Shown here: positions 1 to 19,742 of the stretch, one piece after another | Layout: every line of letters begins with the position of its first letter | Position numbering within the stretch: the stretch's first letter is position 1 | IMG/VR virus record: IMGVR_UViG_2534681835_000041 | Reading direction: 5' to 3' (one strand) | DNA length: 19,742 nucleotides | From: a virus | Taxonomy: Duplodnaviria; Heunggongvirae; Uroviricota; Caudoviricetes | The notes under the pieces: model-generated | Databases searched by the model: none | Seen by the model: the letters and a program-made list of their open reading frames with translations, nothing else | Told to the model about the DNA's origin: nothing | Translations under genes and position numbers: made by a program

Positions 1-324
1 GTGTATATTAATGAAAATAATGAGAGCTACCTGAAAGCTCAGTTTGAAAAATTATCTCAACGTGATATGAAGAAGTACCTGGGAGAGATGAAGCGTCTGG
101 CTGATGGGGGAGAAATGAATTTTGATGGCTATCTGGATAAGATGTCACATCTGGTGAATGAAGGAACGCTCGATCCTGATATTTTAAGCAAAATGCGAGA
201 TGCTGCACCACAATTAATTAGCTTCGCGAAGTCGTTTGACCCAACCTCAAAGGAAGAGATTAAAATACTTACAGACACTTCTAAATTAATTTATGATTTG
301 TTCGGGGTTAAATCGGAGAAATAA
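1..324 (+). CDS. hypothetical protein, C-terminal 107 codons only (5' end lies outside the window)
   Basis: Open frame from position 1 to TAA at 322-324; followed by a hairpin plus T-run terminator. No recognisable motif. Confidence 0.4.
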   Translation: MYINENNESYLKAQFEKLSQRDMKKYLGEMKRLADGGEMNFDGYLDKMSHLVNEGTLDPDILSKMRDAAPQLISFAKSFDPTSKEEIKILTDTSKLIYDLFGVKSEK

Positions 325-365
325 TATGTGAAGTTCTTCGATAGTATGGAAGGCATTATATAAAA

Positions 366-393
366 GGACCCAATATTTATTGGGTTCTTTTTT
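366..393 (+). terminator. rho-independent terminator after the partial ORF
   Basis: Stem ggacccaat / attgggttc (one G-U pair), 4-nt loop, followed by TTTTTT at 388-393. Confidence 0.55.
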
Positions 394-876
394 CTCTATC
401 AATGCTATTAGCAGGGAGATATATCACCAGAGTTTAATGTGTGATTTTTTATTTATCGTCGAACCTGGATTGTTTATCATTGGCCTTAACAAAGTTAACG
501 GCTAATAAGATTATTTCCATCACTTCGTGAGAGCTTCATGCCTTGAGAGGATCTCAATTTTCTTTTGCAATGAGACAGGCGCTTCCTGTTGTTATGGTAT
601 AGTACCCCGCTATTGAGCCTCCTGAATAGTGATGCTGAATAACATAACCCCATGATATATCGATAAAATAATCTCTACATTTGAAAATGCACGGTAATTC
701 TGAAATGCAAAAAATCAACCAAACCAGCGCAATGCCTGAAAAAACTGACGTTCACTGGAGTGGTCGGTTTAGCGTTGCACCAATGCTCGATAGGATGTAC
801 CGTTTTTGAAAAACAAATAGTTATATACTTTGTGGGAGCCTATTGGGAACCCGGCGTTTTCATTTCAAGGTGTAAT

Positions 877-905
877 CCATACGCGGCTTAAGAATGAGAT
901 ATAAT
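877..905 (+). promoter_or_regulatory. candidate sigma70 promoter for the 178-aa ORF
   Basis: Perfect -10 TATAAT at 900-905 about 30 nt upstream of the ATG at 935; -35 is weak (ccatac). Sequence only. Confidence 0.3.
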
Positions 906-934
906 GCGACTTTTAGTGTTCCGCTTGAGAGGCC

Positions 935-1471
935 ATGATGCTTACCCTGGACGAGATAGGTCAATCAGTACGTAACAATATCCAGTTGATTATTGATCAT
1001 GTCGGCTTACCTCTTGCTGTTGGTCCGCTCAGTGATGATGATTACAAGATTCTGTGTGGTGGCTATGGTGAGCTTGAATGGGACTATGCGTTAAGTACCT
1101 ATGGCAACTCCAGAGAAAAGTATGAGTTCTGCATAAAACTTGTTCAGCAAGGTCGGGTTCAGGGAATACCATCAGGAGCAGCAATTTGTGTTTATGGGGT
1201 TGAAGAAAACATCTTTCGTATCCATATGATCGAAAGGTTTTCTAGAGAAGATGAATCTCACCCATTGAAAGGGCGCATGGTTTTACTCACTCTTATGAGT
1301 GCTTTTATATTTTGTAAAGCTGTTGAATGTAAAGTTGTCCACATTGTAGAGCCAGTACCAGAACTGGTGCAGTATTACGAGTCTTTTGGTTTCCGCATGG
1401 AACAGTGCGGTTATGTGATGTCGGCAGTCATTGATGAGCTGCAGGATATCTTTCTTAAATTTGCTCAGTAG
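935..1471 (+). CDS. hypothetical protein with a GNAT-acetyltransferase-like C-terminal region
   Basis: 178-aa ORF; tandem ATGs at 935 and 938 with gagagg at 927-932. C-terminal stretch 'VLLTLMSAFIFCKAVECKVVHIVEPVPELVQYYESFGFR' resembles the GNAT motif A/B region (Y-x-x-x-G-F), but the canonical R/Q-x-x-G-x-G/A is not clean. Family call is tentative. Confidence 0.5.
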   Translation: MMLTLDEIGQSVRNNIQLIIDHVGLPLAVGPLSDDDYKILCGGYGELEWDYALSTYGNSREKYEFCIKLVQQGRVQGIPSGAAICVYGVEENIFRIHMIERFSREDESHPLKGRMVLLTLMSAFIFCKAVECKVVHIVEPVPELVQYYESFGFRMEQCGYVMSAVIDELQDIFLKFAQ

Positions 1472-1667
1472 GTATAGACGAGAAGGGTCTACAAATTGTA
1501 GGATACCCGTCCAGATTACCTTAAAGGTACATCTATGGCAGTCGTTTTGTGCTTAAACTACTAAGAAACGATGTCACCAATCGACATGATCGATTGGCAT
1601 AAGTTAGCGAAACAAGCTAGCTTTAAAGAAAGGGTTAGAGACGCCTTTACTGTCTCGGGAGTTTTCT

Positions 1668-1841
1668 ATGAAAGATCAAAAAGCAACCAAGCCACAGGTT
1701 AAGTTCGACACAATGAAAGCATTCGCAGGTATGGGTGCTGCTGTTGAAGTTCTGATGAAGGCTGCTCCTAATGCGTTCACTCACGCTACTGTCTCTGGTA
1801 AAGAGCAGCAGGGTAAGCTTCGTCGTCGCAAAGCAGCATGA
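1668..1841 (+). CDS. small hypothetical protein (57 aa, Lys/Ala-rich)
   Basis: ATG at 1668 with GGGAG 8-12 nt upstream, TGA at 1839-1841, immediately followed by a strong terminator. Below the 60-aa cutoff of the supplied ORF track; found by hand translation. Confidence 0.4.
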   Translation: MKDQKATKPQVKFDTMKAFAGMGAAVEVLMKAAPNAFTHATVSGKEQQGKLRRRKAA

Positions 1842-1862
1842 TCATAGCTGGTGCTTTTTGAA

Positions 1863-1886
1863 AACCCGCCTTCAGGCGGGTTTTTT
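1863..1886. terminator. bidirectional rho-independent terminator between convergent genes
   Basis: Stem aacccgcc / ggcgggtt with ttca loop, T-run 1881-1886 on + and an A-run upstream giving a T-run on -. Sits between the + 57-aa ORF (ends 1841) and the - PrtN-like gene (ends 1889). Confidence 0.6.
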
Positions 1887-1888
1887 CT

Positions 1889-2170
1889 TTAGTGATGTTC
1901 TTTGTCCTTCTGTTTGACTGTTCTGACCTGTTCCCACTCGATACGTCCTTCTTCTCGCCTTTTGTCTATGTATTCCGCAAGATCTTGAATATTGATGCAA
2001 CGTTTTGCTTTTTGTGATGTGCCGATGCGATATGTTGGAACGGGCAACTTACAAGCGTTTGCTTTTGCTTCTGCCGTGGCTGGACTCATACCAAAGTACT
2101 TTTGGCTAACTGCTGAGAGTTCAATGTTTGGGGTATTGAATTCAGCCATCAGTAAAAACAAGGTGTTCAT
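1889..2170 (-). CDS. PrtN-family (pyocin activator-like) small regulator
   Basis: Motifs 'NTLFLLMAEF...VSQKYFG...LPVPTYRIG.SQKAKRCINIQDLAEYID' match my recollection of the PrtN family. Start chosen at the ATG at 2170 (GGAG 8 nt upstream); the track ORF extends to a GTG at 2197. Confidence 0.55.
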   Translation of the reverse strand: MNTLFLLMAEFNTPNIELSAVSQKYFGMSPATAEAKANACKLPVPTYRIGTSQKAKRCINIQDLAEYIDKRREEGRIEWEQVRTVKQKDKEHH

Positions 2171-2206
2171 AATTTTCTCCATCAAAACCGGCTGCACCCG
2201 GGAAAA

Positions 2207-2779
2207 TCATAATTCTGTGCTGGTGGCAGGAATTAATTTCTGCCAGATAGCGGAAACATATTTTGCCTGATGACGGGCATCAGCCAGGGCGTTGTGCCGT
2301 TCGCCATCGAAAGGCATGTCCATTTTGGGGTCGAATCCGATGGAACGCCCAAGCGTAACGATCGTGCGTACATCGTGGTCATTCCAGTACGCCCACGGGC
2401 AGATTTGTCCTGCTCGCTCGTAAGCTCCACGTAAAATTACGTTGTCGAAGGTGGCCCCGTTACCCCAGACTTTTAAATATTTCGTATTGTCTGCGTGCCG
2501 GTTAATGAAATGGTTTAGTTCTGAGAGAGCATCGCTGATCGACAAAGTATCATCAATACAGATTGCAGCTCGCGCTTCAGGGCTTTGTTTCAACCACCAC
2601 AGGATGGTATCGCCGTCAGGTGTAGCTCCTTGCTTCATAGCACTGTCTAGGCTGACAACCGCATAGAATTCTTGTCCGATGTCTCCGGTTTCTGGAGTGA
2701 AGAACACCGCGCCAATGGAAACGATCGGTGCATCCTTATTTTTCCCCATCGTCTCAAGGTCGATCATTAAGTTGTTCAT
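2207..2779 (-). CDS. phage 3'-5' exonuclease (DnaQ/DEDD-like)
   Basis: N-terminal 'LMIDLETMG' Exo-I-like motif with later acidic/His motifs ('HNALADA'). ATG at 2779 preceded by GGAGG; its start overlaps the stop of the upstream gene (TGATG). Confidence 0.7.
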   Translation of the reverse strand: MNNLMIDLETMGKNKDAPIVSIGAVFFTPETGDIGQEFYAVVSLDSAMKQGATPDGDTILWWLKQSPEARAAICIDDTLSISDALSELNHFINRHADNTKYLKVWGNGATFDNVILRGAYERAGQICPWAYWNDHDVRTIVTLGRSIGFDPKMDMPFDGERHNALADARHQAKYVSAIWQKLIPATSTEL

Positions 2780-3513
2780 CACTTCACCTCCTGCGGCGGT
2801 TCCGGTAGCGGCATCCAGTGAGTTGCTTGCTCAATACCATTACCCGGCTTAATCGTTGCATCTCCGCGCCGAAAGGTGCTTCCGGTATAGCGTGCGGAGC
2901 ATATTAGCGGTTCAACCAGAGAGCTATCGAAATTCACCGAAATAAGCACGTTCTGGCCCTTTTCAGGCATTCGATCACTACAGCTTATCCAACTATCCGG
3001 AGTTCCCGGAGAGTTGCCATTTACATCGAAGTTTGGCTCTGCGTCCTGAACCAAGAGGATGTAACCATTCTTGGCTGTATCAAGTTCTAACGCTTCGGTG
3101 ACGGTGCCGAAATAGCGATTACCTAAATCAGCATCACAAGTGCTTATATCAATGGAAACTTCCATGCCTTCGATTAATTCTGGCAAGTTGTAAGTTTGGC
3201 TTACAGGTTGGCTACCCTGAAGCATGGCGGCGCGGTGACACCAGATAATCCAGCCAAGCGCCATATCCCATGCCATGTATTCTCTATCGCCATTTTTTGC
3301 CCTACGGCGATCTACAGATTCCCCGAAACGCTTCTCCATAAATAATTCATAGGCTGCTCGTTCATCCGATACTGCTGCCAGTGATGCCAGTGTAATTTTT
3401 AATGCGGTAAGCATGTTGTTTTGATCTTCATCGAGTCCGAACGGTATTTCATCCCGTGCTGACTCAATGCTGGTAATCGTGTTCTGTAACCATTCTTTGG
3501 TAAGAGTATTCAT
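2779..3513 (-). CDS. Ea22-like phage protein with C-terminal DUF551-like domain
   Basis: 244-aa ORF; C-terminus '...ATHWMPLPEPP' is the characteristic DUF551 ending; N-terminus 'MNTLTKEWLQNTITSIE' is shared with the paralog at 3760-4176. ATG at 3513 with AGGTGA upstream. Confidence 0.6.
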   Translation of the reverse strand: MNTLTKEWLQNTITSIESARDEIPFGLDEDQNNMLTALKITLASLAAVSDERAAYELFMEKRFGESVDRRRAKNGDREYMAWDMALGWIIWCHRAAMLQGSQPVSQTYNLPELIEGMEVSIDISTCDADLGNRYFGTVTEALELDTAKNGYILLVQDAEPNFDVNGNSPGTPDSWISCSDRMPEKGQNVLISVNFDSSLVEPLICSARYTGSTFRRGDATIKPGNGIEQATHWMPLPEPPQEVK

Positions 3514-3515
3514 AA

Positions 3516-3707
3516 CTATTTCACCTTAATCTCAACATTTCGCAGCTTTAGCTCTACTGGCAAGTCTGACTTTCCTGTTAATGCTAATGCGAGATTTTCA
3601 GGAGTAATGAGAGCTGTTATTGTTTTCCCCATCGCCAGACGAATAATCATTCGTATCTCGCGATCGTCACATGCTCCCGGTCGAACAATTGATATTTGTC
3701 CGTTCAT
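3516..3707 (-). CDS. hypothetical small phage protein (63 aa from the ATG at 3707)
   Basis: In-frame ATG at 3707 with GGAGA 8-9 nt upstream; the track ORF begins at a TTG at 3728. No motif recognised. Confidence 0.4.
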   Translation of the reverse strand: MNGQISIVRPGACDDREIRMIIRLAMGKTITALITPENLALALTGKSDLPVELKLRNVEIKVK

Positions 3708-3759
3708 CTCACTCTCCTTTGATGCCAATGTTTACAGCCTGACAAGCCTCTTTGAGCAC

Positions 3760-4176
3760 TCAGTCAACAGCGTCTTTCCATGCTCCGGTTTCGACTGGCG
3801 GATTTTCACTCTTAACCTGTTCATAGAAGCGCACCGCTTTAATCAATCCTTCGGGTGTCAGTGGCACAGGCTGGGCCGTGAATAACGCCTGAATTTCATA
3901 GTTCGGCCTGTCGTTGCAATCCTCTTTTGTCGGTACATATTTCCAGTCACCAACCCACGGCTTCTCCTGAAAGTTCGTAACGCCTTTTCTCACGTAGCGA
4001 TATCGCCATGTCACCGGTTCGGCTTCCAGCGATACCAGCGCGACTTTAAATGCGGTAAGTACGTTTTTAACCACATCGATTTTGAATACTATTTCATCAC
4101 ATACAAACGATTTATCGTCTACTACCGTTTCAATTCCGGTAATCGTGTTTTGTAGCCATTTGGTTAATTCAGCCAT
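3760..4176 (-). CDS. hypothetical phage protein, N-terminal paralog of the Ea22-like gene
   Basis: 138-aa ORF; N-terminus 'MAELTKWLQNTITGIE' parallels 'MNTLTKEWLQNTITSIE' of 2779-3513. ATG at 4176. Confidence 0.55.
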   Translation of the reverse strand: MAELTKWLQNTITGIETVVDDKSFVCDEIVFKIDVVKNVLTAFKVALVSLEAEPVTWRYRYVRKGVTNFQEKPWVGDWKYVPTKEDCNDRPNYEIQALFTAQPVPLTPEGLIKAVRFYEQVKSENPPVETGAWKDAVD

Positions 4177-4185
4177 TTTTCATTA

Positions 4186-4201
4186 CCGCCCTTTCGGGCG
4201 G
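4186..4201 (-). promoter_or_regulatory. GAAA-tetraloop hairpin between a Shine-Dalgarno-like GGAGA and the ATG at 4176
   Basis: Minus-strand RNA reads caGGAGAccgcccGAAAgggcggtaatgaaaaATG: a 6-bp GC stem with GAAA loop lies between the only SD-like motif and the start codon. Confidence 0.35.
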
Positions 4202-4322
4202 TCTCCTGATGTTCTGAGGGTGCAGGAATCCCTCCGGTTAAGGATTAAATTTTATTTACAGAACTGAATTTAATTATTCAGATATACGTATCTGTAACCT
4301 TACGAACCTACTCACTGGATGC

Positions 4323-4796
4323 CTATTTCATAAAAATAATCCAGTGGGTTTTATCGTTTTTTCCTGTTCGTTGACCGATAACAGGTTTTCTGTCGGTCAG
4401 TACCAATATCTGGCGAACAGGTATTTGCGTTTCATTCCATTTAAAAATCAGAACGCCGGATGGACGCAACACACGAAAGGCTTCTTTAAATCCCTGCCGC
4501 AAATCATCACGCCAGGTATCTTTATTCAGCCGTCCATATTTCTTTCCCATCCAGGCGTTATCACCAACACGCTCAAGATGCGGAGGGTCGAATATAACCA
4601 TCGAAAAAGATGCGTCTGCAAATGGTAGTGCACGAAAATCAGCTATCAGATCAGGACTGATAATCAGGCGTCGTCCATCACACAATGTGTGCTCTTCCTT
4701 TCTGATATCGCTAAATATCGCCCGGTCGTCATTCTTATCGAACCAGAACATGCGACTGCCACAGCACATGTCGAGGATTGCTGCATGTCCAGTCAC
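4323..4796 (-). CDS. small SAM-dependent methyltransferase-like protein (DPPH motif)
   Basis: Motif I-like 'ILDMCCGSRM', then 'FDPPH' (DPPY-type motif IV position) and 'LRPSGVLIF'. Start set at the GTG at 4796 (AGGAGG 6 nt upstream, GTGA overlap with the upstream stop); the track ORF extends to an ATG at 4829 with no RBS. Confidence 0.5.
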   Translation of the reverse strand: MTGHAAILDMCCGSRMFWFDKNDDRAIFSDIRKEEHTLCDGRRLIISPDLIADFRALPFADASFSMVIFDPPHLERVGDNAWMGKKYGRLNKDTWRDDLRQGFKEAFRVLRPSGVLIFKWNETQIPVRQILVLTDRKPVIGQRTGKNDKTHWIIFMK

Positions 4797-5143
4797 TGGC
4801 TGCCTCCTTTGCGAAGCCGTTCCGCCCATTCTTCAAGGGATTTCTCTGCATATTCACCGGACAGGCCATCAATCGGATGCGATTCATTAGCTAACTCTTC
4901 TTTTGCTGACAGAATCATGCGTGTAACGTCGAAAACTTCAGCCAAAGGCTTATTGATAAATCCGTGATTGAAAGCAGCAGCAAGACGGCTTGCGGTATAG
5001 TTAATACCCTCGTTGCGAGCCTCAGCACGTACTTCATCGAATTTACGCACCAGATACTCAGCATTTGTTTCATTCACTTTCAGATCTCGCGGTACACATT
5101 TCCCGCGAAGAAACCCTTCCATTTCGAAAACATTCATGCGCAT
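4793..5143 (-). CDS. hypothetical phage protein (116 aa)
   Basis: ATG at 5143 overlaps the 3' end of the HD-domain gene; stop overlaps the downstream GTG start. Acidic, helical-looking sequence with no recognised motif. Confidence 0.5.
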   Translation of the reverse strand: MRMNVFEMEGFLRGKCVPRDLKVNETNAEYLVRKFDEVRAEARNEGINYTASRLAAAFNHGFINKPLAEVFDVTRMILSAKEELANESHPIDGLSGEYAEKSLEEWAERLRKGGSQ

Positions 5144-5638
5144 TTGTGTAACTCCGATAACTCGTTAAAACGTTCCATAAACATCCCGTAGGCATGGCTA
5201 GGTGCCAGTGGAATCACGTTGAACATCTCTGTTGCCGGGATGCCTTCCAGTACAGGCCAGAAAGAGCCATCATCAAGCCCGAGATCGCGGCGTTCGGTTG
5301 CCAGCATGATAAGATCGGCATATTTCACGGGCGTACTCATAACTGGGGGTAACCCGTATTTCTCACGGATTACGGCGTCAATTTTTTCTTCCATCCGTTT
5401 ATAGTCAGGAAGAAGGCGTTTCAGTGGAGCGGGGATGTCCTGGCAATACGCTTCTGTTGCATCATGCATTAATGCTTCAAAAGCAAATTCCTGCGGTACC
5501 AGCTGGCTGCAAAGAACCGCATGTTGGGCGACGCTGTAGAAGTGCGAAAGATGACCGGCAAAGCGACAGATATTTGAAAGGGAAACCGCGATATCGTTAA
5601 TATCGATGTCGTCTTTATTTATCCTGTCATAATAAAAA
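5134..5638 (-). pseudogene. HD-domain phosphohydrolase (YfdR-like 5'-nucleotidase type), 5'-truncated at the IS boundary
   Basis: The track ORF starts at an internal Met (5469), but the frame stays open upstream to the IS end at 5639 ('...NICRFAGHLSHFYSVAQHAVL...ALMHDATE...', H and HD motifs). No ATG, GTG or TTG precedes the first His motif before the IS. Confidence 0.6.
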
Positions 5639-5692
5639 TGAACCGCCCCGGAAATCCTGGAGACTAAACTCCCTGAGAAAGAGGTAAACAGG

Positions 5693-6019
5693 ATGACTAA
5701 AAATACTCGTTTTTCCCCCGAAGTCCGTCAGCGGGCGATTCGTATGGTTCTGGAAAGTCAGGATGAATATGACTCACAGTGGGCGGCAATTTGTTCCATT
5801 GCCCCAAAGATTGGCTGTACGCCGGAGACTCTGCGTGTCTGGGTTCGCCAGCATGAGCGGGATACCGGGGGCGGTGATGGTGGGCTCACCAGCGCTGAAC
5901 GTCAGCGTCTGAAAGAGCTGGAACGTGAAAATCGTGAACTGCGCCGCAGTAACGATATCCTTCGCCAGGCTTCCGCTTATTTTGCGAAGGCGGAGTTCGA
6001 CCGCCTCTGGAAAAAATGA
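5693..6019 (+). CDS. IS3-family transposase OrfA (HTH, leucine-zipper)
   Basis: 108 aa '[22 protein letters not shown]...[30 protein letters not shown]'; ends in an A6 tract at 6011-6016 overlapping the orfB start. Confidence 0.9.
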
Positions 6020-6906
6020 TGCCACTGCTGGATAAGCTGCGTGAGCAGTACGGGGTCGGACCGGTATGCAGCGAACTGCATATTGCCCCGTCAACGTATT
6101 ACCATTGTCAGCAACAGCGACATCATCCGGATAAACGCAGTGCCCGTGCGCAGCACGACGACTGGCTGAAGAGAGAGATACAGCGCGTATACGATGAAAA
6201 TCATCAGGTGTACGGTGTGCGTAAAGTCTGGCGTCAGTTGTTACGGGAAGGAATCAGGGTGGCCAGATGTACAGTGGCACGTCTCATGGCGGTTATGGGA
6301 CTTGCCGGTGTTCTCCGGGGTAAAAAGGTCCGTACGACCATCAGCCGGAAAGCCGTTGCCGCAGGCGACCGCGTAAACCGTCAGTTCGTGGCAGAACGAC
6401 CTGACCAGCTGTGGGTGGCTGATTTTACTTACGTCAGCACATGGCAGGGCTTCGTCTATGTGGCGTTTATCATTGATGTGTTTGCCGGATACATCGTGGG
6501 GTGGCGGGTCTCATCGTCTATGGAAACGACATTCGTGCTGGATGCGCTGGAGCAGGCGTTGTGGGCCCGTCGTCCGTCTGGCACCATCCATCACAGCGAT
6601 AAAGGCTCTCAGTATGTGTCACTGGCCTATACGGAGCGACTAAAAGAAGCCGGATTACTGGCATCAACAGGGAGTACAGGCGACTCGTATGACAACGCGA
6701 TGGCTGAGAGCATCAATGGTCTTTACAAAGCGGAGGTAATACACCGTAAGAGCTGGAAAAACCGTGCAGAAGTGGAACTGGCCACACTAACGTGGGTGGA
6801 CTGGTATAACAATCGACGATTGCTGGGAAGGCTGGGCCATACTCCTCCGGCAGAAGCAGAAAAAGCTTATTATGCTTCCATCGGAAACGATGATCTGGCA
6901 GCCTGA
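6016..6906 (+). CDS. IS3-family transposase OrfB (DDE integrase core)
   Basis: 296 aa with the rve-type core ('WVADFTYV', 'HSDKGSQY', '[15 protein letters not shown]'); ATG at 6016 overlaps the orfA stop in the -1 frame. Confidence 0.9.
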
Positions 6907-6948
6907 GTTCACAGATAAAACACTCTCCAGGAAACCCGGGGCGGTTCA

Positions 6949-7354
6949 GTTCTTTGACTGGTTCAAAAGAGTGACTGGTTCTGGGTGAATCTCCTGCACT
7001 ACCCCCTGGTGCAACTCCTGCACTACCTGGTGAATTTGCTGCACCAGATAGTGAATTATTTGCACTACTCCCTGGTGAATCTCCTGCACCATCCAGATGA
7101 AGGAGATAGATATTAATTGAGTTACCTTTTTCACCTTTCCGGGTGACTTTTTTTACCAGCCCGGAATCACAAAGGGCCGCAATATGATTCATCACAGAAC
7201 GTTTGCTAATCTCGCACTGATCAGCAATATGCTGGTAGCTGGGCCAGCACTCACCCTGATCGCTGGCATTATCAGCCAGCTTGATCAGAACCAGTTTTCG
7301 CAATGGATTACCCACTCGAATTTTCATCGCTTTAACCATCAGCTCCATACTCAT
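6949..7354 (-). pseudogene. replication initiator O-like gene (N-terminal HTH domain), 3'-truncated by IS copy 1
   Basis: N-terminus 'LRKLVLIKLADNASDQGECWPSYQHIADQCEISKRSVMNHIAALCDSGLV' resembles the N-terminal DNA-binding region of lambda O and related replisome organisers. The ORF continues through iteron-encoded low-complexity sequence and then reads into the IS. ATG at 7354 overlaps the upstream stop. Confidence 0.5.
6983..7094. repeat. five imperfect ~21-25-bp direct repeats (iteron-like) inside the O-like ORF, next to an AT-rich stretch
   Basis: Units built on gtgaat/gtgcaa..tcctgcac start at 6985, 7009, 7030, 7051 and 7076 (spacing 24/21/21/25 bp); an AT-rich segment follows at about 7100-7140. 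Confidence 0.5.
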
Positions 7355-7575
7355 GCTGCACCTCCGAGATGCTTCATGTTTTTTCCGGAGCGAAAGGCTA
7401 TAAGCGGCATACTGACGCGGTAATTACGGCCCAGCGGTTCACAAATCACCTTCTGGCATTCACGGTCAACCAGGCTAACACGTAGAACATGCCCTGCAGG
7501 CGTGGTGTACCACTGACCCGGACGAGGACAACGGAAAGTTTGATTGGTAAACCGTTTGAAAATATTCCGGATCAT
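7351..7575 (-). CDS. hypothetical small protein (74 aa, Cys-containing)
   Basis: ATG at 7575 overlaps the stop of the Rha-domain gene (ATGA), and its own stop overlaps the O-like ATG (ATGA). No motif recognised. Confidence 0.45.
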   Translation of the reverse strand: MIRNIFKRFTNQTFRCPRPGQWYTTPAGHVLRVSLVDRECQKVICEPLGRNYRVSMPLIAFRSGKNMKHLGGAA

Positions 7576-8735
7576 TTGCGCCCCCTTACCTCTGAAGGGT
7601 TCAGCGACAAATTTATGAGGCAGGCCAGCGCCGAAGCATCATTAATATAGTCATATAAGCTAACAGCCAGCGGAGATTCGGCTTTTGCCAACATAGGATA
7701 AAGCTGCTGCAGCCAGACCTGATGAATTGATGAAATGTAGGAATAGAGAACACTGGCGTTATGTGCAACGTCGCTCGGTACAGAGGGCTTTGAAAGCTGT
7801 TTCTCCATCTGGTTAAAGGCATTGATGTATGCCTCTTTGAACTGGGCAGCACGTTTGCCAGTGAAGCCCATTGCCAGGAACGCGAAGCCGTCGCGGGTGA
7901 TGTGGTAGCAAGGAAGTTTGCGAGTACCGCCGTTGGGCTGGTGTACCAAAATTGATGTCTCCGCAAAATTGCGGGCACAAAACTCTGGAGAACAATCCAA
8001 AATGCGGATCTTTTTCAGAACATCGTCATGACGTTTAGAGAAGAAGTCAGCAACAGCCAAAGAAGATGTAACAGCCTGACCATCAACGATGGCAATTTCA
8101 GGTTGAGAGAGGGTTGGGAGAGTAGTCATGGTGACAGCCCCGGTAGTCAGTTTTTCAGAAAACTCACCACATGGGACGCCAATCACAGAGGTGGTGAGAC
8201 GTACAGGGTTGGCGTTACCGGAGACTACCGAACCCGGCCCGACCGAAGTCGGCCCTGTACGCCCCACCATAATTTGGGCGTAGCAATGCTCATGACACGA
8301 AAAAACCGCATGAGCGCGGTTATGCTCAGTAATCAATTTCAGGACGCCAATCCCGGCACCCGCTTTATAAGGTGCCTGAACAGTGTAACGTCCCGGAATG
8401 GCAGAATCAATGTGCTGGTGGTCCTTCACACTCAACAAAATCACGCCTGAATTTCCACAAAGGACTAAAGCACTCATGCGGGTAGTCTTTGCGAAGATAG
8501 ATAACGCGCTGTGTTTCTGGCTCCCAACGAATAACATGAACATAAAGTCCTCTTCCGTCACGAAACCAGCGGTTAAGTTCCTGCACAACTCGCCCCCCAC
8601 AGTCAGGTAAAGTTCTCTGTGGTTACTTACAGCCAGGTGATTTGGTAATCTGCATTCATACCGTAACAACAGGTGTTCAGCGACGCTGACCACCAGCTGT
8701 TGCGACAAACGGTTATTTGCCGTTAAACTGTTCAT
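7572..8735 (-). CDS. Rha-family phage regulatory protein with an unusual ~200-aa N-terminal extension
   Basis: Residues ~205-300 ('PEIAIVDGQAVTSSLAVADFFSKRHDDVLKKIRIL...YHITRDGFAFLAMGFTGKRAAQFKEAYINAFNQME') match the Rha domain. The 387-codon frame is open from an ATG at 8735 that overlaps the CII-like stop (ATGA). Alternative internal start at 8129 would give a 185-aa Rha-only protein. Confidence 0.5.
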   Translation of the reverse strand: MNSLTANNRLSQQLVVSVAEHLLLRYECRLPNHLAVSNHRELYLTVGGELCRNLTAGFVTEEDFMFMLFVGSQKHSALSIFAKTTRMSALVLCGNSGVILLSVKDHQHIDSAIPGRYTVQAPYKAGAGIGVLKLITEHNRAHAVFSCHEHCYAQIMVGRTGPTSVGPGSVVSGNANPVRLTTSVIGVPCGEFSEKLTTGAVTMTTLPTLSQPEIAIVDGQAVTSSLAVADFFSKRHDDVLKKIRILDCSPEFCARNFAETSILVHQPNGGTRKLPCYHITRDGFAFLAMGFTGKRAAQFKEAYINAFNQMEKQLSKPSVPSDVAHNASVLYSYISSIHQVWLQQLYPMLAKAESPLAVSLYDYINDASALACLINLSLNPSEVRGRK

Positions 8736-9283
8736 GCGTTAGTTTCTCCACAGACACAAAACGCCACGACGCCCGGAGCTGCACACTCGCGGGCGTCACT
8801 CTTTTCTGGAGCGCAAAAGATTTTGTAGACCAGTGCTGCATGCTCCTGGAGCTTCGAAATTGACAGATACAACTCATCATTAATTGCTGTCTGCTCGTGT
8901 GGCTCCACTACCCCATCTTCGATTGCCGAACGAATCTGCTTTGAGTAACTCCCGATCTGTTCGATGACTTCCAGCAGGCGCTGGTTTATATCGGCGTTCT
9001 CTACTTCCTCAAGTTCAGGAAGCGATACAAACACCCCACCAGCAGACTGTGCGACAGCATCCGCAATGTAGTGAGTGCCAGCCGCGCGCTGTAAAATCAT
9101 TGCCCATCCCAGCGGGAAAATCTGATCGCCATCTGCACGAAGGCGGTTGAATAAAGCGTTCTCTGTTACATCCAGCCACTCAGCAGCTTCAGCGTAACCC
9201 CCCGGCAACGCCGCGATAGTTTTTCTGACAGCTTTCACGTACCACTCAGGCTGTTTTTCCACTTTCCAGTGATGCTTACCCAC
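8732..9283 (-). CDS. phage regulatory CII-like protein (CP76-type), tentative
   Basis: 183 aa; pattern '...ALFNRLRADGD...GGVFVSLPELEE...' resembles the CII/CP76 family as I recall it. GTG start at 9283 with AGGAG 7 nt upstream; overlaps the cro-like 3' end by 8 nt. Confidence 0.5.
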   Translation of the reverse strand: MGKHHWKVEKQPEWYVKAVRKTIAALPGGYAEAAEWLDVTENALFNRLRADGDQIFPLGWAMILQRAAGTHYIADAVAQSAGGVFVSLPELEEVENADINQRLLEVIEQIGSYSKQIRSAIEDGVVEPHEQTAINDELYLSISKLQEHAALVYKIFCAPEKSDARECAAPGVVAFCVCGETNA

Positions 9284-9536
9284 GGCTTATCTCCTGTTCC
9301 TGTGGTTTAAACCCATTCTGGTTTTGGCTAGATTGAAAACGTGCCGGATAAAGAATCTGCATTTCGCTGATTTCACCCTTAAAAAAATTGGCCAGACGTT
9401 CTGCAAGATCGATAGATGGAATTTGTTCCAGTCTTTCAATACGACTCAGCGTCGCTGTATTGACCTGAACGCCCGCAGCAACATGCTGCAAAGTAAATCC
9501 GTGCGCCTTACGCACATTCCGTAATGGTGATTGCAT
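9276..9536 (-). CDS. Cro-like HTH (XRE-family) regulator
   Basis: 86 aa with HTH 'FTLQHVAAGVQVNTATLSRIE'; ATG at 9536 with GGAGG 5 nt upstream; transcribed divergently from the CI-like gene across an operator-rich spacer. Confidence 0.65.
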   Translation of the reverse strand: MQSPLRNVRKAHGFTLQHVAAGVQVNTATLSRIERLEQIPSIDLAERLANFFKGEISEMQILYPARFQSSQNQNGFKPQEQEISRG

Positions 9537-9633
9537 ATAACCTCCACATATTGCGTGATGAGCATATTATTTCACGCAAATATTTTGCGCAAGTTGATTT
9601 GCTTAACGCGCAATAAAGAAATGTAATAAACGC
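9537..9633. promoter_or_regulatory. oR-like immunity control region with divergent promoters (pR-like toward cro, pRM-like toward cI)
   Basis: Inverted repeats TTGCGTGA(9551-9558)/TCACGCAA(9572-9579), palindrome TTGCGCAA (9585-9592), TTGC-N7-GCAA (9599-9613). Minus-strand TTGCGC(-35)-17-TAATAT(-10). Plus-strand TTGCTT-18-TAATAA ending 6 nt before the cI ATG, which has no SD. Confidence 0.5.
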
Positions 9634-10326
9634 ATGAACATAGGAAATCGAGTCAGACAACTTCGCCAGGCGAAGAACATGAAAATCGCCGATCTCGCTG
9701 AAGCAATAGGAGTGGATGCGGCGAATATCTCGCGCCTCGAAACAGGTAAGCAGAAACAATTCACTGAACAAGCCCTGAGTAATATTGCCAGGAGCTTAGG
9801 TGTTGATATTGCTGATCTCTTTACCTCAGACCTCAAAAGTAATACTGTATGTAAAAACAGTATTAGTGAGGATGTTGCGCAGGTGAAGGATGTATTCCGT
9901 ATTGAAATGCTGGATGTCAGTGCCAGTGCGGGAAATGGCCTTATCCAGGGCGGTGATGTCATTGATGTGATTCATGCCATTGAATACAGAACTGATAATG
10001 CTGTATCGATGTTTGGTGGACGACCAGCAAATCACATTAAAGTTATCAACGTTCGTGGGGACAGTATGTGTCCAACCATTGAGCCAGGAGATCTCATCTT
10101 CGTTGATATCAGTATCAATCAGTTTGATGGGGATGGTATATATGTATTTGGTTTTGATGATAAAATTTACGTCAAACGACTGCAAATGATACCTGATAAA
10201 CTGCTGGTAATTTCTGATAATCAGATTTACCGCGAATGGGGAATTACCAGCGAAAACGAACATCGGTTTATGGTCTTTGGAAAGGTCTTAATCAGTCAGT
10301 CACAAACCCTTAAGCGACACAATTAA
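9634..10326 (+). CDS. CI-like phage repressor (HTH plus S24 LexA-type autopeptidase domain)
   Basis: N-terminal HTH ('MKIADLAEAIGVDAANISRLETG'); C-terminal S24 motifs 'VRGDSMCPTIEPGD' (Ser nucleophile) and 'KIYVKRL' (Lys). Confidence 0.8.
   Translation: MNIGNRVRQLRQAKNMKIADLAEAIGVDAANISRLETGKQKQFTEQALSNIARSLGVDIADLFTSDLKSNTVCKNSISEDVAQVKDVFRIEMLDVSASAGNGLIQGGDVIDVIHAIEYRTDNAVSMFGGRPANHIKVINVRGDSMCPTIEPGDLIFVDISINQFDGDGIYVFGFDDKIYVKRLQMIPDKLLVISDNQIYREWGITSENEHRFMVFGKVLISQSQTLKRHN
9843..9862. promoter_or_regulatory. near-consensus LexA (SOS) box inside the cI coding sequence
   Basis: TACTGTATGTAAAAACAGTA, against consensus TACTGT-(AT)4-ACAGTA: both outer hexamers match exactly. A possible -35 TTTACC at 9820-9825 places the box over a -10 position (TACTGT). 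Confidence 0.5.
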
Positions 10327-10348
10327 CCCCCTACCTCAACATCAATTA

Positions 10349-10368
10349 GCCACCAGAAGGTGGCTTTT
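10349..10368 (+). terminator. rho-independent terminator downstream of cI
   Basis: Stem gccacc / ggtggc with agaa loop, followed by TTTT at 10365-10368; 23 nt after the cI stop. Confidence 0.6.
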
Positions 10369-10382
10369 CATTACCCACCAAA

Positions 10383-10435
10383 TTGCATATCTCGCAATAA
10401 AAACACTTGCACAATGCGCAACTTCATTTTATCTT
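10383..10435 (+). promoter_or_regulatory. oL-like operator pair with a candidate pL-like promoter
   Basis: Two perfect TTGC-N7-GCAA sites (10383-10397, 10407-10421), the same motif as at 9599-9613; TTGCAC(10407)-17-TATCTT(10430-10435) as a possible rightward promoter. Confidence 0.45.
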
Positions 10436-10846
10436 TCTTTCCAGACCTACAAACAAGGTACTAACAAAATTTGGTTGTAACACGGCGTATGGCACATGCG
10501 TCGTTAGCGGTCTGGGGACGTTAAAGGGGACAATCCACTCCTTGCTCGGGCAAACAAACCAGGTAGCCGGAATGTGCAAGTCAATGAGGATGCTGATAAG
10601 ACGCCTAACCAGCGTGGCGATTCGGTTTGACGCCTGGGAAGAGACCAGGGTGCAACGATGAGGGCATTTATGGAACCGCGACAAAGTGTGGTGCCGTAAC
10701 TGGCTAAGTGCTCTCAGCGTTGTGGTAATCCGCGAAATGGCGCGGCGGTAAGTATGGCGGGGTTATTCCTTCCCCGTTGAGGACACCGGGTTGTCAGGTT
10801 GACCATACGCTTAAGTGACAAGCCCACCACAACAGCCACTGCTTTG

Positions 10847-10892
10847 GCGGTACCAGTTTGTACACTTGCTTCCGGCTGGTACCGCTCTTTTT
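10847..10892 (+). terminator. strong hairpin plus T-run in the leader upstream of the first rightward gene; overlaps a boxA-like motif
   Basis: Perfect 10-bp stem gcggtaccag(10847-10856)/ctggtaccgc(10876-10885), 19-nt loop, then TCTTTTT. CGCTCTTTTTAC at 10884-10895 resembles boxA (CGCTCTTTAACAA). Confidence 0.5.
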
Positions 10893-11029
10893 ACAAAACA
10901 GAGAAGAGCATCACCGGACGACGGGCTCATAACCCAATCCACCCGGGCGGCTGCCACCGCAGGTGTTCTTCTCTGTTTTGTGGAGAAACCAACCGACCTT
11001 GCAGGGTCGATATGATGAGGAGCAGCAAA

Positions 11030-11392
11030 ATGGCTAGCGAACGCAGTACTGATGTGCAGGCATTTATCGGGGAGCTGGACGGCGGCGTATTTGAAACCAA
11101 AATCGGCGCAGTTCTCAGTGAAGTCGCTTCCGGTGTGATGAACACGAAAACCAAAGGTAAGGTCTCACTCAACCTGGAAATCGAACCATTTGATGAGAAC
11201 CGTGTGAAAATCAAACACAAACTCTCATATGTTCGCCCGACTAACCGCGGGAAAATTTCCGAAGAAGACACCACCGAAACGCCGATGTATGTCAATCGCG
11301 GTGGTCGCCTGACTATTCTGCAGGAAGACCAGGGACAATTACTGACTCTTGCCGGTGAACCTGACGGAAAACTCCGCGCAGCAGGTCATTAA
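11030..11392 (+). CDS. hypothetical phage protein (120 aa)
   Basis: ATG at 11030 with GAGGAG 7 nt upstream; the track ORF extends upstream to 10799 but that part is low-complexity with no RBS. Size and position resemble a CPS-53 YfdP-type gene, recalled from memory only. Confidence 0.5.
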   Translation: MASERSTDVQAFIGELDGGVFETKIGAVLSEVASGVMNTKTKGKVSLNLEIEPFDENRVKIKHKLSYVRPTNRGKISEEDTTETPMYVNRGGRLTILQEDQGQLLTLAGEPDGKLRAAGH

Positions 11393-11457
11393 TATCGTTC
11401 TTAATTAACTGATTATTTATCTCATCACTGAATATCTTTATATAGTGAGGACTTATT

Positions 11458-12282
11458 ATGTCTCAGAACTTAGACGCAACCGCAATTAATCAAATCCATG
11501 CCCTTATTTCTGCTCAGGGTGTTAATGAAATTATCAGTAAGATTGGTGCCGATGCTGTGGCATTGCCTGAGAATTTCCGCATTCATGATCTGGAAAAATT
11601 TAATTTAAATCGCTTCCGTTTCCGTGGTGCGCTTTCCACTGCCAGCATCGATGACTTTACCCGTTATTCTAAAGATCTTGCAGATGAAGGCACCCGCTGC
11701 TTTATTGATGCTGATAATATGCGTGCCGTCAGTGTGCTTAACCTGGGTACTATTGATGAACCAGGTCACGCAGATAACACCGCCACTCTCAAACTGAAAA
11801 AGACAGCACCGTTCTCTGCTCTGTTGTCTGTTAATGGCGAGCGTAACTCCCAGAAATCACTGACAGAATGGATTGAAGACTGGGCCGACTACCTTGTGGG
11901 CTTTGATGCTAATGGTGACACCATTCAGGCAACAAAAGCGGCTGCGGCGGTCCGTAAAATCACGATTGAAGCAAACCAGACCGCTGATTTTGAAGATAAT
12001 GACTTCAGCGGCAAACGCTCCCTGATGGAGTCTGTCGAAGCGAAGACCAAAGACATTATGCCAGTGGCATTTGAATTTAAATGCATTCCGTTTGAAGGTC
12101 TGAAAGAACGTCCGTTTAAATTACGCCTCAGCATTATCACTGGCGATCGTCCGGTACTGGTTCTGCGCATTATTCAGCTGGAGGCGGTGCAGGAAGAAAT
12201 GGCTAACGAATTTCGTGATCTGCTTGTTGAGAAATTCAAGGACAGCAAAGTAGAAACCTTTATTGGTACTTTCACCGCCTGA
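11458..12282 (+). CDS. hypothetical phage protein (274 aa; possibly YfdQ/DUF2303-like)
   Basis: ATG at 11458 with GAGG 7 nt upstream; long ORF with ordinary composition. The family assignment rests on size and context recall only. Confidence 0.6.
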
Positions 12283-12409
12283 TTTCATTACTGCAAATGC
12301 CCCTGAGGGGGCATTTATGGAAACGTAATTTACTCAATAATCGCCGGATGGTGAGGGATTCTTTTTACCAGAATTCAGCGCGGTGCAGCGCATATACGTG
12401 GAGAACAAA

Positions 12410-12853
12410 ATGTCATTTATTAAAACTTTTTCCGGGAAACCAGTCAATGAACCAATAGCTGTTGGTGAATCTGCTGATGAGTCTGTGCGAGTTCGTTCAA
12501 ACCGACCGGAATACTCTCCGGAGTTTGAGCAGGCATGGCTGGCATATCCCAAACGTGCTGGTGGCAATTCAAAATCTGCAGCCTTCAAAGCCTGGAAAGC
12601 CCGTTTGAATGAGGGGGTAAACCCCGAAACCATGCTGGAAGGTGTGAAACGCTACGCGGGCTGGGTATCTGCGATGGGTAACAGCGGCACACAATTTGTG
12701 AAACAGGCTGTCACGTTCTTTGGTCCGGATCGTCATTTCGAAGAATCCTGGGAAGTTCCTGCGGTATCTGCAGCCAGACGTGAGGACCCGTACTTCAAAG
12801 CCAGTTACGACAACGTGGACTACAGCCAGATCCCGGCAGGATTCAGGGGGTGA
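12410..12853 (+). CDS. hypothetical phage protein (147 aa) with 'FEQAWLAYPKRAGG..KSAAFKAWKA' motif
   Basis: ATG at 12410 with GGAG 6 nt upstream (the track ORF starts at a GTG at 12383). The motif resembles ones I associate with phage replication-associated proteins, unverified. Confidence 0.5.
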   Translation: MSFIKTFSGKPVNEPIAVGESADESVRVRSNRPEYSPEFEQAWLAYPKRAGGNSKSAAFKAWKARLNEGVNPETMLEGVKRYAGWVSAMGNSGTQFVKQAVTFFGPDRHFEESWEVPAVSAARREDPYFKASYDNVDYSQIPAGFRG

Positions 12854-12855
12854 TC

Positions 12856-12948
12856 ATGAGTCTGTTAAATGACGTTCAGAAATTCATTGAAGCCCATCCG
12901 GGCTGTACTTCCGGAGACATTGCGGATGCTTTTTACGTGGGGGCTTAA
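12856..12948 (+). CDS. candidate 30-aa micro-ORF between the 147-aa gene and the Dam-like gene
   Basis: ATG at 12856, 2 nt after the upstream stop, with AGGGGG upstream; its TAA overlaps the Dam ATG (TAATG). Supported only by tight operon packing. Confidence 0.3.
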   Translation: MSLLNDVQKFIEAHPGCTSGDIADAFYVGA

Positions 12949-13601
12949 TGAGTAATAAATATTGCCAGGCGCTGGTAGAACTGCGGAACAAACCAGCCCA
13001 TGAACTGAAGGAAGTGGGCGATCAGTGGCGCACGACGGACAGCATTTTCTGGGGGATTAACACCATGTTTGGCCCGTTTGTTCTGGATCTGTTCACTGAC
13101 GGTGATAACGCCAAATGTGCTGCGTATTACACGGCGGAAGACAACGCGCTGGCGCATGACTGGTCAGAACGTCTTGCGGAGCTTAAAGGTGCTGCCTTTG
13201 GTAATCCCCCATACAGCCGCGCCAGTCAGCATGAGGGGAAATACATCACTGGCATGCGTTACATCATGAAACATGCCAGTGCCATGCGTGATAAAGGCGG
13301 GCGCTATGTTTTCCTGATCAAAGCTGCCACCAGCGAAGTGTGGTGGCCGGAAGATGCAGACCATATTGCTTTTATTCGCGGGCGTATTGGTTTTGAACTG
13401 CCTGCCTGGTTTATCCCGAAAGACGAAAAGCAGGTGCCAACAGGTGCTTTCTTCGCTGGTGCTATTGCTGTTTTCGACAAGACCTGGAAGGGACCGGCAA
13501 TCAGCTACATCGGGCGCGATGAACTTGAGGCATGTGGTGAGGCATTTCTGGCGCAGGTTCGCCAGCAGGCGGAAAAACTGGTCAGGGAGATGGCGGCATG
13601 A
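12948..13601 (+). CDS. phage N6-adenine DNA methyltransferase (Dam-type)
   Basis: 'FGNPPYS' (NPPY catalytic motif) in a 217-aa protein typical of the phage Dam family; stop overlaps the next start (ATGA). Confidence 0.7.
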   Translation: MSNKYCQALVELRNKPAHELKEVGDQWRTTDSIFWGINTMFGPFVLDLFTDGDNAKCAAYYTAEDNALAHDWSERLAELKGAAFGNPPYSRASQHEGKYITGMRYIMKHASAMRDKGGRYVFLIKAATSEVWWPEDADHIAFIRGRIGFELPAWFIPKDEKQVPTGAFFAGAIAVFDKTWKGPAISYIGRDELEACGEAFLAQVRQQAEKLVREMAA

Positions 13602-13924
13602 CGACGTTAACTCAATGCCAGCAGCAGGTGCTGGATATGCTGATTTCTTACCAGAAAGAACGTGGCTTCCCGCCAACTAATCAGGAGGTGGCAACCATGC
13701 TGGGATACCGTTCAGTGAATGCAGCGGTGGAGCATCTTCGCGCACTGGAGAAAAAAGGCGTCATCACGATAAAGCGTGGCGTGGCATGGGGGATAACGCT
13801 TCATACCGCGGTGAAGGACGACGACAGCGAGGCAGCCGGGATTATCCGCGCACTGCTTGCCGGTGAGGAAAACGCCAGACTGCGTGCAGCCCACTGGTTA
13901 CATGAGAGGGGCCTGAAAGTATGA
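13598..13924 (+). CDS. LexA N-terminal DNA-binding-domain homolog lacking the S24 peptidase domain
   Basis: 'MTTLTQCQQQVLDMLISYQKERGFPPTNQEVATMLGYRSVNAAVEHLRALEKKGVITIKRGVAWGITL' aligns by eye with E. coli LexA 1-70 ('[68 protein letters not shown]'). The protein ends at 108 aa with no Ala-Gly cleavage site or Ser/Lys dyad. Confidence 0.7.
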   Translation: MTTLTQCQQQVLDMLISYQKERGFPPTNQEVATMLGYRSVNAAVEHLRALEKKGVITIKRGVAWGITLHTAVKDDDSEAAGIIRALLAGEENARLRAAHWLHERGLKV

Positions 13925-14277
13925 AGCTGATCCTGCCTTTCCCGCCCAGCGTGAACACGTACTGGCGACACCCCAACAAAGGGGCGTTTGCTGGTAAGAG
14001 TCTGATAAGCGCAGCGGGGCGCAAATTCCAGAGCGCGGCATGCGCAGCAATAGTTGAGCAGTTACGTCGTCTGCCGAAACCAACGTCGGCACCTGCTTCA
14101 GTGGAGATCGTGTTGTTTCCTCCGGATAACCGGATCCGCGATCTGGACAACTATAACAAGGCGCTGTTTGACGCCCTGACCCACGCGGGTGTGTGGGAAG
14201 ACGACAGACAGGTGAAAAGAATGCTGGTGGAGTGGGGACCGGTTATCCCGAAAGGGAAGGTCGAGATCACTATCTGA
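13921..14277 (+). CDS. rusA: RusA-family Holliday junction resolvase, 3' end replaced by the IS insertion
   Basis: 'LPFPPSVNTYWRH...RDLDNYNKALFDALTHAGVWEDDRQV' matches RusA. The stop codon TGA (14275-14277) is supplied by the first bases of the IS; the displaced 11-codon tail is found after the IS at 15588-15623. Confidence 0.75.
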   Translation: MKLILPFPPSVNTYWRHPNKGAFAGKSLISAAGRKFQSAACAAIVEQLRRLPKPTSAPASVEIVLFPPDNRIRDLDNYNKALFDALTHAGVWEDDRQVKRMLVEWGPVIPKGKVEITI

Positions 14278-14316
14278 ACCGCCCCGGGTTTCCTGGAGAG
14301 TGTTTTATCTGTGAAC

Positions 14317-15207
14317 TCAGGCTGCCAGATCATCGTTTCCGATGGAAGCATAATAAGCTTTTTCTGCTTCTGCCGGAGGAGTATGGCCCAGCCTTCCCAG
14401 CAATCGTCGATTGTTATACCAGTCCACCCACGTTAGTGTGGCCAGTTCCACTTCTGCACGGTTTTTCCAGCTCTTACGGTGTATTACCTCCGCTTTGTAA
14501 AGACCATTGATGCTCTCAGCCATCGCGTTGTCATACGAGTCGCCTGTACTCCCTGTTGATGCCAGTAATCCGGCTTCTTTTAGTCGCTCCGTATAGGCCA
14601 GTGACACATACTGAGAGCCTTTATCGCTGTGATGGATGGTGCCAGACGGACGACGGGCCCACAACGCCTGCTCCAGCGCATCCAGCACGAATGTCGTTTC
14701 CATAGACGATGAGACCCGCCACCCCACGATGTATCCGGCAAACACATCAATGATAAACGCCACATAGACGAAGCCCTGCCATGTGCTGACGTAAGTAAAA
14801 TCAGCCACCCACAGCTGGTCAGGTCGTTCTGCCACGAACTGACGGTTTACGCGGTCGCCTGCGGCAACGGCTTTCCGGCTGATGGTCGTACGGACCTTTT
14901 TACCCCGGAGAACACCGGCAAGTCCCATAACCGCCATGAGACGTGCCACTGTACATCTGGCCACCCTGATTCCTTCCCGTAACAACTGACGCCAGACTTT
15001 ACGCACACCGTACACCTGATGATTTTCATCGTATACGCGCTGTATCTCTCTCTTCAGCCAGTCGTCGTGCTGCGCACGGGCACTGCGTTTATCCGGATGA
15101 TGTCGCTGTTGCTGACAATGGTAATACGTTGACGGGGCAATATGCAGTTCGCTGCATACCGGTCCGACCCCGTACTGCTCACGCAGCTTATCCAGCAGTG
15201 GCATCAT
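14317..15207 (-). CDS. IS3-family transposase OrfB (copy 2)
   Basis: Identical 296-aa translation to 6016-6906. Confidence 0.9.
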
Positions 15208-15530
15208 TTTTTCCAGAGGCGGTCGAACTCCGCCTTCGCAAAATAAGCGGAAGCCTGGCGAAGGATATCGTTACTGCGGCGCAGTTCACGATTTTCACGT
15301 TCCAGCTCTTTCAGACGCTGACGTTCAGCGCTGGTGAGCCCACCATCACCGCCCCCGGTATCCCGCTCATGCTGGCGAACCCAGACACGCAGAGTCTCCG
15401 GCGTACAGCCAATCTTTGGGGCAATGGAACAAATTGCCGCCCACTGTGAGTCATATTCATCCTGACTTTCCAGAACCATACGAATCGCCCGCTGACGGAC
15501 TTCGGGGGAAAAACGAGTATTTTTAGTCAT
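15204..15530 (-). CDS. IS3-family transposase OrfA (copy 2)
   Basis: Identical 108-aa translation to 5693-6019. Confidence 0.9.
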
Positions 15531-15642
15531 CCTGTTTACCTCTTTCTCAGGGAGTTTAGTCTCCAGGAAACCCGGGGCGGTTCAATCAGTAAGTACGAGA
15601 AAACGGCGGGTGCAGCCGCCTGATCAAGAGGAGAAACGAAGT

Positions 15643-16440
15643 ATGAATAATCTGATGGTCATTGATGGTATTGAAGTTCGTCGTGATGCTTATGGTCGTT
15701 ACAGCCTGAACGATTTGCACAGGGCTGCCGGTTCTCTGGATAAGCATAAGCCTGCATTCTGGCTCCGCAATGAGCAAACTGAACGTTTAATAAGCGAGTT
15801 GCAGATTTGCAACTCGGTCAATATAGAGCCAGTTAACGTTATTCGTGGCGGAAATAGCCAGGGGACGTATGTCTGCAAAGAACTGGTGTATGCCTATGCA
15901 ATGTGGATCAGCCCGTCATTCCATCTGAAGGTGATCCGTACTTTCGACATGGTAACCAGCGCACCGGAAAAATTATCCGGACAGGCTGCTGACAAGATGC
16001 AGGCTGGTGTGATCCTGCTGGACTTTATGCGCCGGGAATTAAACCTGTCTAACTCATCAGTGCTTGGAGCCTGTCAGAAACTCCAGGAGGCTGTTGGCTT
16101 ACCGAATCTGGCACCGCGCTATGCCATTGATGCTCCTGCTGACGCGCCTGATGGCTCAAGCCGCCCCACGCTGTCACTGAGTGCACTGCTGAAGCAGTAT
16201 GGTATCCGCCTGACAGCTAATCAGGCATATCACCAGATGGCGAAGCTGGGGATCGTTGAACAACGTGAACGATACAGCCGCACTGCGATTAACAACATCA
16301 AAAAATTCTGGTCGCTGACGGCGAAAGGCTGCATGTTCGGCAAGAACATCACCAGTCCCGCAAATCCGCGCGAGACGCAGCCGCATTTCTTCGAATCCCG
16401 GTTCCCTGAGCTGTTAAAGCTGCTCGATACCGTTCATTGA
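15643..16440 (+). CDS. KilA-N domain protein (Roi/antirepressor-like)
   Basis: N-terminal 'MVIDGIEVRRDAYGRYSLNDLHRAAG...FWLRNEQTERLISEL...GTYVCKELVYAYAMWISPSFHLKVIRTFD' is a typical KilA-N domain. ATG at 15643 with GAGGAG 9 nt upstream; the track ORF begins at a GTG at 15610. Confidence 0.7.
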   Translation: MNNLMVIDGIEVRRDAYGRYSLNDLHRAAGSLDKHKPAFWLRNEQTERLISELQICNSVNIEPVNVIRGGNSQGTYVCKELVYAYAMWISPSFHLKVIRTFDMVTSAPEKLSGQAADKMQAGVILLDFMRRELNLSNSSVLGACQKLQEAVGLPNLAPRYAIDAPADAPDGSSRPTLSLSALLKQYGIRLTANQAYHQMAKLGIVEQRERYSRTAINNIKKFWSLTAKGCMFGKNITSPANPRETQPHFFESRFPELLKLLDTVH

Positions 16441-16441
16441 G

Positions 16442-17437
16442 GTGACCGTGAGAGCGCTACTGACCCCTGAAATTGCCCCGCGTATGGGGATCGTATTGTT
16501 CAGGCCCGGTTCAGAGCTGATGCCCCTGTTTATGCAGGGGCGTGTCCTGCTGGAGCCTGAGCCGGAACGTTATTCATCTTTCGCCAGTGGTGCCGTTCCG
16601 GCGGCATCACAACCGCTGGCGGATGATCCTGCCGTTCGGGCCGTGTTCCGCAATGAGGCAGTGATTCGTCGTGCTGGTGGAGTGGAATGTCTTGAACGCT
16701 GGTTACTTCGTGAAAAAGGTTGCCAGTGGCCTCATTCCGACTGGCACAGCGAGAACATGACCACAATGCGACACACGCCGGGCGCAATCCGTCTGTGCTG
16801 GCACTGCGATAACCAGCTGCGCGATCAGTTCACGGAACGGCTGGAATCAATGGCAACGGATAACTGTACCCGCTGGGTGTTGTCTGTTGTGCGTCGGGAT
16901 CTCGGTTTTGATGACAGTCACGTTGTGACAATGCCGGAACTGTGCTGGTGGCTGATTCGTAATGACCTGGCGGATGCCTTACCGGAAAGTGCAGCCCGTA
17001 AGGCACTGAGATTACCGAAGCCTGTTGTGCCGTCTGTCACCCGGGAAAGTGACCTTGTGCCTTCGGTTCCTGCCACCAGCATCATCCAGGATAAAGCGAA
17101 AAAGGTGCTGGCGCTGAAAGTGGATCCGGAGTCGCCGGAGTCTTTTATGTTACGCCCAAAACGTCGCCGCTGGGTTAATGAAAAGTACACGCGCTGGGTT
17201 AAGACACAGCCGTGTGCATGTTGTGGAAAGCCCGCTGATGATCCCCACCACCTGATAGGCCACGGTCAGTGTGGAATGGGTACAAAAGCGCATGACCTTT
17301 TTGTGTTGCCTTTGTGCAGAAAGCATCACGACGAGCTGCATGCGGATACCGTGGCATTTGAAGAGAAGTATGGCTCTCAGCTGGAGCTGATATTTCGTTT
17401 TATCGATCGTGCGCTGGCAATTGGCGTACTGGCGTAA
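16442..17437 (+). CDS. DUF968-like protein with C-terminal HNH-type Cys/His motif
   Basis: C-terminus 'CACCGKPADDPHHLIGHGQCGMGTKAHDLFVLPLCRKHHDELH' is HNH-like, as in YdfU-type proteins. GTG start at 16442 directly after the KilA-N stop; the true start is uncertain. Confidence 0.6.
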   Translation: MTVRALLTPEIAPRMGIVLFRPGSELMPLFMQGRVLLEPEPERYSSFASGAVPAASQPLADDPAVRAVFRNEAVIRRAGGVECLERWLLREKGCQWPHSDWHSENMTTMRHTPGAIRLCWHCDNQLRDQFTERLESMATDNCTRWVLSVVRRDLGFDDSHVVTMPELCWWLIRNDLADALPESAARKALRLPKPVVPSVTRESDLVPSVPATSIIQDKAKKVLALKVDPESPESFMLRPKRRRWVNEKYTRWVKTQPCACCGKPADDPHHLIGHGQCGMGTKAHDLFVLPLCRKHHDELHADTVAFEEKYGSQLELIFRFIDRALAIGVLA

Positions 17438-17450
17438 GTGGAGAACGAGC

Positions 17451-18203
17451 ATGAACCTTGAAGCCTTACCGAAATATTACTCCCCGAAATCTCCAAAACT
17501 GAGCGATGACGCACCGGCGACAGGCTCTGGTGGTTTAACAATTACGGATGTGATGGCTGCGCAGGGGATGGTGCAGTCAAAAGCACCGCTTGGGTTTGCT
17601 TTATTCCTGGCAAAAGTTGGTGTTCAGGATCCTCAGTTTGCGATTGAAGGTCTGCTCAATTACGCGATGGCACTGGATAACCCGACATTGAATAAATTGA
17701 GTGAAGAAACCCGGCTACAGATCATTCCTTACCTTGTGAATTTTGCCTTTGCTGATTATTCCAGGTCTGCGGCAAGTAAGGCTCGCTGTGAGCATTGTGC
17801 TGGTACTGGATTTCATAATGTATTGCGCGAGGTGGTGAAACACTCCAGAAGCGGGGAATCTGTTATTAAGGAAGAGTGGGTGAAGGAACTATGTCAGCAT
17901 TGTCATGGTAAGGGAGAAGTCAGCACAGCATGCAGAGGGTGCAAGGGTAAAGGTATTGTCCTGGATGAAAAAAGAACCCGGCTTCATGGCACGCCTGTTT
18001 ATAAGGTTTGTGGGCGTTGCAATGGAAACCGGTTTAGCCGTTTACCAACCACACTGGCGCGGCTTCATGTCCAGAAGCTGGTACCAGACCTGACGGATTA
18101 TCAGTGGTACAAAGGATATGCAGATGTCATTGATAAACTGGTTACAAAGTGCTGGCAGGAAGAAGCATATGCAGAGATACAATTGAGAAAGGTGACAAGA
18201 TAA
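17451..18203 (+). CDS. putative late-gene antiterminator (Q-like), with four CxxCxGxG repeats
   Basis: Position immediately upstream of a pR'/tR'-like promoter-terminator pair and the tRNA island. Contains CEHCAGTG, CQHCHGKG, CRGCKGKG, CGRCNGNR (a DnaJ-type zinc-finger pattern). ATG at 17451 with GGAG upstream. Function inferred mainly from context. Confidence 0.45.
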   Translation: MNLEALPKYYSPKSPKLSDDAPATGSGGLTITDVMAAQGMVQSKAPLGFALFLAKVGVQDPQFAIEGLLNYAMALDNPTLNKLSEETRLQIIPYLVNFAFADYSRSAASKARCEHCAGTGFHNVLREVVKHSRSGESVIKEEWVKELCQHCHGKGEVSTACRGCKGKGIVLDEKRTRLHGTPVYKVCGRCNGNRFSRLPTTLARLHVQKLVPDLTDYQWYKGYADVIDKLVTKCWQEEAYAEIQLRKVTR

Positions 18204-18234
18204 ATGGTTTTCGCCGAAGATGACGACATGATGC

Positions 18235-18263
18235 TTGCATTTTTCAAAAAATATGGATAAGAT
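18235..18263 (+). promoter_or_regulatory. candidate pR'-like late promoter
   Basis: TTGCAT (18235-18240), 17-bp spacer, TAAGAT (18258-18263), 32 nt after the Q-like stop and about 45 nt upstream of the terminator. Confidence 0.4.
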
Positions 18264-18309
18264 TTTCCCAACGATGGGCTTTGTATGTCTACCGTTGATA
18301 AGATTTAAG

Positions 18310-18333
18310 AACCCGCCGATGCGCGGGTTTTTT
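18310..18333 (+). terminator. rho-independent terminator (tR'-like)
   Basis: Stem aacccgc / gcgggtt followed by a 6-T run. Confidence 0.65.
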
Positions 18334-18513
18334 GTACCCAGAATCCTGTGAGCTATACGGAAAGTACACAGAAAGGAAGGTGCGACCACAATTAATAACA
18401 AAATCTTAAAAATTGCACATGGCACTATTAGTTTTCTAAATATTGTGTATTTTTTGTATTGCAGGATGACCCTGTAACGAATTTTGCGTAACAGCATTTT
18501 GCTCTACGAGTTT

Positions 18514-18542
18514 GCCAGCCTCCCCCAGTGGCTGGCTTTTTT
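18514..18542 (+). terminator. second rho-independent terminator
   Basis: Stem gccagcc / ggctggc, 9-nt loop, TTTTTT at 18537-18542. Confidence 0.6.
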
Positions 18543-18544
18543 AT

Positions 18545-18664
18545 GTCTGTAGCGTCAAAGCAGCAATGTCGCTGGGGCGTCGTGCAATTGGCGTTGAGCT
18601 GGAGACTGAACGTTTTGAGCAGACGGTCAGGGAAGTTCAGGATTTAGTCAGTCAGAACGGATGA
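18545..18664 (+). pseudogene. C-terminal remnant of a DNA methyltransferase gene
   Basis: Translates to '...AMSLGRRAIGVELETERFEQTVREVQDLVSQNG*', which looks like the extreme C-terminus of N4/N6 DNA methylases ('GRR.IG.E' motif). No upstream body of the gene is present. Confidence 0.4.
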
Positions 18665-18666
18665 TA

Positions 18667-18695
18667 TTGCAGGATTAGTTACGTACCGTTATTAT
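18667..18695 (+). promoter_or_regulatory. candidate promoter for the tRNA cluster
   Basis: TTGCAG (18667-18672), 17-bp spacer, TATTAT (18690-18695); tRNA 5' end at 18705. Confidence 0.45.
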
Positions 18696-18704
18696 CCTGC
18701 GCCC

Positions 18705-18780
18705 GGCCCTTTAGCTCAGTGGTGAGAGCGAGCGACTCATAATCGCCAGGTCGCTGGTTCAAATCCAGCAAGGGCCACCA
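18705..18780 (+). tRNA. ileZ: tRNA-Ile2 (anticodon CAT, lysidine type) or tRNA-Met
   Basis: 76-nt cloverleaf folded by hand: acceptor ggccctt/aagggcc, D-stem gctc/gagc, anticodon loop ctCATaa, T-loop ttcaaat, encoded CCA. Close to my recollection of E. coli ileX. Symbol given by analogy with the Stx-phage ileZ-argN-argO cluster. Confidence 0.85.
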
Positions 18781-18789
18781 TATCACATA

Positions 18790-18866
18790 CCGCCATTAGC
18801 TCATCGGGATAGAGCGTCAGCCTTCGAAGCTGGCTGTGCGGGGTTCAAGTCCCCGATGGCGGTCCA
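18790..18866 (+). tRNA. argN: tRNA-Arg (anticodon TCG as read here)
   Basis: 77-nt cloverleaf: acceptor ccgccat/atggcgg, D-stem gctc/gagc, anticodon loop cTTCGaa, T-arm cgggg-ttcaagt-ccccg, encoded CCA. Symbol by analogy. Confidence 0.8.
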
Positions 18867-18879
18867 TTATCAGCATCAT

Positions 18880-18956
18880 GCGTTGTTAGCTCAGCCGGAC
18901 AGAGCAATTGCCTTCTAAGCAATCGGTCACTGGTTCGAATCCAGTACAACGCGCCA
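18880..18956 (+). tRNA. argO: tRNA-Arg (anticodon TCT, reads AGA)
   Basis: 77-nt cloverleaf: acceptor gcgttgt/acaacgc, anticodon stem attgc/gcaat with loop cTTCTaa, T-arm actgg-ttcgaat-ccagt, encoded CCA. Symbol by analogy. Confidence 0.85.
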
Positions 18957-19243
18957 CACCACACTTATCTGCCCTGACTCTCTTTTGCGGGCTTTTTATT
19001 ACAGGAAAGACACCGGACAGTGAAATGTTAAATGCCTCACAATTCAGGTAGTCGACTGTTGCCTGACATGCTGAGCGTTTGTTAAAAAAATCCTGCATGA
19101 TGAATCCCCCTGGGCGGCGGGGCATAATGACAGATGTTTGGTTGCGTATTGTATAGGCAAGTTGCGGATTCTGTCTGGTCATTGCAGAATTCACCGGGAG
19201 GCACCCGGCATCATGCTGTATACAGAGATTAGGCATATATCCA

Positions 19244-19268
19244 GGCTCCTCATCGCAGGAGCCTTTTT
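19244..19268 (+). terminator. rho-independent terminator in the tRNA-to-nanS-p gap
   Basis: Stem ggctcct / aggagcc with 6-nt loop, followed by TTTTT. Confidence 0.6.
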
Positions 19269-19273
19269 ACATG

Positions 19274-19299
19274 CAAAAAAAGCCCGAGTAGGTTCGGGC
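19274..19299 (-). terminator. minus-strand rho-independent terminator (back-to-back with the previous one)
   Basis: Hairpin gcccga-gtaggt-tcgggc (19282-19299) preceded on + by A7 (19274-19280), which is a T-run on the minus strand. Confidence 0.45.
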
Positions 19300-19358
19300 A
19301 ACAGCATGAGATACTTGCATTGTCATTTTTATCGTGTGGATTTTAACCAGGGTTTATA

Positions 19359-19391
19359 AGGCTGCGCAACTGCGCGGCCTTTTTCGTTTTG
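19359..19391 (+). terminator. rho-independent terminator upstream of the esterase gene
   Basis: GC-rich imperfect palindrome aggctgcgca / tgcgcggcct followed by TTTTCGTTTT. Confidence 0.5.
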
Positions 19392-19478
19392 CGGGCTGCG
19401 GTTCTCCTCTTTTGATTCTCCTTGTGGCCGGACCGTGGCCCGCAACTGTTGAGGAAAATCCCGGAAAGGGGAGGAATA

Positions 19479-19742
19479 ATGGCATTTAAACACTATGACG
19501 TGGTCAGGGCGGCGTCGCCGTCAGACCTTGCGGAAAAGCTGACACACAAACTGAAAGAGGGCTGGCAGCCGTTTGGTAGTCCGGTGGCCATAACCCCTTA
19601 TACCCTGATGCAGGCGATTGCAGCAGAAGGTGATGTGGTGGTCAGTGGTGCAACTGAGCCGGATTGGTACTACGTCATCGTACTGGCCGGGCAGTCCAAT
19701 GCAATGGCTTACGGGGAAGGGCTTCCGCTTCCGGATTCATAC
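19479..19742 (+). CDS. NanS-p-like phage esterase (DUF1737 N-terminus followed by an SGNH 'GQSN' block), 5' part only
   Basis: ATG at 19479 with GGGGAGG upstream; 'MAFKHYDVVRAASPSDLAEKLTHKLKEGWQPFGSPV...' then 'VIVLAGQSNAMAYGEG'. Frame is open to the window end. Not in the ORF track because it is incomplete. Confidence 0.55.
   Translation, partial: MAFKHYDVVRAASPSDLAEKLTHKLKEGWQPFGSPVAITPYTLMQAIAAEGDVVVSGATEPDWYYVIVLAGQSNAMAYGEGLPLPDSY

Follow-up and report, generated by a model that had tools for sequence, protein, structure and literature searches.

A two-gene accessory cassette encoding a GNAT-fold protein and a 57-aa partner at the attL edge of a dusA-integrated lambdoid prophage

The interval 325–1886 of the window (the whole stretch of 19,742 nucleotides that was analysed) is not a single accessory island; it is a composite that spans the point where the E. 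coli chromosome meets a lambdoid prophage integrated in dusA. The accessory unit proper is 791–1886, the outermost module of the prophage, which in the free phage lies between attP and xis. This unit is a self-contained two-gene moron made up of a putative promoter (P1), a gene for a GNAT-fold protein, a second putative promoter (P2) with a structured leader, a gene for a 57-aa protein and a terminator. We hold this anatomy, meaning the junction, the cassette limits, the GNAT fold and the obligate pairing of the two genes taken together, with very high confidence. As to what the cassette does, we infer that it may be a toxin-antitoxin-like moron built around a partner-controlled acetyltransferase, a reading to which we assign a probability of roughly 0.4. 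The features of the region are:

1–324, + strand: 3' end of host yjbM (DUF2713), identical to K-12 yjbM (Pfam DUF2713, E 6e-71)
362–391, no strand assigned: intrinsic terminator of host yjbM, a bidirectional hairpin with a 13-bp stem followed by a T-run (terminator scan), inside the block 99.9% identical to K-12
687–790, + strand: displaced original 5' end of dusA, first 35 codons, ending where K-12 identity ends; RefSeq label 'tRNA-dihydrouridine synthase, missing C-terminus'
783–790, no strand assigned: attL core/overlap ATGCTCGA, common to host dusA and phage attP, where the K-12 match (1–790) and the mEp460 match (from 783) overlap
833–851, + strand: two (T/C)GGGA(A/G)CC repeats in the P' arm, candidate integrase arm-type sites on account of their clustering near the mEp460 attP core
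900–905, + strand: −10 hexamer TATAAT of putative cassette promoter P1, conserved in position in homologous cassettes
938–1471, + strand: divergent GNAT-fold acyltransferase-like gene, phrog_4350 (177 aa; 178 aa from the ATG at 935), assigned on fold and motif evidence
1475–1504, + strand: putative internal sigma70-like promoter P2 with conserved hexamers, TAGACG (1475–1480), an 18-nt spacer and TAGGAT (1499–1504)
1516–1530, + strand: leader hairpin 1, TTACC / GGTAA, 5 pairs, 90–96% of cells paired
1577–1597, + strand: leader hairpin 2, CCAATCGA / TCGATTGG, 8 bp with a 5-nt loop, 97% paired (30 sequences)
1602–1622, + strand: leader hairpin 3, 7 bp, compensatory double changes at 4 of 7 pairs, 93% paired
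1638–1656, + strand: leader hairpin 4, GAGAC / GTCTC, adjoining the Shine-Dalgarno sequence GGGAG (1657–1661), 92% paired, with A-to-G changes giving G-U pairs
1668–1841, + strand: 57-aa basic partner protein, phrog_2741, supported by conservation and dN/dS
1860–1885, no strand assigned: intrinsic terminator common to the cassette and convergent xis, an 11-bp stem with 6 GC pairs followed by a T-run (terminator scan)
1889–2197, − strand: phage excisionase (PrtN family), first gene of the leftward early operon (Pfam PyocinActivator, E 4e-23; phrog_1300 excisionase; annotated excisionase in mEp460)

Positions 1–790 are host DNA: 789 of 790 bases (99.9%) are the same as in K-12, and the identity stops exactly at 790. 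This portion carries the 3' end of yjbM and the terminator of that gene, then the dusA promoter and codons 1–35 of dusA, whose reading frame continues into phage DNA as far as a stop at 807–809; the native dusA promoter region (325–686) was left behind with the displaced 5' end. From 783 onward the window is a 100% match to phage mEp460, with 99.8–99.9% DNA identity measured over 800–1900, and ATGCTCGA is thus the attL core of a lambdoid prophage of mEp460 type with dusA as its integration site. In mEp460 the gene order is int, attP, gp23, gp24, xis, and a diverged mimic of the dusA 5' end lies upstream of the core. The truncated original dusA 5' end is found at one junction and an element-encoded 5' mimic beside int, and leaving a displaced dusA 5' end is known behaviour of dusA-specific integrases (PMC4482086). 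The candidate arm-type repeat occurs five times within 230 bp around the mEp460 attP core and nine times in the 8.1-kb locus (both strands).

These assignments redraw the left part of the map. An earlier note, made from the letters of the window, had described 325–1886 as one cargo-like island bracketed by terminators and containing a ~600-bp non-coding stretch. Both terminator hairpins exist, at 362–391 and 1860–1885, and the left one belongs to host yjbM rather than to the cassette. The left 466 bp of the supposed island are host DNA, and its real left edge is the attL core inside dusA. The non-coding stretch (325–934) likewise gives way to host sequence up to 790, including dusA codons at 687–790, followed by the attL core, the P' arm and a promoter.

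The compositional part of that description is borne out. GC content is 0.413 in the noted interval, 0.464 in the early genes next to it and 0.496 over the remainder of the window; for 791–1886 it is 0.428, a modest difference from the 0.496 of 1889–19742. Both cassette ORFs are on the + strand, opposite to the − strand phage block beside them, as had been noted. The suggestion of a moron or accessory function applies to 791–1886, which has lower GC, opposite orientation and, judged on consensus and conservation, its own putative promoter and terminator, and which is found as the same unit inserted between conserved modules at different sites in other phages; it does not apply to the host part on the left.

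The perfect TATAAT reported upstream of the GNAT-fold gene is present at 900–905, with no good −35 element, and at the same distance from the start codon the hexamer is TATAAT in Salmonella, TACAAT in Franconibacter and Atlantibacter, and TAAACT in Enterobacter. By simple arithmetic, TATAAT is expected by chance ~0.4 times per 1.5 kb, and a perfect 7-bp inverted repeat with a 3–10 nt loop ~0.8 times, so that neither this hexamer nor the inverted repeat between the two genes is significant alone; what makes both credible is that diverged homologous cassettes conserve them at the same place. The two hexamers of P2 are invariant in 14 diverged spacers, and the sequence between them varies. A terminator follows the small gene in every homologous cassette inspected, and the region holds 5 terminator-like sites where shuffles give 1.5.

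The first cassette gene had been reported as a 178-aa, GNAT-like ORF. The ORF is there, and its start is most likely the second ATG, at 938, which would give a protein of 177 aa beginning MLTL, as in RefSeq and in all homologues. The GNAT designation is correct at the level of the fold, which follows the mixed alpha/beta order beta1-alpha1-alpha2-beta2-4-alpha3-beta5-alpha4-beta6, and a profile of the family weakly matches nourseothricin acetyltransferase over motifs A and B. Across 24 sequences, E100 on beta4 and Y148, G152 and F153 in motif B are invariant, the last three supplying the general-acid Tyr and the following G-F expected there; Y148 is at least 90% conserved in 61 sequences reaching down to 16% identity. 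At the motif A position stands an invariant H109-P110-L111-x-G113-[RK]-M115, a non-canonical HPLKGRM in place of Q/RxxGxG/A, which aligns to RG-HGVGR of nourseothricin acetyltransferase with one Gly kept. Curated models are further off: no Pfam (clan CL0257) or NCBIfam family matches the window protein at E ≤ 1, PF00583 is touched by only one of 61 relatives (E 0.006), and PDB sequence and profile searches return noise or weak GNAT matches only. Sequence identity to the N-terminal acetyltransferases NatD/Naa40, RimI and Ard1 is 9–13%, and the GNAT-fold protein differs from these in an extra N-terminal helix and a non-canonical CoA pyrophosphate loop. The beta4 Glu and alpha4 Tyr are features that RimI has as well.

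The second gene is the 57-aa ORF of the earlier note, confirmed at 1668–1841. Its product is conserved from Escherichia to Photorhabdus and Xenorhabdus, and a dN/dS of 0.05–0.2 indicates strong purifying selection. An AF2 model (pLDDT 61, low confidence) predicts one central helix (residues 15–37) between disordered basic tails. The helix is conserved and recognition-like, with the motif FDT..AF..GAAVEVLMKAAP; the N-terminus is variable, and both termini are Lys-rich and flexible. K50, the Lys of an E.QGK.R motif, was considered as an acetyl acceptor and rejected, being Arg in the diverged homologues of phage Eeyore and Shewanella. Among the phage-borne versions listed, the C-terminus is ..AA, ..AAA or ..AVA, and that of the window protein, ...RRRKAA, resembles the ClpX degrons of ssrA and MuA; the partner of a distant chromosomal homologue ends ...QQIQ. 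The small protein has no recognisable DNA-binding domain and no Pfam hit. Searches of Pfam, PHROGs, PADLOC and NCBIfam matched neither cassette protein to a housekeeping family: Pfam, NCBIfam and PADLOC gave no match for either, and PHROGs placed both in 'unknown function' families only. A literature search by accession and theme returned nothing on either protein.

The two genes travel together. In 107 of 108 loci, most of them near-identical E. coli copies, an HMM-detectable small ORF lies within 500 bp downstream of the GNAT gene; the exception, in Shewanella, has a diverged version of the small ORF, as does phage Eeyore. No GNAT gene stands alone among the loci surveyed. The linkage is kept at 40–70% protein identity across Escherichia, Salmonella, Enterobacter, Edwardsiella, Photorhabdus, Xenorhabdus and Shewanella, with wholly different flanks and spacers. 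Gene-to-gene spacing is 93–248 nt, and a chromosomal GNAT homologue of ~20% identity has a 57-aa ORF with the same L.FVKAxxP motif 9 nt downstream. This obligate pairing had escaped the earlier note.

At dusA, the GNAT version is present in 337 of 5426 complete E. coli genomes (~6%), and the module is also found in prophages of Salmonella, Enterobacter, Cronobacter, Edwardsiella, Photorhabdus, Xenorhabdus and Shewanella. It occupies the attP-xis interval, the Q-holin interval, a tail/baseplate module or a prophage edge; as one unit it moves among positions that are unrelated from phage to phage, at least three of them besides attP-xis. Sister dusA prophages (Lys8385Vzw, SKA5 and those of 205 E. 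coli genomes) have another occupant in the attP-xis slot, the Panacea-domain toxin-antitoxin system PanAT, followed directly by the same 57-aa gene. In those 205 genomes a Panacea antitoxin and a 139-aa gene replace the GNAT gene and the leader, and the small gene is kept; in one further strain, IS1203 is inserted in the 5' end of the GNAT gene and the small gene is intact. The PanAT proteins are unrelated to the cassette proteins and bear on the cassette only as evidence that cargo of toxin-antitoxin or defence type is exchanged in the slot. With cassette and PanAT alternating in it, the slot looks like a cargo-exchange hotspot.

Between the two genes lies a leader of ~160 nt (1505–1667) with four hairpins and a folding z of −3.47, matched by 0 of 200 shuffles. 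In the alignment 93.5% of cells are paired, versus 20–42% in slid controls, and the covariation score is 0.242 versus at most 0.067. The inverted repeat ccaatcg-N7-cgattgg described earlier is present, at 1577–1597 rather than 1579–1599, and extends to 8 bp with a 5-nt loop; its place among the hairpins of a conserved, structured leader RNA had gone unnoticed. Changes in its 5' arm (CCAATCGG to CUGAUUGG) keep pairing through G-U wobbles only, which therefore fits an RNA read from the + strand. An Rfam scan of 300–2300 gave as best matches terminator look-alikes, far below gathering scores. Our covariance model of the leader (R1) finds the motif only in Enterobacteriaceae-type cassettes, with no match in Photorhabdus, Edwardsiella or Shewanella spacers or in the PanAT variant, which makes the leader a lineage-specific feature, not an integral part of the pair. 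The published sRNA-17 of an mEp460-like prophage (PMC7719688) was considered as the spacer RNA and rejected; it maps to 10865–10885 on the − strand.

It is unlikely, in our estimation, that these elements are instead DNA operators, palindromes bound by a repressor, and that the 57-aa gene has no structured leader. The sequences TTACC..GGTAA and ..CGATTGGTAA are themselves conserved, as an operator would be, and TTACC..GGTAA follows closely downstream of the P2 −10 element, where operators classically sit. Hairpin 3, however, keeps its pairing without sequence conservation, with 4 of 7 pairs double-changed, and in hairpins 2 and 4 the G-U wobbles would turn into A-C mismatches if the opposite strand were read or the element were a DNA palindrome. 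For hairpin 1, the conservation of its own sequence means that it could also be a protein-binding palindrome, and there the two readings are not exclusive.

In the toxin-antitoxin-like model, the two proteins would act as a pair with the GNAT enzyme as effector, probably acetylating a cellular or phage macromolecule with acyl-CoA as donor. The small, largely disordered protein would bind the enzyme through its single conserved helix and restrain or regulate it; it would be made in excess, from P1 plus P2, and would probably be short-lived, given its degron-like C-terminus. Such behaviour could serve prophage maintenance or abortive-infection defence, and transcription from the displaced host dusA promoter may, in the lysogen, read through into the cassette as well. 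In favour of this model, the small gene survives without the GNAT gene and never the reverse. Against it, neither protein resembles known GNAT toxins or RHH/DUF1778 antitoxins in sequence or matches PADLOC, motif A is non-canonical, the small protein has no recognisable DNA-binding domain, and the enzyme-first order and 93–248-nt spacing are unlike known GNAT toxin-antitoxin pairs. Further, the ...QQIQ ending of the distant homologue's partner speaks against a degron, and the small gene beside PanAT could be a hitch-hiker after recent recombination. More tentatively, the cassette may represent a previously undescribed two-component module in which a divergent GNAT effector is checked by a protease-labile, disordered ~57-aa partner whose synthesis is set by a dedicated promoter and four-hairpin leader, an addiction or abortive-infection system that hops between moron sites and in the dusA lysogen is wired to the displaced dusA promoter.

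The same evidence of pairing and mobility would also accommodate a non-toxic modifying enzyme, a possibility about which we are doubtful. Here the small protein would be an activating or targeting subunit, and one particular target in the host or the phage, for example RNA polymerase, a ribosomal protein, a defence protein or a protein of a receptor pathway, would be acetylated, resulting in lysogenic conversion, superinfection exclusion or anti-defence without addiction. A location directly after Q and ahead of the lysis genes, the place of morons expressed late, suits this idea, and a GNAT-fold anti-CRISPR, AcrVA5, is known. It leaves unexplained, however, why the small gene outlives the GNAT gene but never the reverse and why the partner has an extra promoter of its own, and we know of no ~57-aa obligatory GNAT activator. 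Strict co-occurrence, a recognition-like helix and Lys-rich, flexible termini could also describe an enzyme and its substrate, the 57-aa protein being a RiPP-like or regulatory peptide that is active once acetylated. We judge this improbable: the Lys of E.QGK.R is replaced in phage Eeyore and Shewanella, the N-terminus varies, the cassette has no export, protease or immunity gene, and the peptide gene is kept without the enzyme in 205 genomes. Least credible, and already disfavoured, is that two unrelated ORFs are hitch-hiking, linked by recent common descent and separated by incidental hairpins. The 'unknown function' labels and the many near-identical E. coli loci would fit; linkage across seven genera and in the ~20%-identical chromosomal homologue amid differing flanks and spacers, purifying selection on the small ORF and compensatory changes in the leader would not.

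These results correct the map, in that a third of the 'island' is host DNA and its boundary is the dusA attL, which matters for delimiting prophages in EHEC/STEC O111-type genomes. They also define a small accessory module that comprises two proteins and an RNA leader; the leader may be a new cis-regulatory RNA motif. Should the pair prove to be a toxin-antitoxin or defence module, it would add a new architecture among GNAT toxins and a new class of small antitoxin; if it is a targeted acetyltransferase, it becomes a candidate lysogenic-conversion or anti-defence factor.

The integration component of this locus is already known and differs in nothing essential from the dusA-integrated DAI prophages and islands (Farrugia et al., 2015; PMC4482086) and mEp460. 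In these, too, integration occurs at the dusA 5' end, the element supplies a replacement 5' end, and the original one stays at the far junction, here 687–790. DAI cargo is called highly diverse in PMC4482086, and the present cassette is not described there. Like the GNAT/RHH type II systems TacAT, AtaRT, KacAT and ItaRT, the cassette couples a GNAT-fold protein of ~175 aa to a small protein partner on mobile elements and conserves the general-acid Tyr in alpha4. Unlike them, it has a GNAT protein without sequence similarity to theirs and a partner that lies downstream rather than upstream, 93–248 nt away except for the 9 nt of one distant homologue, with its own putative promoter and structured leader; in place of an upstream RHH/DUF1778 antitoxin there is a downstream protein with a single predicted helix. 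With lambdoid phage morons of the Q-lysis interval or beside att, it shares an autonomous promoter, here putative, and terminator, GC below that of its flanks, and insertion between conserved modules as one unit at different sites in different phages. It differs from these morons in having two genes, a second, putative promoter between them and a leader RNA supported by covariation.

The window comes from the chromosome of an O111-type STEC strain of E. coli; in sequence comparison, many O111 genomes are 100% identical to its bases 1-2300. Against K-12, 789 of 790 aligned positions in 1-790 are identical, over a span that takes in yjbM sequence, the yjbM-dusA intergenic region and the beginning of dusA, and position 790 is the exact end of this identity. 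Identity to the free lambdoid phage mEp460 begins at 783 and reaches 99.8-99.9% over 800-1900. The gene order of mEp460 is int (-), attP, gp23 (178 aa, +), gp24 (57 aa, +), excisionase (-), exonuclease and onward, and a dusA 5' end of diverged sequence sits immediately before an octamer common to host and phage. Integrases specific for dusA are described as targeting the 5' end of this gene: the incoming element provides a replacement, and the displaced original stays behind at the far junction (PMC4482086). Because the layout of the window and mEp460 matches this published behavior, we assign the octamer as the attL core. The dusA junction is thus biology already known, and its host side reads as follows:

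1-324, 3' end of yjbM (Pfam DUF2713, E 6e-71)
687-791, tRNA-dihydrouridine synthase fragment without its C-terminus (RefSeq annotation)
783-790, attL core, octamer ATGCTCGA (K-12/mEp460 overlap)

An earlier note had described 325-1886 as a cargo-like island bracketed by terminators. A terminator scan recovered both terminator-like hairpins (362-391 and 1860-1885), GC content is indeed lower in the interval (0.413 vs 0.496 in the rest of the window), and two ORFs do run opposite to the leftward early operon, with the TATAAT at 900-905. However, the left terminator belongs to the host, so the bracketing is a coincidence of the junction, and most of the supposed non-coding stretch of 600 bp comes from the host (yjbM terminator, promoter region of dusA and 35 dusA codons), with attL and the P' arm after it. 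Around the attP core of mEp460 lies a cluster of five (T/C)GGGA(A/G)CC repeats, two of them falling at window 833-851; these are candidate integrase arm-type sites. The terminator scan predicts none between 790 and 935, so transcription from the displaced host dusA promoter may continue into the phage-borne cassette (791-1886) in lysogens. Upstream of window position 1 (locus L001, 2344-3324 in its own coordinates), the O111 annotation treats host yjbL-yjbM as one frameshifted DUF2713 pseudogene, where K-12 has two genes, yjbL and yjbM. At window 2779-3513 (-), a 244-aa DUF551-type ORF is intact in the six-frame list, and RefSeq O111:H- 11128 breaks it into two partial pseudogenes.

The two cassette genes travel together. 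An HMM detected the small ORF at most 500 bp downstream at 107 of the 108 loci with a large-gene homologue; at the one locus that it missed, in Shewanella, a diverged 57-aa ORF still shows ..LLKAAP.. and the basic ..AA end. In phage Eeyore (42% identity) the small protein is a 53-aa version missing from the annotation, and a chromosomal homologue of about 20% identity is followed after just 9 nt by a 57-aa ORF in which L.FVKATMP replaces LMKAAP. In the deposited annotation of Escherichia phage Eeyore (PP925821.1), several short, spurious-looking ORFs stand in place of the 53-aa ORF, which lies downstream of the GNAT homologue (L121, 3798-3959). Set beside this linkage, the reading of the two as "unrelated ORFs" is a minor one. 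The pair sits between antiterminator Q and holin in Franconibacter, Atlantibacter, Enterobacter and Eeyore, and immediately upstream of holin in Edwardsiella. Photorhabdus has it within a myovirus tail/baseplate module, Shewanella at the edge of a prophage, and E. coli and Salmonella at dusA attL. By its gene neighborhoods it is a mobile two-gene moron, and the earlier suggestion of a moron or accessory function holds, the unit being found at several different phage positions.

The GNAT version is carried by 337 genomes. The place of the GNAT gene is taken by a Panacea-domain antitoxin gene (PF13274, E 2e-19) and a 139-aa gene, likely a PanAT toxin-antitoxin pair, in phages Lys8385Vzw and SKA5 and in 205 complete E. 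coli genomes; these two genes run straight into the same 57-aa gene and terminator. In Lys8385Vzw (L013, 1986-2974) and SKA5 (L014), the variant occupies the attP-xis slot of sister dusA prophages, and its 139-aa gene overlaps the Panacea gene. This slot looks like a cargo-exchange hotspot. In E. coli O111:H8 strain 7-16 37A (L126, 1265-2478), IS1203 lies in the first GNAT codons, cutting the gene off from its promoter P1, and the 57-aa gene is intact. Among the loci examined, there was no GNAT gene without the small gene.

The large protein had no Pfam, NCBIfam or PADLOC match at E<=1 and falls in phrog_4350, a PHROG of unknown function. Word-indexed searching gave 51 relatives from Enterobacterales plus one from Shewanella, and an exhaustive profile search only 91 cluster representatives at E<=1e-3; by these counts the family is small and divergent. 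Its AF2 model is confident (pLDDT 90.4, pTM 0.88, from a 24-sequence alignment), BFVD returned only generic viral GNATs at TM about 0.5, and the motif-B Tyr-x3-Gly-Phe (Y148, G152, F153) and beta4 Glu (E100) are invariant; the CoA pyrophosphate loop, HPLKGRM, is non-canonical. The term "GNAT-like" is therefore right for the modeled fold, and profile searches added no family. The 57-aa ORF, assigned to phrog_2741, is by its conservation a real gene: it is kept across Escherichia, Salmonella, Enterobacter, Cronobacter, Hafnia and other genera, with a dN/dS of 0.05-0.2. AF2 predicts a single central helix (residues 15-37) with disordered basic tails. The C-terminus, ...RRRKAA, looks like the ssrA and MuA degrons that ClpX recognizes, a likeness absent from the distant homologue.

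Other genera keep the P1 -10 hexamer equally far from the start codon. Across 14 aligned diverged spacers between the genes, TAGACG and TA(G/C)GAT hexamers are invariant and 18 nt apart, with variable sequence between them; we read them as an internal sigma70-type promoter, P2. Four hairpins follow, listed here after the P2 hexamers:

1475-1480 and 1499-1504 (+), P2 hexamers, conserved in 14 spacers
1516-1530, leader hairpin 1, TTACC/GGTAA
1577-1597, leader hairpin 2, the inverted repeat of the earlier note, present but two bases further left than reported
1602-1622, leader hairpin 3
1638-1656, leader hairpin 4, GAGAC/GTCTC, adjoining the Shine-Dalgarno sequence

In an alignment of 30 distinct sequences fitted to this model, 93.5% of cells are paired vs 20-42% with slid partners, and the covariation score is 0.242 vs <=0.067 in slid controls (89.7% and 0.258 in an unfitted MAFFT alignment); none of 500 shuffles reached the observed values. 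Compensatory double changes occur at 4 of the 7 pairs in hairpin 3, and the variation in hairpins 2 and 4 passes through G-U wobbles, consistent with a + strand RNA. For the leader in the window, the folding z is -3.47 and no Rfam family matches. A conserved U-rich tract follows hairpin 3 at 1622-1630 (UUUAAAG in the window, UUUAAUUUG in relatives) and could be a weak attenuator or terminator. The motif is confined to Enterobacteriaceae-type cassettes: the spacers of Photorhabdus, Edwardsiella and Shewanella are different, the distant homologue lacks a spacer, and the PanAT variant is joined right at the Shine-Dalgarno sequence of the 57-aa gene. On these sequence grounds, the leader is a lineage-specific regulatory add-on outside the core pair. 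sRNA-17, an ArcA-modulated prophage small RNA of E. coli K1 RS218 (PMC7719688, primers in Table S2), was considered as the spacer RNA and is unrelated; its 5' end matches window 10865-10885 (-) exactly, so this prophage carries the sRNA-17 locus.

Beyond the junction anatomy, fold, linkage, mobility and conserved promoters, leader and terminator documented here, we infer, with a probability of about 0.4, that the cassette is toxin-antitoxin-like. The GNAT protein would be the effector, and the small protein would bind and control it; a dedicated promoter would keep this partner in excess, and the partner, disordered and with a degron-like C-terminus, is probably labile. A GNAT gene that is never alone, a partner that sometimes is, and the swap with a likely toxin-antitoxin pair in the same slot all fit such behavior. 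The main rival keeps the fold and the pairing and drops toxicity, making the large protein a non-toxic, partner-dependent acetyltransferase; we consider it somewhat less likely. An enzyme-plus-substrate pair is a minor alternative.

Literature searches turned up no account of either the pair or the leader. As a moron the cassette is of a known kind, and its enzyme fold is also known. It differs from GNAT/RHH toxin-antitoxin systems in partner order, partner domain and sequence similarity and, lacking their defining features, should not be filed in that family.

Follow-up and report, generated by a model that had tools for sequence, protein, structure and literature searches.

The locus described here raises the question of how translation can begin at a gene whose start codon is separated from its Shine-Dalgarno (SD) sequence by a stable RNA hairpin, and whether this arrangement belongs to one gene or to a larger unit. 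The window, meaning the whole stretch of 19,742 nucleotides of viral DNA that was analyzed (IMG/VR record IMGVR_UViG_2534681835_000041), represents the early region of an EHEC-type lambdoid prophage with a mosaic makeup. The following features are found on its minus strand.

4178 to 4281, minus strand: conserved intergenic cassette of ∼104 nt, beginning with upstream stop codons and ending 2 nt short of the ATG, defined by BLAST homology in many phages
4270 to 4280, minus strand: TGAATAATTAA, stops in all three frames at the 5' edge of the cassette (TGA 4280-4278, TAA 4276-4274, TAA 4272-4270)
4216 to 4235, minus strand: small hairpin 1 of the MFE fold, containing the upstream SD-like GGAGGG (4235-4230), with GAGGG 4234-4230 paired to CCCUC 4220-4216 around a 9-nt loop
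4207 to 4202, minus strand: SD AGGAGA (A4207 plus GGAGA 4206-4202, read from the sequence), which is AGGAGG in most copies
4186 to 4201, minus strand: hairpin with a 6-bp G+C stem and a GAAA tetraloop, from sequence, folding, and repeat search
4201 to 4196, minus strand: 5' arm of the hairpin, CCGCCC
4195 to 4192, minus strand: hairpin loop, GAAA
4191 to 4186, minus strand: 3' arm of the hairpin, GGGCGG
4177 to 4185, minus strand: A-rich 9-nt spacer UAAUGAAAA, without anti-SD pairing
4169 to 4183, minus strand: 4-codon mini-ORF AUGAAAAAUGGCUGA, AUG at 4183, overlapping the main AUG (read from the sequence)
4176 to 4174, minus strand: AUG, start of the 138-aa ORF at 3760 to 4176
3760 to 4176, minus strand: downstream gene of 138 aa, phrog_660, function unknown (PHROG profile, annotation)

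Read on the minus strand, the order of elements is CAUC-AGGAGA-CCGCCC-GAAA-GGGCGG-UAAUGAAAA-AUG GCU GAA. The initial annotation had described a stable GAAA-tetraloop hairpin between the SD and the ATG at 4176, with a 6-bp GC stem and loop taking up 16 nt of the interval, and both the anatomy (4201-4186) and the stability are confirmed directly. The predicted stability is -12.4 kcal/mol for the 16-mer and -14.1 kcal/mol for the 18-mer, and each stem pair has a probability of ∼1.0 in the predicted fold of a 151-nt context. An extra pair, A4202-U4185, extends the stem to 7 bp; the repeat search returns the corresponding 7-nt arms (4185-4191 and 4196-4202) as 100% complementary and 4 nt apart. In a 51-nt context the z-score is -3.79 against dinucleotide shuffles, with 1 of 200 shuffles folding equally well. 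A 16-mer hairpin of this kind, with up to 3 mismatches allowed, has an expected count of 0.14 in a 20-kb window and occurs at least once in 27 of 200 shuffles, so that chance makes a single example in 20 kb only slightly surprising. The argument that the hairpin is nonrandom is based on its conservation and placement, not on its mere occurrence.

The distance from the last base of the SD (A4202) to the A of the AUG (A4176) is 25 nt, which is reduced to 9 nt when the 16-nt hairpin is subtracted. The large gap claimed previously is thus real, while the figure of 27 nt given for it hinges on the counting convention. The SD is unpaired with a probability of 0.53 to 0.66 in the predicted ensembles of three contexts, and its predicted duplex with the anti-SD amounts to -7.4 kcal/mol for the AGGAGA of the window and -10.3 kcal/mol for the consensus AGGAGG. 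GGAGA had been called the only SD-like sequence ahead of the gene. This holds for the spacer, for which duplex prediction finds no anti-SD pairing, and does not hold for the upstream GGAGGG (4235-4230) or for the stem-locked 3' arm, AGGGCGGU, whose predicted anti-SD pairing of -7.1 kcal/mol is close to that of AGGAGA and becomes available only on stem opening.

Several lines of evidence identify the AUG at 4176 as the start codon. The phrog_660 match aligns residues 1 to 138 from profile position 3 onward, and the same ATG is chosen by PGAP and in the mEp460 record. The Pfam profiles of two other protein families found next to the cassette, DUF7167 and DUF4014, start at residue 1 or 2, and with the PHROG match of the gene of the window included, the profile starts lie at residues 1 to 3; these N-terminal profile starts indicate that genes of those families truly start at the ATG adjacent to the cassette. 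The 4-codon reading frame AUGAAAAAUGGCUGA was considered as a regulatory upstream ORF and rejected, given that its AUG lies only 2 nt past the stem and that it is missing from most cassette variants, being confined to those with the UAAUGAAAAAUG spacer; it is probably incidental. The downstream protein is 99% identical to its mEp460 homologue (L002, 1575-2042) and 17 aa shorter at the C terminus (138 versus 155 aa). This early end leaves a gap of ∼50 nt between it and the following gene; the latter probably has its true start at the ATG at 3707, with AAGGAG as the SD.

Judging from sequence comparisons, the hairpin is not particular to the gene of the window but forms the 3' end of an intergenic cassette that is mobile and widespread, a point that the initial annotation had overlooked. 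BLAST searches against phage records return a shared block at query positions 50 to 153, corresponding to 4281 to 4178 of the window, which is common to lambdoid, Rac-like, and P1-like phages. In most of them homology ends 2 nt before the ATG, and the cassette closes with SD, hairpin, and TA; the mosaic breakpoints, which are observed directly, fall at the 3' edge of the hairpin or at the ATG. The cassette occurs in 1,561 of 5,426 complete E. coli genomes (∼29%, EHEC included) at 2,440 places, with up to 5 copies per genome. At its 5' edge, the three-frame stops in TGAATAATTAA permit the joining of any upstream gene to the cassette, and the TGA doubles as the stop codon of the upstream gene in several phages (for example L005, with a CDS end at 1208). 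An Rfam search gives no match at the gathering threshold for the hairpin or the cassette, and permissive E-values yield only chance-level matches (E > 1) at 4050 to 4450. A promoter scan of 3500 to 5000 shows no promoter-like site; by eye, the sole good -10 element (TAAAAT) has no -35 element. One cassette copy with 95% identity to that of E. coli lies in a record named "Actinobacillus phage vB_Apl-pPE4" (L004, PP818812.1) together with lambdoid ea22-type genes, and the host label of this record looks doubtful.

Small hairpin 1 forms the other structured part of the cassette. No ORF follows it in the window, and most changes seen in its 3' arm among variants are C>U wobbles. Where the cassette is split (L009, L008), a 70-aa gene is inserted and has the GGAGG of this hairpin as its working SD. 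The CCCUC of the hairpin (4220-4216) could also pair with the downstream AGGAGG, and small hairpin 1 may act as a decoy or switch. A compact split form is found in phage ArgO145 and in a P1-like phage; in this form the 70-aa gene lies between the first SD and the second SD with its hairpin, and the entire gap to the next gene consists of UAA-UGUC-AGGAGG-hairpin-UAGUUAA-AUG. Phage ArgO145 (L009) carries two cassette copies in direct orientation ∼1.3 kb apart, at 1721 to 2025 and 3001 to 3096, the first of which is split by the 70-aa gene. Recombination between cassettes that inserts or deletes genes would be expected to leave such an arrangement.

Three approaches were used to collect copies of the cassette. 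Scanning IMG/VR with an anchor that lies upstream of the SD (TAATCCTTAACCGGAGGG) returns 126 copies in 68 distinct variants, a second scan uses the bare 16-mer as the query, and a third set, located solely by sequence 5' of the SD, comprises 113 distinct contexts. The start-linked set consists of the 91 distinct contexts in which an ATG-initiated ORF follows the hairpin. A GGAG core is present in 90 of these 91 contexts (AGGAGG in 68, AGGAGA in 12, GGGAGG in 6, and other forms in 5) and is invariant among 34 distinct haplotypes of SD plus hairpin. The gap between hairpin and ATG in the 91 contexts is 6 nt (18 contexts), 7 nt (42), 8 nt (1), 9 nt (24), or 11 nt (6), and the distance from SD to AUG is 22 to 25 nt across the cassette family. 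No other SD is found in the 6- to 9-nt gaps of start-linked contexts; the 11-nt class corresponds to the antiterminator-Q gene, which has a GGAGA of its own inside the gap. Within the same gene family the spacer varies in sequence and stays constant in length, as seen with UAGUUAA, UAGUGAA, UAAUGAA, UAAGACA, and UAGCAAU, all of 7 nt. Conservation and spacing are in this way directly documented, and so is portability: the downstream ORFs fall into five unrelated clusters (DUF551-type, DUF7167, DUF4014, antiterminator Q, and an unclassified recombinant ORF, MRKFRKNKMADF) and the upstream ORFs into ∼7 to 10, with upstream and downstream clusters occurring in many combinations. The downstream count omits one locus (L166) with the same 16-mer within a coding sequence, which was treated as a chance occurrence. 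A search for more divergent copies through the proteins adds little. A protein scan of genome contigs finds 3 loci only and no useful divergent relatives, and a scan of viral contigs with the DUF7167 cargo protein finds identical copies only.

Copies in which unrelated DNA follows the hairpin serve as a comparison for the start-linked contexts. Several of these orphans have a degraded SD, namely, AGTAGG (L137), AGGAAG (L145), and GGGATG (L008), while others show a loop changed to AAAA (L088) or a stem mismatch (L102), and one is intact (L203). The GGAG core is missing in just 1 of 91 start-linked contexts, against SD decay in several members of this small orphan sample, a direction that matches the prediction for an SD with a translational role. 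Ordinary SDs are the normal habit of these phages. The neighboring genes in the window have AAGGAG, GAGGA, or AGGAGGUGA at 6 to 9 nt from the ATG, including the gene with a paralogous N terminus (MNTLTKEWLQNT at 3513), and relatives of the protein of the window in other contexts are preceded by AAGGAG or GAGGA at 7 to 9 nt before the ATG. When 1.2 Mb of related phage DNA is searched for further, nonhomologous layouts of SD, hairpin, and ATG, none emerges besides the cassette family and one singleton, which indicates that the layout is no general habit of these phages. The singleton (L090, minus strand, ATG at 10098 of the reverse-complemented locus) reads ACTGGAGGAC, then CTGGCAAAAACGCCAG, then CAAGAAGAAA-ATG and is unrelated in sequence to the cassette. 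The identical 16-mer also occurs in unrelated phages, where it precedes a T-run and is terminator-like; in the cassette it always precedes UAA or UAG and an A-rich spacer.

Variation among the copies bears on whether the stem is maintained as RNA. In the 34 distinct haplotypes, 94% of the stem cells form standard pairs, and in 5 of the 7 stem pairs the variation is confined to one side and almost always produces U.G; a compensatory change appears in one cell, CCACCC/GGGTGG. The covariation score is no better than that of shuffles, 339 of 500 of which reach it, the 34 haplotypes being too alike for this test. The direction of the substitutions is more informative. Inside the stem, C>U on the 5' arm, which leads to U.G, is found in 29 variant rows, compared to 3 rows with G>A on the 3' arm; outside the stem the same classes number 78 and 96 (Fisher P of about 1e-6, with rows counted without phylogenetic correction). 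U.G is tolerated only in an RNA helix on the sense strand of the gene, so that the bias is unlike that of a DNA palindrome or an antisense RNA and, as far as the sequences can tell, points to an RNA helix on the sense strand. In the loop, G1 and A4 are kept in start-linked copies (GAAA, GGCA), apart from one start-linked copy with UAAA, and AAAA is found in copies without a start codon.

These features suggest that the hairpin is the center of a split, structure-bridged translation initiation region of the type of T4 genes 38 and 25, carried on a portable cassette; from the sequence comparisons, this proposal has about an even chance of being correct. In the proposed mechanism, three-frame stops would end translation of whichever gene precedes the cassette, and an AU-rich untranslated stretch would follow. 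A strong SD (AGGAGG, or AGGAGA in the window) would then be presented flush against the 5' side of a G+C hairpin that is very stable and has a GNNA-type loop, and any gene could be attached 6 to 9 nt past the hairpin. With the hairpin folded essentially always in the mRNA, the 30S subunit would pair with the exposed SD and loop out the 16-nt hairpin, shortening the effective distance from SD to AUG from 22 to 25 nt to 6 to 9 nt and permitting initiation at the AUG (4176 in the window). We infer that ribosomes would use the distal SD while the hairpin stays folded. The 30S subunit would also have to tolerate a helix beginning 0 nt after the SD, with a presumed steric fit of the SD/anti-SD duplex, and the hairpin would presumably aid initiation. 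The initial annotation had likewise proposed that folding brings the SD to a functional distance; the change in spacing from 25 to 9 nt stands and the comparative evidence agrees with it, whereas covariation is not significant and the mechanism has the status of a prediction. Against a split site, SD and hairpin are intact in some copies that precede no gene (L203), the stem is weakened in some copies that are linked to a gene (-4.4 kcal/mol), and the SD of the window is the weaker AGGAGA, only marginally above the masked 3' arm AGGGCGGU. Conservation of the cassette could in part reflect recent spread by recombination.

The arrangement has a precedent in phage T4, as had been stated for gene 38. 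There, a stem-loop reduces the spacing between SD and AUG from 22 to 5 nt, and in gene 25 from 27 to 11 nt (PMC3014915). Mutagenesis, reporter fusions, and DMS probing have proven these split sites (Nivinskas et al. 1999; Malys & Nivinskas 2009; reviewed in PMC3014915). The cassette resembles them in a linear SD too distant from the AUG (22 and 27 nt in T4, 22 to 25 nt in the cassette) and in a stable intervening stem-loop, apparently conserved among close relatives, that cuts the spacing to 5 to 11 nt (6 to 9 nt in the cassette). The two share no sequence homology and form a mechanistic class, not a homology family. The T4 elements each serve a single gene of a virulent phage, whereas the cassette lies in temperate lambdoid and P1-like prophages before several unrelated genes; its hairpin begins 0 nt after the SD, and its mechanism is predicted, in contrast to the experimentally proven one of T4. 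Noncontiguous initiation regions are also described for E. coli thrS and rpmE (PMC7297116; PMC3936740). Here too, the ribosome accommodates an unopened stable stem-loop that separates two parts of the ribosome-binding region, but in these genes the hairpin stands between the SD and an AU-rich enhancer or standby region rather than between SD and AUG, and serves as the operator for an autoregulatory protein.

Other functions of the hairpin have to be weighed against a split initiation site. It could be an element of mRNA processing, stability, or insulation, with the SD spacing irrelevant and the downstream genes translated poorly or through the A-rich leader. It might then act as a barrier to 3' exonucleases for the upstream message, as a stem protecting the 5' end left by cleavage in the AU-rich UAAUGAAAA, or as a local fold shielding the SD from variable coding sequence. 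At other sites the same 16-mer is simply a structural or terminator stem, the 3' edge of the hairpin coincides exactly with mosaic breakpoints as if a unit ended there, some copies stand at the end of an operon with no gene after them, and the spacer is AU-rich and predicted to be single stranded. This explanation is nevertheless fairly unlikely, as it explains neither the strong SD kept flush with the hairpin by 90 of 91 start-linked contexts, and lost by several orphans, nor the hairpin-to-ATG limit of 6 to 9 nt without room for another SD. A negative role would assign the function of SD to the 3' arm, AGGGCGGU, 8 nt from the AUG, which the stem would mask while the upstream AGGAGG serves as a standby site; the stem would have to open, and expression would be low or conditional. 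The predicted anti-SD pairing of this arm (-7.1 kcal/mol), its better conservation compared to the 5' arm, its likewise 6- to 9-nt spacing to the AUG, and the weaker SD of the window are in line with such masking. Opening, however, costs 12 to 14 kcal/mol for a gain of 7 kcal/mol, the conservation of the 3' arm is fully accounted for by wobble rules (G>A breaks the pair and C>U does not), and the consensus upstream SD is far stronger (-10.3 kcal/mol), all of which makes masking unlikely.

It is improbable that the cassette is chiefly a DNA-level recombination linker or a hitchhiking patch of homology with the layout of SD, hairpin, and ATG as a by-product, even though homology blocks start and stop at the cassette, its ∼7 to 10 upstream and 5 downstream gene clusters are variously combined, and genomes hold up to 5 copies. 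Split and unsplit forms and the direct repeats 1.3 kb apart in phage ArgO145 fit such a linker as well, and the analogous PeSL (promoter-early stem-loop) elements are proven recombination substrates (PMC2839356). Wobble tolerance specific to the sense strand is unexpected for a DNA palindrome or homology patch, as are a spacer of constant length and varying sequence and the decay of the SD in orphans. A linker function is moreover compatible with a split initiation site and would form a second layer more than an alternative. As a protein-binding RNA operator, the hairpin would be a boxB-like site for an N-type antiterminator or the site of a phage translational repressor. N peptides recognize GNRA-like folds, which suits the conserved G1 and A4 of the loop (GAAA, GGCA in start-linked copies), and the cassette is present in early operons on both the pL and the pR side. 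An operator is very improbable all the same, since boxB has a pentaloop and the hairpin a tetraloop, the cassette sequence shows no boxA-like CGCUCUUA upstream, the site lies kilobases from the early promoters with many genes in between, and Rfam gives no match. Hardly credible is an intrinsic transcription terminator, which the G+C-rich stem with its tetraloop and the terminator-like occurrence of the identical 16-mer before a T-run in unrelated phages would recommend; neither strand has a U-tract (UAAUGAAAAAUG on the sense strand, UCUCCUGAUGUU on the antisense strand), and a terminator scan gives no call at the hairpin.

Beyond the split initiation site itself, the cassette may be a self-contained mobile "plug-in" translation unit of lambdoid and P1-like prophages, a wider view put forward tentatively and with rather less than an even chance of holding. 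Its three-frame stops, AU-rich leader, masked decoy SD, and SD-hairpin bridge would provide context-independent translation for genes placed 6 to 9 nt past the hairpin, and it would serve as a linker for homologous recombination that shuffles small accessory genes between prophages. Such a unit would be the temperate-phage counterpart of the PeSL of T4-type phages, acting on translation rather than on transcription. PeSL of phages RB49 and phi1 (Arbiol et al. 2010) are mobile regulatory cassettes that recombine and shuffle ORFans (PMC2839356). PeSL and cassette alike are conserved intergenic units of ∼100 bp with upstream stop codons in AT-rich DNA, a G+C stem-loop, an SD, and a downstream start codon, and both accompany small genes of unknown function in plastic regions with mosaic boundaries and several copies per genome. 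A PeSL contains a strong sigma-70 promoter, of which none is found in the cassette, and its stem-loop is a terminator, whereas that of the cassette has no U-tract and sits between SD and start codon. The cassette closely parallels a PeSL but, with no promoter-like site found and a stem-loop that is no terminator, is not one.

A full-text literature search with the 16-mer sequence and lygF finds nothing relevant, and no description of a split SD site in lambdoid phages is found in the library searched. The mechanism itself is of a known kind; the new aspect would be a split SD site common to several unrelated genes inside a mobile cassette. If the proposal is true, this would be the first split site of SD, hairpin, and AUG outside the T-even phages and the first that is shared by several unrelated genes rather than bound to one. 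The modular exchange of accessory genes in lambdoid prophages, a long-debated subject, would then have a concrete linker of defined sequence, and the cassette would offer a compact natural part for translating genes regardless of their context. Should it not be true, the cassette is still a common intergenic repeat of prophages that is relevant to annotation pipelines and start-codon predictors.

The remainder of the window contains further elements. Two identical ALIL frameshift pseudoknots (RF01497, 121.5 bits each), at 5974 to 6090 on the plus strand and 15133 to 15249 on the minus strand, mark two inverted IS3-family insertion sequences, with orfA/orfB pairs at 5693 to 6906 (plus) and 14317 to 15530 (minus), that bracket about 8 kb of the prophage. 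At 8187 to 8375 on the minus strand, a C4 antisense RNA (RF01695) adjoins isrK (RF01394), an immunity module of the P1/P7 c4-icd-ant type inside the prophage. The region from 18705 to 19334 holds three tRNA genes on the plus strand, followed by the small RNA STnc100 (plus strand, 175.6 bits) and AgvB (anti-GcvB, minus strand), a set typical of the late regions of EHEC Stx-type prophages.

Follow-up and report, generated by a model that had tools for sequence, protein, structure and literature searches.

An inverted repressor-switch block with one breakpoint at the tip of IS629 in a prophage of Escherichia coli O111:H8 DEC8E

Introduction

In EHEC, small structural variation comes mainly from IS629. 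Whether rearrangements at IS629 ends arise by stray strand transfer or by breaks followed by IEE microhomology joining is debated. The element causes adjacent deletions (Kusumoto et al. 2011, as presented in PMC9943667 and bioRxiv 10.1101/2023.06.07.543989), explained there either by 'sloppy' one-end strand transfer or by transposase breaks and IEE microhomology joining. The literature places IEE in O111:H8.

The locus described here lies in a prophage related to Enterobacteria phage mEp460 and the SfV-like phages PhiR40_1, 1720a-02, phiSTEC1575-Stx2k and Stx2a_1447. In this group the block from yfdR to O has the canonical orientation, and yfdR and O are both intact and free of IS. In the dusA prophages of the O111 strains 11128, 110512 and UTME-6, which are also canonical in orientation, the right tip of IS629 is joined to Rha, the stretch from Rha to KilA-N is deleted and the IS itself is truncated into DUF968. 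DEC8E, in contrast, has retained the Rha-to-KilA-N genes and carries an inversion.

Results

The window, that is the whole stretch of 19,742 nucleotides analysed, covers the early region of a lambdoid, mEp460/SfV-like prophage integrated at dusA in E. coli O111:H8 DEC8E. It matches O111:H- 11128 at 99.9% identity and functional phage mEp460 (NC_019716) at 96-98%; together with strain 2013C-3342 these served as references for orientation. With the mEp460 group it has in common, at 96-98% nucleotide identity, a PrtN-type excisionase, exonuclease, DUF551, yfdR, yfdQ, yfdP, S24 repressor, cro, CII-like protein, Rha, a single replication gene, Dam, LexA-like protein, RusA, KilA-N, DUF968 and Q. mEp460 differs in having a PerC-family gene (395 bp), absent from the window, between its one replication gene and Dam. 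The O111 dusA prophages share the integration site of DEC8E, their left arm is 99.98% identical to that of the window, and their YfdQ, YfdP, repressor, cro and YmfL proteins are identical.

The gene labels of the first-pass annotation, made from the letters of the DNA alone, hold at the Pfam level: PrtN, Rv2179c-like exonuclease, DUF551, methyltransferase, YfbR/HD-like, HTH_36/DnaD_N replication protein, Ash and Rha, Phage_CP76 (CII), cro-like HTH_3, cI-like HTH and Peptidase_S24, Dam, LexA_DNA_bind, RusA, KilA-N, DUF968 and Antiterm Q. The YfbR/HD-like match lies below the Pfam cutoff; PGAP labels this gene as yfdR 5'-deoxynucleotidase.

To the lambdoid canonical order (xis-exo-...-pL-cI, then cro-cII-O-nin-Q-late) the window as it stands does not conform. 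Comparison by blastn against mEp460, O111 11128 and 2013C-3342 showed that window positions 6949-12438 are oriented opposite to both flanks, while 1-5640 and 12438-19742 are collinear with the references. All three references, including functional mEp460, have the order xis-exo-...-yfdR-yfdQ-yfdP-cI, then cro-cII-Rha-O-Dam-RusA-Q. Synteny with related phages thus bears out the non-canonical module order that had been noted initially. Re-inverting 5639-12438 restores the canonical order exactly and rebuilds two split genes to the nucleotide; the pattern is not due to chance. These comparisons confirm that a 6.8-kb repressor-switch block is inverted in DEC8E, one of its breakpoints falling precisely on the IS629 tip. 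The block (5639-12438; 6,800 bp) consists of IS copy 1 (1,310 bp) and 5,490 bp of phage DNA carrying the 5' half of O (O'), Rha, the cII-like gene, cro, cI, yfdP, yfdQ and the first 29 nt of yfdR. No genes are missing from it and 1-4 nt are lost overall. Of the IS-associated inversion or deletion proposed at first, it is the inversion, not the deletion, that base-level comparison with the three references shows.

Within the block, the rightward early operon (7351-9536, minus strand; Pfam and PGAP) now points leftward. It comprises the cro-like HTH gene (9276-9536), CII-like YmfL (8732-9283), Ash/Rha (7572-8735) and a small ORF (7351-7575), all on the minus strand. The cI-like repressor gene (HTH and Peptidase_S24; 9634-10326), now on the plus strand, is followed by a terminator-like hairpin (10348-10365). 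Operator-like TTGC-N7-GCAA motifs are located at 10383 and 10407, with one more at 9599 in the cI-cro spacer; the region around the cI-like gene may have promoter and operator roles. Further right are yfdP (11030-11392, plus) and yfdQ/DUF2303 (11458-12282, plus), with which the leftward early operon begins and which are now aimed right towards Q; the O111 11128 counterparts, identical in protein, are on the opposite strand beside yfdR. Inside the 5' half of O, three 21-bp iteron-like direct repeats (6984-7094) end 35 nt from IS copy 1 and are candidate origin repeats by analogy with lambda ori, which lies inside O.

Both neighbours of copy 1 are truncated, as had been recognized. The 3' part of yfdR (HD-type 5'-deoxynucleotidase; 5134-5638, minus) lacks the start codon and the first ~10 codons (~30-32 nt). 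It is collinear with intact yfdR of O111 11128 (11134-11638 in that record) and of mEp460, and PGAP sets its start at 5655, inside IS copy 1. The O-like replication gene, without its 3' half, is represented by codons 1-135 (6949-7354, minus), which contain an HTH_36 / DnaD_N-like domain and align with the intact 272-aa gene of 2013C-3342 and the 'replication protein' of mEp460; the open frame continues two codons into the IS. The first-pass annotation would have sought the HD 5' end and the O 3' part in the rest of the genome. They are instead fused in frame at 12410-12853. The displaced yfdR 5' end (12410-12438, plus), with its ATG at 12410 and its own GGAG ribosome-binding site upstream, matches the opening 29 nt of intact yfdR without a difference, and the O-like 3' half follows (12438-12853, plus). 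The resulting 147-aa chimera, YfdR(1-10)::O(139-272), corresponds exactly to EHW22624.1 of E. coli DEC8E and is recorded on one NCBI contig and a Logan contig. The window therefore holds the replication initiator only in two parts on opposite strands. A P-like gene, also proposed for that search, is not to be expected, as the functional relative mEp460 has a single replication gene only.

At the left junction, J1 (5638/5639; AAAAA/TGAACC), the IS left tip abuts the yfdR body and TG is shared (2-nt microhomology). At the right junction, J2 (12438), the yfdR start abuts AAC and the O 3' half, with one A shared (1-nt microhomology). Both overlaps fall within the short range of 0-4 nt. At the joints 1-4 nt of yfdR are absent, and yfdR has no duplication. 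No IS sequence was found at J2, nor a second IS at the breakpoint. An IS-free second breakpoint to the right of yfdQ had been anticipated correctly, but at 12283-12409; its actual position is 12438/12439, 29 nt further right, and position 12410, where the first reading closed its span, is the ATG of the displaced yfdR 5' end.

Copy 1 (5639-6948, plus) and copy 2 (14275-15584, minus) are both IS629/IS1203 elements (IS3 family) of 1310 bp with TG...CA tips, TGAACCGCCCCGG... ends and ~25-bp terminal inverted repeats. In copy 1, whose left (IRL) tip forms J1, orfA (HTH; 5693-6019) and orfB (DDE/rve; 6016-6906) are joined by a programmed -1 frameshift. PGAP annotates 'IS3-like element IS1203 family transposase, programmed frameshift' as well as a pseudoknot, and HTH_Tnp_1 and rve were found on identical sequence (IS629 ORFs of 108 and 296 aa). 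Copy 2, a simple insertion, cuts the final 12 codons off RusA and is flanked by a direct ATC duplication (14272-14274 and 15585-15587), 3 bp being the size also seen at other O111 IS629 copies.

Since the two copies are 1310-bp inverted repeats with only 3 base differences (99.8% identical), homologous recombination between them might be considered as the cause of the inversion. This explanation is refuted and has next to no probability: copy 2 keeps its direct ATC, the inverted block ends IS-free, and 12438-14274 is collinear with all references. Copy 2, with its own duplication and collinear flanks, is no breakpoint of the inversion.

Copy 1 is flanked by AAA and GTT and has no direct target-site duplication as the window stands, in agreement with the first reading, because the rearrangement separated and inverted its AAC copies. 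These are located at 6949-6951 (as GTT, the reverse complement) and 12438-12440 (AAC, at the start of the O 3' half). In the 2013C-3342 record the O 5' half reaches 14162 and the 3' half begins at 14160; the halves overlap by AAC likewise in the mEp460 record, at 5001-5003. AAC on both O halves shows that IS629 first inserted, in minus orientation, in the middle of a single O-like replication gene with the usual 3-bp duplication. A later break fell exactly between the IS left (IRL) tip and the AAC flank and a second one 29-32 nt inside yfdR, 5.5 kb from the IS tip, and the ends were rejoined the other way round. The tip of copy 1 was thereby preserved with nucleotide precision and became attached to distant DNA, and no new duplication arose.

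Among 5,426 complete E. coli genomes, J1 and J2 occur only in DEC8E, and no other strain has an IS at the O or yfdR site; DEC8E is the sole carrier of the O insertion as well as of the inversion. An assembly artefact from the repeated IS might be suspected, as the window stops where a draft contig stops and the complete genome differs from it over the last 385 nt. However, J2 is a unique junction without repeats, and both junctions, present in two independent assemblies of DEC8E, are identical in the 2012 short-read draft AIGJ01000067.1 (100% match to window 4410-19742), the Logan read assembly and the complete genome CP077465. We consider the chance of an artefact negligible. UTAK-6, which has the canonical order, carries within O, ~50 nt from the DEC8E insertion point, an IS629-like element of 95.8% identity that has the same orientation and an AGT duplication. 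By analogy, UTAK-6 may be regarded as resembling the precursor of DEC8E.

In most O111 strains the right tip of IS629 meets a site in Rha, here too at a shared TG, with the intervening genes deleted; TG is also present at the deletion joint of O111 11128. This second tip-precise IS629 junction in the same prophage argues against IS-independent illegitimate recombination, in which one of two random breaks hit the IS tip by chance. Although microhomology of 1-2 nt is as found in generic end joining, one break coincides to the nucleotide with the border of IS tip and flank, among ~5.5 kb of possible positions. We regard such a coincidence as highly improbable.

Discussion

Taken together, the most probable course after the insertion of IS629 in O is a single-event, IS-end-initiated, non-duplicative inversion, which would correspond to the IS629-adjacent deletions promoted by transposase and IEE. 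The event would have started at the IS end, either when the IRL 3'-OH, cut free by transposase, attacked the opposite strand in a stray strand transfer, or when a break made by transposase was mended by microhomology joining. It involved neither copying of the IS nor a new target duplication. Some points stand against this mechanism. Direct reciprocal strand exchange would lose no nucleotides, though 1-4 nt are missing; the yfdR site is weakly like an IS end (8-mer; rank 47 of 1141 bins); and the IS3-family copy-out-paste-in chemistry alone is not expected to leave such products, according to a review.

A path with two IS copies appears rather unlikely. A second IS629 would have entered yfdR in opposite orientation, either as an independent insertion or through intramolecular transposition of the replicative Shapiro type; the block between the copies would have inverted, leaving the form …CCGGGAAGCATTT/IS/AAC… at J2 with the second IS629 inverted, and this copy would later have been excised imprecisely, for example by IEE-promoted excision. 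Inverted IS copies and replicative intramolecular transposition are textbook routes to inversion, and replicative inversion also places the AAC copies in inverted orientation, as observed; the inverted AAC/GTT pair is, however, explained equally well by a prior simple insertion. The flanks of the J2 copy would not match once the block had turned, so that loss of this copy would need chance microhomology, and J2 has a 1-nt overlap. EHEC that carry IEE frequently excise IS629, and O111:H8 is among the serotypes in which IEE is found. On the other hand, three events are needed instead of one, and neither an IS remnant nor a duplication in yfdR remains. If AAA is taken as the yfdR duplication, excision must also have removed GCATTT exactly. 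Moreover, DEC8E excepted, the 5,426 complete genomes lack an IS at either site. Since insertion and inversion are both private to DEC8E, with no intermediate, one-step and multi-step paths are indistinguishable.

From the anatomy of the locus, the replication initiator would be separated from its C-terminal half. The cro-side promoter should now read O', antisense IS and start-less yfdR towards exo/xis, and the promoter downstream of cI should read yfdP, yfdQ, the YfdR::O chimera, Dam, clipped RusA (RusA'), IS copy 2, KilA-N, DUF968 and Q. The same repressor should still govern both early promoters in this apparently 'miswired' cascade. The prophage is predicted to be unable to replicate and defective: besides the split O gene and the RusA gene cut short by copy 2, the complete DEC8E genome has a frameshift in the portal gene. 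The initial judgement of a broken replication gene and a 'probably defective' prophage was reasonable. It is less likely that the promoter swap, with Q behind the leftward promoter and xis/exo behind the cro promoter, was kept as useful to the host.

The locus is a neat but unremarkable case of a dead prophage rearranged by insertion sequences, and its scrambled appearance is explained without missing DNA or a new phage architecture. For annotation, it teaches that the remainder of a 'partial' gene flanking an IS may be found at a distance of a few kb. An inversion preserves both joints, whereas half of the evidence is lost in a deletion. If the favoured mechanism is true, the reciprocal IS-free junction, normally lost with the excised DNA, is preserved here, and the fate of the freed flank would be joining with 1-nt microhomology after losing 1-4 nt. 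The DEC8E locus and the tip-precise deletion of sister O111 strains form a junction pair that any mechanism must reproduce, and provide the basis for a simple PCR assay of mechanism.

With replicative intramolecular inversion (IS26, IS1, Tn3 type) and inverted-copy recombination, the DEC8E locus shares an IS-bounded segment and target triplets inverted at opposite ends. It differs in that those routes leave an IS at both ends, whereas the DEC8E block has one at a single end, copy 2 being 1.8 kb beyond J2. With IS629-adjacent deletions and IEE-promoted excision in EHEC it shares these features: one tip exactly kept and joined to distant DNA, no new target duplication, very short microhomology and a host serotype known for IEE. 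The difference from these is that the DEC8E product is not an IS-adjacent deletion but an inversion, in which all genes are kept and the reciprocal IS-free junction is present. A single-copy IS629 inversion is not described in PMC9943667 or bioRxiv 10.1101/2023.06.07.543989, the two papers compared. Tentatively, the locus may represent a natural single-copy, non-duplicative inversion from one IS3-family tip, an undescribed counterpart of the IS629-adjacent deletions promoted by transposase and IEE.

Gene order of the prophage early region

Window 1-19357 is identical to the chromosome of E. coli O111:H8 strain 8E (NZ_CP077465.1, 4938843-4958587, reverse strand), and window 4410-19742 matches the end of the DEC8E draft contig AIGJ01000067.1 at 100% identity. 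Window 10792-14302 is also covered by the Logan read assembly SRR094977, and DEC8E/8E has been sequenced at least two times. Note that all 75 differences from the complete genome (65 mismatches and 10 gap openings) fall within the last 385 nt (19358-19742), where the draft contig ends; they probably reflect a repeat, collapsed or paralogous, in the terminal part of the contig and not a real difference. The window is a lambdoid prophage early region adjoining zur/yjbJ and a 105-bp 5' fragment of dusA (687-791). As this fragment marks the prophage end, dusA is the integration site of this phage family. No integrase lies at this end; by analogy with the functional phage mEp460, it is expected at the far end, since the two small genes found here beside the dusA fragment have int beyond them in mEp460.

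The gene names of the first-pass annotation hold at family level, as judged by domain families and PGAP annotation. Left of IS629/IS1203 copy 1, genes for a PrtN-type excisionase, an exonuclease, a DUF551 protein, a methyltransferase and YfdR (HD) occupy the minus strand. To its right, also on the minus strand, are the 5' half of an HTH_36/DnaD_N-like replication gene (the O-like gene, O), a small ORF, Ash/Rha, a CII-like gene (Phage_CP76) and a cro-like HTH gene. The plus strand carries the S24 repressor, yfdP, yfdQ, a 'replication protein missing its N-terminus', Dam, a LexA-like gene, RusA, IS copy 2, KilA-N, DUF968 and Q, then tRNAs and late genes. The idea of a missing P-like gene was rejected: mEp460 has none, and by that comparison it would not be expected in a phage of this type.

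Two repeats were also observed. A 68-nt direct repeat (3427-3494 and 4093-4160; 71% identity) encodes similar N-termini (…LTKWLQNTITxIE…) in the DUF551 protein and an adjacent 138-aa ORF, which thus share an N-terminal module of the ead/Ea22-like kind. A 25-nt inverted repeat at 10893-10981 (84% complementary, 39-nt loop) lies shortly before yfdP, within the gene-poor interval 10327-11029 downstream of the repressor gene. It may act as a terminator or a nut-like element, or encode a small RNA.

We compared this order with three references: the prophages at the same site in O111:H- 11128 (identical proteins) and 2013C-3342 (free of IS), and the isolated phage mEp460. In all three, yfdR, yfdQ, yfdP and the repressor gene lie on one strand, and cro, cII-like, Rha, O, (PerC), Dam, LexA-like, RusA, KilA-N, DUF968 and Q on the other. 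By blastn, window 1-5640 and 12438-19742 are collinear with the references, whereas 6949-12438 is reverse-complemented. This segment is a single contiguous piece in 11 phage records at 95.6-98% identity, including PhiR40_1, 1720a-02 and several Stx phages. Re-inverting 5639-12438 (6,800 bp) restores yfdR, O and the canonical order. The relatives thus show the opposite order, supporting the IS-associated inversion that had been proposed from the sequence alone. The alternative proposed with it, a deletion in the immunity/replication block, does not hold, as all bases except 1-4 nt are accounted for against mEp460 and O111:H- 11128. Separately, mEp460 and 2013C-3342 have a PerC-family gene between O and Dam, most of which is absent here through a 395-bp deletion at window 12933; this joint shows 1-2 nt of microhomology and is free of IS.

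The joints at base level

Intact yfdR starts with ATGTCATTTATTAAAACTTTTTCCGGGAAGCATTTTTATTATGAC. Window 12410-12438 holds its first 29 nt, preceded by the native ribosome-binding site GGAG, while the remainder, from ...TTTTTATTATGAC (gene strand), meets the left tip of IS copy 1 at 5638/5639. The second breakpoint predicted by the first-pass annotation therefore exists and is free of IS, but lies at 12438 rather than near 12283-12409. TG is common to yfdR and the IS tip at the first joint and a single A is shared at the second, so that 1-4 nt of yfdR were lost and none duplicated.

The O-like gene (272 aa when intact, in 2013C-3342) is broken after codon 135. The 5' half runs to window 6949, where AAC appears in reverse complement as GTT, and the 3' half starts with AAC at 12438-12440; these bases (14160-14162 in the 2013C-3342 locus, 5001-5003 in the mEp460 locus) are thus present in both halves. 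The YfdR start and the O 3' half form an in-frame chimera of 147 aa, MSFIKTFSGK followed by PVNEPIAVG..., which is recorded as EHW22624.1 from DEC8E in one NCBI contig and one Logan contig. The chimeric ORF from the alternative GTG start (12383) was not found on record as a called product.

Insertion preceded inversion

Both IS629/IS1203 elements are 1310 bp long, copy 1 at 5639-6948 on the plus strand and copy 2 at 14275-15584 on the minus strand. They differ only at three adjacent bases, positions 14-16 of the left inverted repeat (IRL; window 5652-5654 vs 15569-15571). These bases are AAA in copy 1 and in other O111 copies; in copy 2 they are GTT, the right-end version, which makes its 25-bp inverted repeats perfect. 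Copy 2 sits in the 3' end of rusA (14272-14277), removing the last 12 codons, and its tip supplies TGA as a new stop.

ATC stands on both sides of copy 2, whereas the flanks of copy 1 differ (AAA and GTT). The AAC duplication at O is a normal 3-bp IS629 footprint, comparable to ATC at copy 2 and to GAC at an IS629 copy in strain 110512. The IS was therefore inserted first into O, in minus orientation. The inversion followed, with one breakpoint exactly at the border of the IS left tip and the AAC flank and the other at yfdR codon 10-11. A further IS1203 copy in the exonuclease gene of the same prophage in strain UTME-6 (4457-5766 of that locus) is flanked by …GGGG and GCCC…, with no obvious 3-bp direct duplication.

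Among 5,426 complete E. coli genomes, strain 8E was the only one with the junction of the IS and the O 5' half, and likewise the only one with that of the yfdR 5' end and the O 3' half. The inferred ancestral junction of IRL and the O 3' half was found in 0 of the 5,426; three apparent matches were independent IS insertions elsewhere in the O gene. Insertion and inversion are both private to DEC8E/8E, and the two steps are thus inseparable by comparison. A natural analogue of the precursor is provided by strain UTAK-6, which has the canonical order and a 95.8%-identical IS in the O gene (5761-7070 of that locus), in the same orientation, ~50 nt away and flanked by an AGT duplication.

Note that 21-bp iteron-like repeats are located in the middle of the O-like gene (6984-7094). 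The independent UTAK-6 insertion sits within them, and an IS3-family element is located close by in another two strains; this region may be an insertion hot spot.

Consequences for the prophage

Downstream of the repressor gene come a terminator-like hairpin (10348-10365) and two TTGC-N7-GCAA motifs, and the motif is present in the cI-cro spacer too. Such a layout is consistent with two divergent early promoters under repressor control, as in lambda, within the inverted block. The cro-side promoter would now read cro, cII-like, Rha, the O 5' half, antisense IS, start-less yfdR, exo and xis. The other would read yfdP, yfdQ, the chimera, Dam, LexA-like, the clipped RusA, antisense copy 2, KilA-N, DUF968 and Q. 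Derepression should still affect both arms at once, making 'miswired' a less certain description than 'replication-dead'. The DNA-binding half of the initiator, with the iteron-like repeats, is parted from its C-terminal half. In the complete genome the portal gene is also frameshifted and an HNH gene is partial.

Mechanism of the inversion

Recombination between copies 1 and 2 is excluded, because ATC is directly repeated around copy 2 and the flanks of this copy are collinear with the references. Inversion between two inverted copies, or by replicative intramolecular transposition, leaves an IS at both ends, and the joint at 12438 holds no IS sequence. The simplest reading is a single event for which the left tip of copy 1 was the starting point. 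Its 3' end (…CA), cut by the transposase, would have been linked to the opposite strand within yfdR, and the freed flank to the remaining side of the yfdR site, with microhomology of 2 nt and 1 nt at the joints. The main rival, less likely but still plausible, is insertion of a second IS into yfdR followed by inversion and imprecise loss of the copy at 12438. It would also leave this joint free of IS, but requires three events, and GCATTT must have gone exactly together with the IS.

As a possible look-alike of an IS end (TG...CCCGGAAA), the yfdR site ranked 47 among 1141 30-nt bins and was not counted as evidence. A literature search for single-copy IS3-family inversions returned IS26-type replicative cases only.

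For the single event, deletions adjacent to IS629 offer a parallel. These have been explained either by 'sloppy' strand transfer by one end or by repair of transposase breaks by IEE, a PrimPol-helicase with microhomology end-joining activity (PMC9943667; bioRxiv 10.1101/2023.06.07.543989). IEE is reported from O111:H8. In most other O111 strains, the same prophage has the IS629 right tip joined to Rha at a shared TG (window 8670 equivalent), and the genes from Rha to RusA are gone. In O111:H- 11128 (15380-16210 of that locus), and likewise in 110512 and UTME-6, the IS interior is joined to mid DUF968, and Rha through KilA-N are therefore deleted. Because the same prophage carries an IS629-adjacent deletion in most other O111 strains, we infer that the DEC8E inversion may be the inversional outcome of the process behind such deletions. 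In conclusion, the prophage is defective and carries a strain-private IS629-associated rearrangement. Events of this kind are known from EHEC genomes; the sole unusual feature here is the single-copy, tip-precise form with both joints preserved.

Follow-up and report, generated by a model that had tools for sequence, protein, structure and literature searches.

The window, by which we mean the whole stretch of 19,742 nucleotides that we analysed, is identical in sequence to the chromosome of Escherichia coli O111:H8 strain 8E (NZ_CP077465.1), and it carries the early region of a degraded prophage in which a replication initiator gene lies in two separated pieces. The features discussed below are as follows.

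5134–5638, minus strand (read 5638 to 5134): the rest of yfdR, to the left of IS629 copy 1.
5639–6948, plus strand: IS629/IS1203 (IS3 family) copy 1, 1310 bp, with its left end at one inversion breakpoint.
6949–7354, minus strand: initiator N-terminal fragment, codons 1–135, recognised by HTH_36 and by identity to mEp460 gp43; a RefSeq pseudogene without a C-terminus.
6949–6984, minus strand (read 6984 to 6949): post-iteron block, 36 of 37 nt, recognised by codon-position conservation, GC3 and linkage to the initiator family.
6985–6999, 7009–7023, 7030–7044, 7051–7065 and 7075–7089: iteron array, encoding the disordered initiator linker, residues 89–125.
7091–7354, minus strand: winged helix-turn-helix (wHTH), codons 1–88, Pfam HTH_36.
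7100–7139: AT-rich stretch, 30% GC, between the wHTH-coding part and the iterons, encoding the wing KGEKGNSINIYLL.
7351–7575, minus strand: 74-aa ORF, early-right operon, just before the initiator.
7572–8735, minus strand: Rha/Ash, early-right operon.
8732–9283, minus strand: cII/YmfL-like, early-right operon.
9276–9536, minus strand: cro-like, early-right operon upstream of the initiator.
9634–10326, plus strand: cI-like repressor, on the opposite strand to the early-right operon.
12411–12439, plus strand: first 10 codons of yfdR (MSFIKTFSGK), fused to the initiator C-terminal fragment at the second inversion breakpoint.
12440–12853, plus strand: initiator C-terminal fragment, codons 136–272 plus stop, collinear with mEp460 gp43 residues 136–272; RefSeq 'replication protein, missing N-terminus'.
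14275–15584, minus strand: IS629 copy 2, with its own 3-bp duplication ATC.

The genes read from 9536 to 6949 follow the order found in phages mEp460 and ST64B (cro, cII-like, Rha, 74-aa ORF and rep), which places the ORF harbouring the iterons, on the minus strand with its start at 7354, at the operon position of the replication gene. The intact order in mEp460 and ST64B is cI, cro, cII-like, Rha, 74-aa ORF, rep, PerC-like, methylase, LexA-like, RusA, KilA-N, DUF968 and Q. In the window the PerC-like gene (12856–12948) is the remnant of an internal deletion with 30 codons (MSLLNDVQKFIEAHPGCTSGDIADAFYVGA and stop) compared with 162 aa in mEp460, and a PerC-like gene truncated to the same length (84 bp in RefSeq) is found at the same position in strain UTAK-1. 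The late region (17409–19742) is Stx-phage-like, with the antiterminator Q and then tRNA-Met(cat)/Ile2-like, tRNA-Arg and tRNA-Arg genes at 18705–18956, directly followed in RefSeq by a nanS-p-type esterase and no stx genes.

The initial annotation had called the iteron-bearing gene O-like and had proposed a profile search of its N-terminal domain. The Pfam scan matched the N-terminal fragment to HTH_36 (E 8e-12) and, below the cut-off, to DnaD_N (3e-5), with no match to Phage_rep_O (the lambda O family) at E<=0.01 for either the fragment or full-length mEp460 gp43. The latter protein (272 aa) has a PHROG replication-initiation match (phrog_270, 1.7e-88; phrog_8540, 7.8e-62), and the N-terminal KLADNASD...GECWPSY motif of the HTH_36 initiator group (SfV orf39 / ST64B sb42 / Eru6; PHROG 270, 8540 and 391) is present in the window gene. 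The gene can be called O-like in a functional sense but not in a familial one, being HTH_36/DnaD_N-like with no Phage_rep_O match. At the DNA level the fragment is 98.9% identical to mEp460 gp43, 98–99% identical to the replication genes of mEp460, Stx2a_1447, Stx2a_WGPS2 and 1720a-02, ~97% identical to that of cdtI and 92% identical to ST64B sb42, and the N-terminal domain of SfV orf39 shares 97.8% protein identity with that of the window. It was found in 932 of 5426 complete E. coli genomes (~17%), with a single copy in the strain 8E genome at the megablast level. By sequence similarity, the window gene belongs, in disrupted form, to the SfV/ST64B/mEp460/Eru6 initiator family.

AlphaFold2 (AF2) modelling gave an N-domain (residues 1–90) with pLDDT values of 74–93 (mostly 82–93) and a helical C-domain (residues 160–225) of moderate pLDDT (~70–78), with the iteron-coded residues forming a disordered linker (pLDDT ~30) between the two folded domains. 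Foldseek searches with the model returned generic winged-helix matches only (best E 0.009), while sequence searches with the initiator gave nothing significant among solved structures and no informative match in NCBIfam. The plasmid pIGRK and pIGMS31 systems were considered as relatives and rejected, as their Rep proteins are unrelated. Stx2a_WGPS2 is the type phage of the Eru6 replication type, and according to the paper that introduced the Eru types, there is no knowledge of the replication proteins of these phages (PMC8951638).

The gene was initially described as truncated, and although it is broken, it is more accurately split: the frame enters IS629 after codon 135, leaving no complete frame of N-domain, linker and C-domain, and codons 136–272 lie at 12440–12853 on the plus strand after an inversion. 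The C-terminal half is now 5.5 kb away on the opposite strand, and both pieces are annotated as pseudogenes in RefSeq. The inversion spans ~6.8 kb (5639–12439), with breakpoints at the left end of IS629 (5639) and between yfdR codons 10 and 11 (12439/12440), so that everything from the N-terminal part of the initiator through cro, cI, yfdP and yfdQ to yfdR codon 10 now runs opposite to the sequence on either side; ~3 bp of yfdR have been lost. In this arrangement the pR operon is directed into the IS, and the pL side into the methylase, rusA and Q genes.

Elements of the IS629/IS1203 type (IS3 family) are 1310 bp long, carry orfA–orfB with a programmed frameshift and produce a 3-bp target duplication. 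Both copies in the window have the TGAACCGCCCCGG terminal inverted repeats and orfA–orfB, and no target-site duplication surrounds copy 1, which the inversion at its left end would explain. The AAC at 12438–12440, on the C-terminal piece, matches the end of the N-terminal piece and looks like a retained IS629 target duplication. The simplest history would be that IS629 inserted into the initiator gene and that an inversion then followed with a breakpoint exactly at the left end of the IS. We rejected recombination between the two IS629 copies as the cause of this inversion, as copy 2 is a simple insertion whose own ATC duplication indicates that it took no part, and no IS is found at the second junction (12439/12440). 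Among the 5426 complete E. coli genomes, the inversion junction was seen in strain 8E only, and none retained the ancestral state in which IS629 had inserted at this site with no inversion (the three full-length matches have another insertion site).

Copy 2 sits in the 3' end of rusA, where the IS terminus supplies the TGA stop of a RusA ORF (13921–14277) of 118 aa compared with 129 aa in mEp460. It should also be noted that an independent IS3-family insertion interrupts the initiator gene of E. coli UTAK-1 after about codon 43 (positions 5283–6591 of that locus, L004), and that the same insertion occurs in strain OkiPb01711, and at a comparable position also in UTAK-6. This suggests that IS elements have entered the initiator gene repeatedly in STEC prophages.

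The iteron array (6985–7089) consists of five 15-bp cores, read on the plus strand, of the dyad-symmetric form GTGMAnnnnnTKCAC, in which the outer bases (GTGMA...TKCAC) make up the inverted repeat. Sequence reading gives the copies as GTGAATCTCCTGCAC at 6985, GTGCAACTCCTGCAC at 7009, GTGAATTTGCTGCAC at 7030, GTGAATTATTTGCAC at 7051 and GTGAATCTCCTGCAC again at 7075, with start-to-start spacings of 24, 21, 21 and 24 bp, and all five are identical to those of mEp460. Tandem Repeats Finder reports a period of 21 with 4.7 copies at 6984–7089. The degenerate pattern GTGMANNNNNTKCAC has five matches in the 19.7-kb window, all of them inside the array, where 0.13 would be expected by chance and where none of 200 dinucleotide-preserving shuffles produced five or more. 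The five direct repeats about two helical turns apart that were first noted in this ORF are real, and like those of lambda they amount to at least three phased dyad repeats in the linker-coding part of an initiator gene, between two folded domains. The IS boundary also lies just past them as described, with IS629 ending on its right at 6948, a distance of 36 bp from the last repeat.

One reading of the array is that the repeats do no more than encode a flexible, low-complexity linker of AGDSPGGS units whose number varies by slippage and which has no role as DNA; such a linker, conserved in full-length homologues and with no origin function, was the observation that would have refuted the original proposal. 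The encoded segment is indeed predicted to be disordered, the peptide is rich in Gly, Ser, Pro and Ala, and the number of units varies freely among near-identical proteins, some of which differ solely in having from one to about nine units (242–302 aa). Some near-identical homologues have one or two units only, which speaks against an origin unless few sites suffice or these prophages are defective.

We compared homologues using one genome per species, which gave 80 loci from Enterobacterales, Pseudomonas, Shewanella, Aeromonas, Marinomonas and others, dereplicated to 60. In 57 of the 60 there are three to eight repeats at the same place (the remaining three have a single detected copy), and all 195 repeat spacings are 21, 22, 23 or 24 bp. 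In 21 of these 60 genes the iterons are not all in one frame, and frames differ between genes as well, so that a given 15-mer may be translated as AGDSP or as VVQEIH, depending on the copy. Across the 32 loci of the helix class of the window, codon positions 1, 2 and 3 of the iteron region carry 1.24, 1.23 and 1.68 bits, compared with 1.57, 1.73 and 0.67 bits in the N-domain of the same genes, and the usual relaxation of the third position is reversed.

The repeat sequence also switches with the recognition helix, and the iteron class matches the recognition-helix class at 60 of 60 loci (the table was read by eye). Helix S[KR]RSVMNHI pairs with GTGMAnnnnnTKCAC iterons, [GSA]RSTVK with GGGGCrG...CTGCCCC iterons, DRSTVRKHI with GTAGGCCCAGAAAGC iterons and [GA][RK]STVRK with CACCAGATAGC-type iterons. 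These classes are also clades, and shared ancestry therefore contributes to the match, but even so the pairing is as expected of cognate initiator–site pairs. Taken together, frame independence, third-position conservation and the tracking of the helix indicate that the constraint is on the DNA and not on the linker peptide. The variation in unit number counts as a further, independent line for DNA sites, as it has its counterpart in lambda and the Stx phages, with four versus six iterons (PMC7466680). The held spacing and the dyad symmetry of the core also speak against a repeat that matters only as peptide, and we consider that reading most improbable.

Directly after the last iteron lies a 37-nt block (CCAGAACCAGTCACTCTTyTGAACCAGTCAAnGAACC) with internal GAACCAGTCA repeats. 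All clades, from E. coli to Pseudomonas, Shewanella and marine bacteria, share it almost unchanged, regardless of the iteron class or the C-terminal domain, and its three codon positions are conserved alike (1.53, 1.58 and 1.54 bits, compared with 0.72 bits for the N-domain third position). In 34 Pseudomonas loci the GC3 of the block is 0.36 compared with 0.75 for the rest of the gene, and in some Shewanella genes its reading frame is a different one. Translation of the block gives PRTSHSFEPVxEP, so that some constraint may act at the protein level as well. All 92 non-redundant IMG/VR contigs with the block have the N-terminal motif of the HTH_36 initiator family upstream of it.

The block is ~56% AT and occupies the position of the AT-rich tract of lambda. 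Mean AT excess downstream of the iterons is +0.08 to +0.11 across the 60 loci, and no bin around the array is AT-enriched more consistently than the block (+0.11). In the window the IS629 end replaces the last base of the block, and the downstream GAACCAGTCAA repeat is also lost; as IS629 begins only at that last base, the cis elements are essentially intact. With five iterons and 36 of 37 block bases remaining, the suggestion that the origin may be intact while its initiator is broken holds up well.

The same wHTH, iterons and block are joined to at least four unrelated C-terminal domains. The repeats and block could on this account be mainly a recombination linker, that is, a patch of homology at a module boundary for C-terminal domain swaps, and it fits this explanation that the block lies exactly at the boundary and is identical in phages of very different hosts. 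However, homology for recombination leaves the 21–24 bp phasing, the dyad symmetry and the link to the recognition helix unexplained, and conservation of the block in Pseudomonas against a GC3 of 0.75 needs purifying selection. Lambdoid O genes, with an ori of proven function, also exchange modules at that site. We regard a mainly recombinational role as very unlikely.

More tentatively, the block could be a core origin element of a widespread phage initiator family, acting as a sequence-specific unwinding or helicase-entry site, and together with the iterons conserved across frames it could give a predicted origin for Eru6 Stx phages and possibly for Eru5; we hold this combined proposal to be quite possible, though slightly the less probable side of the question. 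The block might even be read as single-stranded DNA by the initiator, a suggestion modelled on plasmid Rep proteins, which recognise one strand of the unwinding element sequence-specifically (PMC4081077).

An AT-rich segment beside the repeats had been reported as resembling that of ori-lambda. The segment exists, with 30% GC at 7100–7139, but its position is not lambda-like, as it lies in wing-coding DNA upstream of the iterons in the direction of the gene, on the opposite side from the AT-rich tract of lambda; downstream, where the lambda type has its tract, there is only the ~56% AT block. Because the segment encodes the conserved Lys/Asn/Ile/Tyr-rich wing, its AT-richness may reflect amino-acid content, and at the same offset in homologues the mean AT excess is +0.04 to +0.09; the segment may or may not be an unwinding element. 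No clear, strongly AT-rich unwinding element was found near the array, and the DnaA-box consensus TTWTNCACA is absent from both strands of the 19.7 kb, where about two would be expected by chance.

The absence of a P-like loader nearby was also correctly noted, but it is native to these phages, as the intact mEp460 and ST64B are also without one. In both, no helicase or P-type loader gene is found after the initiator, and the replication gene is followed by PerC-like, methylase and RusA genes. Elsewhere, a DnaB-like helicase, identified by size (~460 aa) and N-terminal sequence only, follows the initiator at four loci (L012, L013, L033 and L045). These are Pantoea, Edaphovirga and Pseudomonas prophages with a C-domain of the W..YPKR.GGN type, in which the helicase sometimes comes after a gene of 210–290 aa, and in the E. 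coli, Salmonella and Leclercia lineage (L001, L002 and L009) initiators of the same type stand alone.

The repeats could also be true sites for the winged-helix protein that serve autoregulation, copy control, incompatibility or the exclusion of related phages, with replication starting elsewhere. Copy control and incompatibility are among the further roles of plasmid iterons (PMC4980987), rep-lambda phages are inhibited by cloned iterons of lambda ori (PMC3349717), and the lack of a clear AT-rich unwinding element or DnaA box nearby would fit sites of this kind. Against this, the flanking block is exclusive to the HTH_36 initiator family, as would be more expected of a complete origin core than of an operator, and no other repeat cluster was noticed in an unsystematic look at the mEp460 and ST64B early regions. 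To our knowledge, every characterised case of linker-coded iterons inside an initiator gene is an origin, including SPP1 oriL and TP901-1. In lambda, 933W and P27, the known iterons of this in-gene, linker-coded kind are the origin itself (PMC7466680). A purely regulatory role is in our opinion unlikely.

We conclude that the array at 6985–7089 probably represents the initiator-binding iterons of the replication origin of a temperate phage of the SfV/ST64B/mEp460 type (Eru6-type), and that the window holds a candidate phage origin inside its own initiator gene, which the splitting of that gene would leave as an orphan. The overall reading of the initial annotation, namely the iterons of a phage origin within the gene of its initiator, with cis elements intact and the initiator broken, is on the present sequence evidence supported. 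In an intact phage, the origin would lie within the part of the initiator gene that encodes the disordered linker between the winged-helix N-domain and the helical C-domain. Winged-helix dimers would bind the dyad-symmetric 15-mers, two helical turns apart and on one face of the DNA, to form an O-some-like complex, and the duplex would open beside the array, the invariant block of 37 nt immediately downstream being the most likely place. The replicative helicase would then be recruited by the C-terminal domain, and as the mEp460/ST64B lineage has no phage helicase or loader gene, it would be host DnaB–DnaC. No near-identical copy of the initiator is found elsewhere in strain 8E at the megablast level, and the origin is thus most likely silent in this strain unless a heterologous initiator of the same helix class is present.

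The locus itself is ordinary, being most likely a dead origin in a degraded prophage, and shows how IS629 reshapes enterohaemorrhagic E. coli prophages. The greater yield is at the level of the family, where the analysis offers a predicted origin made up of the iterons and the invariant block, a recognition code with one helix per iteron class and a case of DNA-level selection through a coding linker, with the invariant block being the part most worth following up. The initiator gene is the replication module of Eru6 Shiga-toxin phages, whose replication is unstudied according to the literature, and since the level of phage replication influences toxin production, a defined origin and initiator would be practical handles. 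The principle of an origin inside its initiator gene is textbook. In the literature that we searched (one key review of phage replication modules was not covered), we found nothing relevant on the iterons or origin of SfV, ST64B or Eru phages or on the literal motifs, and no experiment describing the origin of the HTH_36 initiator family.

The closest relatives of the window are SfV (orf39), ST64B (sb42), mEp460 (gp43), cdtI and Stx2a_WGPS2 (Eru6), which have the same gene in the same synteny and in which an origin is implied by annotation only; unlike in these phages, the window copy is split by IS629 and an inversion. Among better characterised systems, the candidate origin resembles ori-lambda in organisation (as in lambda, 933W and P27), with dyad-bearing direct repeats in the middle, linker-coding part of its own initiator gene, an initiator N-domain that binds the repeats (known for lambda and predicted here) and modular C-terminal domains. 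In lambda and the Stx phages, a change from four to six iterons makes the protein 13 residues longer (PMC7466680). The differences are that the N-domain in the window is HTH_36/DnaD_N-like and not Phage_rep_O, that the cores are 15 bp instead of ~19 bp, that there is no P gene after the initiator in mEp460 or ST64B, and that the ~56% AT block of 37 nt stands in place of the 40-bp strongly AT-rich downstream tract of lambda. By analogy, the window origin would work like ori-lambda but departs from it in two defining respects, the O-family N-domain and the P gene.

A second resemblance is to the replisome organisers of Gram-positive phages, SPP1 G38P (with oriL), TP901-1 and r1t, which have origin repeats within the gene and a C-domain that recruits the helicase system, and in which a dedicated helicase loader and a helicase are encoded beside the initiator gene. 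Their N-domain is DnaD-N-like, and the window initiator shows a weak signal of this kind (DnaD_N, 3e-5; Foldseek match to 2v79, E 0.05), but there is no significant sequence relationship between them beyond a generic winged helix (see PMC5737612 for SPP1 oriL). Iteron plasmids (RK2 TrfA, F RepE and pPS10 RepA) also have phased iterons, a winged-helix Rep and an adjoining unwinding element, but their iterons lie outside rep and their Rep proteins have tandem WH1–WH2 domains, and we put this forward as a likeness of function.

Follow-up and report, generated by a model that had tools for sequence, protein, structure and literature searches.

A probable P4 eta/kil-type nested gene with a C4/CI-type antisense-RNA switch in a lambdoid prophage of E. 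coli (early-right operon)

The window analyzed here is a 19,742-nucleotide stretch of viral DNA (IMG/VR record IMGVR_UViG_2534681835_000041). Within it, a lambdoid prophage of E. coli very probably carries, in its early-right operon, a nested gene of the P4 eta/kil type, arranged around an antisense-RNA switch of the C4/CI type. A long Eta-like open reading frame (ORF) begins on the stop codon of a CII-like gene and ends as a Rha protein (Table 1). A first-pass annotation had regarded residues 1-202 of this frame as an unexplained, His/Cys-rich and possibly metal-binding extension fused to Rha. Judged from the sequence, these residues represent no unexplained protein domain; beneath the frame lie a DUF4222 gene read in a different frame, a predicted promoter and the Rfam RNA genes IsrK and C4, all of which had been overlooked. 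We infer that this part of the product contains no folded domain and that its residues are determined by the DUF4222 gene, promoter and RNA genes underneath. The locus constitutes no new kind of system, and its layout has already been described for P4 eta/kil.

Table 1 Features of the nested locus in the order of transcription (positions of the window)
Feature	Position	Strand	Details
CII-like gene (YmfL, Phage_CP76)	8732..9283	minus	Pfam PF06892, E 5e-15; PGAP name ymfL
Long Eta-like ORF	7572..8735	minus	387 codons; spans the nested elements, ends as Rha protein
DUF4222 gene	8407..8586	minus	59 aa, GTG start; nested in long ORF, different frame
Predicted internal sigma-70-type promoter	8382..8410	minus	-35 TTGATT 8410-8405, 17-nt spacer, -10 TACACT 8387-8382
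IsrK / P4 seqA-type sRNA	8299..8375	minus	Rfam RF01394, 59.3 bits (gathering score 50)
C4 target b1 in IsrK	8350-8344	minus	TTGGCGT
C4 target a1 in IsrK	8334-8326	minus	GAUUACUGA
IsrK intrinsic terminator	stem-loop 8321-8304, then U-run	minus	terminator prediction and fold
C4 / P4 CI-type antisense RNA	8187..8274	minus	Rfam RF01695, 82.3 bits (gathering score 45), full length 1-87
Conserved C4 AUG	8270-8268	minus	
Leader from C4 AUG	8130..8270	minus	47 codons, in frame with ATG 8129
C4 a' loop	8233-8222	minus	GUUCGGUAGUCU
C4 b' segment	about 8216-8209	minus	AACGCCAA
Hairpin sharing 5' strand with C4 3' stem	8157..8198	minus	fold
C4 target b2, loop of hairpin 8157..8198	8182-8176	minus	TTGGCGT
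C4 target a2 and adjoining GGGG	8138..8148	minus	a2 GACUACCG 8148-8141; Shine-Dalgarno-like GGGG 8141-8138
Rha protein proper	7572..8129	minus	185 aa; PF09669, E 2.9e-27, residues 21-110

The long ORF is uninterrupted through all 387 codons, and PGAP annotates its entire length as one protein, WP_001087353.1. At the upstream junction, the ATG of the long ORF (8735-8733) and the TGA of the CII-like gene (8734-8732) overlap as ATGA. The long open frame upstream of the Rha domain and its start on the CII-like stop, both claimed by the first-pass annotation, are thus present, and the strings KDHQHID and SCHEHCYAQ are both found in the translation. From sequence comparison, the frame and its ATGA junction are probably meaningful, because the frame is open in enterobacterial relatives, stop codons are depleted specifically in this frame, and P4 eta has the same architecture. 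This part of the earlier reading stands; the unexplained metal-binding fused domain does not.

Inside the extension, the stretch 8407-8586 encodes the DUF4222 protein, which matches Pfam PF13973 (E 9.5e-14, 51.1 bits against a cut-off of 27) and PHROG 1343 (E 1e-36). The variable columns lie mostly at third positions of the DUF4222 codons (15/10/39 for the three positions, p=1.3e-5), amino-acid identity is 83% in the DUF4222 frame versus 47-49% in the long frame, and the DUF4222 protein is still conserved at 42-50% identity in other genera. This pattern indicates that the DUF4222 frame, not the long ORF, is under protein-level selection here, contrary to the proposed domain fusion. The -35 box of the predicted internal promoter overlaps the DUF4222 stop codon. 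In every aligned locus, among them Gifsy-1 (TTGACA/TATATT) and P4 (TTGCCT/TATAGT), its hexamers precede the IsrK 5' end at a constant position, and the predicted promoter is the positional equivalent of Gifsy-1 PisrK and P4 PLE. The TTGATT-N17-TACACT site is absent from the list returned by a generic promoter scan. An exact copy of the previously noted CTGT-N8-ACAG site is located at 8617-8632. We rejected it as a LexA box of the system: ST64B and Citrobacter have lost it, it does not occur where DUF4222 is preceded by another gene, and with one mismatch allowed the window contains 10 matches versus 6.9 expected.

The two RNA genes follow the promoter. IsrK possesses its own Rho-independent terminator, and its region gives a weak additional match to c4-a1b1 (21.6 bits). 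C4 and IsrK are found in tandem in 15/15 phage loci fetched and also in P4, and C4 is present in Gifsy-1 as well. C4 adopts a three-helix structure, of which 27/27 base pairs form in 15 sequences, with both sides changed in 10 pairs; sliding the partners as a control leaves about 40% paired. Its minimum free energy is -47.7 kcal/mol (z = -6.0), and the fold equals the consensus structure. The C4 segments a' and b' are predicted to pair with a1/b1 in IsrK and with b2/a2 downstream. In the present copy, Watson-Crick pairing with C4 extends over 8 nt between a2 and the a' loop and over 7 nt each for b2 and b1, and a1 forms 9 pairs including 2 G-U pairs, as read from the sequence by eye. The b'/b2 pairing comprises 7 nt in every locus compared. 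The a2 run is 8-11 nt long in nearly all enterobacterial loci, and in some other loci it is 6-10 nt or is missed by the exact-run test. Across 37 related loci, a2/b2 co-vary with a'/b' and many different specificities occur; the two best complementary runs sum to a mean of 15.8 with the own downstream region versus 7.8 with those of other loci. Conservation in the extension follows this RNA base pairing, not the encoded residues. In the hairpin that presents b2, CUCACCAC (8198-8191) pairs with GUGGUGAG (8170-8163). The stem is directly followed on its 3' side by UUUUCU (8162-8157), GGTGGTG in this region is invariant across the alignment, and from its fold the hairpin may act as a terminator or attenuator.

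The second downstream site, a2, abuts the Shine-Dalgarno-like GGGG run of the Rha start ATG 8129, and in most phage loci about 9-11 nt separate the end of the a2 match from the ATG. In the 387-codon ORF, the Rha domain (PF09669, 93.9 bits, cut-off 29.9) occupies residues 223-312, and the Rha protein is assigned to PHROG 821/518. This domain is normally N-terminal in the Rha family, and it is N-terminal here if translation starts at ATG 8129, which lies 58 nt past C4. Enterobacterial relatives keep the ATG, its Shine-Dalgarno sequence and an N-terminus reading MAT(I/V)P / MTTLP; in the present copy the Shine-Dalgarno sequence is weak (GGGG vs GGAGG). Rha relatives without C4 have no long extension; their median upstream open stretch is 36 codons, and they start near the equivalent of 8129. 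ATG 8129 is predicted to be the RNA-controlled start of the 185-aa Rha protein, because the C4 loops pair downstream in 37 loci, with one site abutting its Shine-Dalgarno sequence.

The long frame is kept open beyond expectation in enterobacterial relatives. Between the C4 AUG and the Rha ATG, the frame is in phase in 21/28 distinct enterobacterial segments and fully open in each of these 21. Against a shuffle null that ignores phylogeny, with the other two frames as internal control, this stretch contains 0 stops in the long frame versus 14.7 expected (0/2000 shuffles with zero stops), and the IsrK part contains 7 versus 18.6 expected (P=0.001). The stop counts of the other two frames match their null, and the depletion is confined to the long frame. 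Further upstream, the +1 frame of DUF4222 is open in 8/9 homologues adjoining the module; with the gene next to the module it is open even at 42-50% protein identity, but it is not open in L020 or L024. Indels in the alignment sum to multiples of 3 in several lineages. As proof of coding, we discarded indel phase: counted by hand from the alignment and segment lengths, there are about 5 frame-preserving versus about 6 frame-breaking events, which is not significant alone. Outside Enterobacterales, the frame is out of phase or interrupted by stops between C4 and the Rha ATG in 21/34 C4-bearing Rha loci, so the module can work without ribosomes passing through the RNAs. Such breaks between the two parts in homologues also speak against the fused protein proposed earlier.

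Several alternative explanations should be weighed against a nested gene of the eta/kil type. The long ORF might be an annotation artefact, with DUF4222, the two RNAs and the 185-aa Rha protein as the sole real products. The frame would then be open by chance, one frame of a conserved, structured and G+C-rich RNA sequence being free of stops. This would fit the observations that long-frame residues are not conserved where nucleotides are free to vary, that compensatory stem changes lead to radical residue changes, that PGAP and phage annotators assign the start differently, and that Marinomonas, Endozoicomonas, Vibrio, Aeromonas, Erwinia and Salmonella phage 118970_sal3 have a disrupted frame; the low AlphaFold2 confidence described below points the same way. 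We nevertheless consider an artefact unlikely, as it leaves aside the restriction of stop depletion to the long frame while the other two frames sit at the same null, the indel totals in multiples of 3, the open +1 frame over diverged DUF4222 genes beside the module (not L020, L024), and the ATG placed on the upstream stop, an arrangement shared with P4, whose eta is reported to be expressed. A more restricted, purely Gifsy-1-type arrangement would have translation start at the C4 AUG (8270) on read-through from the internal promoter, producing a 232-aa protein that continues into Rha, with short IsrK activating in trans and the frame upstream of 8270 having no role. Gifsy-1 orf45 is translated and the C4 AUG is its experimentally used first AUG (PMC4825925), and the AUG-to-ATG stretch shows the strongest stop depletion. 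However, no Shine-Dalgarno sequence precedes 8270, and the conservation of the AUG is explained by structure because it sits in the outer stem of C4. In addition, stop depletion reaches upstream into IsrK and DUF4222, and P4 kil, downstream of CI, is said to be the first gene translated from the P4 internal promoter. We regard this arrangement as possible, on the improbable side.

A folded His/Cys metal-binding N-terminal domain fused to Rha is highly improbable. The frame is indeed open and coupled to cII, and the extension is partly covered by Pfam and PHROG families. Whereas the extension could earlier not be placed in any family, residues 117-212 match Pfam Phage_ASH, the sole Pfam match of the extension; a search at E up to 1 returned no zinc or metal family. 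Neither string was retained as a metal site: KDHQHID overlies the end of DUF4222 and the -35 box, and SCHEHCYAQ falls on the variable stretch that separates the IsrK terminator from C4, with counterparts FLCNEQHYAQ, FLSSALTHAR and FVRTVLPRFF in relatives. AlphaFold2 assigns residues 1-202 a mean pLDDT of 29, with all 202 residues below 50, in a single-sequence model that is weakly informative. Together with the variation of the His/Cys clusters, these results argue against metal binding. Moreover, a different frame is selected at 8407-8586, base pairing of the RNAs rather than residues tracks conservation, and the same leader precedes unrelated proteins, namely an ORF6N protein in Gifsy-1, Kil in P4 and a derepression protein in P88.

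For the nested eta/kil-type gene, we propose a working scheme modelled on P1, P4 and Gifsy-1. Transcripts from the internal promoter would mostly end at the IsrK terminator or be processed, releasing C4. C4 would mask the ribosome-binding site of the 185-aa antirepressor-type Rha protein and favour termination, with IsrK serving as a decoy or activator for C4 pairing; therefore, Rha would be made only when the IsrK/C4 balance shifts. Ribosomes from the cro-cII transcript, coupled through the ATGA at 8735, would translate through IsrK and C4 and thereby block the RNA structures and terminators, so that, whichever way the switch is set, early transcription would continue into Rha and the replication genes. 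By analogy with P4 eta, this passage of ribosomes is the likely reason why the frame stays open. A third start at the C4 AUG 8270, as in Gifsy-1 orf45, is possible. More tentatively, the Eta-like frame of lambdoid prophages in Enterobacterales might work as a ribosome-driven antiterminator and, in addition, give three nested Rha isoforms of 387, 232 and 185 aa that are differently regulated, a proposal we consider rather doubtful. If true, ORFs of this type that are dual-coding or overlap RNA genes would be a general design shared by thousands of E. coli prophages, not one peculiar to P4. An IS element immediately downstream has truncated the replication gene. If the prophage is defective, as may be the case, the circuit would be a relic.

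The 2.2-kb region gives megablast matches in 3080/5426 complete E. coli genomes and is also matched in many Stx-converting phages. Its annotation is inconsistent among records, which describe one long "Rha family", "antirepressor", "peptidase" or "Ash family" protein; none of the records inspected shows an RNA gene at the locus. The present reading would correct the gene model, with a regulated start at 8129 and DUF4222 as a gene of its own. A C4/IsrK switch combined with an Eta-like frame would explain the apparent conservation of Pfam Phage_ASH and several PHROG families, and it assigns to an ORF lying over RNA genes a specific role that can be tested. The diversity of covarying a'/b' specificities suggests a way in which prophages sharing a host could keep their antirepressor switches apart.

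The locus can be compared with three known systems. The immI operon of P1/P7 (c4 - icd - ant1/ant2; Citron and Schuster 1990, as cited in bioRxiv 10.1101/2020.03.17.996009) is described in that literature as containing a C4-type antisense RNA within the transcript of its own target, from which it is cut out. There, as predicted here, an a'/b' pair acts on a2/b2 over the ribosome-binding site controlling an antirepressor, and covarying loops set specificity. Compared with the operon as described, the present locus has no separate icd-like gene, the ribosome-binding site targeted belongs to the Rha gene itself, and a1/b1 are carried by a terminated sRNA of the IsrK type. The isrK-orf45-anrP locus of Gifsy-1 (Hershko-Shalev et al. 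2016, PMC4825925) has the same order of promoter (predicted in the present locus), IsrK with terminator, C4-like RNA (STnc1160) and antirepressor-type gene. In both loci IsrK is complementary to the C4 region and a leader ORF begins at the conserved C4 AUG, the leader 8130..8270 being the equivalent of orf45. However, orf45 ends in an ATGA at anrP, indicating translational coupling, whereas the leader here is in frame with Rha; the Gifsy-1 locus lies downstream of the Q-like antQ and the present one downstream of cII. AnrP has an ORF6N domain in place of Rha, and the two proteins show no homology (E 0.7).

The closest correspondence is with P4 eta (8767..8168, 199 aa), which is coupled to the upstream gene, with its ATGs on the ORF88 stop, and which contains kil and overlaps the CI RNA. 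Both long ORFs begin on the stop of the upstream gene (ATGATGATG in P4, ATGA here), and both cross an internal promoter (predicted in the present locus), seqA (Rfam isrK) and CI (Rfam C4) in one frame. According to Forti et al. 1999 as summarised in PMC10111431, the P4 internal promoter is constitutive, and eta is reportedly translated from an upstream promoter, its translation preventing premature transcription termination. In both cases a shorter gene in the same frame, equipped with a Shine-Dalgarno sequence and an ATG of its own, starts 55-58 nt past the RNA; in P4, kil starts 55 nt past CI at GGAGGCTGCCATCATGGCTAC, a motif common to relatives of the window. Phage_ASH matches both long ORFs, and residues 22-146 of P4 Eta, which match the full model, overlie the seqA and CI RNA genes. 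Because of this shared match and the same layout, the long ORF is taken to be the same frame as P4 Eta. The two loci differ in that the nested protein is the 65-aa Kil in P4 and a 185-aa Rha-domain protein here, that the present copy resides in a lambdoid prophage behind cII/ymfL, and that the stretch from the coupled start to the promoter is longer by 360 nt, which include the differently framed DUF4222 gene. The role of eta is reported from P4, whereas the layout here is known from the sequence. Within this shared arrangement, Rha occupies the position taken by kil in P4 and by anrP in Gifsy-1.

The minus-strand ORF at 7572..8735 runs for 387 codons without a stop, and its ATG (8735-8733) shares the sequence ATGA with the TGA of the CII-like gene (8732..9283; Pfam match Phage_CP76, PGAP name ymfL), as the first-pass annotation had described. 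The Rha domain (PF09669, 93.9 bits) occupies residues 223-312, and an in-frame ATG is located at 8129. E. coli O111:H8 strain 8E has a prophage that matches the window with 100% identity, and PGAP labels the entire long ORF there "Rha family phage regulatory protein". The region under its N-terminal 202 residues is probably an RNA switch with a nested ORF of the P4 type. A hairpin, AACGG-N7-CCGTT followed by TTGT (window 8708-8724, minus strand), is found directly past the cII stop, within the first long-ORF codons; it is kept in ST64B and Citrobacter, where the sequence 3' of it is replaced with the frame preserved.

Features under the N-terminal extension and at the Rha start, in their order on the minus strand
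Feature	Position	Strand	Details
Spacer, 145 nt	8731-8587	-	First segment under the extension
DUF4222 gene, 59 aa, frame different from that of the long ORF	8586..8407	-	Pfam E 9.5e-14; PHROG 1343 E 1e-36
Promoter-like site TTGATT-N17-TACACT, conserved	8410-8382	-	-35 box overlaps the DUF4222 stop codon
IsrK-family sRNA with intrinsic terminator	8375..8299	-	Rfam 59.3 bits (gathering score 50)
Variable spacer, 24 nt, between IsrK and C4		-	
C4-family antisense RNA	8274..8187	-	Rfam 82.3 bits (gathering score 45)
Hairpin then U-run, 3' of C4	8198-8157	-	
Short target site (a2) adjoining G-rich ribosome-binding site, then ATG 8129	8148-8141 (a2)	-	a2 is GACUACCG, followed by GGGG

IsrK and C4 are found in tandem in all 15 phage loci detected by blastn and in P4, and C4 is where it would be expected in Gifsy-1. 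In each of 15 sequences, the C4 consensus structure forms with all of its 27 pairs, 10 of which show both-side changes; when the partners are slid by 1-3 columns as a control, about 40% of cells pair. The window C4 folds into this consensus structure (-47.7 kcal/mol, z = -6.0) and contains an AUG (8270-8268) in frame with ATG 8129, 47 codons upstream of it. The loop of hairpin 2 (a') and the single strand after it (b') are both complementary to sites just downstream of C4, arranged in the order b2 (7 nt) and a2, as well as to b1/a1 within IsrK. Almost every enterobacterial locus has an a2 run of 8-11 nt; in some of the more distant loci the run is shorter or escapes the exact-run test. Loop sequences differ widely among 37 loci, and the combined length of the best two complementary runs averages 15.8 nt with the own downstream region versus 7.8 nt with those of other loci. 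In most phage loci, a2 ends about 9-11 nt upstream of the conserved ATG and enters the Shine-Dalgarno sequence (for example, GTCAACGGAG followed by GCTGCCATCATG). The pairing has the same logic as that of P1 c4, as outlined in the passage of bioRxiv 10.1101/2020.03.17.996009 that cites Citron and Schuster 1990, and identifies ATG 8129, on sequence grounds, as the predicted RNA-controlled start of a 185-aa Rha protein.

The first-pass annotation had viewed the upstream residues as an extension fused to Rha, and the homologs bear on this directly. Scanning species-representative genomes with the 185-aa Rha protein yielded 74 loci, 34 of which carry a C4 RNA whose end lies about 55 nt upstream of the Rha start. 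The Rha frame is open back through C4 in 13 of these 34, every one from Enterobacterales, and has stops or a different phase in the other 21 (Marinomonas, Endozoicomonas, Vibrio, Aeromonas, Erwinia, and a few others). Thirty-four Rha relatives without C4 have a median of 36 open codons upstream of the residue-1 equivalent, with at least 100 in one only, and a frameshift splits the long ORF in Salmonella phage 118970_sal3. The split and short frames thus place the extension outside the Rha family; it is a companion of the RNA module, which also stands ahead of unrelated proteins, including ORF6N (AnrP) in Gifsy-1, Kil in P4, and a derepression protein in P88. In P2-like phages (L008/L009, 1705-2361), the isrK-C4 cassette precedes a 'derepression protein' gene; the Ash frame there is +2 nt out of phase with the derepression ATG and still open for about 120 more codons, overlapping the gene.

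The strings KDHQHID and SCHEHCYAQ, formerly taken as signs of metal binding, do occur in the translation. Both were rejected as metal sites: the codons of KDHQHID coincide with the DUF4222 C-terminus and the -35 box, and those of SCHEHCYAQ with the variable spacer, where the string is not conserved. A Pfam search of the extension gave no match to a metal-binding family. Its only Pfam match is Phage_ASH (PF10554) at residues 117-212, although the first-pass annotation could place the extension in no family, and the matched nt 8100-8387 (minus strand) coincide precisely with the pair of RNA genes plus the Rha start. PHROGs 821, 3960, 995, and 6928 also match the long-frame translation of the isrK/seqA and C4/CI region, and the Ash match in P4 (L094, 8330-8704) likewise falls on the RNA region. 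Since these models match translated RNA genes, much of their apparent protein conservation probably reflects RNA constraints. A single-sequence AlphaFold2 model of the extension has pLDDT below 50 throughout, which is weak evidence alone.

Where the long frame overlaps DUF4222, the selected frame is that of DUF4222. Variable columns at its codon positions 1/2/3 number 15/10/39 in eight homologous copies (chi-square p = 1.3e-5), and amino-acid identity between the two most diverged copies is 83% in this frame versus 47-49% in the long frame. Loci of Serratia, Hafnia phage, Symbiopectobacterium, and Izhakiella still hold a recognisable DUF4222 protein (42-50% identity). Its +1 frame, which corresponds to the long frame, is stop-free in 8 of the 9 homologs adjoining an isrK-C4 module, three of them at 42-50% protein identity, whereas the +2 frame holds 2-8 stops in these nine. 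In the single exception (record L020) the +1 frame contains 5 stops, and in a DUF4222 copy far from any module (L024) it contains 3.

Between the C4 AUG and the downstream ATG, 21 of 28 distinct enterobacterial segments are in phase (135, 138, or 141 nt). None of these 21 has a stop in the long frame; per segment, the remaining frames hold 1.6 and 2.1 stops on average. A null model that shuffles nucleotides inside alignment columns (2000 shuffles) and ignores phylogeny predicts 14.7 long-frame stops versus 0 observed, and 0/2000 shuffles reached zero; the other two frames fit this null (26 observed versus 23.8 expected, and 44 versus 44.5). Applied to the IsrK-to-AUG stretch, this test counts 7 stops versus 18.6 expected (P = 0.001), with depletion in the long frame only. 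Indel events alone reveal no significant preference for the long frame. As judged from these alignments, the open long frame is no accident. Given the overall reading as a P4-type switch, the balance tips slightly towards the frame being functionally translated.

The comparisons demonstrate which parts are present, how they pair, where the regulated start lies, and that the frame is conserved; homology suggests how the parts may work together. Transcripts from the internal promoter would yield terminated IsrK and processed C4, with C4 masking the Rha ribosome-binding site and IsrK competing for C4. On the early transcript, ribosomes from cII would translate the long frame across IsrK and C4, which may block the RNA structures and terminators and let transcription reach Rha and the replication genes. 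For the N-terminal 202 residues, translation itself would matter, not their sequence.

Two identical 1311-nt IS3-family copies (window 5639-6949 and 14274-15584; IS1203 family by PGAP), each holding an ALIL frameshift pseudoknot, flank the 7.3-kb immunity segment in inverted orientation. Next to the Rha operon on its downstream side, a DnaD/HTH_36 replication gene (6713-7354) is truncated by the left copy; the Q antiterminator (17409-18203, plus strand) and the tRNAs are on the strand opposite to cro-cII-Rha. Together these observations suggest an IS-mediated inversion or a chimeric, probably defective prophage. Downstream of Q (18705-19334) are tRNA-Met, two tRNA-Arg, and matches to the STnc100 (175.6 bits) and AgvB (56.2 bits) sRNAs, a cluster typical of Stx-type lambdoid prophages of EHEC. 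Two LexA-box-type CTGT-N8-ACAG palindromes are present. The one previously noted in the extension (8617-8632) is indeed exact and is located in the cII-DUF4222 spacer, but the nearest diverged relatives, ST64B and Citrobacter, do not keep it; the other, also exact (9845-9860), lies inside the cI repressor gene.

The locus carries different labels across E. coli RefSeq (L090, L091) and phage records (L001, L011, L012, L092). It is given as one 387-aa Rha or, in a strain with 98.5% identity, as DUF4222 together with a 301-aa Rha; elsewhere it is an 'antirepressor' of 287 or 181 aa, a 'peptidase', or a pair of split 'antirepressors'. C4 and IsrK RNA genes are absent from every inspected record of the locus. 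The practical value of our analysis lies in correcting this widespread mis-annotation.

In P4, whose sequence we checked directly, the eta ORF (8767..8168, 199 aa) starts at ATGATGATG across the ORF88 stop codon. It spans a promoter TTGCCT-N17-TATAGT, which we take to be PLE, then the isrK-family seqA region (8692-8615) and the C4-family CI RNA (8507-8420), and, still in frame, runs on through kil (8365..8168, 65 aa). Located 55 nt past CI, the start of kil reads GGAGGCTGCCATCATGGCTAC, a motif that relatives of the window also have at their Rha start. Eta residues 22-146 match the full Phage_ASH model (E 3.8e-23). According to the passages of PMC10111431 that cite Forti et al. 1999, the internal-promoter transcript terminates early via CI/seqA interactions and produces CI, Kil results from occasional read-through, and full-length Eta is translated only from an upstream promoter, coupled to the upstream gene, its translation preventing termination. 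Gifsy-1 orf45 (45 codons) is translated and is required for anrP translation (PMC4825925); the sequence confirms its start at the conserved C4 AUG and its end in ATGA at anrP. Passages of PMC10111431 and bioRxiv 10.1101/2020.03.17.996009 already note, respectively, CI/seqA homologs within satellite "Bro-network" genes and c4 together with isrK beside a BRO-N gene in APSE phages. Each element and the nested layout are already published for P1, P4, and Gifsy-1. What may be new is the Rha effector in a lambdoid cII context, an orf45-equivalent leader fused in frame with the effector gene, the out-of-frame nesting of DUF4222 within an Eta-like ORF, and the quantitative evidence for frame maintenance.

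Follow-up and report, generated by a model that had tools for sequence, protein, structure and literature searches.

The 899-bp interval 9537–10435 of the stretch of viral DNA analysed here (19,742 nt; hereafter 'the window') is the immunity region of an Escherichia coli lambdoid prophage, and the TTGC-N7-GCAA inverted repeats that flank its repressor gene are very probably the operators at which CI, and presumably also Cro, would act in a lambdoid lysis–lysogeny switch. A probable repressor-binding specificity had been proposed for these repeats in the initial annotation; the identities of the CI and Cro proteins, the placement of the sites as in lambda OR and OL, and the invariance of the half-sites all speak in favour of that proposal. 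As far as can be told, the switch is of the standard CI/Cro kind and its predicted specificity is apparently unreported for this common immunity type, which includes Shiga toxin phages. We found neither a description of these operators (subscription journals may hold one) nor binding or transcription data for them in the searchable literature.

The gene content and order of the region are those of a lambdoid switch (Table 1). The cro-like gene and cI are divergent, with 97 bp between them. As in lambdoid CI proteins, a helix-turn-helix (HTH) domain is joined to an S24 autopeptidase domain (Pfam matches HTH_3/HTH_26 and Peptidase_S24 [E = 5.9e-19]), and the autopeptidase residues are present: the cleavage pair Ala99–Gly100, Ser144 (in GDSM), and Lys181 (in VKRL). 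The N-terminal domain of CI aligns with the designed 434-repressor-like DNA-binding domain dh434 (PDB 1sq8; E = 2e-4) and its C-terminal part matches UmuD in the PDB; in the PDB structure search as a whole, CI had no match beyond generic XRE and UmuD ones, and Cro had no match at all. The two proteins are 23% identical over their aligned N-terminal 66 residues, and their recognition helices have the pattern A-x-(I/L)-S-R-(L/I)-E, with an S-R-x-E core, in common. A GGAGG Shine–Dalgarno sequence (the complement of 9541–9545) stands 5′ of the cro-like gene, which is followed on the minus strand by a CP76-family (CII-like) gene, the isrK and C4 RNAs (Rfam families), and an Ash/Rha-family gene. Beyond cI, the intrinsic terminator found by a terminator scan is kept in relatives and is annotated in phage SfII; 3′ of it are a short A+T-rich stretch and then the early-left genes on the strand of cI. 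The order—cro leftwards from OR and, rightwards from it, cI, terminator, OL/pL, and early-left operon—is that of lambda seen from the opposite strand. For the leader 3′ of pL, an Rfam search of 10380–11120 at a permissive threshold gave no match, and the fold z-score of the region downstream of pL is −1.25.

Table 1. Features of the immunity region in window coordinates; promoter elements, transcription starts, and operator roles are predictions.
Feature	Position	Strand	Remarks
cro-like gene	9276–9536	−	86 aa, HTH_3; first gene of the pR operon
Candidate weak operator GTGCGCCTTACGCAC	9501–9515		cro codons 8–12; core TGCG-N5-CGCA; PWM 7.3, rank 9 of 19,726
OR-A, cro-proximal operator TTGCGTGATGAGCAT	9551–9565		covers ~−8 to +7 of pR; PWM 16.7
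pR −10, TAATAT	9569–9564	−	TAACAT in some relatives; start ~9556–9559
pR −35, TTGCGC	9592–9587	−	17 bp from −10
Conserved decamer TTGCGCAAGT	9585–9594		invariant in 12/12 homologues; 9587–9592 = pR −35
OR-C, cI-proximal operator TTGCTTAACGCGCAA	9599–9613		covers −35 to −21 of pRM; PWM 18.8
pRM −35, TTGCTT	9599–9604	+	left half-site of OR-C
pRM −10, TGTAAT	9622–9627	+	17 bp after TTGCnn; start 9634, the A of the cI ATG
cI repressor gene	9634–10326	+	230 aa; XRE/434-type HTH (N-terminal) and LexA/UmuD-type Peptidase_S24 (C-terminal)
Intrinsic terminator after cI	10348–10370	+	AGCCACC-AGAA-GGTGGCT, then TTTTC
OL2, promoter-distal left operator TTGCATATCTCGCAA	10383–10397		centre 24 bp from OL1; PWM 20.8
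OL1, promoter-proximal left operator TTGCACAATGCGCAA	10407–10421		covers −35 to −21 of pL; PWM 16.7
pL −35, TTGCAC	10407–10412	+	left half-site of OL1
pL −10, TATCTT	10430–10435	+	start ~10442–10443; drives the early-left operon
Early-left genes	yfdP ~11030; yfdQ 11458–12282	+	same strand as cI

The three perfect TTGC-N7-GCAA sites of the initial annotation (OR-C, OL2, and OL1) and its near-match TTGC-N7-GCAT (OR-A) are all present, so that both OR and OL have two full inverted repeats over early promoters, OL2 lying ~45–59 bp upstream of the predicted pL start. The half-sites within a site are 11 bp apart, which is about one helical turn, and the family consensus is TTGCG-N5-CGCAA, with TTGC/GCAA as its invariant core. 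Taken on its own, the window is only moderately convincing evidence for operators, and the comparison with relatives is decisive. The perfect motif occurs four times in the whole window against 0.78 expected (1 of 200 shuffles reached four), the fourth match (18908–18922) falling in a tRNA gene and being unrelated; one-mismatch matches across the window are not enriched (16 versus 14.3). A pattern-blind test, which required three or more copies of any one 4-Nk-4 palindrome in the pair of intergenic regions, was passed by 56 of 5000 dinucleotide shuffles (p ~0.011).

The comparison covered 12 non-redundant homologous OR regions, aligned without gaps, whose CI proteins are 67–96% identical over their full length. 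A scan of genomes and a phage search using the CI protein supplied the diverged copies, from Citrobacter, Pseudescherichia, Klebsiella, Buttiauxella, Trabulsiella, Salmonella phage ST64B, a Klebsiella phage, and Citrobacter phage phiNP; the set also includes Escherichia and Shigella. Nearer to the window, the region is 99–100% identical to E. coli O111 prophages, 96–99% identical to phages mEp460, PhiR47_1, phiSTEC1575-Stx2k, 1720a-02, and Stx2a_1447/WGPS2, and 90% identical to Shigella phage SfII. Across the 12 homologues, every one of the 16 OR half-site columns is invariant, compared with 1 of 14 spacer columns and 21 of 58 other intergenic columns (Fisher p = 1.5e-7), and the invariant columns of this last class correspond almost wholly to TTGCGCAAGT, TGTAAT, and the pR −10.

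Site by site, the same pattern is found. OR-A is TTGC-N7-GCAT in 12/12 homologues, fixed in position and variable in its spacer. All 15 close homologues examined have the perfect core of OR-C, likewise around a variable spacer, starting 35 nt (L010 and L094: 36 nt) before the cI ATG, and the corresponding position of a more distant Yersinia phage (L097) is also occupied by a perfect site. Both half-sites of OL1 are invariant in the 10 aligned relatives (again with a variable spacer), and OL2 is found in most relatives, 22–24 bp from OL1 and at times ending in GCAT or GCAC. Among 80 near-identical viral contigs, all polymorphisms in OR-A and OR-C are in spacer positions, and OL1 of mEp460 differs from that of the window in the spacer only. 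A 17-bp position weight matrix (PWM) made from the relatives alone, without the window, puts the four noted sites at ranks 1–4 of 19,726 window positions, with scores of 16.7–20.8 followed by a next-best score of 12.1. The match with the latter score (7203–7217) is inside a replication gene, is equally present in mEp460, and is treated as a probable chance match.

That the sites overlap −10 and −35 elements of divergent promoters, as had been suggested, is borne out by hexamers conserved at fixed spacing. The predicted pR, pRM, and pL have a common geometry, TTGCnn-17 bp-TAnnnT/TGTAAT, and every −35 would therefore also be an operator half-site. TGTAAT of pRM is invariant in 12/12 homologues, and TAnnnT follows TTGCnn of pL at 17 bp in 10/10 relatives. 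At the pR −10, the column pattern AT(A/G)TTA fits a minus-strand TAnnAT and not a plus-strand −10; since the last AT of OR-A also ends this −10 (TAATAT on the minus strand), the presence of GCAT at OR-A in every lineage would be accounted for. The cro leader that begins at the predicted pR start is 20 nt long and carries the GGAGG. The three promoters match the consensus at ~7–8 of 12 positions, a simple consensus scan called none of them, and pRM is atypical in that TGTAAT has G at −11 instead of the canonical A. The scan did propose a plus-strand TCCACA-16-TATTAT (9543–9570), which was rejected as pRM because relatives carry G at the essential −11 A; the variable A/G column is tolerable in a minus-strand −10 but not in a plus-strand promoter.

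The cI mRNA looks leaderless, with a predicted transcription start at A9634. This had been read from the sequence before, and the further evidence agrees: no Shine–Dalgarno sequence precedes the cI ATG at 9634, the distance from TGTAAT to the ATG is 6 nt in 10 of the 12 homologues and 7 nt in the other 2, the N-terminus of CI is conserved, and prophage e14 has the same geometry (see below). Residues 1–15 of CI show protein-level conservation and can be aligned with helix 1 of dh434, and the downstream cI start annotated in mEp460 is therefore wrong.

In the middle of OR, the palindrome TTGCGCAA (9585–9592) of the initial annotation is indeed present, but in this phage it does not amount to a full operator (PWM 0.1). 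The palindrome is conserved as TTGCGCAAGT, in which half-sites stand back to back, and its best reading is the pR −35 plus half-site(s); in some relatives, weak overlapping full sites are found at −21 and −14 relative to OR-C. Three adjacent OR operators at a spacing of ~23–24 bp were not found, OR having only OR-A and OR-C with centres 48 bp apart. An inverted-polarity palindrome, CGCAAATATTTTGCG (9575–9589), exactly midway between OR-A and OR-C, was considered as an OR2-like third site and ruled out, as its left part is not kept in distant relatives and the PWM finds no site there.

A candidate fifth site lies inside cro, its centre 50 bp from that of OR-A and at ~+49 from the predicted pR start (the centres of the intragenic site, OR-A, and OR-C are at 9508, 9558, and 9606). 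In relatives, the site has at most one mismatch to TTGC-N7-GCAA (it is perfect in L009 and L094) and is the third- to fifth-best PWM match of each relative's locus. Codon 8 of cro is GTG or TTG (Val/Leu) and codon 11 is GCG or TCG (Ala/Ser), with G as the third base in 10/10. In contrast to the other Arg columns, in which CGN and AGR codons are mixed, Arg9 is encoded by CGN throughout; among cro codons 4–55, only codons 8 and 11 have an invariant third position. Judged by codon choice, this shows the candidate site to be under selection at the DNA or codon level. It is the exact sequence that is kept and not mere complementarity, which fits an operator better than an RNA hairpin; in the lineage of the window, the two outermost bases are both altered, so the site may be weak here.

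Several other readings of the repeats have to be weighed. It is improbable that they are real operators but serve the Cro-like protein only, CI only, or another regulator of the CP76/CII-like or Rha-family kind. Sequence alone does not assign the binding protein, and CI and Cro are only 23% identical in the 66 N-terminal residues; nevertheless, the S-R-x-E core is common to both recognition helices, and it is the cI/cro module, not the flanking genes, with which the operators co-vary. Thus SfII has other early-left genes and the same sites, whereas e14 has YmfL, of the CP76 family like the protein of the window, and different sites. In addition, operators are common to CI and Cro in the characterised lambdoid switches, which counts against a single regulator. 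A CII activator site, considered on account of the TTGC tetramer, was rejected separately: lambda CII-type TTGC-N6-TTGC direct repeats occur once in the window (9478–9491, minus strand, inside cro) against 1.42 expected, the repeats at issue are inverted and have an N7 spacer, and the CII-like protein belongs to the CP76 family. Distinctly less probable is that TTGC represents only the −35 hexamers of three similar promoters and owes its conservation to RNA polymerase and not to a repressor. The position of TTGCnn at pR, pRM, and pL, exactly 17 bp upstream of TAnnnT/TGTAAT, would fit, yet the partner GCAA, 7 bp off, is equally invariant inside the promoter spacers, and OR-A (at −8 to +7 of pR) and OL2 are full sites without a −35 role. 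As neither OL2, upstream of pL, nor the GCAA halves in the promoter spacers are under sigma-70 constraint, the symmetry points to a dimeric HTH protein.

That the palindromes act in RNA, as hairpins or terminators, is scarcely credible. A scan does flag 10421–10407 and 9516–9500 (both on the minus strand) as terminator-like hairpins, but the conserved stems are of 4–5 bp only, the extra pairing in 10407–10421 is lost in relatives because the spacer varies, and exact sequence is conserved and not just complementarity, with no compensatory changes seen; moreover, OL2 and OR-C are upstream of the predicted starts. As hairpins, the two show no conservation, and we regard the terminator calls as by-products of the palindromes. 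Chance clustering of a short palindrome in AT-rich intergenic DNA may be set aside almost entirely: the pattern-blind p of ~0.011 and the unenriched one-mismatch matches would leave room for it if the window alone were considered, but the position-specific conservation in 12 lineages and the ranking by the PWM that left the window out effectively refute it.

On the operator reading, CI dimers would bind the 15-bp sites, as presumably would Cro, its recognition helix being similar. CI on OR-A would cover −10/+1 of pR and turn off cro and the downstream genes (CII-like, isrK, C4, and Rha-family), and CI on OL1 would cover the pL −35, with OL2, 24 bp upstream, placed to help; a 24-bp spacing is that of cooperative lambda CI dimer binding. 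OR-C, over the pRM −35, would provide for negative autoregulation by CI and for shut-off of cI by Cro, cI would be transcribed from pRM as a leaderless mRNA, and RecA-stimulated self-cleavage at Ala99–Gly100 would lift repression. This scheme proceeds from observed motifs, positions, conservation, and protein domain content to predicted promoters, transcription starts, binding protein, cooperativity, and regulatory sign of each site. The immunity module is carried by viable phages (e.g. mEp460, PhiR phages, Stx2a_1447, and SfII). Counting against the scheme are the perfect core of OR-C, which overlaps the −35 of a promoter that must stay on in the lysogen, the poor consensus match of the three promoters, the modest enrichment in the single window, and an OR without the adjacent OR1–OR2 pair that in lambda underlies cooperativity and pRM activation.

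It is possible, though we rather doubt it, that the logic of the switch is other than lambda's, with single dispersed operators ~48–50 bp apart around pR and a pRM that is only auto-repressed and not activated. The sites might then be OR-C at ~−49, OR-A at ~−1, and the intragenic cro site, which codon-choice selection may keep, at ~+49, with no adjacent cooperative OR1–OR2 pair. Lysogeny might be stabilised through the cooperative OL pair, through OL–OR or higher-order CI assemblies, or through a layer formed by isrK, C4, and the Rha-family protein.

The immunity type is common: of 5,426 complete E. coli genomes, 700 contain at least 80% of the 1.7-kb region, and a relative of CI is encoded by 446 viral contigs. 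The module is found in the Stx2a- and Stx2k-converting phages Stx2a_1447/WGPS2 and phiSTEC1575 and in the Shigella serotype-converting phage SfII, and it occurs with a diverged repressor in Salmonella ST64B. The operator consensus lets prophages be put in immunity groups from sequence, predicts cross-repression between prophages in poly-lysogenic enterohaemorrhagic E. coli, and offers concrete sites for testing the inducibility of these Shiga toxin phages; the general understanding of phage switches is unchanged by these operators.

A comparison with the operator half-sites of known lambdoid immunity groups, as advised in the initial annotation, sets the sequence apart from those of 933W, 434, and e14, and the operator of lambda is longer (17 bp versus 15 bp here). 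In architecture, the region nevertheless resembles lambda: cI and cro are divergent, ~100 bp apart, and served by back-to-back promoters; CI is a self-cleaving HTH and S24 protein; inverted-repeat operators lie over the promoters, with a second cluster beyond cI over a pL oriented as cI; the OL sites are 24 bp apart from centre to centre; and the cI mRNA, leaderless in lambda, is predicted to be so here. The pR and pRM starts are 82 bp apart in lambda and, by prediction, ~77 bp apart here. Unlike lambda, however, the region has two full OR sites 48 bp apart instead of three adjacent ones, and two OL sites; a full cI-proximal site covers the pRM −35, with none at the activating position of lambda OR2; terminator and pL directly follow cI, without rex genes; and the CII-like protein is of the CP76 family, with an N gene not identified. 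On the CII-like protein and the N gene, the SfIV genome paper (PMC3851460) states likewise for the related SfII/SfV types.

The operator geometry is like that of 933W, whose 15-bp site has rotational symmetry around a central base pair and is conserved in its outer blocks but less so in the centre; the natural sites of that phage number five (three OR and two OL sites, with no OL3), and in the conserved block (positions 2–5), G-C occupies position 2 and A-T positions 3 and 4 (PMC3317979, PMC5977221). The 15-bp site with a central base and the two-site OL recur here, and both immunity types occur in prophages of enterohaemorrhagic E. coli, but the half-site sequence is another, hence not the same specificity, and 933W has three adjacent OR sites. 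The operators of phage 434 are ACAA-N6-TTGT, in which an XRE-type HTH contacts four-base half-sites and leaves the variable central bases uncontacted. Four-base half-sites and a variable centre are found here as well, and the N-terminal domain of CI aligns to the 434-like dh434, whereas half-site sequence and spacing (N7 versus N6) differ and the sequence similarity is only generic.

In the lactococcal phage TP901-1, the operator OD lies downstream, inside the cro-analogue gene, which the candidate site inside cro here would resemble. TP901-1 CI acts at three dispersed single operators (OR, OL, and OD) without adjacent triplets (PMC7250872); it is hexameric and lacks a peptidase domain (PMC7250872, PMC4941734). 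The CI of the window, by contrast, is LexA-like, and the intragenic candidate site is weak in this phage. Finally, the cryptic prophage e14 of E. coli K-12 (ymfK/cohE, ymfT/croE, ymfL) has the same layout as the region studied: the repressor gene diverges from cro, its ATG is preceded by a palindrome starting 35 nt upstream and by a −10-like hexamer at 6 nt, a terminator and then a promoter with repeats (in e14 also of the TGTAC type) follow the repressor gene, and the CII-like gene (ymfL in e14) comes after cro in both. The e14 repressor is 23% identical to CI, however, and the perfect palindrome is TTGTACC-N5-GGTACAA, implying a different immunity specificity. The palindrome thus changes with the repressor while the architecture stays, as expected of operators, and the pair may be seen as a natural specificity swap.

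When aligned to phage mEp460, the region spanning window positions 5035-12702 has breakpoints at about 5654/6949 and at 12438. The segment 6949-12438, collinear with mEp460 263-5761 and containing the entire immunity region, has the opposite orientation to the sequences on its two sides, which match mEp460 5752-6368 (window 5654 to 5035) and mEp460 1-265 (window 12702 to 12438). In the window, the replication gene lies in two pieces and yfdR is apart from yfdP and yfdQ; the operons of pR and pL (the inferred cro and early-left promoters) therefore now run into the wrong neighbours. The prophage is probably defective, although its immunity module is intact. Two IS1203 copies are present in opposite orientations, one of them occupying the left inversion junction, and there is no insertion sequence at the right junction (12438).

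Two further operator-like sequences were scored with the operator weight matrix derived from relatives (phages and prophages with homologous immunity regions, the window left out). The fifth-best match in the window (score 12.1), TTGCTAATCTCGCAC at 7203-7217, falls within the N-terminal fragment of the replication gene. mEp460 has it as well, and the resemblance to an operator is probably fortuitous and maintained by coding constraint. A weak operator-like sequence of the form ATGT-N7-GCAT, ATGTAATAAACGCAT at 9621-9635 (score 4.9, rank 12 among 19,726 window positions), overlaps the -10 element of the inferred cI promoter, pRM, as well as the start codon of cI; its distance to the centre of the cI-proximal operator is 22 bp. 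It is conserved in part among relatives (CGCATG in most) and could either serve as a weak accessory operator or have arisen by chance.

About 590 nt (window 10442-11030, plus strand) separate the inferred pL start from yfdP. This stretch contains no convincing open reading frame, and its folding energy is not unusual (z = -1.25); no Rfam match was found downstream of pL, even at a permissive threshold. Relatives carry another, conserved leader in place of that of the window, ...AACAGGCAGGACGCCCACGAAGTAGCC..., which is common to prophage e14 too.

Features annotated in the window
Feature	Position	Strand	Remarks
IS1203 copy (IS3 family)	about 5693-6906	+	ALIL frameshift pseudoknot at 5974-6090
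IS1203 copy (IS3 family)	about 14317-15530	-	ALIL frameshift pseudoknot at 15133-15249
Rha-family ORF, 387 aa	7572-8735	-	encloses isrK and C4 matches (8187-8375)
C4 antisense RNA family match	8274..8187	-	
isrK family match	8375..8299	-	
tRNA-Ile and two tRNA-Arg genes	18705-18953		
STnc100	19066-19274		
AgvB anti-sRNA	19334..19275	-	

At window 17451-19334, a gene for a Q-type antiterminator is followed by the tRNA-Ile and two tRNA-Arg genes, STnc100 and AgvB, in that order, an arrangement that resembles the one around stx in Shiga-toxin phages. The matching O111 record has no toxin gene annotated from the tRNAs to the next gene.

The switch of e14 in Escherichia coli K-12 (2085-3040 of the e14 locus compared, minus strand) has a scaffold that is otherwise the same as that of the window, but its repeats are TGTAC-based. 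A perfect TTGTACC-N5-GGTACAA begins 35 nt upstream of the ymfK ATG, and a -10-like hexamer 6 nt before that codon suggests that ymfK, too, would be leaderless.

In the Rha-family ORF, the Ash domain begins only at residue 117 and the Rha domain only at residue 223; the true start of the protein is probably downstream of the isrK and C4 RNAs. Situated downstream of cro and a CII-like gene, this isrK/C4/Rha locus resembles a C4-controlled antirepressor layer of the P1/P7 type.

What the first reader, a model, noticed from the sequence alone, without database searches (positions are those of the whole stretch)
9843..9862. Near-consensus SOS box embedded in the cI coding sequence
TACTGTATGTAAAAACAGTA matches both outer hexamers of the LexA box consensus. 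A 12-position match of this kind is not expected by chance in 20 kb (roughly 0.001 expected). It lies in the linker-coding region of cI, and an upstream TTTACC at the right spacing would make it overlap a -10 element, as in many SOS promoters. A weaker CTGT-N8-ACAG also occurs at 8627-8642 inside the Rha-fusion ORF. The site could be bound by host LexA or by the phage LexA-DBD homolog.
Basis: partly seen in the sequence, partly recalled or inferred. Interest (0 to 1): 0.7.

Follow-up and report, generated by a model that had tools for sequence, protein, structure and literature searches.

The report
Conserved LexA operator inside cI gene
A near-perfect binding site for the host DNA-damage repressor LexA is built into the coding sequence of a very common prophage repressor gene and is conserved at the DNA level, apparently alongside a hidden internal start for a shortened repressor; this suggests a second, undescribed route from DNA damage to prophage awakening.

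Summary
The 20-mer TACTGTATGTAAAAACAGTA is at 9843-9862, in the linker-coding part of a cI-type repressor gene (HTH + S24 peptidase, 9634-10326). On a matrix built from 18 published E. coli operators it scores HI 2.09, better than 13 of them. It is 1 nt from the umuD/sbmC operator; the next-best site in the window scores 13.0.

It is not chance. 192 of 193 distinct homologous cI genes (55-100% aa identity, about 12 genera) carry CTGT-N8-(A/C)CAG at the same codons inside an otherwise hypervariable linker. Synonymous sites are frozen: Thr71 ACT 192/192, Ser76 AGT 191/192, codon 75 NNC with 7 different amino acids. Synonymous diversity falls from 0.3-0.7 to 0.04-0.10 only there. Relatives at 40-44% identity or less, and 11 other S24 repressors, lack it.

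An in-frame start with a Shine-Dalgarno motif lies 25-75 nt downstream in 48/50 box-bearing clusters, against 2/13 box-less relatives.

Best model, inferred and not shown: a LexA-repressed rightward internal promoter drives a C-terminal-domain-only isoform that antagonises the repressor.

The "weaker" second site is at 8617-8632, not 8627-8642, and is not credible (HI 16.2). I found no prior description.

The parts
9843..9862 (.). LexA operator (SOS box) TACTGTATGTAAAAACAGTA, embedded in cI codons 70-77
   Evidence: HI 2.09 on a matrix from 18 published operators, 1 nt from the umuD/sbmC operator. Present at the same codons in 192/193 distinct homologues. Synonymous sites are frozen.
9634..10326 (+). 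cI-type repressor gene, 230 aa: HTH (residues 3-64), hypervariable linker (65-86), S24 peptidase domain (104-218). Carries Ala99-Gly100, Ser144 (GDSM) and Lys181 (VKRL).
   Evidence: Pfam. These residues are invariant in alignment A3. K181 aligns with LexA K156.
9820..9825 (+). Putative -35 (TTTACC) of the inferred internal promoter; codes Phe63-Thr64
   Evidence: Phe63 is TTT in 192/192. The distance from Phe63 to CTGT is fixed at 22 nt in 48/49 clusters, while the downstream linker length varies. Weak evidence: ENT47670 has TTC here.
9843..9848 (+). Putative -10 (TACTGT), the left arm of the operator, 17 nt after TTTACC
   Evidence: Read directly from the sequence. Only 3/6 matches to consensus, though it keeps T1, A2 and T6. 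Not flagged by the promoter scan. Inferred.
9868..9872 (+). Shine-Dalgarno-like GAGGA upstream of the internal in-frame GTG
   Evidence: Anti-SD duplex of -6 kcal/mol or stronger before an in-frame start in 48/50 box-bearing clusters, against a codon-shuffle mean of -2.7 and 2/13 box-less relatives.
9883..10326 (+). Putative nested ORF: GTG at codon 84 through the cI stop, 147 aa. This is a C-terminal-domain-only isoform that includes the Ala-Gly cleavage site and the Ser/Lys dyad.
   Evidence: In-frame start plus SD. In most relatives the start is at codon 87: GTG/ATG/TTG in 38/49 clusters. In the window codon 87 is GTA. Inferred; no expression data.
10348..10365 (+). Intrinsic terminator hairpin downstream of cI; would also end the inferred internal transcript
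   Evidence: Terminator scan. SfII annotates the equivalent element.
9549..9615 (.). cI/Cro operator region (TTGCG..CGCAA-type repeats) between cI and cro; unlike the LexA box
   Evidence: Inverted-repeat search and direct reading.
13598..13924 (+). Phage-encoded 108-aa LexA DNA-binding-domain protein without a peptidase domain; a possible additional ligand of the box in this phage only
   Evidence: PF01726, E = 3.8e-18. 50% identical to LexA residues 1-68, with N41, A42 and E45 kept. Its distribution is not coupled to the box.

Best explanation
The 20-mer is a high-affinity operator for the host SOS repressor LexA. Selection on the DNA sequence itself keeps it inside the only part of the cI gene where the protein sequence is free to vary, the interdomain linker.

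The most likely mechanism is that it overlaps the -10 and start site of a weak rightward promoter inside cI (TTTACC-17-TACTGT). In undamaged cells LexA would keep this promoter shut. After DNA damage LexA is cleaved, and a short transcript would run from about 9855 to the cI terminator. That transcript carries a ribosome-binding site and an in-frame start (GTG 9883 here; codon 87 in most relatives). The product would be a C-terminal-domain-only repressor isoform with the dimerisation and S24 peptidase domain but no DNA-binding domain.

Such a fragment is expected to form mixed dimers with full-length cI, or to cleave it in trans, and so weaken repression. It would be an antirepressor nested in the repressor gene, adding a LexA-timed input to the classical RecA-stimulated autocleavage, for which cI keeps all the required motifs.

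Shown here: the site, its operator quality, nucleotide-level conservation, clade restriction, and co-occurrence with an internal SD plus start. Inferred: LexA binding, promoter activity and direction, and the existence and function of the isoform.
For: 1. Operator quality: HI 2.09, better than 13 of 18 bona fide operators. All 43 family variants score 0-6.8, and the next-best 20-mer in the window scores 13.0.
2. Per-position base preferences mirror real operators, including A/C only at position 15.
3. DNA-level selection: 192/193 distinct genes carry the box. Thr71 is ACT 192/192, Val72 is GTA 188/192, Ser76 is AGT 191/192, and codon 75 is NNC 192/192 across 7 amino acids. Other invariant T/V/S/A/G/P/L/R codons mostly show 1-2.5 bits of codon entropy.
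4. Synonymous diversity dips to 0.04-0.10 only at codons 67-79.
5. The box stays constant while the HTH domain and the operators diverge, across Escherichia, Shigella, Salmonella, Citrobacter, Klebsiella, Kluyvera, Buttiauxella, Trabulsiella, Pantoea, Mixta, Proteus and Cronobacter. That points to a shared host factor.
6. Direction and product: the upstream spacing to TTTACN is fixed in 48/49 clusters while the downstream linker length varies.
7. An in-frame start with SD lies downstream in 48/49 clusters, against 14.8 +/- 3.1 in codon shuffles (0/1000 reach 48).
8. The energy-based test gives 48/50 for the box clade against 2/13 for box-less relatives.
9. SD sequences and start positions differ between clades, so the feature has turned over while being maintained. 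The 50%-identity outgroup ENT47670 has AAGGGGAGGA-6 nt-GTG.
10. Codon 87 is GTG/ATG/TTG in 38/49 clusters, against at most 43% GTG at other Val columns.
11. No alternative-frame or antisense ORF is conserved. The 3' end shows no constraint of the kind an sRNA seed would leave.
12. A terminator follows cI directly.
Against: - The promoter hexamers are weak (4/6 and 3/6) and the scan did not call them.
- The -35-like TTT is TTC in ENT47670, and several other Phe columns also prefer TTT.
- A start at codon 87 is not universal: 11/49 clusters have GTA, GTT or CTT, including the window, which relies on GTG at codon 84 with a long 10-nt spacing.
- In 16 of the 50 box-clade clusters the best-scoring start is at codon 95, which would truncate the domain.
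- Purine-rich linkers inflate loose SD counts, as shown.
- The clusters are phylogenetically related, so the counts are not independent events. The control group is small (13), and one box-less relative, Omnitron, also has an SD plus start.
- There is no transcript, TSS, ChIP or protein evidence. The papers on ST64B transcriptomes do not mention an internal TSS in the text I could read.
- The AF2 model was too poor to place domain boundaries.
Confidence: 0.45

Rival explanations
1. The site is a real LexA operator but there is no promoter. LexA bound inside cI acts as a roadblock or modulator of transcription coming from PRM/PRE. Full-length cI mRNA would then rise when LexA is cleaved, damping induction at low damage, or change in some other way with SOS state.
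For: Operator quality and DNA-level conservation fit this equally well. The promoter hexamers are weak and were not called. The site lies about 210 nt into the gene, downstream of the cI-cro control region.
Against: It does not explain the fixed spacing to TTTACN alongside a variable downstream linker. It does not explain why an SD plus in-frame start co-occurs with the box in 48/50 clusters against 2/13 box-less relatives. A mechanism that raises repressor levels during SOS runs against a repressor that keeps all its autocleavage motifs.
Confidence: 0.2
2. The operator controls a leftward (minus-strand) promoter. After LexA cleavage, an antisense transcript would run through the cI 5' half and the PRM region into cro and the early lytic genes. 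It would interfere with cI expression and bypass repression of PR.
For: The box is palindromic and AT-rich in the centre, so -10-like hexamers exist on both strands. cro and the lytic operon lie leftward on the minus strand. The logic is attractive for induction.
Against: No -35-like element is conserved to the right of the box, and that flank is hypervariable in sequence and length. The outer base that would be T1 of a minus-strand TACTGT is A in only about half of the variants and G in the rest, whereas the plus-strand T is present in 40/44. This model leaves the downstream SD plus start unexplained.
Confidence: 0.1
3. A LexA-controlled rightward promoter exists, but its product is a non-coding RNA (the cI 3' half plus terminator, possibly processed) or a short alternative-frame peptide, not a CTD isoform.
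For: The geometry is the same as in the best model. Promoters inside coding sequences that make sRNAs ending at the host gene's terminator are known (own knowledge: MicL within cutC).
Against: Synonymous diversity in the cI 3' half and end is 0.5-0.65, so there is no seed-like constraint. There is no Rfam hit. The +1 frame ORFs are mostly 9 codons long, variable or absent, and frame +2 has none.
Confidence: 0.07
4. In this phage the box is mainly a target of the phage's own LexA-DBD protein (13598-13924), an uncleavable LexA mimic made during lytic growth, and not of host LexA.
For: The protein is 50% identical to the LexA DNA-binding domain and keeps the base-contacting residues N41, A42 and E45. 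It co-occurs with the box in mEp460, SfII and the Stx2a phages.
Against: It is absent from ST64B, Eeyore and ENT47670, which keep the box, and present in SfV, SfIV, cdtI and Stx2c phages with other immunity regions. It therefore cannot account for family-wide conservation. At most it is an extra layer.
Confidence: 0.05
5. The conservation reflects an RNA hairpin in the cI mRNA or a protein-level T-V-x-x-x-S motif, and LexA is not involved.
For: The window's palindrome folds at -9.9 kcal/mol, z = -4.3. T71, V72 and S76 are invariant residues.
Against: There are no compensatory changes in 44 distinct variants, only one-sided, pair-breaking changes. Frozen synonymous positions, and NNC at codon 75 with 7 different amino acids, cannot be protein-level constraint. 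The sequence is the LexA consensus itself, not just any palindrome.
Confidence: 0.03

Closest known systems
E. coli umuDC and sbmC LexA operators (TACTGTATATAAAAACAGTA)
   Same: The SfII-type cI box is identical to them and the window's box differs at one position (A9 to G, as in recA). They share the CTGT-N8-ACAG core, the AT-rich spacer and the outer TA/TA.
   Different: Those operators sit in intergenic promoters of chromosomal SOS genes. This one lies inside a phage repressor's coding sequence, doubles as codons 70-77, and has no demonstrated promoter.
LexA-controlled antirepressors of temperate phages: Gifsy prophages (Lemire et al. 2011, PMC3121763); coliphage 186 Tum and N15 AntC (own knowledge)
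   Same: Host LexA, rather than cleavage of the phage repressor alone, gates a phage factor that inactivates the repressor after DNA damage. These factors can act in trans on related prophages.
   Different: Those antirepressors are separate small genes with intergenic LexA boxes, and their repressors are typically non-cleavable. Here the candidate antagonist is an in-frame truncated isoform of the repressor itself, and cI keeps the Ala-Gly site and Ser/Lys dyad.
Bacillus phage GIL01 (LexA plus gp7 as the lysogeny repressor; PMC4551915) and CTXphi (LexA at the rstA promoter; own knowledge)
   Same: Host LexA binds phage DNA directly and takes part in the lysis-lysogeny switch.
   Different: In those phages LexA binds promoter-region boxes and directly represses lytic promoters. 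Here the single credible box in the window lies inside cI, not at PR or PL.
Phage 434 Hex (PMC3564112)
   Same: A second protein encoded with or overlapping the repressor gene modulates RecA-dependent repressor inactivation.
   Different: Hex is a distinct ORF 3' of the 434 cI gene, translated from the PRM mRNA. It stabilises lysogeny and is not LexA-controlled. It is not a repressor isoform.
Tn5 inhibitor protein Inh, and isolated C-terminal fragments of P22 c2, 434 and lambda repressors (own knowledge)
   Same: An N-terminally truncated in-frame product that lacks the DNA-binding part can poison the full-length protein by forming mixed oligomers. Repressor C-terminal fragments are reported to interfere with intact repressor, and S24 domains can cleave in trans.
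   Different: For phage repressors such fragments are known as cleavage products or laboratory constructs, not as products of a dedicated, LexA-controlled internal start. The recollection is a lead and was not tested here.

Membership tests
LexA operator (SOS box) of Gammaproteobacteria | Palindromic CTGT-N8-ACAG core with an AT-rich spacer, ideally TACTG(TA)5CAGTA | tested here: met
   17/20 matches to the consensus, with both outer hexamers exact.
LexA operator (SOS box) of Gammaproteobacteria | Heterology index within the range of experimentally established operators | tested here: met
   HI 2.09, against 0.27-9.29 for 18 published operators. All 43 family variants score 0-6.8.
LexA operator (SOS box) of Gammaproteobacteria | Maintained by selection as a DNA element | tested here: met
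   Present in 192/193 homologues, with frozen synonymous sites and a synonymous-diversity dip only at the box.
LexA operator (SOS box) of Gammaproteobacteria | Overlaps a promoter, so that LexA binding represses transcription | tested here: inconclusive
   TTTACC-17-TACTGT has conserved spacing but only 7/12 consensus matches and was not called by the scan. No TSS data.
LexA operator (SOS box) of Gammaproteobacteria | Bound by LexA in vitro or in vivo; target expression is SOS-inducible | not testable with these tools
   Needs EMSA, footprinting or ChIP, and expression assays in lexA mutants.
cI/LexA-type autocleaving repressor (HTH + peptidase S24) | N-terminal HTH DNA-binding domain plus C-terminal S24 domain | tested here: met
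   HTH_3/HTH_26/HTH_31 at residues 3-64; Peptidase_S24 at 104-218, E = 6e-19.
cI/LexA-type autocleaving repressor (HTH + peptidase S24) | Ala-Gly cleavage site and catalytic Ser/Lys dyad | tested here: met
   A99-G100, S144 (GDSM) and K181 (VKRL) are invariant. K181 aligns with LexA K156.
cI/LexA-type autocleaving repressor (HTH + peptidase S24) | RecA-stimulated autocleavage | not testable with these tools
   Biochemical assay required.
LexA-controlled phage antirepressor module (Gifsy, 186 Tum, N15 AntC type) | A separate antirepressor gene with its own LexA-operated intergenic promoter | tested here: not met
   The only credible LexA box in the window lies inside cI. The candidate antagonist is an in-frame part of cI, not a separate gene.
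LexA-controlled phage antirepressor module (Gifsy, 186 Tum, N15 AntC type) | A repressor that is not itself cleavable | tested here: not met
   cI retains the cleavage site and the catalytic dyad.
Nested N-terminally truncated isoform (gene within a gene) | In-frame internal start codon preceded by a ribosome-binding site, conserved beyond what the protein sequence requires | tested here: met
   48/50 clusters at -6 kcal/mol or stronger, against a codon-shuffle mean of -2.7 and 2/13 box-less relatives. Start positions and SD sequences turn over between clades.
Nested N-terminally truncated isoform (gene within a gene) | The isoform is actually made and is functionally distinct | not testable with these tools
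   Needs western blot, translation-initiation ribosome profiling and genetics.
Structured cis-RNA or known RNA family | Covariation that supports the helix, or a match to a curated family | tested here: not met
   No compensatory changes in 44 variants. No Rfam hit at the site.

The most novel reading that the evidence does not exclude
A gene within a gene that turns a prophage repressor against itself. Host LexA keeps an internal promoter in the cI linker silent. Once LexA is cleaved, a C-terminal-domain-only isoform is made, and it poisons or trans-cleaves full-length cI. Prophage induction in a repressor family carried by about a fifth of E. coli genomes, including Stx2a phages, SfII and ST64B, would then read two SOS signals (LexA loss and RecA*). 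Because the C-terminal domains are conserved, the isoform could also cross-induce co-resident prophages.
Probability: 0.4. Interest if true: 0.85.

Novelty: new variant of a known kind. Interest (0 to 1): 0.75.

Why it matters
LexA operators and cI-type repressors are both textbook objects. An operator kept by selection inside the repressor's own coding sequence, paired with an internal ribosome-binding site, is not part of the lambda paradigm, and I could not find it described.

The repressor type is very common. It is in 1,040 of 5,426 complete E. coli genomes, including UTI89, O104:H4 and O157:H7 strains. It is also in Stx2a-converting phages, the Shigella serotype-converting phage SfII and Salmonella ST64B. 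A second SOS input would therefore bear on how antibiotics and oxidative stress trigger Shiga-toxin phage induction and prophage-mediated lysis.

Tools that predict SOS dependence from promoter regions only, such as PSOSP, would miss such sites.

The finding also shows how a hypervariable protein linker can host a DNA regulatory element. The dual coding is legible directly from codon usage.

Tried and rejected
- E. coli K-12 e14 as the source of the known "ymfJ/intE LexA" annotations. YmfK is only 23% identical to this cI and has no box, so it is unrelated.
- An internal start at Met92 (9907). The residue is not conserved (V/I/L in relatives) and has no SD.
- Alternative-frame peptide or antisense ORFs (9962-9603, 10263-9826). 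They are not conserved.
- An sRNA in the cI 3' region. There is no synonymous constraint and no Rfam hit.
- An RNA hairpin. There is no covariation.
- The second site at 8617-8632. HI 16.2, so rejected.
- My first SD criterion (a 4-nt match) was too permissive, as shown by the box-less control clade. I replaced it with a duplex-energy test.
- AF2 model of cI: mean pLDDT 48.8, with only the HTH domain confident. It was not used for domain boundaries.
- Literature: no paper text contains the box sequences. Nothing links LexA with the cI of ST64B, SfII or mEp460. UTI89 locus tags for this prophage appear in no paper. No paper combined CI repressor, LexA, internal translation and dominant-negative terms.
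- The first viral-contig scan returned only near-identical copies. Divergent queries were needed.
- Eleven other S24-type repressors were scanned for convergent intragenic LexA boxes. None was found.
Full report
**1. Observation**

The sequence TACTGTATGTAAAAACAGTA is at 9843-9862. It matches both outer hexamers and 17 of 20 positions of the gammaproteobacterial LexA consensus. TACTGT-N8-ACAGTA, even allowing one mismatch, occurs once in the window against 0.03 expected. The bare CTGT-N8-ACAG core occurs twice against 0.21 expected.

The site lies in frame in ORF 9634-10326 (+). That ORF encodes a 230-aa protein with an N-terminal Cro/C1-type HTH (residues 3-64) and a C-terminal peptidase S24 domain (104-218). 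The box spans codons 70-77 (N-T-V-C-K-N-S-I), in the interdomain linker.

The gene is divergent from a cro-like gene (9536-9276). Downstream of cro lie a CII/YmfL-like gene and an Ash/Rha-type regulator. A hairpin terminator at 10348-10365 follows cI. cI's own operators, at 9549-9615, are TTGCG..CGCAA-type repeats and do not resemble the LexA box.

**2. Identity of the locus**

The immunity region is that of coliphage mEp460, PhiR47_1 and phiSTEC1575-Stx2k (99% identity). It is 95.8% identical to Stx2a-converting phages Stx2a_1447 and WGPS2, 90.5% to Shigella phage SfII, and 72% to phage Eeyore. Salmonella phage ST64B sb38 is 84% identical at protein level and carries TACTGTATGTAAACACAGTG at the same place.

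The same cI region (88% nt identity or more) is present in 1,040 of 5,426 complete E. coli genomes, including UTI89, O104:H4, O111:H8 and O157:H7 strains. The e14 repressor YmfK of K-12 is unrelated (23% identity, no box). The old "LexA-regulated e14 genes" are therefore not this site.

**3. Operator quality**

I built a Berg-von Hippel heterology-index matrix from the 18 E. coli operators printed in Table 4 of PMC3009722. On it the window's box scores 2.09, better than 13 of the 18 real operators, including recA, lexA, sulA, dinI and uvrB. The next-best 20-mer anywhere in the window scores 13.0. The 8617 site scores 16.2, outside the operator range of 0.27-9.29. The SfII-type variant is identical to the umuD and sbmC operators, and the window's variant differs from them at one base.

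**4. Conservation beyond what codons require**

A protein search found 1,225 homologues. In alignments the linker (residues 65-86) is hypervariable except for invariant T71, V72 and S76.

I collected DNA for 325 homologous genes from one-genome-per-species contigs and from viral contigs, using divergent queries. This gave 193 distinct nucleotide sequences at 55-100% aa identity to the window, plus one 40% outlier. Of these, 192 carry CTGT-N8-(A/C)CAG at the same codons. They represent 43 distinct 20-mers that encode different peptides, TV[CYHFS][KINEL][NHYDSTP]S.

The synonymous positions are frozen:
- Thr71 is ACT in 192/192.
- Val72 is GTA in 188/192.
- Ser76 is AGT in 191/192.
- Codon 75 ends in C in 192/192 although it encodes seven different amino acids.
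- Codon 70 nearly always ends in T.

Other invariant Thr, Val, Ser, Ala, Gly, Pro, Leu and Arg codons in the same genes mostly show 1-2.5 bits of codon entropy. In a sliding window, synonymous diversity is about 0.3-0.7 along the gene and drops to 0.04-0.10 only over codons 67-79.

The genera include Escherichia, Shigella, Salmonella, Citrobacter, Kluyvera, Pseudescherichia, Klebsiella, Buttiauxella, Trabulsiella, Pantoea, Mixta and Proteus. Cronobacter phage ENT47670, at 50% identity, also carries the box. The HTH domain and the operators diverge across these phages while the box does not. That points to a factor shared by the hosts.

The box is absent from relatives at 40-44% identity (Phaseolibacter, ST101-KPC2phi6.1, and the P22/HK022-like cI of ST104) and from Omnitron, which has a homologous C-terminal domain on a different N-domain. 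None of 11 other S24-type phage repressor loci has an in-gene site better than HI 11.5. The box is thus a derived trait of one clade.

**5. Not an RNA hairpin or a protein motif**

The window's palindrome would fold as RNA (-9.9 kcal/mol, z = -4.3). However, the 44 distinct variants show no compensatory change. All variation is one-sided and often breaks pairs. The base preferences at each position mirror those of real operators, for example only A or C at position 15. Protein-level constraint cannot explain frozen third positions, or NNC at a codon that varies in amino acid. Rfam has nothing at the site.

**6. What the operator controls**

Only the 20-mer and the protein-constrained CTN-TTT-ACN (Leu62-Phe63-Thr64) are conserved in the flanks. 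Three features point rightward.

(a) TTTACN lies exactly 17 nt before TACTGT. The Phe63-to-CTGT distance is 22 nt in 48/49 sequence clusters and in ENT47670, while the linker downstream of the box varies in length. Phe63 is TTT in 192/192.

(b) An in-frame start preceded by a Shine-Dalgarno-like motif lies 25-75 nt downstream of the box in 48/49 clusters. Codon-shuffled versions of the same proteins give 14.8 +/- 3.1, and 0 of 1000 reach 48. That first criterion proved too loose when applied to a box-less control clade. I therefore repeated the test with anti-SD duplex energies. In the box clade, 48/50 clusters reach -6 kcal/mol or stronger (median -7.2; shuffle mean -2.7). In box-less relatives (ST104/HK022-like clusters, ST101phi6.1, Omnitron, Phaseolibacter), 2/13 do (median -3.4). 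SD sequences and start positions differ among clades: GAGG/AGGTG with GTG at codons 84 or 87, AAGGA, GGAG, AGGAG-ATG, GGGGGG-GTG, and AAGGGGAGGA-GTG in ENT47670. This is the pattern expected for a function maintained through turnover. Codon 87 is GTG, ATG or TTG in 38/49 clusters, whereas GTG makes up at most 43% at other Val columns.

(c) cI is followed directly by a terminator.

No alternative-frame or antisense ORF is conserved, and the 3' half shows no extra nucleotide constraint. In the window itself the elements are: TTTACC 9820-9825, TACTGT 9843-9848, GAGGA 9868-9872, GTG 9883 (codon 84; codon 87 is GTA here), and the stop at 10326.

**7. Model and its limits**

The best-supported model is a LexA-repressed internal promoter that drives a C-terminal-domain-only isoform of about 147 aa. 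The isoform would include the Ala99-Gly100 site, Ser144 and Lys181, which are invariant (K181 aligns with LexA K156).

By analogy with repressor C-terminal fragments and Tn5 Inh (own knowledge, untested here), such a protein should form mixed dimers with cI, or cleave it in trans, and weaken repression. This would add a LexA-timed input to RecA-stimulated autocleavage.

The caveats are substantial:
- The promoter hexamers are weak (7/12) and the scan did not call them.
- ENT47670 has TTC at Phe63.
- The start is not universal at one codon.
- The clusters are not phylogenetically independent.
- The control group is small, and Omnitron has an SD plus start without a box.
- There is no expression, TSS, ChIP or protein evidence.

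I therefore put about 0.9 on "functional LexA operator kept by selection" and about 0.45 on the full promoter-plus-isoform mechanism. The rivals are a LexA roadblock on PRM/PRE transcripts (0.2), a leftward antisense promoter (0.1), a non-coding product (0.07), the phage LexA-DBD protein as the main ligand (0.05), and an RNA or protein motif (0.03).

**8. The phage LexA-DBD homologue**

ORF 13598-13924 encodes a 108-aa protein with a LexA DNA-binding domain only (PF01726, E = 3.8e-18). It is 50% identical to LexA residues 1-68, keeps recognition-helix residues N41, A42 and E45, and belongs to phrog_362. It could bind the box in this phage.

It occurs in only some box-bearing phages, and it also occurs in phages with other immunity regions (SfV, SfIV, cdtI, Stx2c phages). 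It is absent from ST64B, Eeyore and ENT47670. It therefore cannot explain the family-wide conservation.

**9. Comparison with what is known**

LexA control of phage induction is known through separate antirepressor genes (Gifsy prophages, PMC3121763; 186 Tum and N15 AntC, own knowledge) and through direct LexA repression of phage promoters (GIL01, PMC4551915; CTXphi, own knowledge). A second protein encoded with a repressor gene is known for 434 Hex. Hex, however, is a separate ORF 3' of cI on the PRM mRNA, and it stabilises lysogeny (PMC3564112).

I found no description of an intragenic LexA operator in a cI gene, or of a LexA-controlled repressor isoform. PSOSP, which predicts the SOS dependence of prophages, scans promoter regions only. 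I therefore class the finding as a new variant of a known kind.

**10. Context noticed along the way**

The window is a rearranged, probably defective prophage. Segment 6949-12438 is inverted relative to mEp460. An IS3-family element sits at one junction, and the replication gene is split. A second IS copy lies at about 14275-15585.

C4 antisense RNA and IsrK-like elements lie inside the "Ash/Rha" ORF. Three tRNAs, STnc100 and AgvB lie near the right end.

Noticed in passing
window 13598-13924 (+): A 108-aa protein consisting of a LexA DNA-binding domain only. It is 50% identical to E. coli LexA residues 1-68, the recognition helix is nearly conserved, and it has no S24 cleavage domain. It sits in a dam - lexA-like - rusA cassette and may be an uncleavable LexA mimic made during lytic growth. 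It is found in 60 phage records, including mEp460, SfII, SfV, SfIV, cdtI and Stx2a/Stx2c phages. Its function appears uncharacterised.
   Followed up: partly
window 6949-12438, with junctions at about 5641-6948 and 12438: This segment (the 5' part of the replication gene, the 73-aa ORF, Ash/Rha, cII, cro, cI, phrog_204 and DUF2303) is inverted relative to phage mEp460. An IS3-family element lies at the left junction and there is a 3-bp overlap at the breakpoints. The replication gene is split into 7354-6713 (-) and 12383-12853 (+). The prophage is probably defective.
   Followed up: yes
window 5693-6906 (+) and about 14275-15585 (-): Two copies of an IS3-family insertion sequence in opposite orientation. 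Each has orfA/orfB and an ALIL frameshift pseudoknot (Rfam RF01497 at 5974-6090 + and 15133-15249 -). The second copy interrupts the region after rusA.
   Followed up: partly
window 8187-8274 (-) and 8299-8375 (-), inside ORF 8735-7572 (-): Rfam matches to C4 antisense RNA (82 bits) and the IsrK Hfq-binding RNA (59 bits) lie inside the 387-aa "Ash + Rha" ORF. This resembles the P1 immI c4/ant module or the Gifsy-1 IsrK module. The long ORF may be an over-called fusion, and the phage may carry an RNA-controlled Rha/Ant-type regulator.
   Followed up: no
Its spacer is GC-richer (CTGTGGTTACTTACAG) and its heterology index is 16.2, outside the range of real operators, so it is probably chance.
   Followed up: yes
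window 18705-18953 (+), 19066-19274 (+), 19275-19334 (-): Three tRNA genes are followed by the sRNA STnc100 (176 bits) and the anti-GcvB sRNA AgvB (56 bits). This arrangement is typical of the late-regulatory or Stx-phage-like region of lambdoid prophages.
   Followed up: no
window 9643-9645 (cI codon 4): Gly4 is GGA in 192/192 homologues, the only other fully frozen four-fold codon in the gene. It probably reflects constraint on the translation-initiation region or an overlapping control element near the cI start.
   Followed up: no
L414 (Stx2a phage Stx2_EH1846 cI), gene nt 458-480: An unrelated cI gene contains TACTGT-N11-ACAGTA, i.e. LexA-like arms with the wrong spacing (HI 11.5 when scored as a 20-mer). 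It is probably not a LexA site, but the palindrome is striking.
   Followed up: no
L327 (Citrobacter phage Omnitron) 1174-1935: This repressor has a C-terminal S24 domain 49% identical to this family's, joined to an unrelated N-terminal domain. It has no LexA box but does have a GGAGG plus TTG/ATG in its linker. It shows domain shuffling at exactly the linker, and it is a box-less case of an internal SD plus start.
   Followed up: partly

Follow-up and report, generated by a model that had tools for sequence, protein, structure and literature searches.

A very probable simple insertion of IS1203 at the 3' end of the prophage gene rusA in Escherichia coli O111:H8 strain 8E

Escherichia coli O111:H8 strain 8E (DEC8E) carries a defective lambdoid prophage whose rusA gene is interrupted close to its 3' end, very probably through the simple insertion of an IS1203 element into what was a 129-codon gene. 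The window under study is a stretch of 19,742 nucleotides (IMG/VR record IMGVR_UViG_2534681835_000041), the relevant features of which are collected in Table 1. According to the proposed course of events, an IS1203 copy, hereafter referred to as copy 2, would have entered by simple transposition at the boundary between codons 118 and 119 of rusA, a member of a nin-like early operon; the 3-bp target ATC was duplicated. Since the ends of IS3-family elements start with TGA, the rusA frame is stopped at once, without the addition of any foreign residue.

Table 1. Coordinates of the IS1203 copies, the interrupted rusA gene and the neighbouring features in the window.
Feature	Position	Strand	Description
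IS1203/IS629 copy 2	14275..15584	minus	1310 bp, TG...CA ends; transposase antisense to rusA
IRR, right terminal inverted repeat	14275..14299		Adjoins rusA; first 3 bases form the new stop codon; 25 nt, 100% complementary
IRL, left terminal inverted repeat	15560..15584		Faces kilA-N; GTT variant at positions 14-16
orfB, DDE integrase-core part of the transposase	14317..15207	minus	296 aa; Pfam rve (9.3e-28), HTH_21, rve_3
orfA, HTH part of the transposase	15204..15530	minus	108 aa; Pfam HTH_Tnp_1
ALIL frameshift-stimulating pseudoknot, IS3-family	15133..15249	minus	Rfam RF01497, 121.5 bits vs gathering score 50
Target-site duplication, left copy, ATC	14272..14274		Codon 118 (Ile); single ATC in empty sites
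Target-site duplication, right copy, ATC	15585..15587		Sequence reading
Truncated rusA	13921..14277	plus	ORF list and translation; 118 codons, TGA (14275-14277) from IS bases 1-3
Displaced rusA 3' remnant	15588..15623	plus	11 codons SKYEKTAGAAA and the original TGA
kilA-N domain gene	15643..16440	plus	Pfam KilA-N 7.7e-26; WP_001061413.1; begins 58 nt beyond the IS
DUF968 / HNH-like gene	16448..17437	plus	Pfam DUF968 4.1e-80; PHROG 96, HNH endonuclease
Q-type antiterminator gene	17451..18203	plus	Pfam Antiterm 6.7e-53
IS1203 copy 1	5639..6948	plus	Lacks its own flanking duplication; borders the inverted segment on one side
Inverted segment	6949..12437		BLAST vs LSU61, gene order in the intact O22:H8 Stx1a phage, junction sequences

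The allele that preceded the insertion can be read directly from the window. Once the IS and one ATC are deleted in silico, the rusA frame continues through SKYEKTAGAAA to the TGA at 15621-15623, and the gene reaches 129 codons. An empty-site query of 1000 nt, made by joining 500 nt from each flank after removal of the IS and one ATC, is matched without gaps or interruption by 2066 out of 5426 complete E. coli genomes, and the best matches (99.8-99.9% identical) belong to O157:H7 LSU61, 493/89 and the clinical isolates 2013C-3342 and 2015C-4498. A single ATC occurs at the empty site of both LSU61 and the O22:H8 phage. The rusA gene annotated in LSU61 (390 nt, 129 aa, WP_000767105.1), the translation of which is identical to the reconstructed RusA, precedes kilA-N by 19 nt, with DUF968 and the antiterminator gene further on, and the exact 129-aa protein is encoded on at least 1000 contigs. 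An earlier note on this DNA had pointed to the direct ATC repeat around copy 2, to the supply of the rusA stop codon by the first three bases of the IS and to a pre-insertion allele that could be reconstructed; all three statements agree with the sequence, and the last one also with the allele of LSU61. The same note correctly placed the restored TGA ahead of kilA-N, at a distance which is 19 nt (ATG at 15643) instead of the 20 nt that it gave.

The occupied site, searched for with a query running from rusA through the IS to kilA-N, is found as a single piece in one of the 5426 complete genomes, that of O111:H8 strain 8E (CP077465), with 100% identity. The window is also 100% identical to a contig end of the DEC8E draft assembly (AIGJ01000067.1), and the exact 118-aa RusA is encoded on four contigs, namely CP077465, AIGJ01000067.1, a Logan read-set contig and a 526-nt metagenome contig, the first three of which display the same IS junctions. 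Whereas the pre-insertion allele is common, the rusA insertion is private to one strain and hence probably recent. Two candidates for a wider occurrence were considered and rejected. The 526-nt metagenome contig, taken as a possible second insertion, is 95.8% identical and simply cut by its own end at that codon, the kind of cut end that is selected by an exact-match look-up. Many O111 genomes gave a single-piece match to positions 477-1813 of the query (the IS and 24 nt upstream), which could have pointed to a shared, older rusA::IS junction; L003, one of these genomes, when read, presented a chance purine-rich extension by an IS near a different Q gene.

Copy 2 is a complete element provided with 25-bp inverted repeats, orfA and orfB, an A6 run, an ALIL pseudoknot and a 404-aa OrfAB. 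The IS3 family was recognized by a length of 1.2-1.55 kb, inverted repeats of the type 5'-TG...CA-3', an orfA with an HTH motif and an orfB with a DDE/rve domain in phases 0 and -1, a slippery A-run, a downstream stimulatory structure and a target-site duplication of 3-4 bp, and copy 2 possesses this length and these ends, the two overlapping ORFs accompanied by the A-run and the pseudoknot, and the target duplication. Its termini, which read TGAACCGCCCCGGGTTTCCTGGAGA and the exact reverse complement thereof, form a perfect inverted repeat (TGAAC...GTTCA). The A6 run (IS positions 373-378) lies beside the ATGA overlap of orfA and orfB, where a -1 shift yields a fused OrfAB of the same length as the annotated WP_171877072.1. 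In the finished 8E genome, the product of copy 2 is labelled by RefSeq as an IS3-like element IS1203 family transposase with programmed frameshift, and copy 2 is 99.1-100% identical to copies that RefSeq labels as IS1203 family, the comparison being with annotated copies. IS1203 is an isoform of IS629 and, as a member of the IS3 family, transposes by a copy-out/paste-in mechanism. IS629 generates target duplications of 3-4 bp, and 62% of its copies in O157 reside within prophages (PMC3271280).

The two IS1203 copies of the window differ by three bases only, at positions 14-16 of IRL (GTT at 15569-15571 in copy 2, AAA at 5652-5654 in copy 1), and GTT renders the two 25-bp ends of copy 2 perfectly symmetric. 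This symmetry was considered as a possible oddity of copy 2 and the idea was rejected, the GTT variant occurring at an identity of at least 99% in 222 E. coli records; both IRL variants are common in E. coli.

With respect to the protein, the insertion trims the C-terminus of RusA by 11 residues, as had been proposed, and the truncation point coincides exactly with the last residue that the Pfam RusA domain covers (aa 118). Scored on the reconstructed 129-aa protein, the domain (PF05866) spans aa 6-118 with a score of 55.3 bits (cutoff 22.8), and the RusA structure 1Q8R of the PDB is matched with E=6.5e-18. Residues R73, D74, D76, N77, K80 and D95 are all kept and correspond to R69, D70, D72, N73, K76 and D91 of K-12 RusA, residues supported by mutagenesis among which D70, D72, K76 and D91 are catalytic and R69 binds DNA (PMC10956419). 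Residue I118 aligns with I114 of K-12 RusA (1Q8R, 120 aa), which ends with the tail TEMGNE. Because the whole domain and the equivalents of the catalytic residues are retained, a loss of function does not follow from the truncation; judged from the sequence, RusA(1-118) is probably a folded and catalytically competent resolvase, and its activity is probably kept since only a tail located outside the domain is lost.

This tail is nevertheless a conserved feature of the subfamily. Among 120 listed cluster representatives the commonest RusA lengths are 128-130 aa, and nearly all of the listed uninterrupted relatives possess, after ...G[KR]VEITI, a tail of 10-12 residues of the form [ST]K[YF]E..AGAAA, the motif and length of which are conserved in homologues from E. 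coli, Salmonella, Citrobacter, Cronobacter and Atlantibacter, with A125 and A129 nearly invariant. Owing to this conservation across the Enterobacteriaceae, the tail may matter for the stability or the interactions of RusA. An AlphaFold2 model built from a 31-sequence alignment has a mean pLDDT of 51.9, too low to judge the order of the tail, and none of the papers or experiments found deals with the C-terminal tail of RusA. The earlier note had regarded uninterrupted relatives ending at the last residue of the truncated ORF as evidence that would speak against its reading; when the uninterrupted alleles were compared, no RusA ending at I118 appeared either in the tail-scan matches or in the printed unmatched tails of the 120 listed representatives, so that its reading is not refuted, and the shorter entries inspected were labelled partial or cut by contig ends.

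In intact relatives, dam, a lexA-like gene, rusA, kilA-N, DUF968 and Q are closely packed, with ATGA overlaps and gaps of 19, 7 and 13 nt, an arrangement which looks like a single operon. The insertion introduces 1313 bp where the gap had measured 19 nt, so that about 1.37 kb without translation now follows the rusA stop before the start codon of kilA-N is reached. Across the IS the plus strand, antisense to the transposase, exhibits a negative GC skew (C>G), being C-rich and G-poor, and a long untranslated C-rich RNA is the classic condition for Rho-dependent polarity. Transcription entering from rusA would meet this whole stretch before reaching kilA-N. A consensus scan for plus-strand promoter-like sites from the IS to Q gave nothing but a 9-of-12 match inside kilA-N (15944-15973), and a single terminator-like hairpin, with a weak stem of 5 bp in IRR (14284-14296), was detected on the plus strand of the IS; neither of these sites is decisive. 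Given the long untranslated C-rich stretch and the lack of a convincing promoter between the IS and Q, it is plausible that upstream promoters express kilA-N, DUF968 and Q less strongly as a result of Rho-dependent polarity. No N-like antiterminator was recognized by a PHROGs scan of the ORFs of the immunity and early-left regions (the cI-yfdP gap, cI, cro and their neighbours), a type of scan that an unrecognized antiterminator would escape. An IS629 located inside stx2 of O157 FRIK1275 abolished neither downstream transcription nor phage production (PMC7430833); the transcript of this stx2::IS629 is, however, Q-antiterminated, whereas the rusA-kilA-N transcript is not known to be. The proposal of the earlier note that KilA-N, DUF968 and Q are cut off from upstream transcription holds as far as their physical separation by 1313 bp is concerned, but it is weakened by the state of the upstream operon, in which the segment 6949-12437 is inverted, so that 'upstream transcription' is poorly defined here.

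The inverted segment contains the 5' half of the replication gene, rha, ymfL, the cro-like gene, the cI-like gene, yfdP and yfdQ. As a result, the two halves of the replication gene have been separated, the 5' half occupying 7354..6949 on the minus strand and the 3' half 12439-12853 on the plus strand, and the cro-like gene, ymfL and rha now read away from rusA, whereas the cI-like gene, yfdP and yfdQ read toward it. The triplet AAC, present once in the intact replication gene (AAAGAACCAGTC), occurs here twice, beside copy 1 (as GTT, 6949-6951) and at the IS-less junction (12438-12440), from which it follows that copy 1 first entered the iteron-like repeats of the replication gene as a simple insertion. 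The other breakpoint is located within the 5' end of yfdR, where 3-4 bp (TGCT) are missing, and the IS-less junction is private to strain 8E. Two routes fit these junctions. In one, two IS copies in inverted orientation would have recombined homologously, and one of them would then have been lost by IEE-type excision together with a little of its flank; in the other, the transposase would have carried out a one-ended strand transfer. IEE has been credited with a microhomology-mediated end-joining activity (bioRxiv 10.1101/2023.06.07.543989). Between the replication gene and dam, the PerC-family gene yfdN is mostly deleted (12853-12948) in comparison with LSU61 and the O22:H8 phage. In the complete 8E genome, the portal gene of the prophage is frameshifted, its HNH and DUF551 genes are truncated, and the region examined at its dusA end lacks an annotated integrase.

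Other elements were noticed in the same part of the window. Two RNAs are recognized by Rfam on the minus strand, a C4 antisense RNA at 8187-8274 and the Hfq-binding RNA isrK at 8299-8375; both lie inside the 5' part of a 387-aa Rha/Ant-like ORF (7572-8735), an arrangement pointing to antirepressor control by a module like P1 c4/ant or Gifsy isrK. A possible bidirectional terminator, in the form of a symmetric GC-rich hairpin (10348-10365), is located 22 nt past the stop of the cI-like repressor gene; a T-run (TTTCATT) follows it on the plus strand and a less pronounced T-rich tail on the minus strand. Upstream of yfdP, an imperfect inverted repeat of 25 nt (10893-10917 / 10957-10981) was noticed.

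Several other explanations have to be weighed against a simple insertion, or against the effects attributed to it. It is extremely improbable, and already refuted by the observations, that an assembly error created the apparent insertion or that rusA natively ends at I118 with the IS lying just downstream of its stop. An artefact could be suspected in view of the location of the window at a draft contig end, the last 740 bases of which differ from the finished genome, but the junction is the same in the finished CP077465 and in the separate read-set contig, and the window and the finished 8E genome do not differ at a single position across 13500-16500. A native stop is hardly compatible with the empty site, where ATC is directly followed by AGT AAG... 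without any stop, nor with the homologues examined, none of which ends at I118. The 82 differences between the window and the finished genome all cluster in 19000-19742, far from the rusA insertion, where the end of the draft contig is probably chimeric or the product of collapsed paralogues. Three tRNA genes occur downstream of Q (18705-18953; Ile, Arg and Arg in RefSeq), together with the sRNA STnc100 (19066-19274, plus strand) and the anti-GcvB sRNA AgvB (19275-19334, minus strand), and the region 18705-19334 has a Stx-phage-like late-region layout without stx.

A different question is whether the insertion has any consequence. For Q it may have none, if the inversion, together with the loss of yfdN and of the replication gene, had already uncoupled and rewired the early operon, a possibility that has much to recommend it even though we lean slightly against it; the IS would then be a further neutral lesion of a decaying prophage. 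The inverted segment and the split replication gene are observed, as are the mostly deleted yfdN, the damaged portal, HNH and DUF551 genes and the missing annotation of an integrase at the dusA end, and both rearrangements are strain-private. The IS insertion and the inversion could nevertheless have occurred in either order, some repressor-controlled transcription from the cI/yfdP/yfdQ side, which reads toward rusA and Q, could have reached Q before the IS arrived, and the Q, DUF968 and kilA-N genes are all intact ORFs. In any case, the cro-side early region no longer points toward rusA and Q after this IS-associated inversion, and the biological weight of the IS in rusA is probably small. 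For RusA itself, it seems unlikely that the truncation alters the behaviour of the protein through the loss of a regulatory tail, i.e., that ..KYE..AGAAA is a degradation or interaction motif and that RusA(1-118) is stabilised, destabilised or misregulated. The conserved length (10-12 aa) and motif, the two nearly invariant alanines and the terminal Ala-Ala, which we take to resemble the ClpX C-motif-1, are in favour of such a role, but the biochemically active K-12 RusA has a different, 6-residue tail and the Pfam domain already ends at residue 118. We give still less credit to a bolder proposal, which is quite improbable, that the tail is a control tag, recognized for instance by a protease or a partner, whose removal by the IS, with the catalytic domain kept, deregulates the 8E resolvase and, separately, that the inversion arose by an unusual one-ended or IEE-assisted pathway of the IS3 family.

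As a simple insertion, the rusA case belongs with the very well-known IS629/IS1203 insertions that diversify EHEC prophages, and it shows no departure from the known behaviour of the IS3 family. It resembles the stx2::IS1203v and stx2::IS629 insertions of EHEC in the element family, the size, the 3-4-bp duplication and the preference for prophages, and it shares with EHEC IS629/IS1203 insertions their variability from strain to strain (PMC3271280, PMC7430833) and their potential for IEE-promoted precise excision (bioRxiv 10.1101/2023.06.07.543989). It differs from the EHEC examples in its target, the 3' end of rusA, in its location in a stx-less prophage by a dusA fragment and in its presence in a single genome out of 5426. 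In phage lambda, the r32 mutation consists of an IS2 located between cII and O and represents a polar IS insertion in the early operon, to which the present case is similar in that an IS occurs upstream of Q in a rightward early operon and that Rho-dependent polarity is expected downstream. The N antitermination of lambda suppresses the polarity of early-operon IS insertions. In the 8E prophage, by contrast, no N-like gene was recognized among the scanned ORFs, and the operon is also inverted and truncated. In K-12, the rus-1 and rus-2 mutations, the closest precedents involving rusA, correspond to IS2 or IS10 inserted upstream of rusA in the prophage DLP12, where they activate the silent gene (PMC10956419). 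There too an IS placed beside a prophage rusA changes its expression context, but the K-12 elements are upstream and activating, whereas that of 8E sits inside the 3' end, costs 11 codons and is antisense, with no activation implied.

The insertion thus represents a textbook case of the IS3 family, with an empty site that can be recovered base for base, and it carries little weight beyond strain typing, as one more lesion in an already defective prophage. It could be used as a strain-specific marker of DEC8E/8E and could offer IEE a natural substrate for precise excision, and the natural RusA(1-118) allele could serve to test the role of the conserved C-terminal tail in this RusA subfamily.

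Follow-up and report, generated by a model that had tools for sequence, protein, structure and literature searches.

A Shiga-toxin-less late control region of a lambda-like prophage with two putative small RNA genes in its cargo gap

Positions 17451–19742 of the window (the whole 19,742-nt stretch of viral DNA that was analysed) very probably carry the late-gene switch of a lambdoid prophage without stx, together with its cargo ("moron") region. The arrangement is already known, being that of ordinary late control regions in lambda-like prophages of pathogenic E. coli that lack Shiga toxin. The first-pass annotation had read the locus as a late regulatory region built as in Stx phages, which agrees with the 99.6% identity of its Q–pR′–tR′ part and the 94–96% identity of its tRNA block to such phages, and had proposed an empty toxin slot. 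Stx is indeed missing at the homologous position; the 522-bp gap itself, however, is occupied by a pair of what are, judged by their family matches, two previously described small regulatory RNA (sRNA) genes (Table 1). Sequence identities, family memberships and homology breakpoints are direct results of the analysis.

The complete match nearest to the window is a degraded prophage of E. coli O111:H8, adjoining zur and a dusA fragment, and the locus in strain 8E of this serotype is 99.6% identical to the window. The degradation of the prophage shows in two copies of IS1203 and a replication gene that is truncated. Joints at 18310, 18551–18554, 18997, 19023–19037 and 19358 give the region a strongly mosaic structure.

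Table 1. Features of the late control and cargo region (window coordinates)
Feature	Position	Strand	Basis
Q antiterminator gene	17451–18203	+	PF03589, E 6.7e-53; 250-aa lambda-Q-type protein
Candidate late promoter pR′ and pause element	18235–18278	+	Homology with lambda pR′ (inferred)
Promoter-proximal hairpin and U-run, early terminator-like element	18307–18334	+	−14.0 kcal/mol, z −3.98
Putative StxS-type sRNA, processed 3′ part of terminated pR′ transcript	18458–18542	+	1 nt from Sakai StxS1
DNA methylase gene 3′ remnant (pseudogene)	18551–18664	+	PGAP annotation in strain 8E
Candidate tRNA-operon promoter	18667–18695	+	Read from sequence (inferred)
tRNA ileZ (CAU)	18705–18780	+	ARAGORN, Rfam
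tRNA argN (Arg-UCG)	18790–18866	+	ARAGORN, Rfam
tRNA argO (Arg-UCU)	18880–18956	+	ARAGORN, Rfam
argO terminator, degenerate remnant	18971–18997	+	−6.0 kcal/mol, z −1.6
Vacant cargo junction	18998–19036	.	blastn breakpoints
STnc100-family sRNA gene, EcOnc27/EcOnc28 counterpart	19066–19274	+	Rfam RF02076
EcOnc03-type anti-sRNA gene, AgvB/AsxR family	19275–19334	−	RF02702; EcOnc03 match
Candidate EcOnc03 promoter	19340–19369	−	Read from reverse complement (inferred)
Third intrinsic terminator	19358–19391	+	10-bp stem plus TTTTTCGTTTT; −18.8 kcal/mol, z −3.5
Conserved long stem-loop in esterase leader	19389–19445	+	RNAalifold
NanS-p-type esterase gene, 5′ end, cut by window end	19479–19742	+	DUF1737

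The late-gene switch and the tRNA operon

The gene first described as Q-like matches not only PF03589 but also the lambda Q structure (PDB 7ubm, E 1.5e-37), the latter in two stretches on either side of a ~40-aa insertion. Its protein carries four CxxCxGxG motifs, since the insertion, which sets it apart from lambda Q, doubles these zinc motifs. Nucleotide identity to the Q gene of Stx1a phage Lys8385Vzw is 99.6%, a value that also holds for the entire Q–pR′–tR′ stretch (17451–18551). The PF03589 domain, the homology to lambda Q and a cognate candidate pR′ with its pause element suggest an antiterminator of the lambda type.

The pR′/tR′-like pair of the earlier reading finds support as well. 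The candidate pR′ aligns with that of lambda (TTGACT..TAAATT..AACGATGGG) and consists of TTGCAT (18235–18240), a 17-nt spacer and TAAGAT (18258–18263), with a start presumably near 18270; the lambda-type sigma-dependent pause element AACGATGGG lies 3′ of it at 18270–18278. A consensus promoter scan made no call at this site. The locus thus resembles the lambda Q–pR′–tR′ switch in its homologous Q, its promoter layout and the same AACGATGGG element at the start, and a terminated short pR′ RNA would be expected as in lambda. Homology to the Sakai prophages Sp5 and Sp15 begins at the early hairpin, with the joint at 18309/18310. Further downstream the two systems differ: in lambda the gap between Q and the holin gene S is short, with orf-64 as its sole annotated feature, whereas in loci of the window type ~2.9 kb with a methylase remnant and three tRNA, two sRNA and the esterase genes precede the holin.

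The tR′ terminator (stem 18514–18536, U-run 18537–18542) folds at −14.5 kcal/mol. Together with the region before it, it is colinear with the Sakai StxS RNA, which was mapped experimentally with its landmarks at positions 173 and 258 (Sy et al. 2020, PMC7547250). A single base differs from Sakai StxS1 (G to T at 18482), and the RNase E motif GU|AUU is found at 18456–18460; from the cut site to the 3′ end we count 85 nt, equal to 258 minus 173. The conserved 3′ fragment, the motif and the retained 85-nt spacing point to an StxS-type sRNA here. Over 18310–18551, identity to Sakai Sp15 is 98.8%.

The methylase remnant that follows gives no Pfam match over 18551–18664; at the same place in strain 8E, PGAP annotates a "DNA methylase, incomplete, missing N-terminus", and the gene is complete in Sakai Sp9 and in APEC loci. 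Beyond it, the candidate tRNA promoter reads TTGCAG, 17 nt, TATTAT and then a G+C-rich discriminator; a promoter between tR′ and stx2 was reported to drive the tRNAs (Sy et al. 2020, PMC7547250). All three tRNA genes named in the first-pass annotation are placed by ARAGORN and Rfam at 18705–18956, with Rfam scores of 55.9–72.5 bits. The CAU tRNA is labelled Met by ARAGORN and tRNA-Ile (ileZ) by PGAP and the Sakai annotation. The genes are colinear with ileZ2, argN2 and argO2 of Sakai Sp5 (Stx2-phage type), and the block is 94–96% identical to Stx2a phages, ending 55 bp before the stx2A start codon. The terminator behind argO, intact in Sp5 (−14.8 kcal/mol), is degenerate in the window and in 51 of the 54 loci that share its junction.

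Convergent small RNA genes upstream of the esterase

The gap contains exactly three terminator-like hairpins (+ 19243–19264, − 19299–19282 and + 19358–19381), with fold z-scores of −3.3 to −4.8. A count of three does not exceed what shuffled sequences give (2.0 ± 1.4); their significance comes from their conservation and from their coincidence with modelled sRNA 3′ ends. The earlier description of the gap as holding hairpins only was right in counting three, two of them back to back, and missed that the back-to-back pair forms the 3′ ends of an STnc100-family gene and of an anti-sRNA gene of the AgvB family, both matched in Rfam.

The STnc100 model (RF02076) scores 175.6 bits against a gathering score of 47 and aligns over model positions 1–206 of 206; the gene ends in a terminator with its stem at 19243–19264 and a U-run to 19269 (fold z −4.83). 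The sizes published for EcOnc27, 235–247 nt, would put the 5′ end near 19024–19036, inside the junction. In Sp5, the family lies 75 bp past stx2B.

On the opposite strand, the anti-sRNA gene ends in a stem at 19299–19282 with a U-run to 19275. It barely reaches the gathering score of the AgvB model (RF02702, 56.2 bits against 56), with the mismatches in the 5′ part of the alignment, and stays below that of AsxR (RF02703, 44 bits against 63). It is identical at 50 of 51 bases to the published EcOnc03 of Sakai Sp9 (Tree et al. 2014, Fig. S4), and the lone difference sits in the terminator loop. Its 5′ variable region, AAAUGACAAUGCA, is of the EcOnc03 type and is neither the AsxR sequence nor that of AgvB with the CACAACA mimic of GcvB targets; the mimic, which AgvB requires (Tree et al. 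2014, PMC4104026), is missing from this region, where the window has CGAUAAAAAUGACAAUGCA. EcOnc03, the third type of anti-sRNA in that work, was described there as a 51–56-nt transcript bound to Hfq, with Sakai Sp9 as its one reported source; the literature library searched describes no target for this type. With AgvB and AsxR the gene shares a conserved ~42-nt 3′ part including the terminator, the promoter sequence, and a position and orientation convergent with an STnc100-type gene upstream of nanS-p. The candidate promoter, TTGCGC (19369–19364), 18 nt and TAAAAT (19345–19340), is conserved upstream of AsxR (Sp5, phi191) and of an AgvB-like gene (Lys8385Vzw).

Convergent sRNA pairs set between a moron CDS and a conserved ORF were described for Sakai Sp3, 4, 5, 9, 10, 11, 15 and 17 (Tree et al. 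2014, PMC4104026), and the window, with its pair directly upstream of the esterase ORF, fits this layout. Four Stx phages (Sp5, Sp15, phi191 and Lys8385Vzw) carry the pair directly downstream of stxB. By lambda analogy, Q-modified polymerase must cross each + strand hairpin before it reaches the esterase and lysis genes, and the first-pass annotation had viewed the three hairpins purely as late-operon terminators for Q, with no genes of their own. One of the three, however, is on the − strand and unable to terminate the late transcript, two coincide with 3′ ends modelled for sRNA families in Rfam, and Sakai yielded Hfq-bound RNAs that end in this way; we consider a purely terminating role most improbable.

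It is equally hard to credit that the gap encodes a small protein instead of, or besides, the sRNAs. Mechanical ORFs are present (19138–19359, +, 73 aa; 18886–19236, −, 116 aa), a hypothetical protein is annotated on the homologous stretch in some phage records, and several STnc100 copies of EDL933 had ribosome coverage values above 1 in a RIBOseq study (PMC5331693; four copies at 1.51–3.21). Yet the other copies in that study lie at 0.04–0.65 and one copy was confirmed there by Northern blot, PGAP leaves the stretch without a CDS in both strain 8E and Sakai Sp9, and the 73-aa ORF starts with TTG, crosses the STnc100 terminator and runs antisense through EcOnc03, while the 175.6-bit covariance-model score reflects conserved RNA structure.

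The third terminator overlaps the candidate EcOnc03 promoter, and at 19358, a recombination joint, the window passes from the allele of 8E to that of Sp9. In the esterase leader, RNAalifold retains 13 bp of the long stem, with compensatory changes, in 9 of 10 loci, and the window folds into a 16-bp stem; a ribosome-binding site, GGAGG, follows at 19470–19474. The downstream ORF had been called NanS-p-like, in line with its N-terminal DUF1737 (E 8.4e-17) and its 96.6% identity to the N-terminus of Sakai ECs_1781; identity to Sp5 ECs_1207 is 53%. The window ends after codon 88, so that just the start of the SASA domain is present (LAGQSNAMAYGEG in the translation). Full-length genes at this position, in Sp9 (96.6% identical over the 88 codons) and in strain 8E, encode DUF1737, SASA and DUF6645; in strain 8E, holin, lysozyme and Rz genes come next.

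The cargo junction and the absence of stx

In Stx phages, stxAB was said to lie between the tRNAs and the esterase, as is seen in the Stx2 phages Sp5 and phi191. The window is free of stx sequence throughout: tblastn with the A and B subunits of Stx1 and Stx2 returned chance-level matches only, none of them in the slot, and the residual flanks that the first-pass annotation had suggested looking for are absent, nothing in the junction exceeding chance similarity to stx genes or flanks. Alignment to Stx phages skips the stx segment, and homology resumes 40–46 bp past the stxB stop codon. The junction is the sole sequence where Sp5 has its 1341-bp stx2 segment, and its part 18998–19022 is missing from Stx1 phages too. 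Because the sRNA pair makes up about half of the gap and also lies downstream of stxB in Stx phages, the true vacancy is at most 109 bp (18957–19065), within which just 25–39 bp are not common to Stx phages.

The Stx2a phages (Sakai Sp5/933W type; phi191) share with the window the StxS/tR′ region, the methylase remnant, ileZ–argN–argO, an STnc100 gene (EcOnc27) convergent with an anti-sRNA, and nanS-p, at 94–96% identity over 18310–18997 and about 76% from 19037. Sp5 differs in having 1341 bp (stx2A upstream region and stx2AB) against 39 bp in the window, an intact argO terminator, AsxR with a different 5′ variable region as its anti-sRNA, and an unrelated 144-aa Q of the 933W type with its own pR′. 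The Stx1a phage Lys8385Vzw has the same Q allele and pR′–tR′/StxS module and, downstream of stx1B, STnc100 and an EcOnc03-type anti-sRNA (identical variable region; Rfam AgvB, 56.6 bits); in this phage and in Sakai Sp15, unlike the window, stx1AB with its own promoter directly follows tR′, without methylase remnant or tRNAs, and the Stx1 phage has 1484 bp where the window has 471 bp. A close known counterpart is Sp9 of Sakai O157:H7 (ECs_1778 to ECs_1781; EcOnc28, EcOnc03; 93.4% identity over 18554–19742). It lacks stx and combines an antiterminator, the tRNAs ileZ and argO, 523 bp of non-coding sequence with the identical junction and an STnc100-type and EcOnc03 pair, a DUF1737+SASA+DUF6645 esterase and a lysis cassette. 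It differs in its antiterminator, which is another and shorter one (176 aa), its intact DNA methylase gene, its two tRNAs only, without argN, and the one base in the EcOnc03 terminator loop.

The stx-less state is common and published (Tree et al. 2014, PMC4104026). Of 5426 complete E. coli genomes, 520 have the layout as one contiguous interval, Sakai with its Sp9 among them; the junction is identical in Sp9 and strain 8E, and it recurs exactly in 54 IMG/VR contigs, its core in no other context. Other E. coli genomes carry TerB and DUF3927 between the tRNAs and STnc100, and the site is therefore a generic cargo ("moron") site of the kind described by Tree et al. (2014), not a toxin-specific one; in another genome, IraM stands in for the 3′ part of the sRNA pair. 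The occurrence of unrelated genes in related phages, named in the first-pass annotation as an argument against a toxin slot, is thus found in part. A locus without stx represents one allele of this site, which lies between the terminator of argO and the gene for STnc100; cargo is probably exchanged by recombination between the conserved flanks.

Loss of stxAB from an Stx phage, with the flanks left behind, would account for the homology that both flanks show to Stx phages as far as the stx cassette and for a Q–pR′–StxS module 99.6% identical to that of an Stx1a phage, and the 25 bp at 18998–19022, missing from a tighter join in two loci (L006 and L007), could be a scar. However, no stx-derived sequence is present in the junction or the window, the junction core occurs in no other context, and comparison with the Stx1 phage that shares its Q shows 471 bp replaced by 1484 bp, which is no simple deletion. 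Moreover, that O157:H7 Sp9, O111:H8 8E, 54 IMG/VR contigs and hundreds of genomes all have the identical junction speaks for a single allele, inherited or exchanged, and not for recurrent deletions. We regard such a loss as quite unlikely. An ancestral empty site that later received stx1, stx2 and other cassettes is a less remote, if still doubtful, history: one interval holds different cargo (stx1, stx2, TerB/DUF3927), the right boundaries fall within about 55 bp (window 19023, 19037 and 19077), and the stx-less state is widespread. Pairwise breakpoints, however, give no polarity, the left boundaries differ (stx1 directly after tR′, stx2 after argO), and the region is heavily mosaic.

A proposed mode of working and its meaning

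From lambda and from published work on the Sakai prophages we infer where the promoters lie, what is transcribed and read through, and that the terminators may insulate. In the lysogen, pR′ (about 18235–18270) would fire constitutively, and polymerase would halt at the early hairpin or at tR′ (18514–18542), yielding the StxS-type sRNA. The three tRNAs would be transcribed from their own promoter, and the STnc100-family RNA (+) and EcOnc03 (−) from theirs, ending at the back-to-back terminators; the + strand terminators at 19243–19269 and 19358–19391 may shield the esterase and lysis genes from constitutive transcription. Upon induction, Q would load at pR′ with its lambda-type pause site, and the modified polymerase would pass all terminators into the esterase, holin, endolysin, Rz and structural genes. 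Since the prophage is degraded, this host may never see Q-dependent read-through.

What the slot holds might also rewire the neighbouring sRNAs. With the argO terminator degenerate in 51 of 54 empty-junction loci (−6 against −14.8 kcal/mol in Sp5), the STnc100-family RNA could be co-transcribed with the tRNAs instead of following stxB. The junction is coupled to an anti-sRNA of the EcOnc03 type, for which the searched literature names no host sRNA as target. We regard such rewiring as unlikely; if both points are true, toxin-less prophages of this type would add a distinct, uncharacterised Hfq-dependent regulation to EHEC and EPEC hosts.

The breakpoints reveal no new kind of element. Many non-Stx prophages have modules in common with Stx phages, and for these it is normal to lack stx at this site. 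The common flanks are likely substrates for the recombination that moves stx between prophage backbones, so that precise breakpoints are useful for typing. The analysis is of value mainly as a correction: what passes for an intergenic "gap" behind pR′ in the lambdoid prophages of pathogenic E. coli is not empty, and holds Hfq-binding sRNA genes that annotation pipelines omit, as PGAP, which annotates nothing here, illustrates.

Small RNA genes between the tRNAs and the esterase

The gap between the end of argO and the start of the esterase (522 bp, 18957-19478) had been described in the first-pass annotation as holding terminators only; instead, two small RNA (sRNA) genes lie inside it, STnc100 and a member of the AgvB family, both called with Rfam gathering thresholds. 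Exactly three terminator-like hairpins occur within the gap, with fold z-scores of -3.3 to -4.8. Their number is no excess (3 against 2.0 +/- 1.4 in shuffles), and their significance derives from the genes to which they belong; the 3' end of each sRNA gene is one of the two back-to-back terminators.

Features of the late regulatory region (window positions)
Feature	Position	Strand	Basis or remark
Candidate pR'	TTGCAT 18235-18240, 17-nt spacer, TAAGAT 18258-18263	+	lambda alignment
DNA methylase gene, 3' remnant	18551-18664		PGAP pseudogene call and intact Sp9 gene
tRNA, anticodon CAU	18705-18780		ARAGORN and Rfam
tRNA Arg-UCG	18790-18866		ARAGORN and Rfam
tRNA Arg-UCU	18880-18956		ARAGORN and Rfam
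STnc100 sRNA (RF02076)	19066-19274	+	Rfam 175.6 bits, cut-off 47; whole model matched
Hairpin 1	19243-19264	+	back to back with hairpin 2
AgvB-family sRNA (RF02702)	19334-19275	-	Rfam 56.2 bits, cut-off 56
Hairpin 2	19299-19282	-	abuts hairpin 1, opposite strand
Hairpin 3	19358-19381	+	

The minus-strand sRNA sequence, CGATAAAAATGACAATGCAAGTATCTCATGCTGTTGCCCGAACCTACTCGGGCTTTTTTT, lacks the AgvB motif CACAACA, scores 44 bits with the AsxR model (under its threshold of 63) and is identical at 50 of 51 bases to the published EcOnc03 anti-sRNA of Sp9, a stx-less prophage of E. coli O157:H7 Sakai (Tree et al. 2014, PMC4104026, Fig. S4). Upstream of this EcOnc03-type gene lies a promoter-like TTGCGC-18-TAAAAT, which is conserved before AsxR in the Stx2 phages Sp5 (a Sakai prophage) and phi191. 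This candidate promoter overlaps the third hairpin, a plus-strand terminator of -18.8 kcal/mol. A consensus promoter scan of the window made no call at pR', the tRNA promoter or the EcOnc03 promoter; all three are candidates placed by lambda alignment, conservation and published Sakai mapping.

A long plus-strand stem-loop (19389-19445) separates the third hairpin from the esterase ribosome-binding site and is retained in nine of ten related loci from Stx and non-Stx prophages, with compensatory changes in 2-3 pairs; the lack of a U-run after it means that it is no intrinsic terminator. From 19479 an ORF extends past the window end. The 88 codons inside the window encode a DUF1737 domain and share 96.6% identity with the N-terminus of Sakai ECs_1781, whose full-length architecture (DUF1737+SASA+DUF6645) is that of prophage NanS-p esterases, in keeping with the proposed NanS-p-like assignment. 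The three tRNA genes likewise stand, the CAU tRNA being Met by ARAGORN but tRNA-Ile (ileZ) both in the Sakai annotation and by PGAP, which annotated an identical sequence in E. coli O111:H8 strain 8E. A Pfam search of the methylase remnant gave no match. The argO terminator (18971-18997) is degenerate in the window and in Sp9 (-6.0 kcal/mol, against -14.8 kcal/mol for the Sp5 form), and 51 of the 54 IMG/VR loci that have this empty junction share the degenerate form; the STnc100 gene may therefore receive read-through from the tRNA promoter.

Breakpoints relative to Stx phages and distribution of the stx-less interval

Homology to the Stx2a phages Sp5 and phi191 spans 18310-18997, ending just past the argO terminator, 55 bp upstream of their stx2A start codon, and restarts at 19037, 46 bp past the stx2B stop codon; Sp5 has 1341 bp at the site where the window has 39 bp. 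The Stx1a phage Lys8385Vzw shares the Q allele of the window and is 99.6% identical up to 18551 but, unlike the window, continues with stx1AB and without tRNAs; homology restarts at 19023, 40 bp past the stx1B stop codon. STnc100 lies directly 3' of stxB in all four Stx phages examined (Sp5, phi191, Lys8385Vzw and the Stx1 Sakai prophage Sp15), and three of them (Sp5, phi191, Lys8385Vzw) carry a convergent AsxR/AgvB-type gene at Rfam gathering score, Rfam finding none in Sp15. This sRNA placement downstream of stxB agrees with Tree et al. 2014 (PMC4104026) and later papers. Because STnc100 follows stxB in Stx phages, the true vacancy is the 109 bp from argO to STnc100, of which 25-39 bp are absent from Stx phages. 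The Stx-phage-like architecture proposed earlier is correct, whereas the empty toxin slot with mere terminators gives way to a gap occupied by an sRNA gene pair.

We rejected residual stx in the window, as tblastn of four Stx subunits found nothing and the 39-bp junction, aligned globally and locally with stx segments and flanks, gave nothing above shuffled controls. We likewise rejected the idea that the unique 25 bp of the junction are a scar left by other cargo; the 21-nt core of this piece is confined to the 54 IMG/VR contigs that have the junction and one GTDB species representative, and never stands in another context. At related loci from two other E. coli genomes (L006 and L007, both at 1751-1790 in their own coordinates), the argO terminator U-run directly abuts AAATGTCTCACAATTCAGG, without the 25-bp piece.

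Across its full length the window matches, at 99.6% identity, a degraded prophage of strain 8E that adjoins zur and a dusA fragment, contains two copies of IS1203 as well as a truncated replication gene, and continues after the esterase with holin, lysozyme, Rz, terminase and capsid genes. The window has the 8E allele, identical through 19357, and the Sp9 allele from 19358 into the esterase 5' end, a switch that marks a recombination joint at the third hairpin. Sp9 has a layout like that of the window, with a 523-bp gap and an identical junction, and the exact 48-nt junction is present in 54 IMG/VR prophage contigs. Among 5426 complete E. coli genomes, the stx-less tRNA-to-esterase interval is unbroken in 520; together with the Q allele of the window it is contiguous in 120 genomes. 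The interval itself is contiguous in none of 50,697 sequenced phage isolate records, a set dominated by Stx phages, and this bias leaves the absence little weight. The stx-less state may reflect a lineage in which stx was never present, or one from which it was lost; that the junction is uniform in different serotypes speaks against deletions that happened recently and independently. In other genomes TerB+DUF3927 occupy the space from the tRNAs to STnc100, and in L007 the 3' part of the sRNA pair has given way to iraM on the opposite strand (2042-2377), which reveals a second position for cargo in this region.

Elsewhere in the prophage, inverted IS1203/IS629 copies at 5693-6906 (+) and 14317-15530 (-), each with an ALIL frameshift pseudoknot, bracket the early region. 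Rfam places a C4 antisense RNA (8187-8274) and isrK (8299-8375), both on the minus strand, within the 5' third of an ORF (7572-8735, 387 aa) whose annotation is Rha-family regulator; its real start codon may lie farther downstream, or the locus could be an antirepressor control region of the P1 immI type. Since the replication and helix-turn-helix genes are annotated as truncated in 8E, the prophage is probably defective.

Late regulation and the cargo site

The ORF at 17451-18203 matches PF03589 (Pfam search, E 6.7e-53) and the lambda Q structure 7ubm (E 1.5e-37), which makes the Q-like gene a Q antiterminator. Its protein has four CxxCxGxG motifs, against two in lambda Q, and an insertion of about 40 aa relative to lambda Q; its DnaJ zinc-finger match is weak, under that family's threshold. 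The sigma-dependent pause element of lambda, AACGATGGG, is also kept in the window, at the inferred pR' start (~18270).

From 18310 on, the window sequence is common to the pR'-tR' regions of Sp5 and Sp15. To this region of Sakai maps the 258-nt StxS sRNA, whose 3' end is tR' and which RNase E cuts at GU|AUU, +173 (Sy et al. 2020, PMC7547250). The RNase E motif is retained at 18456-18460, its 85-nt spacing to tR' (18514-18542) is unchanged, and one base, T in place of G at 18482, sets the sRNA of the window apart from Sakai StxS1 and StxS2. This change, equivalent to +198, falls between A193 and G202, both mutated in StxS to probe base pairing (Sy et al. 2020, PMC7547250).

Reading the observed sequence features, family memberships and breakpoints in the light of lambda and the published Sakai work, we infer the following mechanism. 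pR' would be constitutive, its transcript in the lysogen stopping at an early hairpin or at tR' to yield a StxS-type sRNA, while the tRNAs and both sRNAs would be driven by their own promoters. The plus-strand terminators (19243-19269 and 19358-19391) would act as insulators that stop such lysogen transcription short of the esterase and lysis genes; after induction, Q would load at the pause site and take polymerase past all terminators. The arrangement is already known, having been present in the reference EHEC genome from the start (Sakai Sp9), and a description of the sRNA pair dates from 2014 (Tree et al. 2014, PMC4104026). The cargo site is generic, and the stx-less state is one of its alleles.
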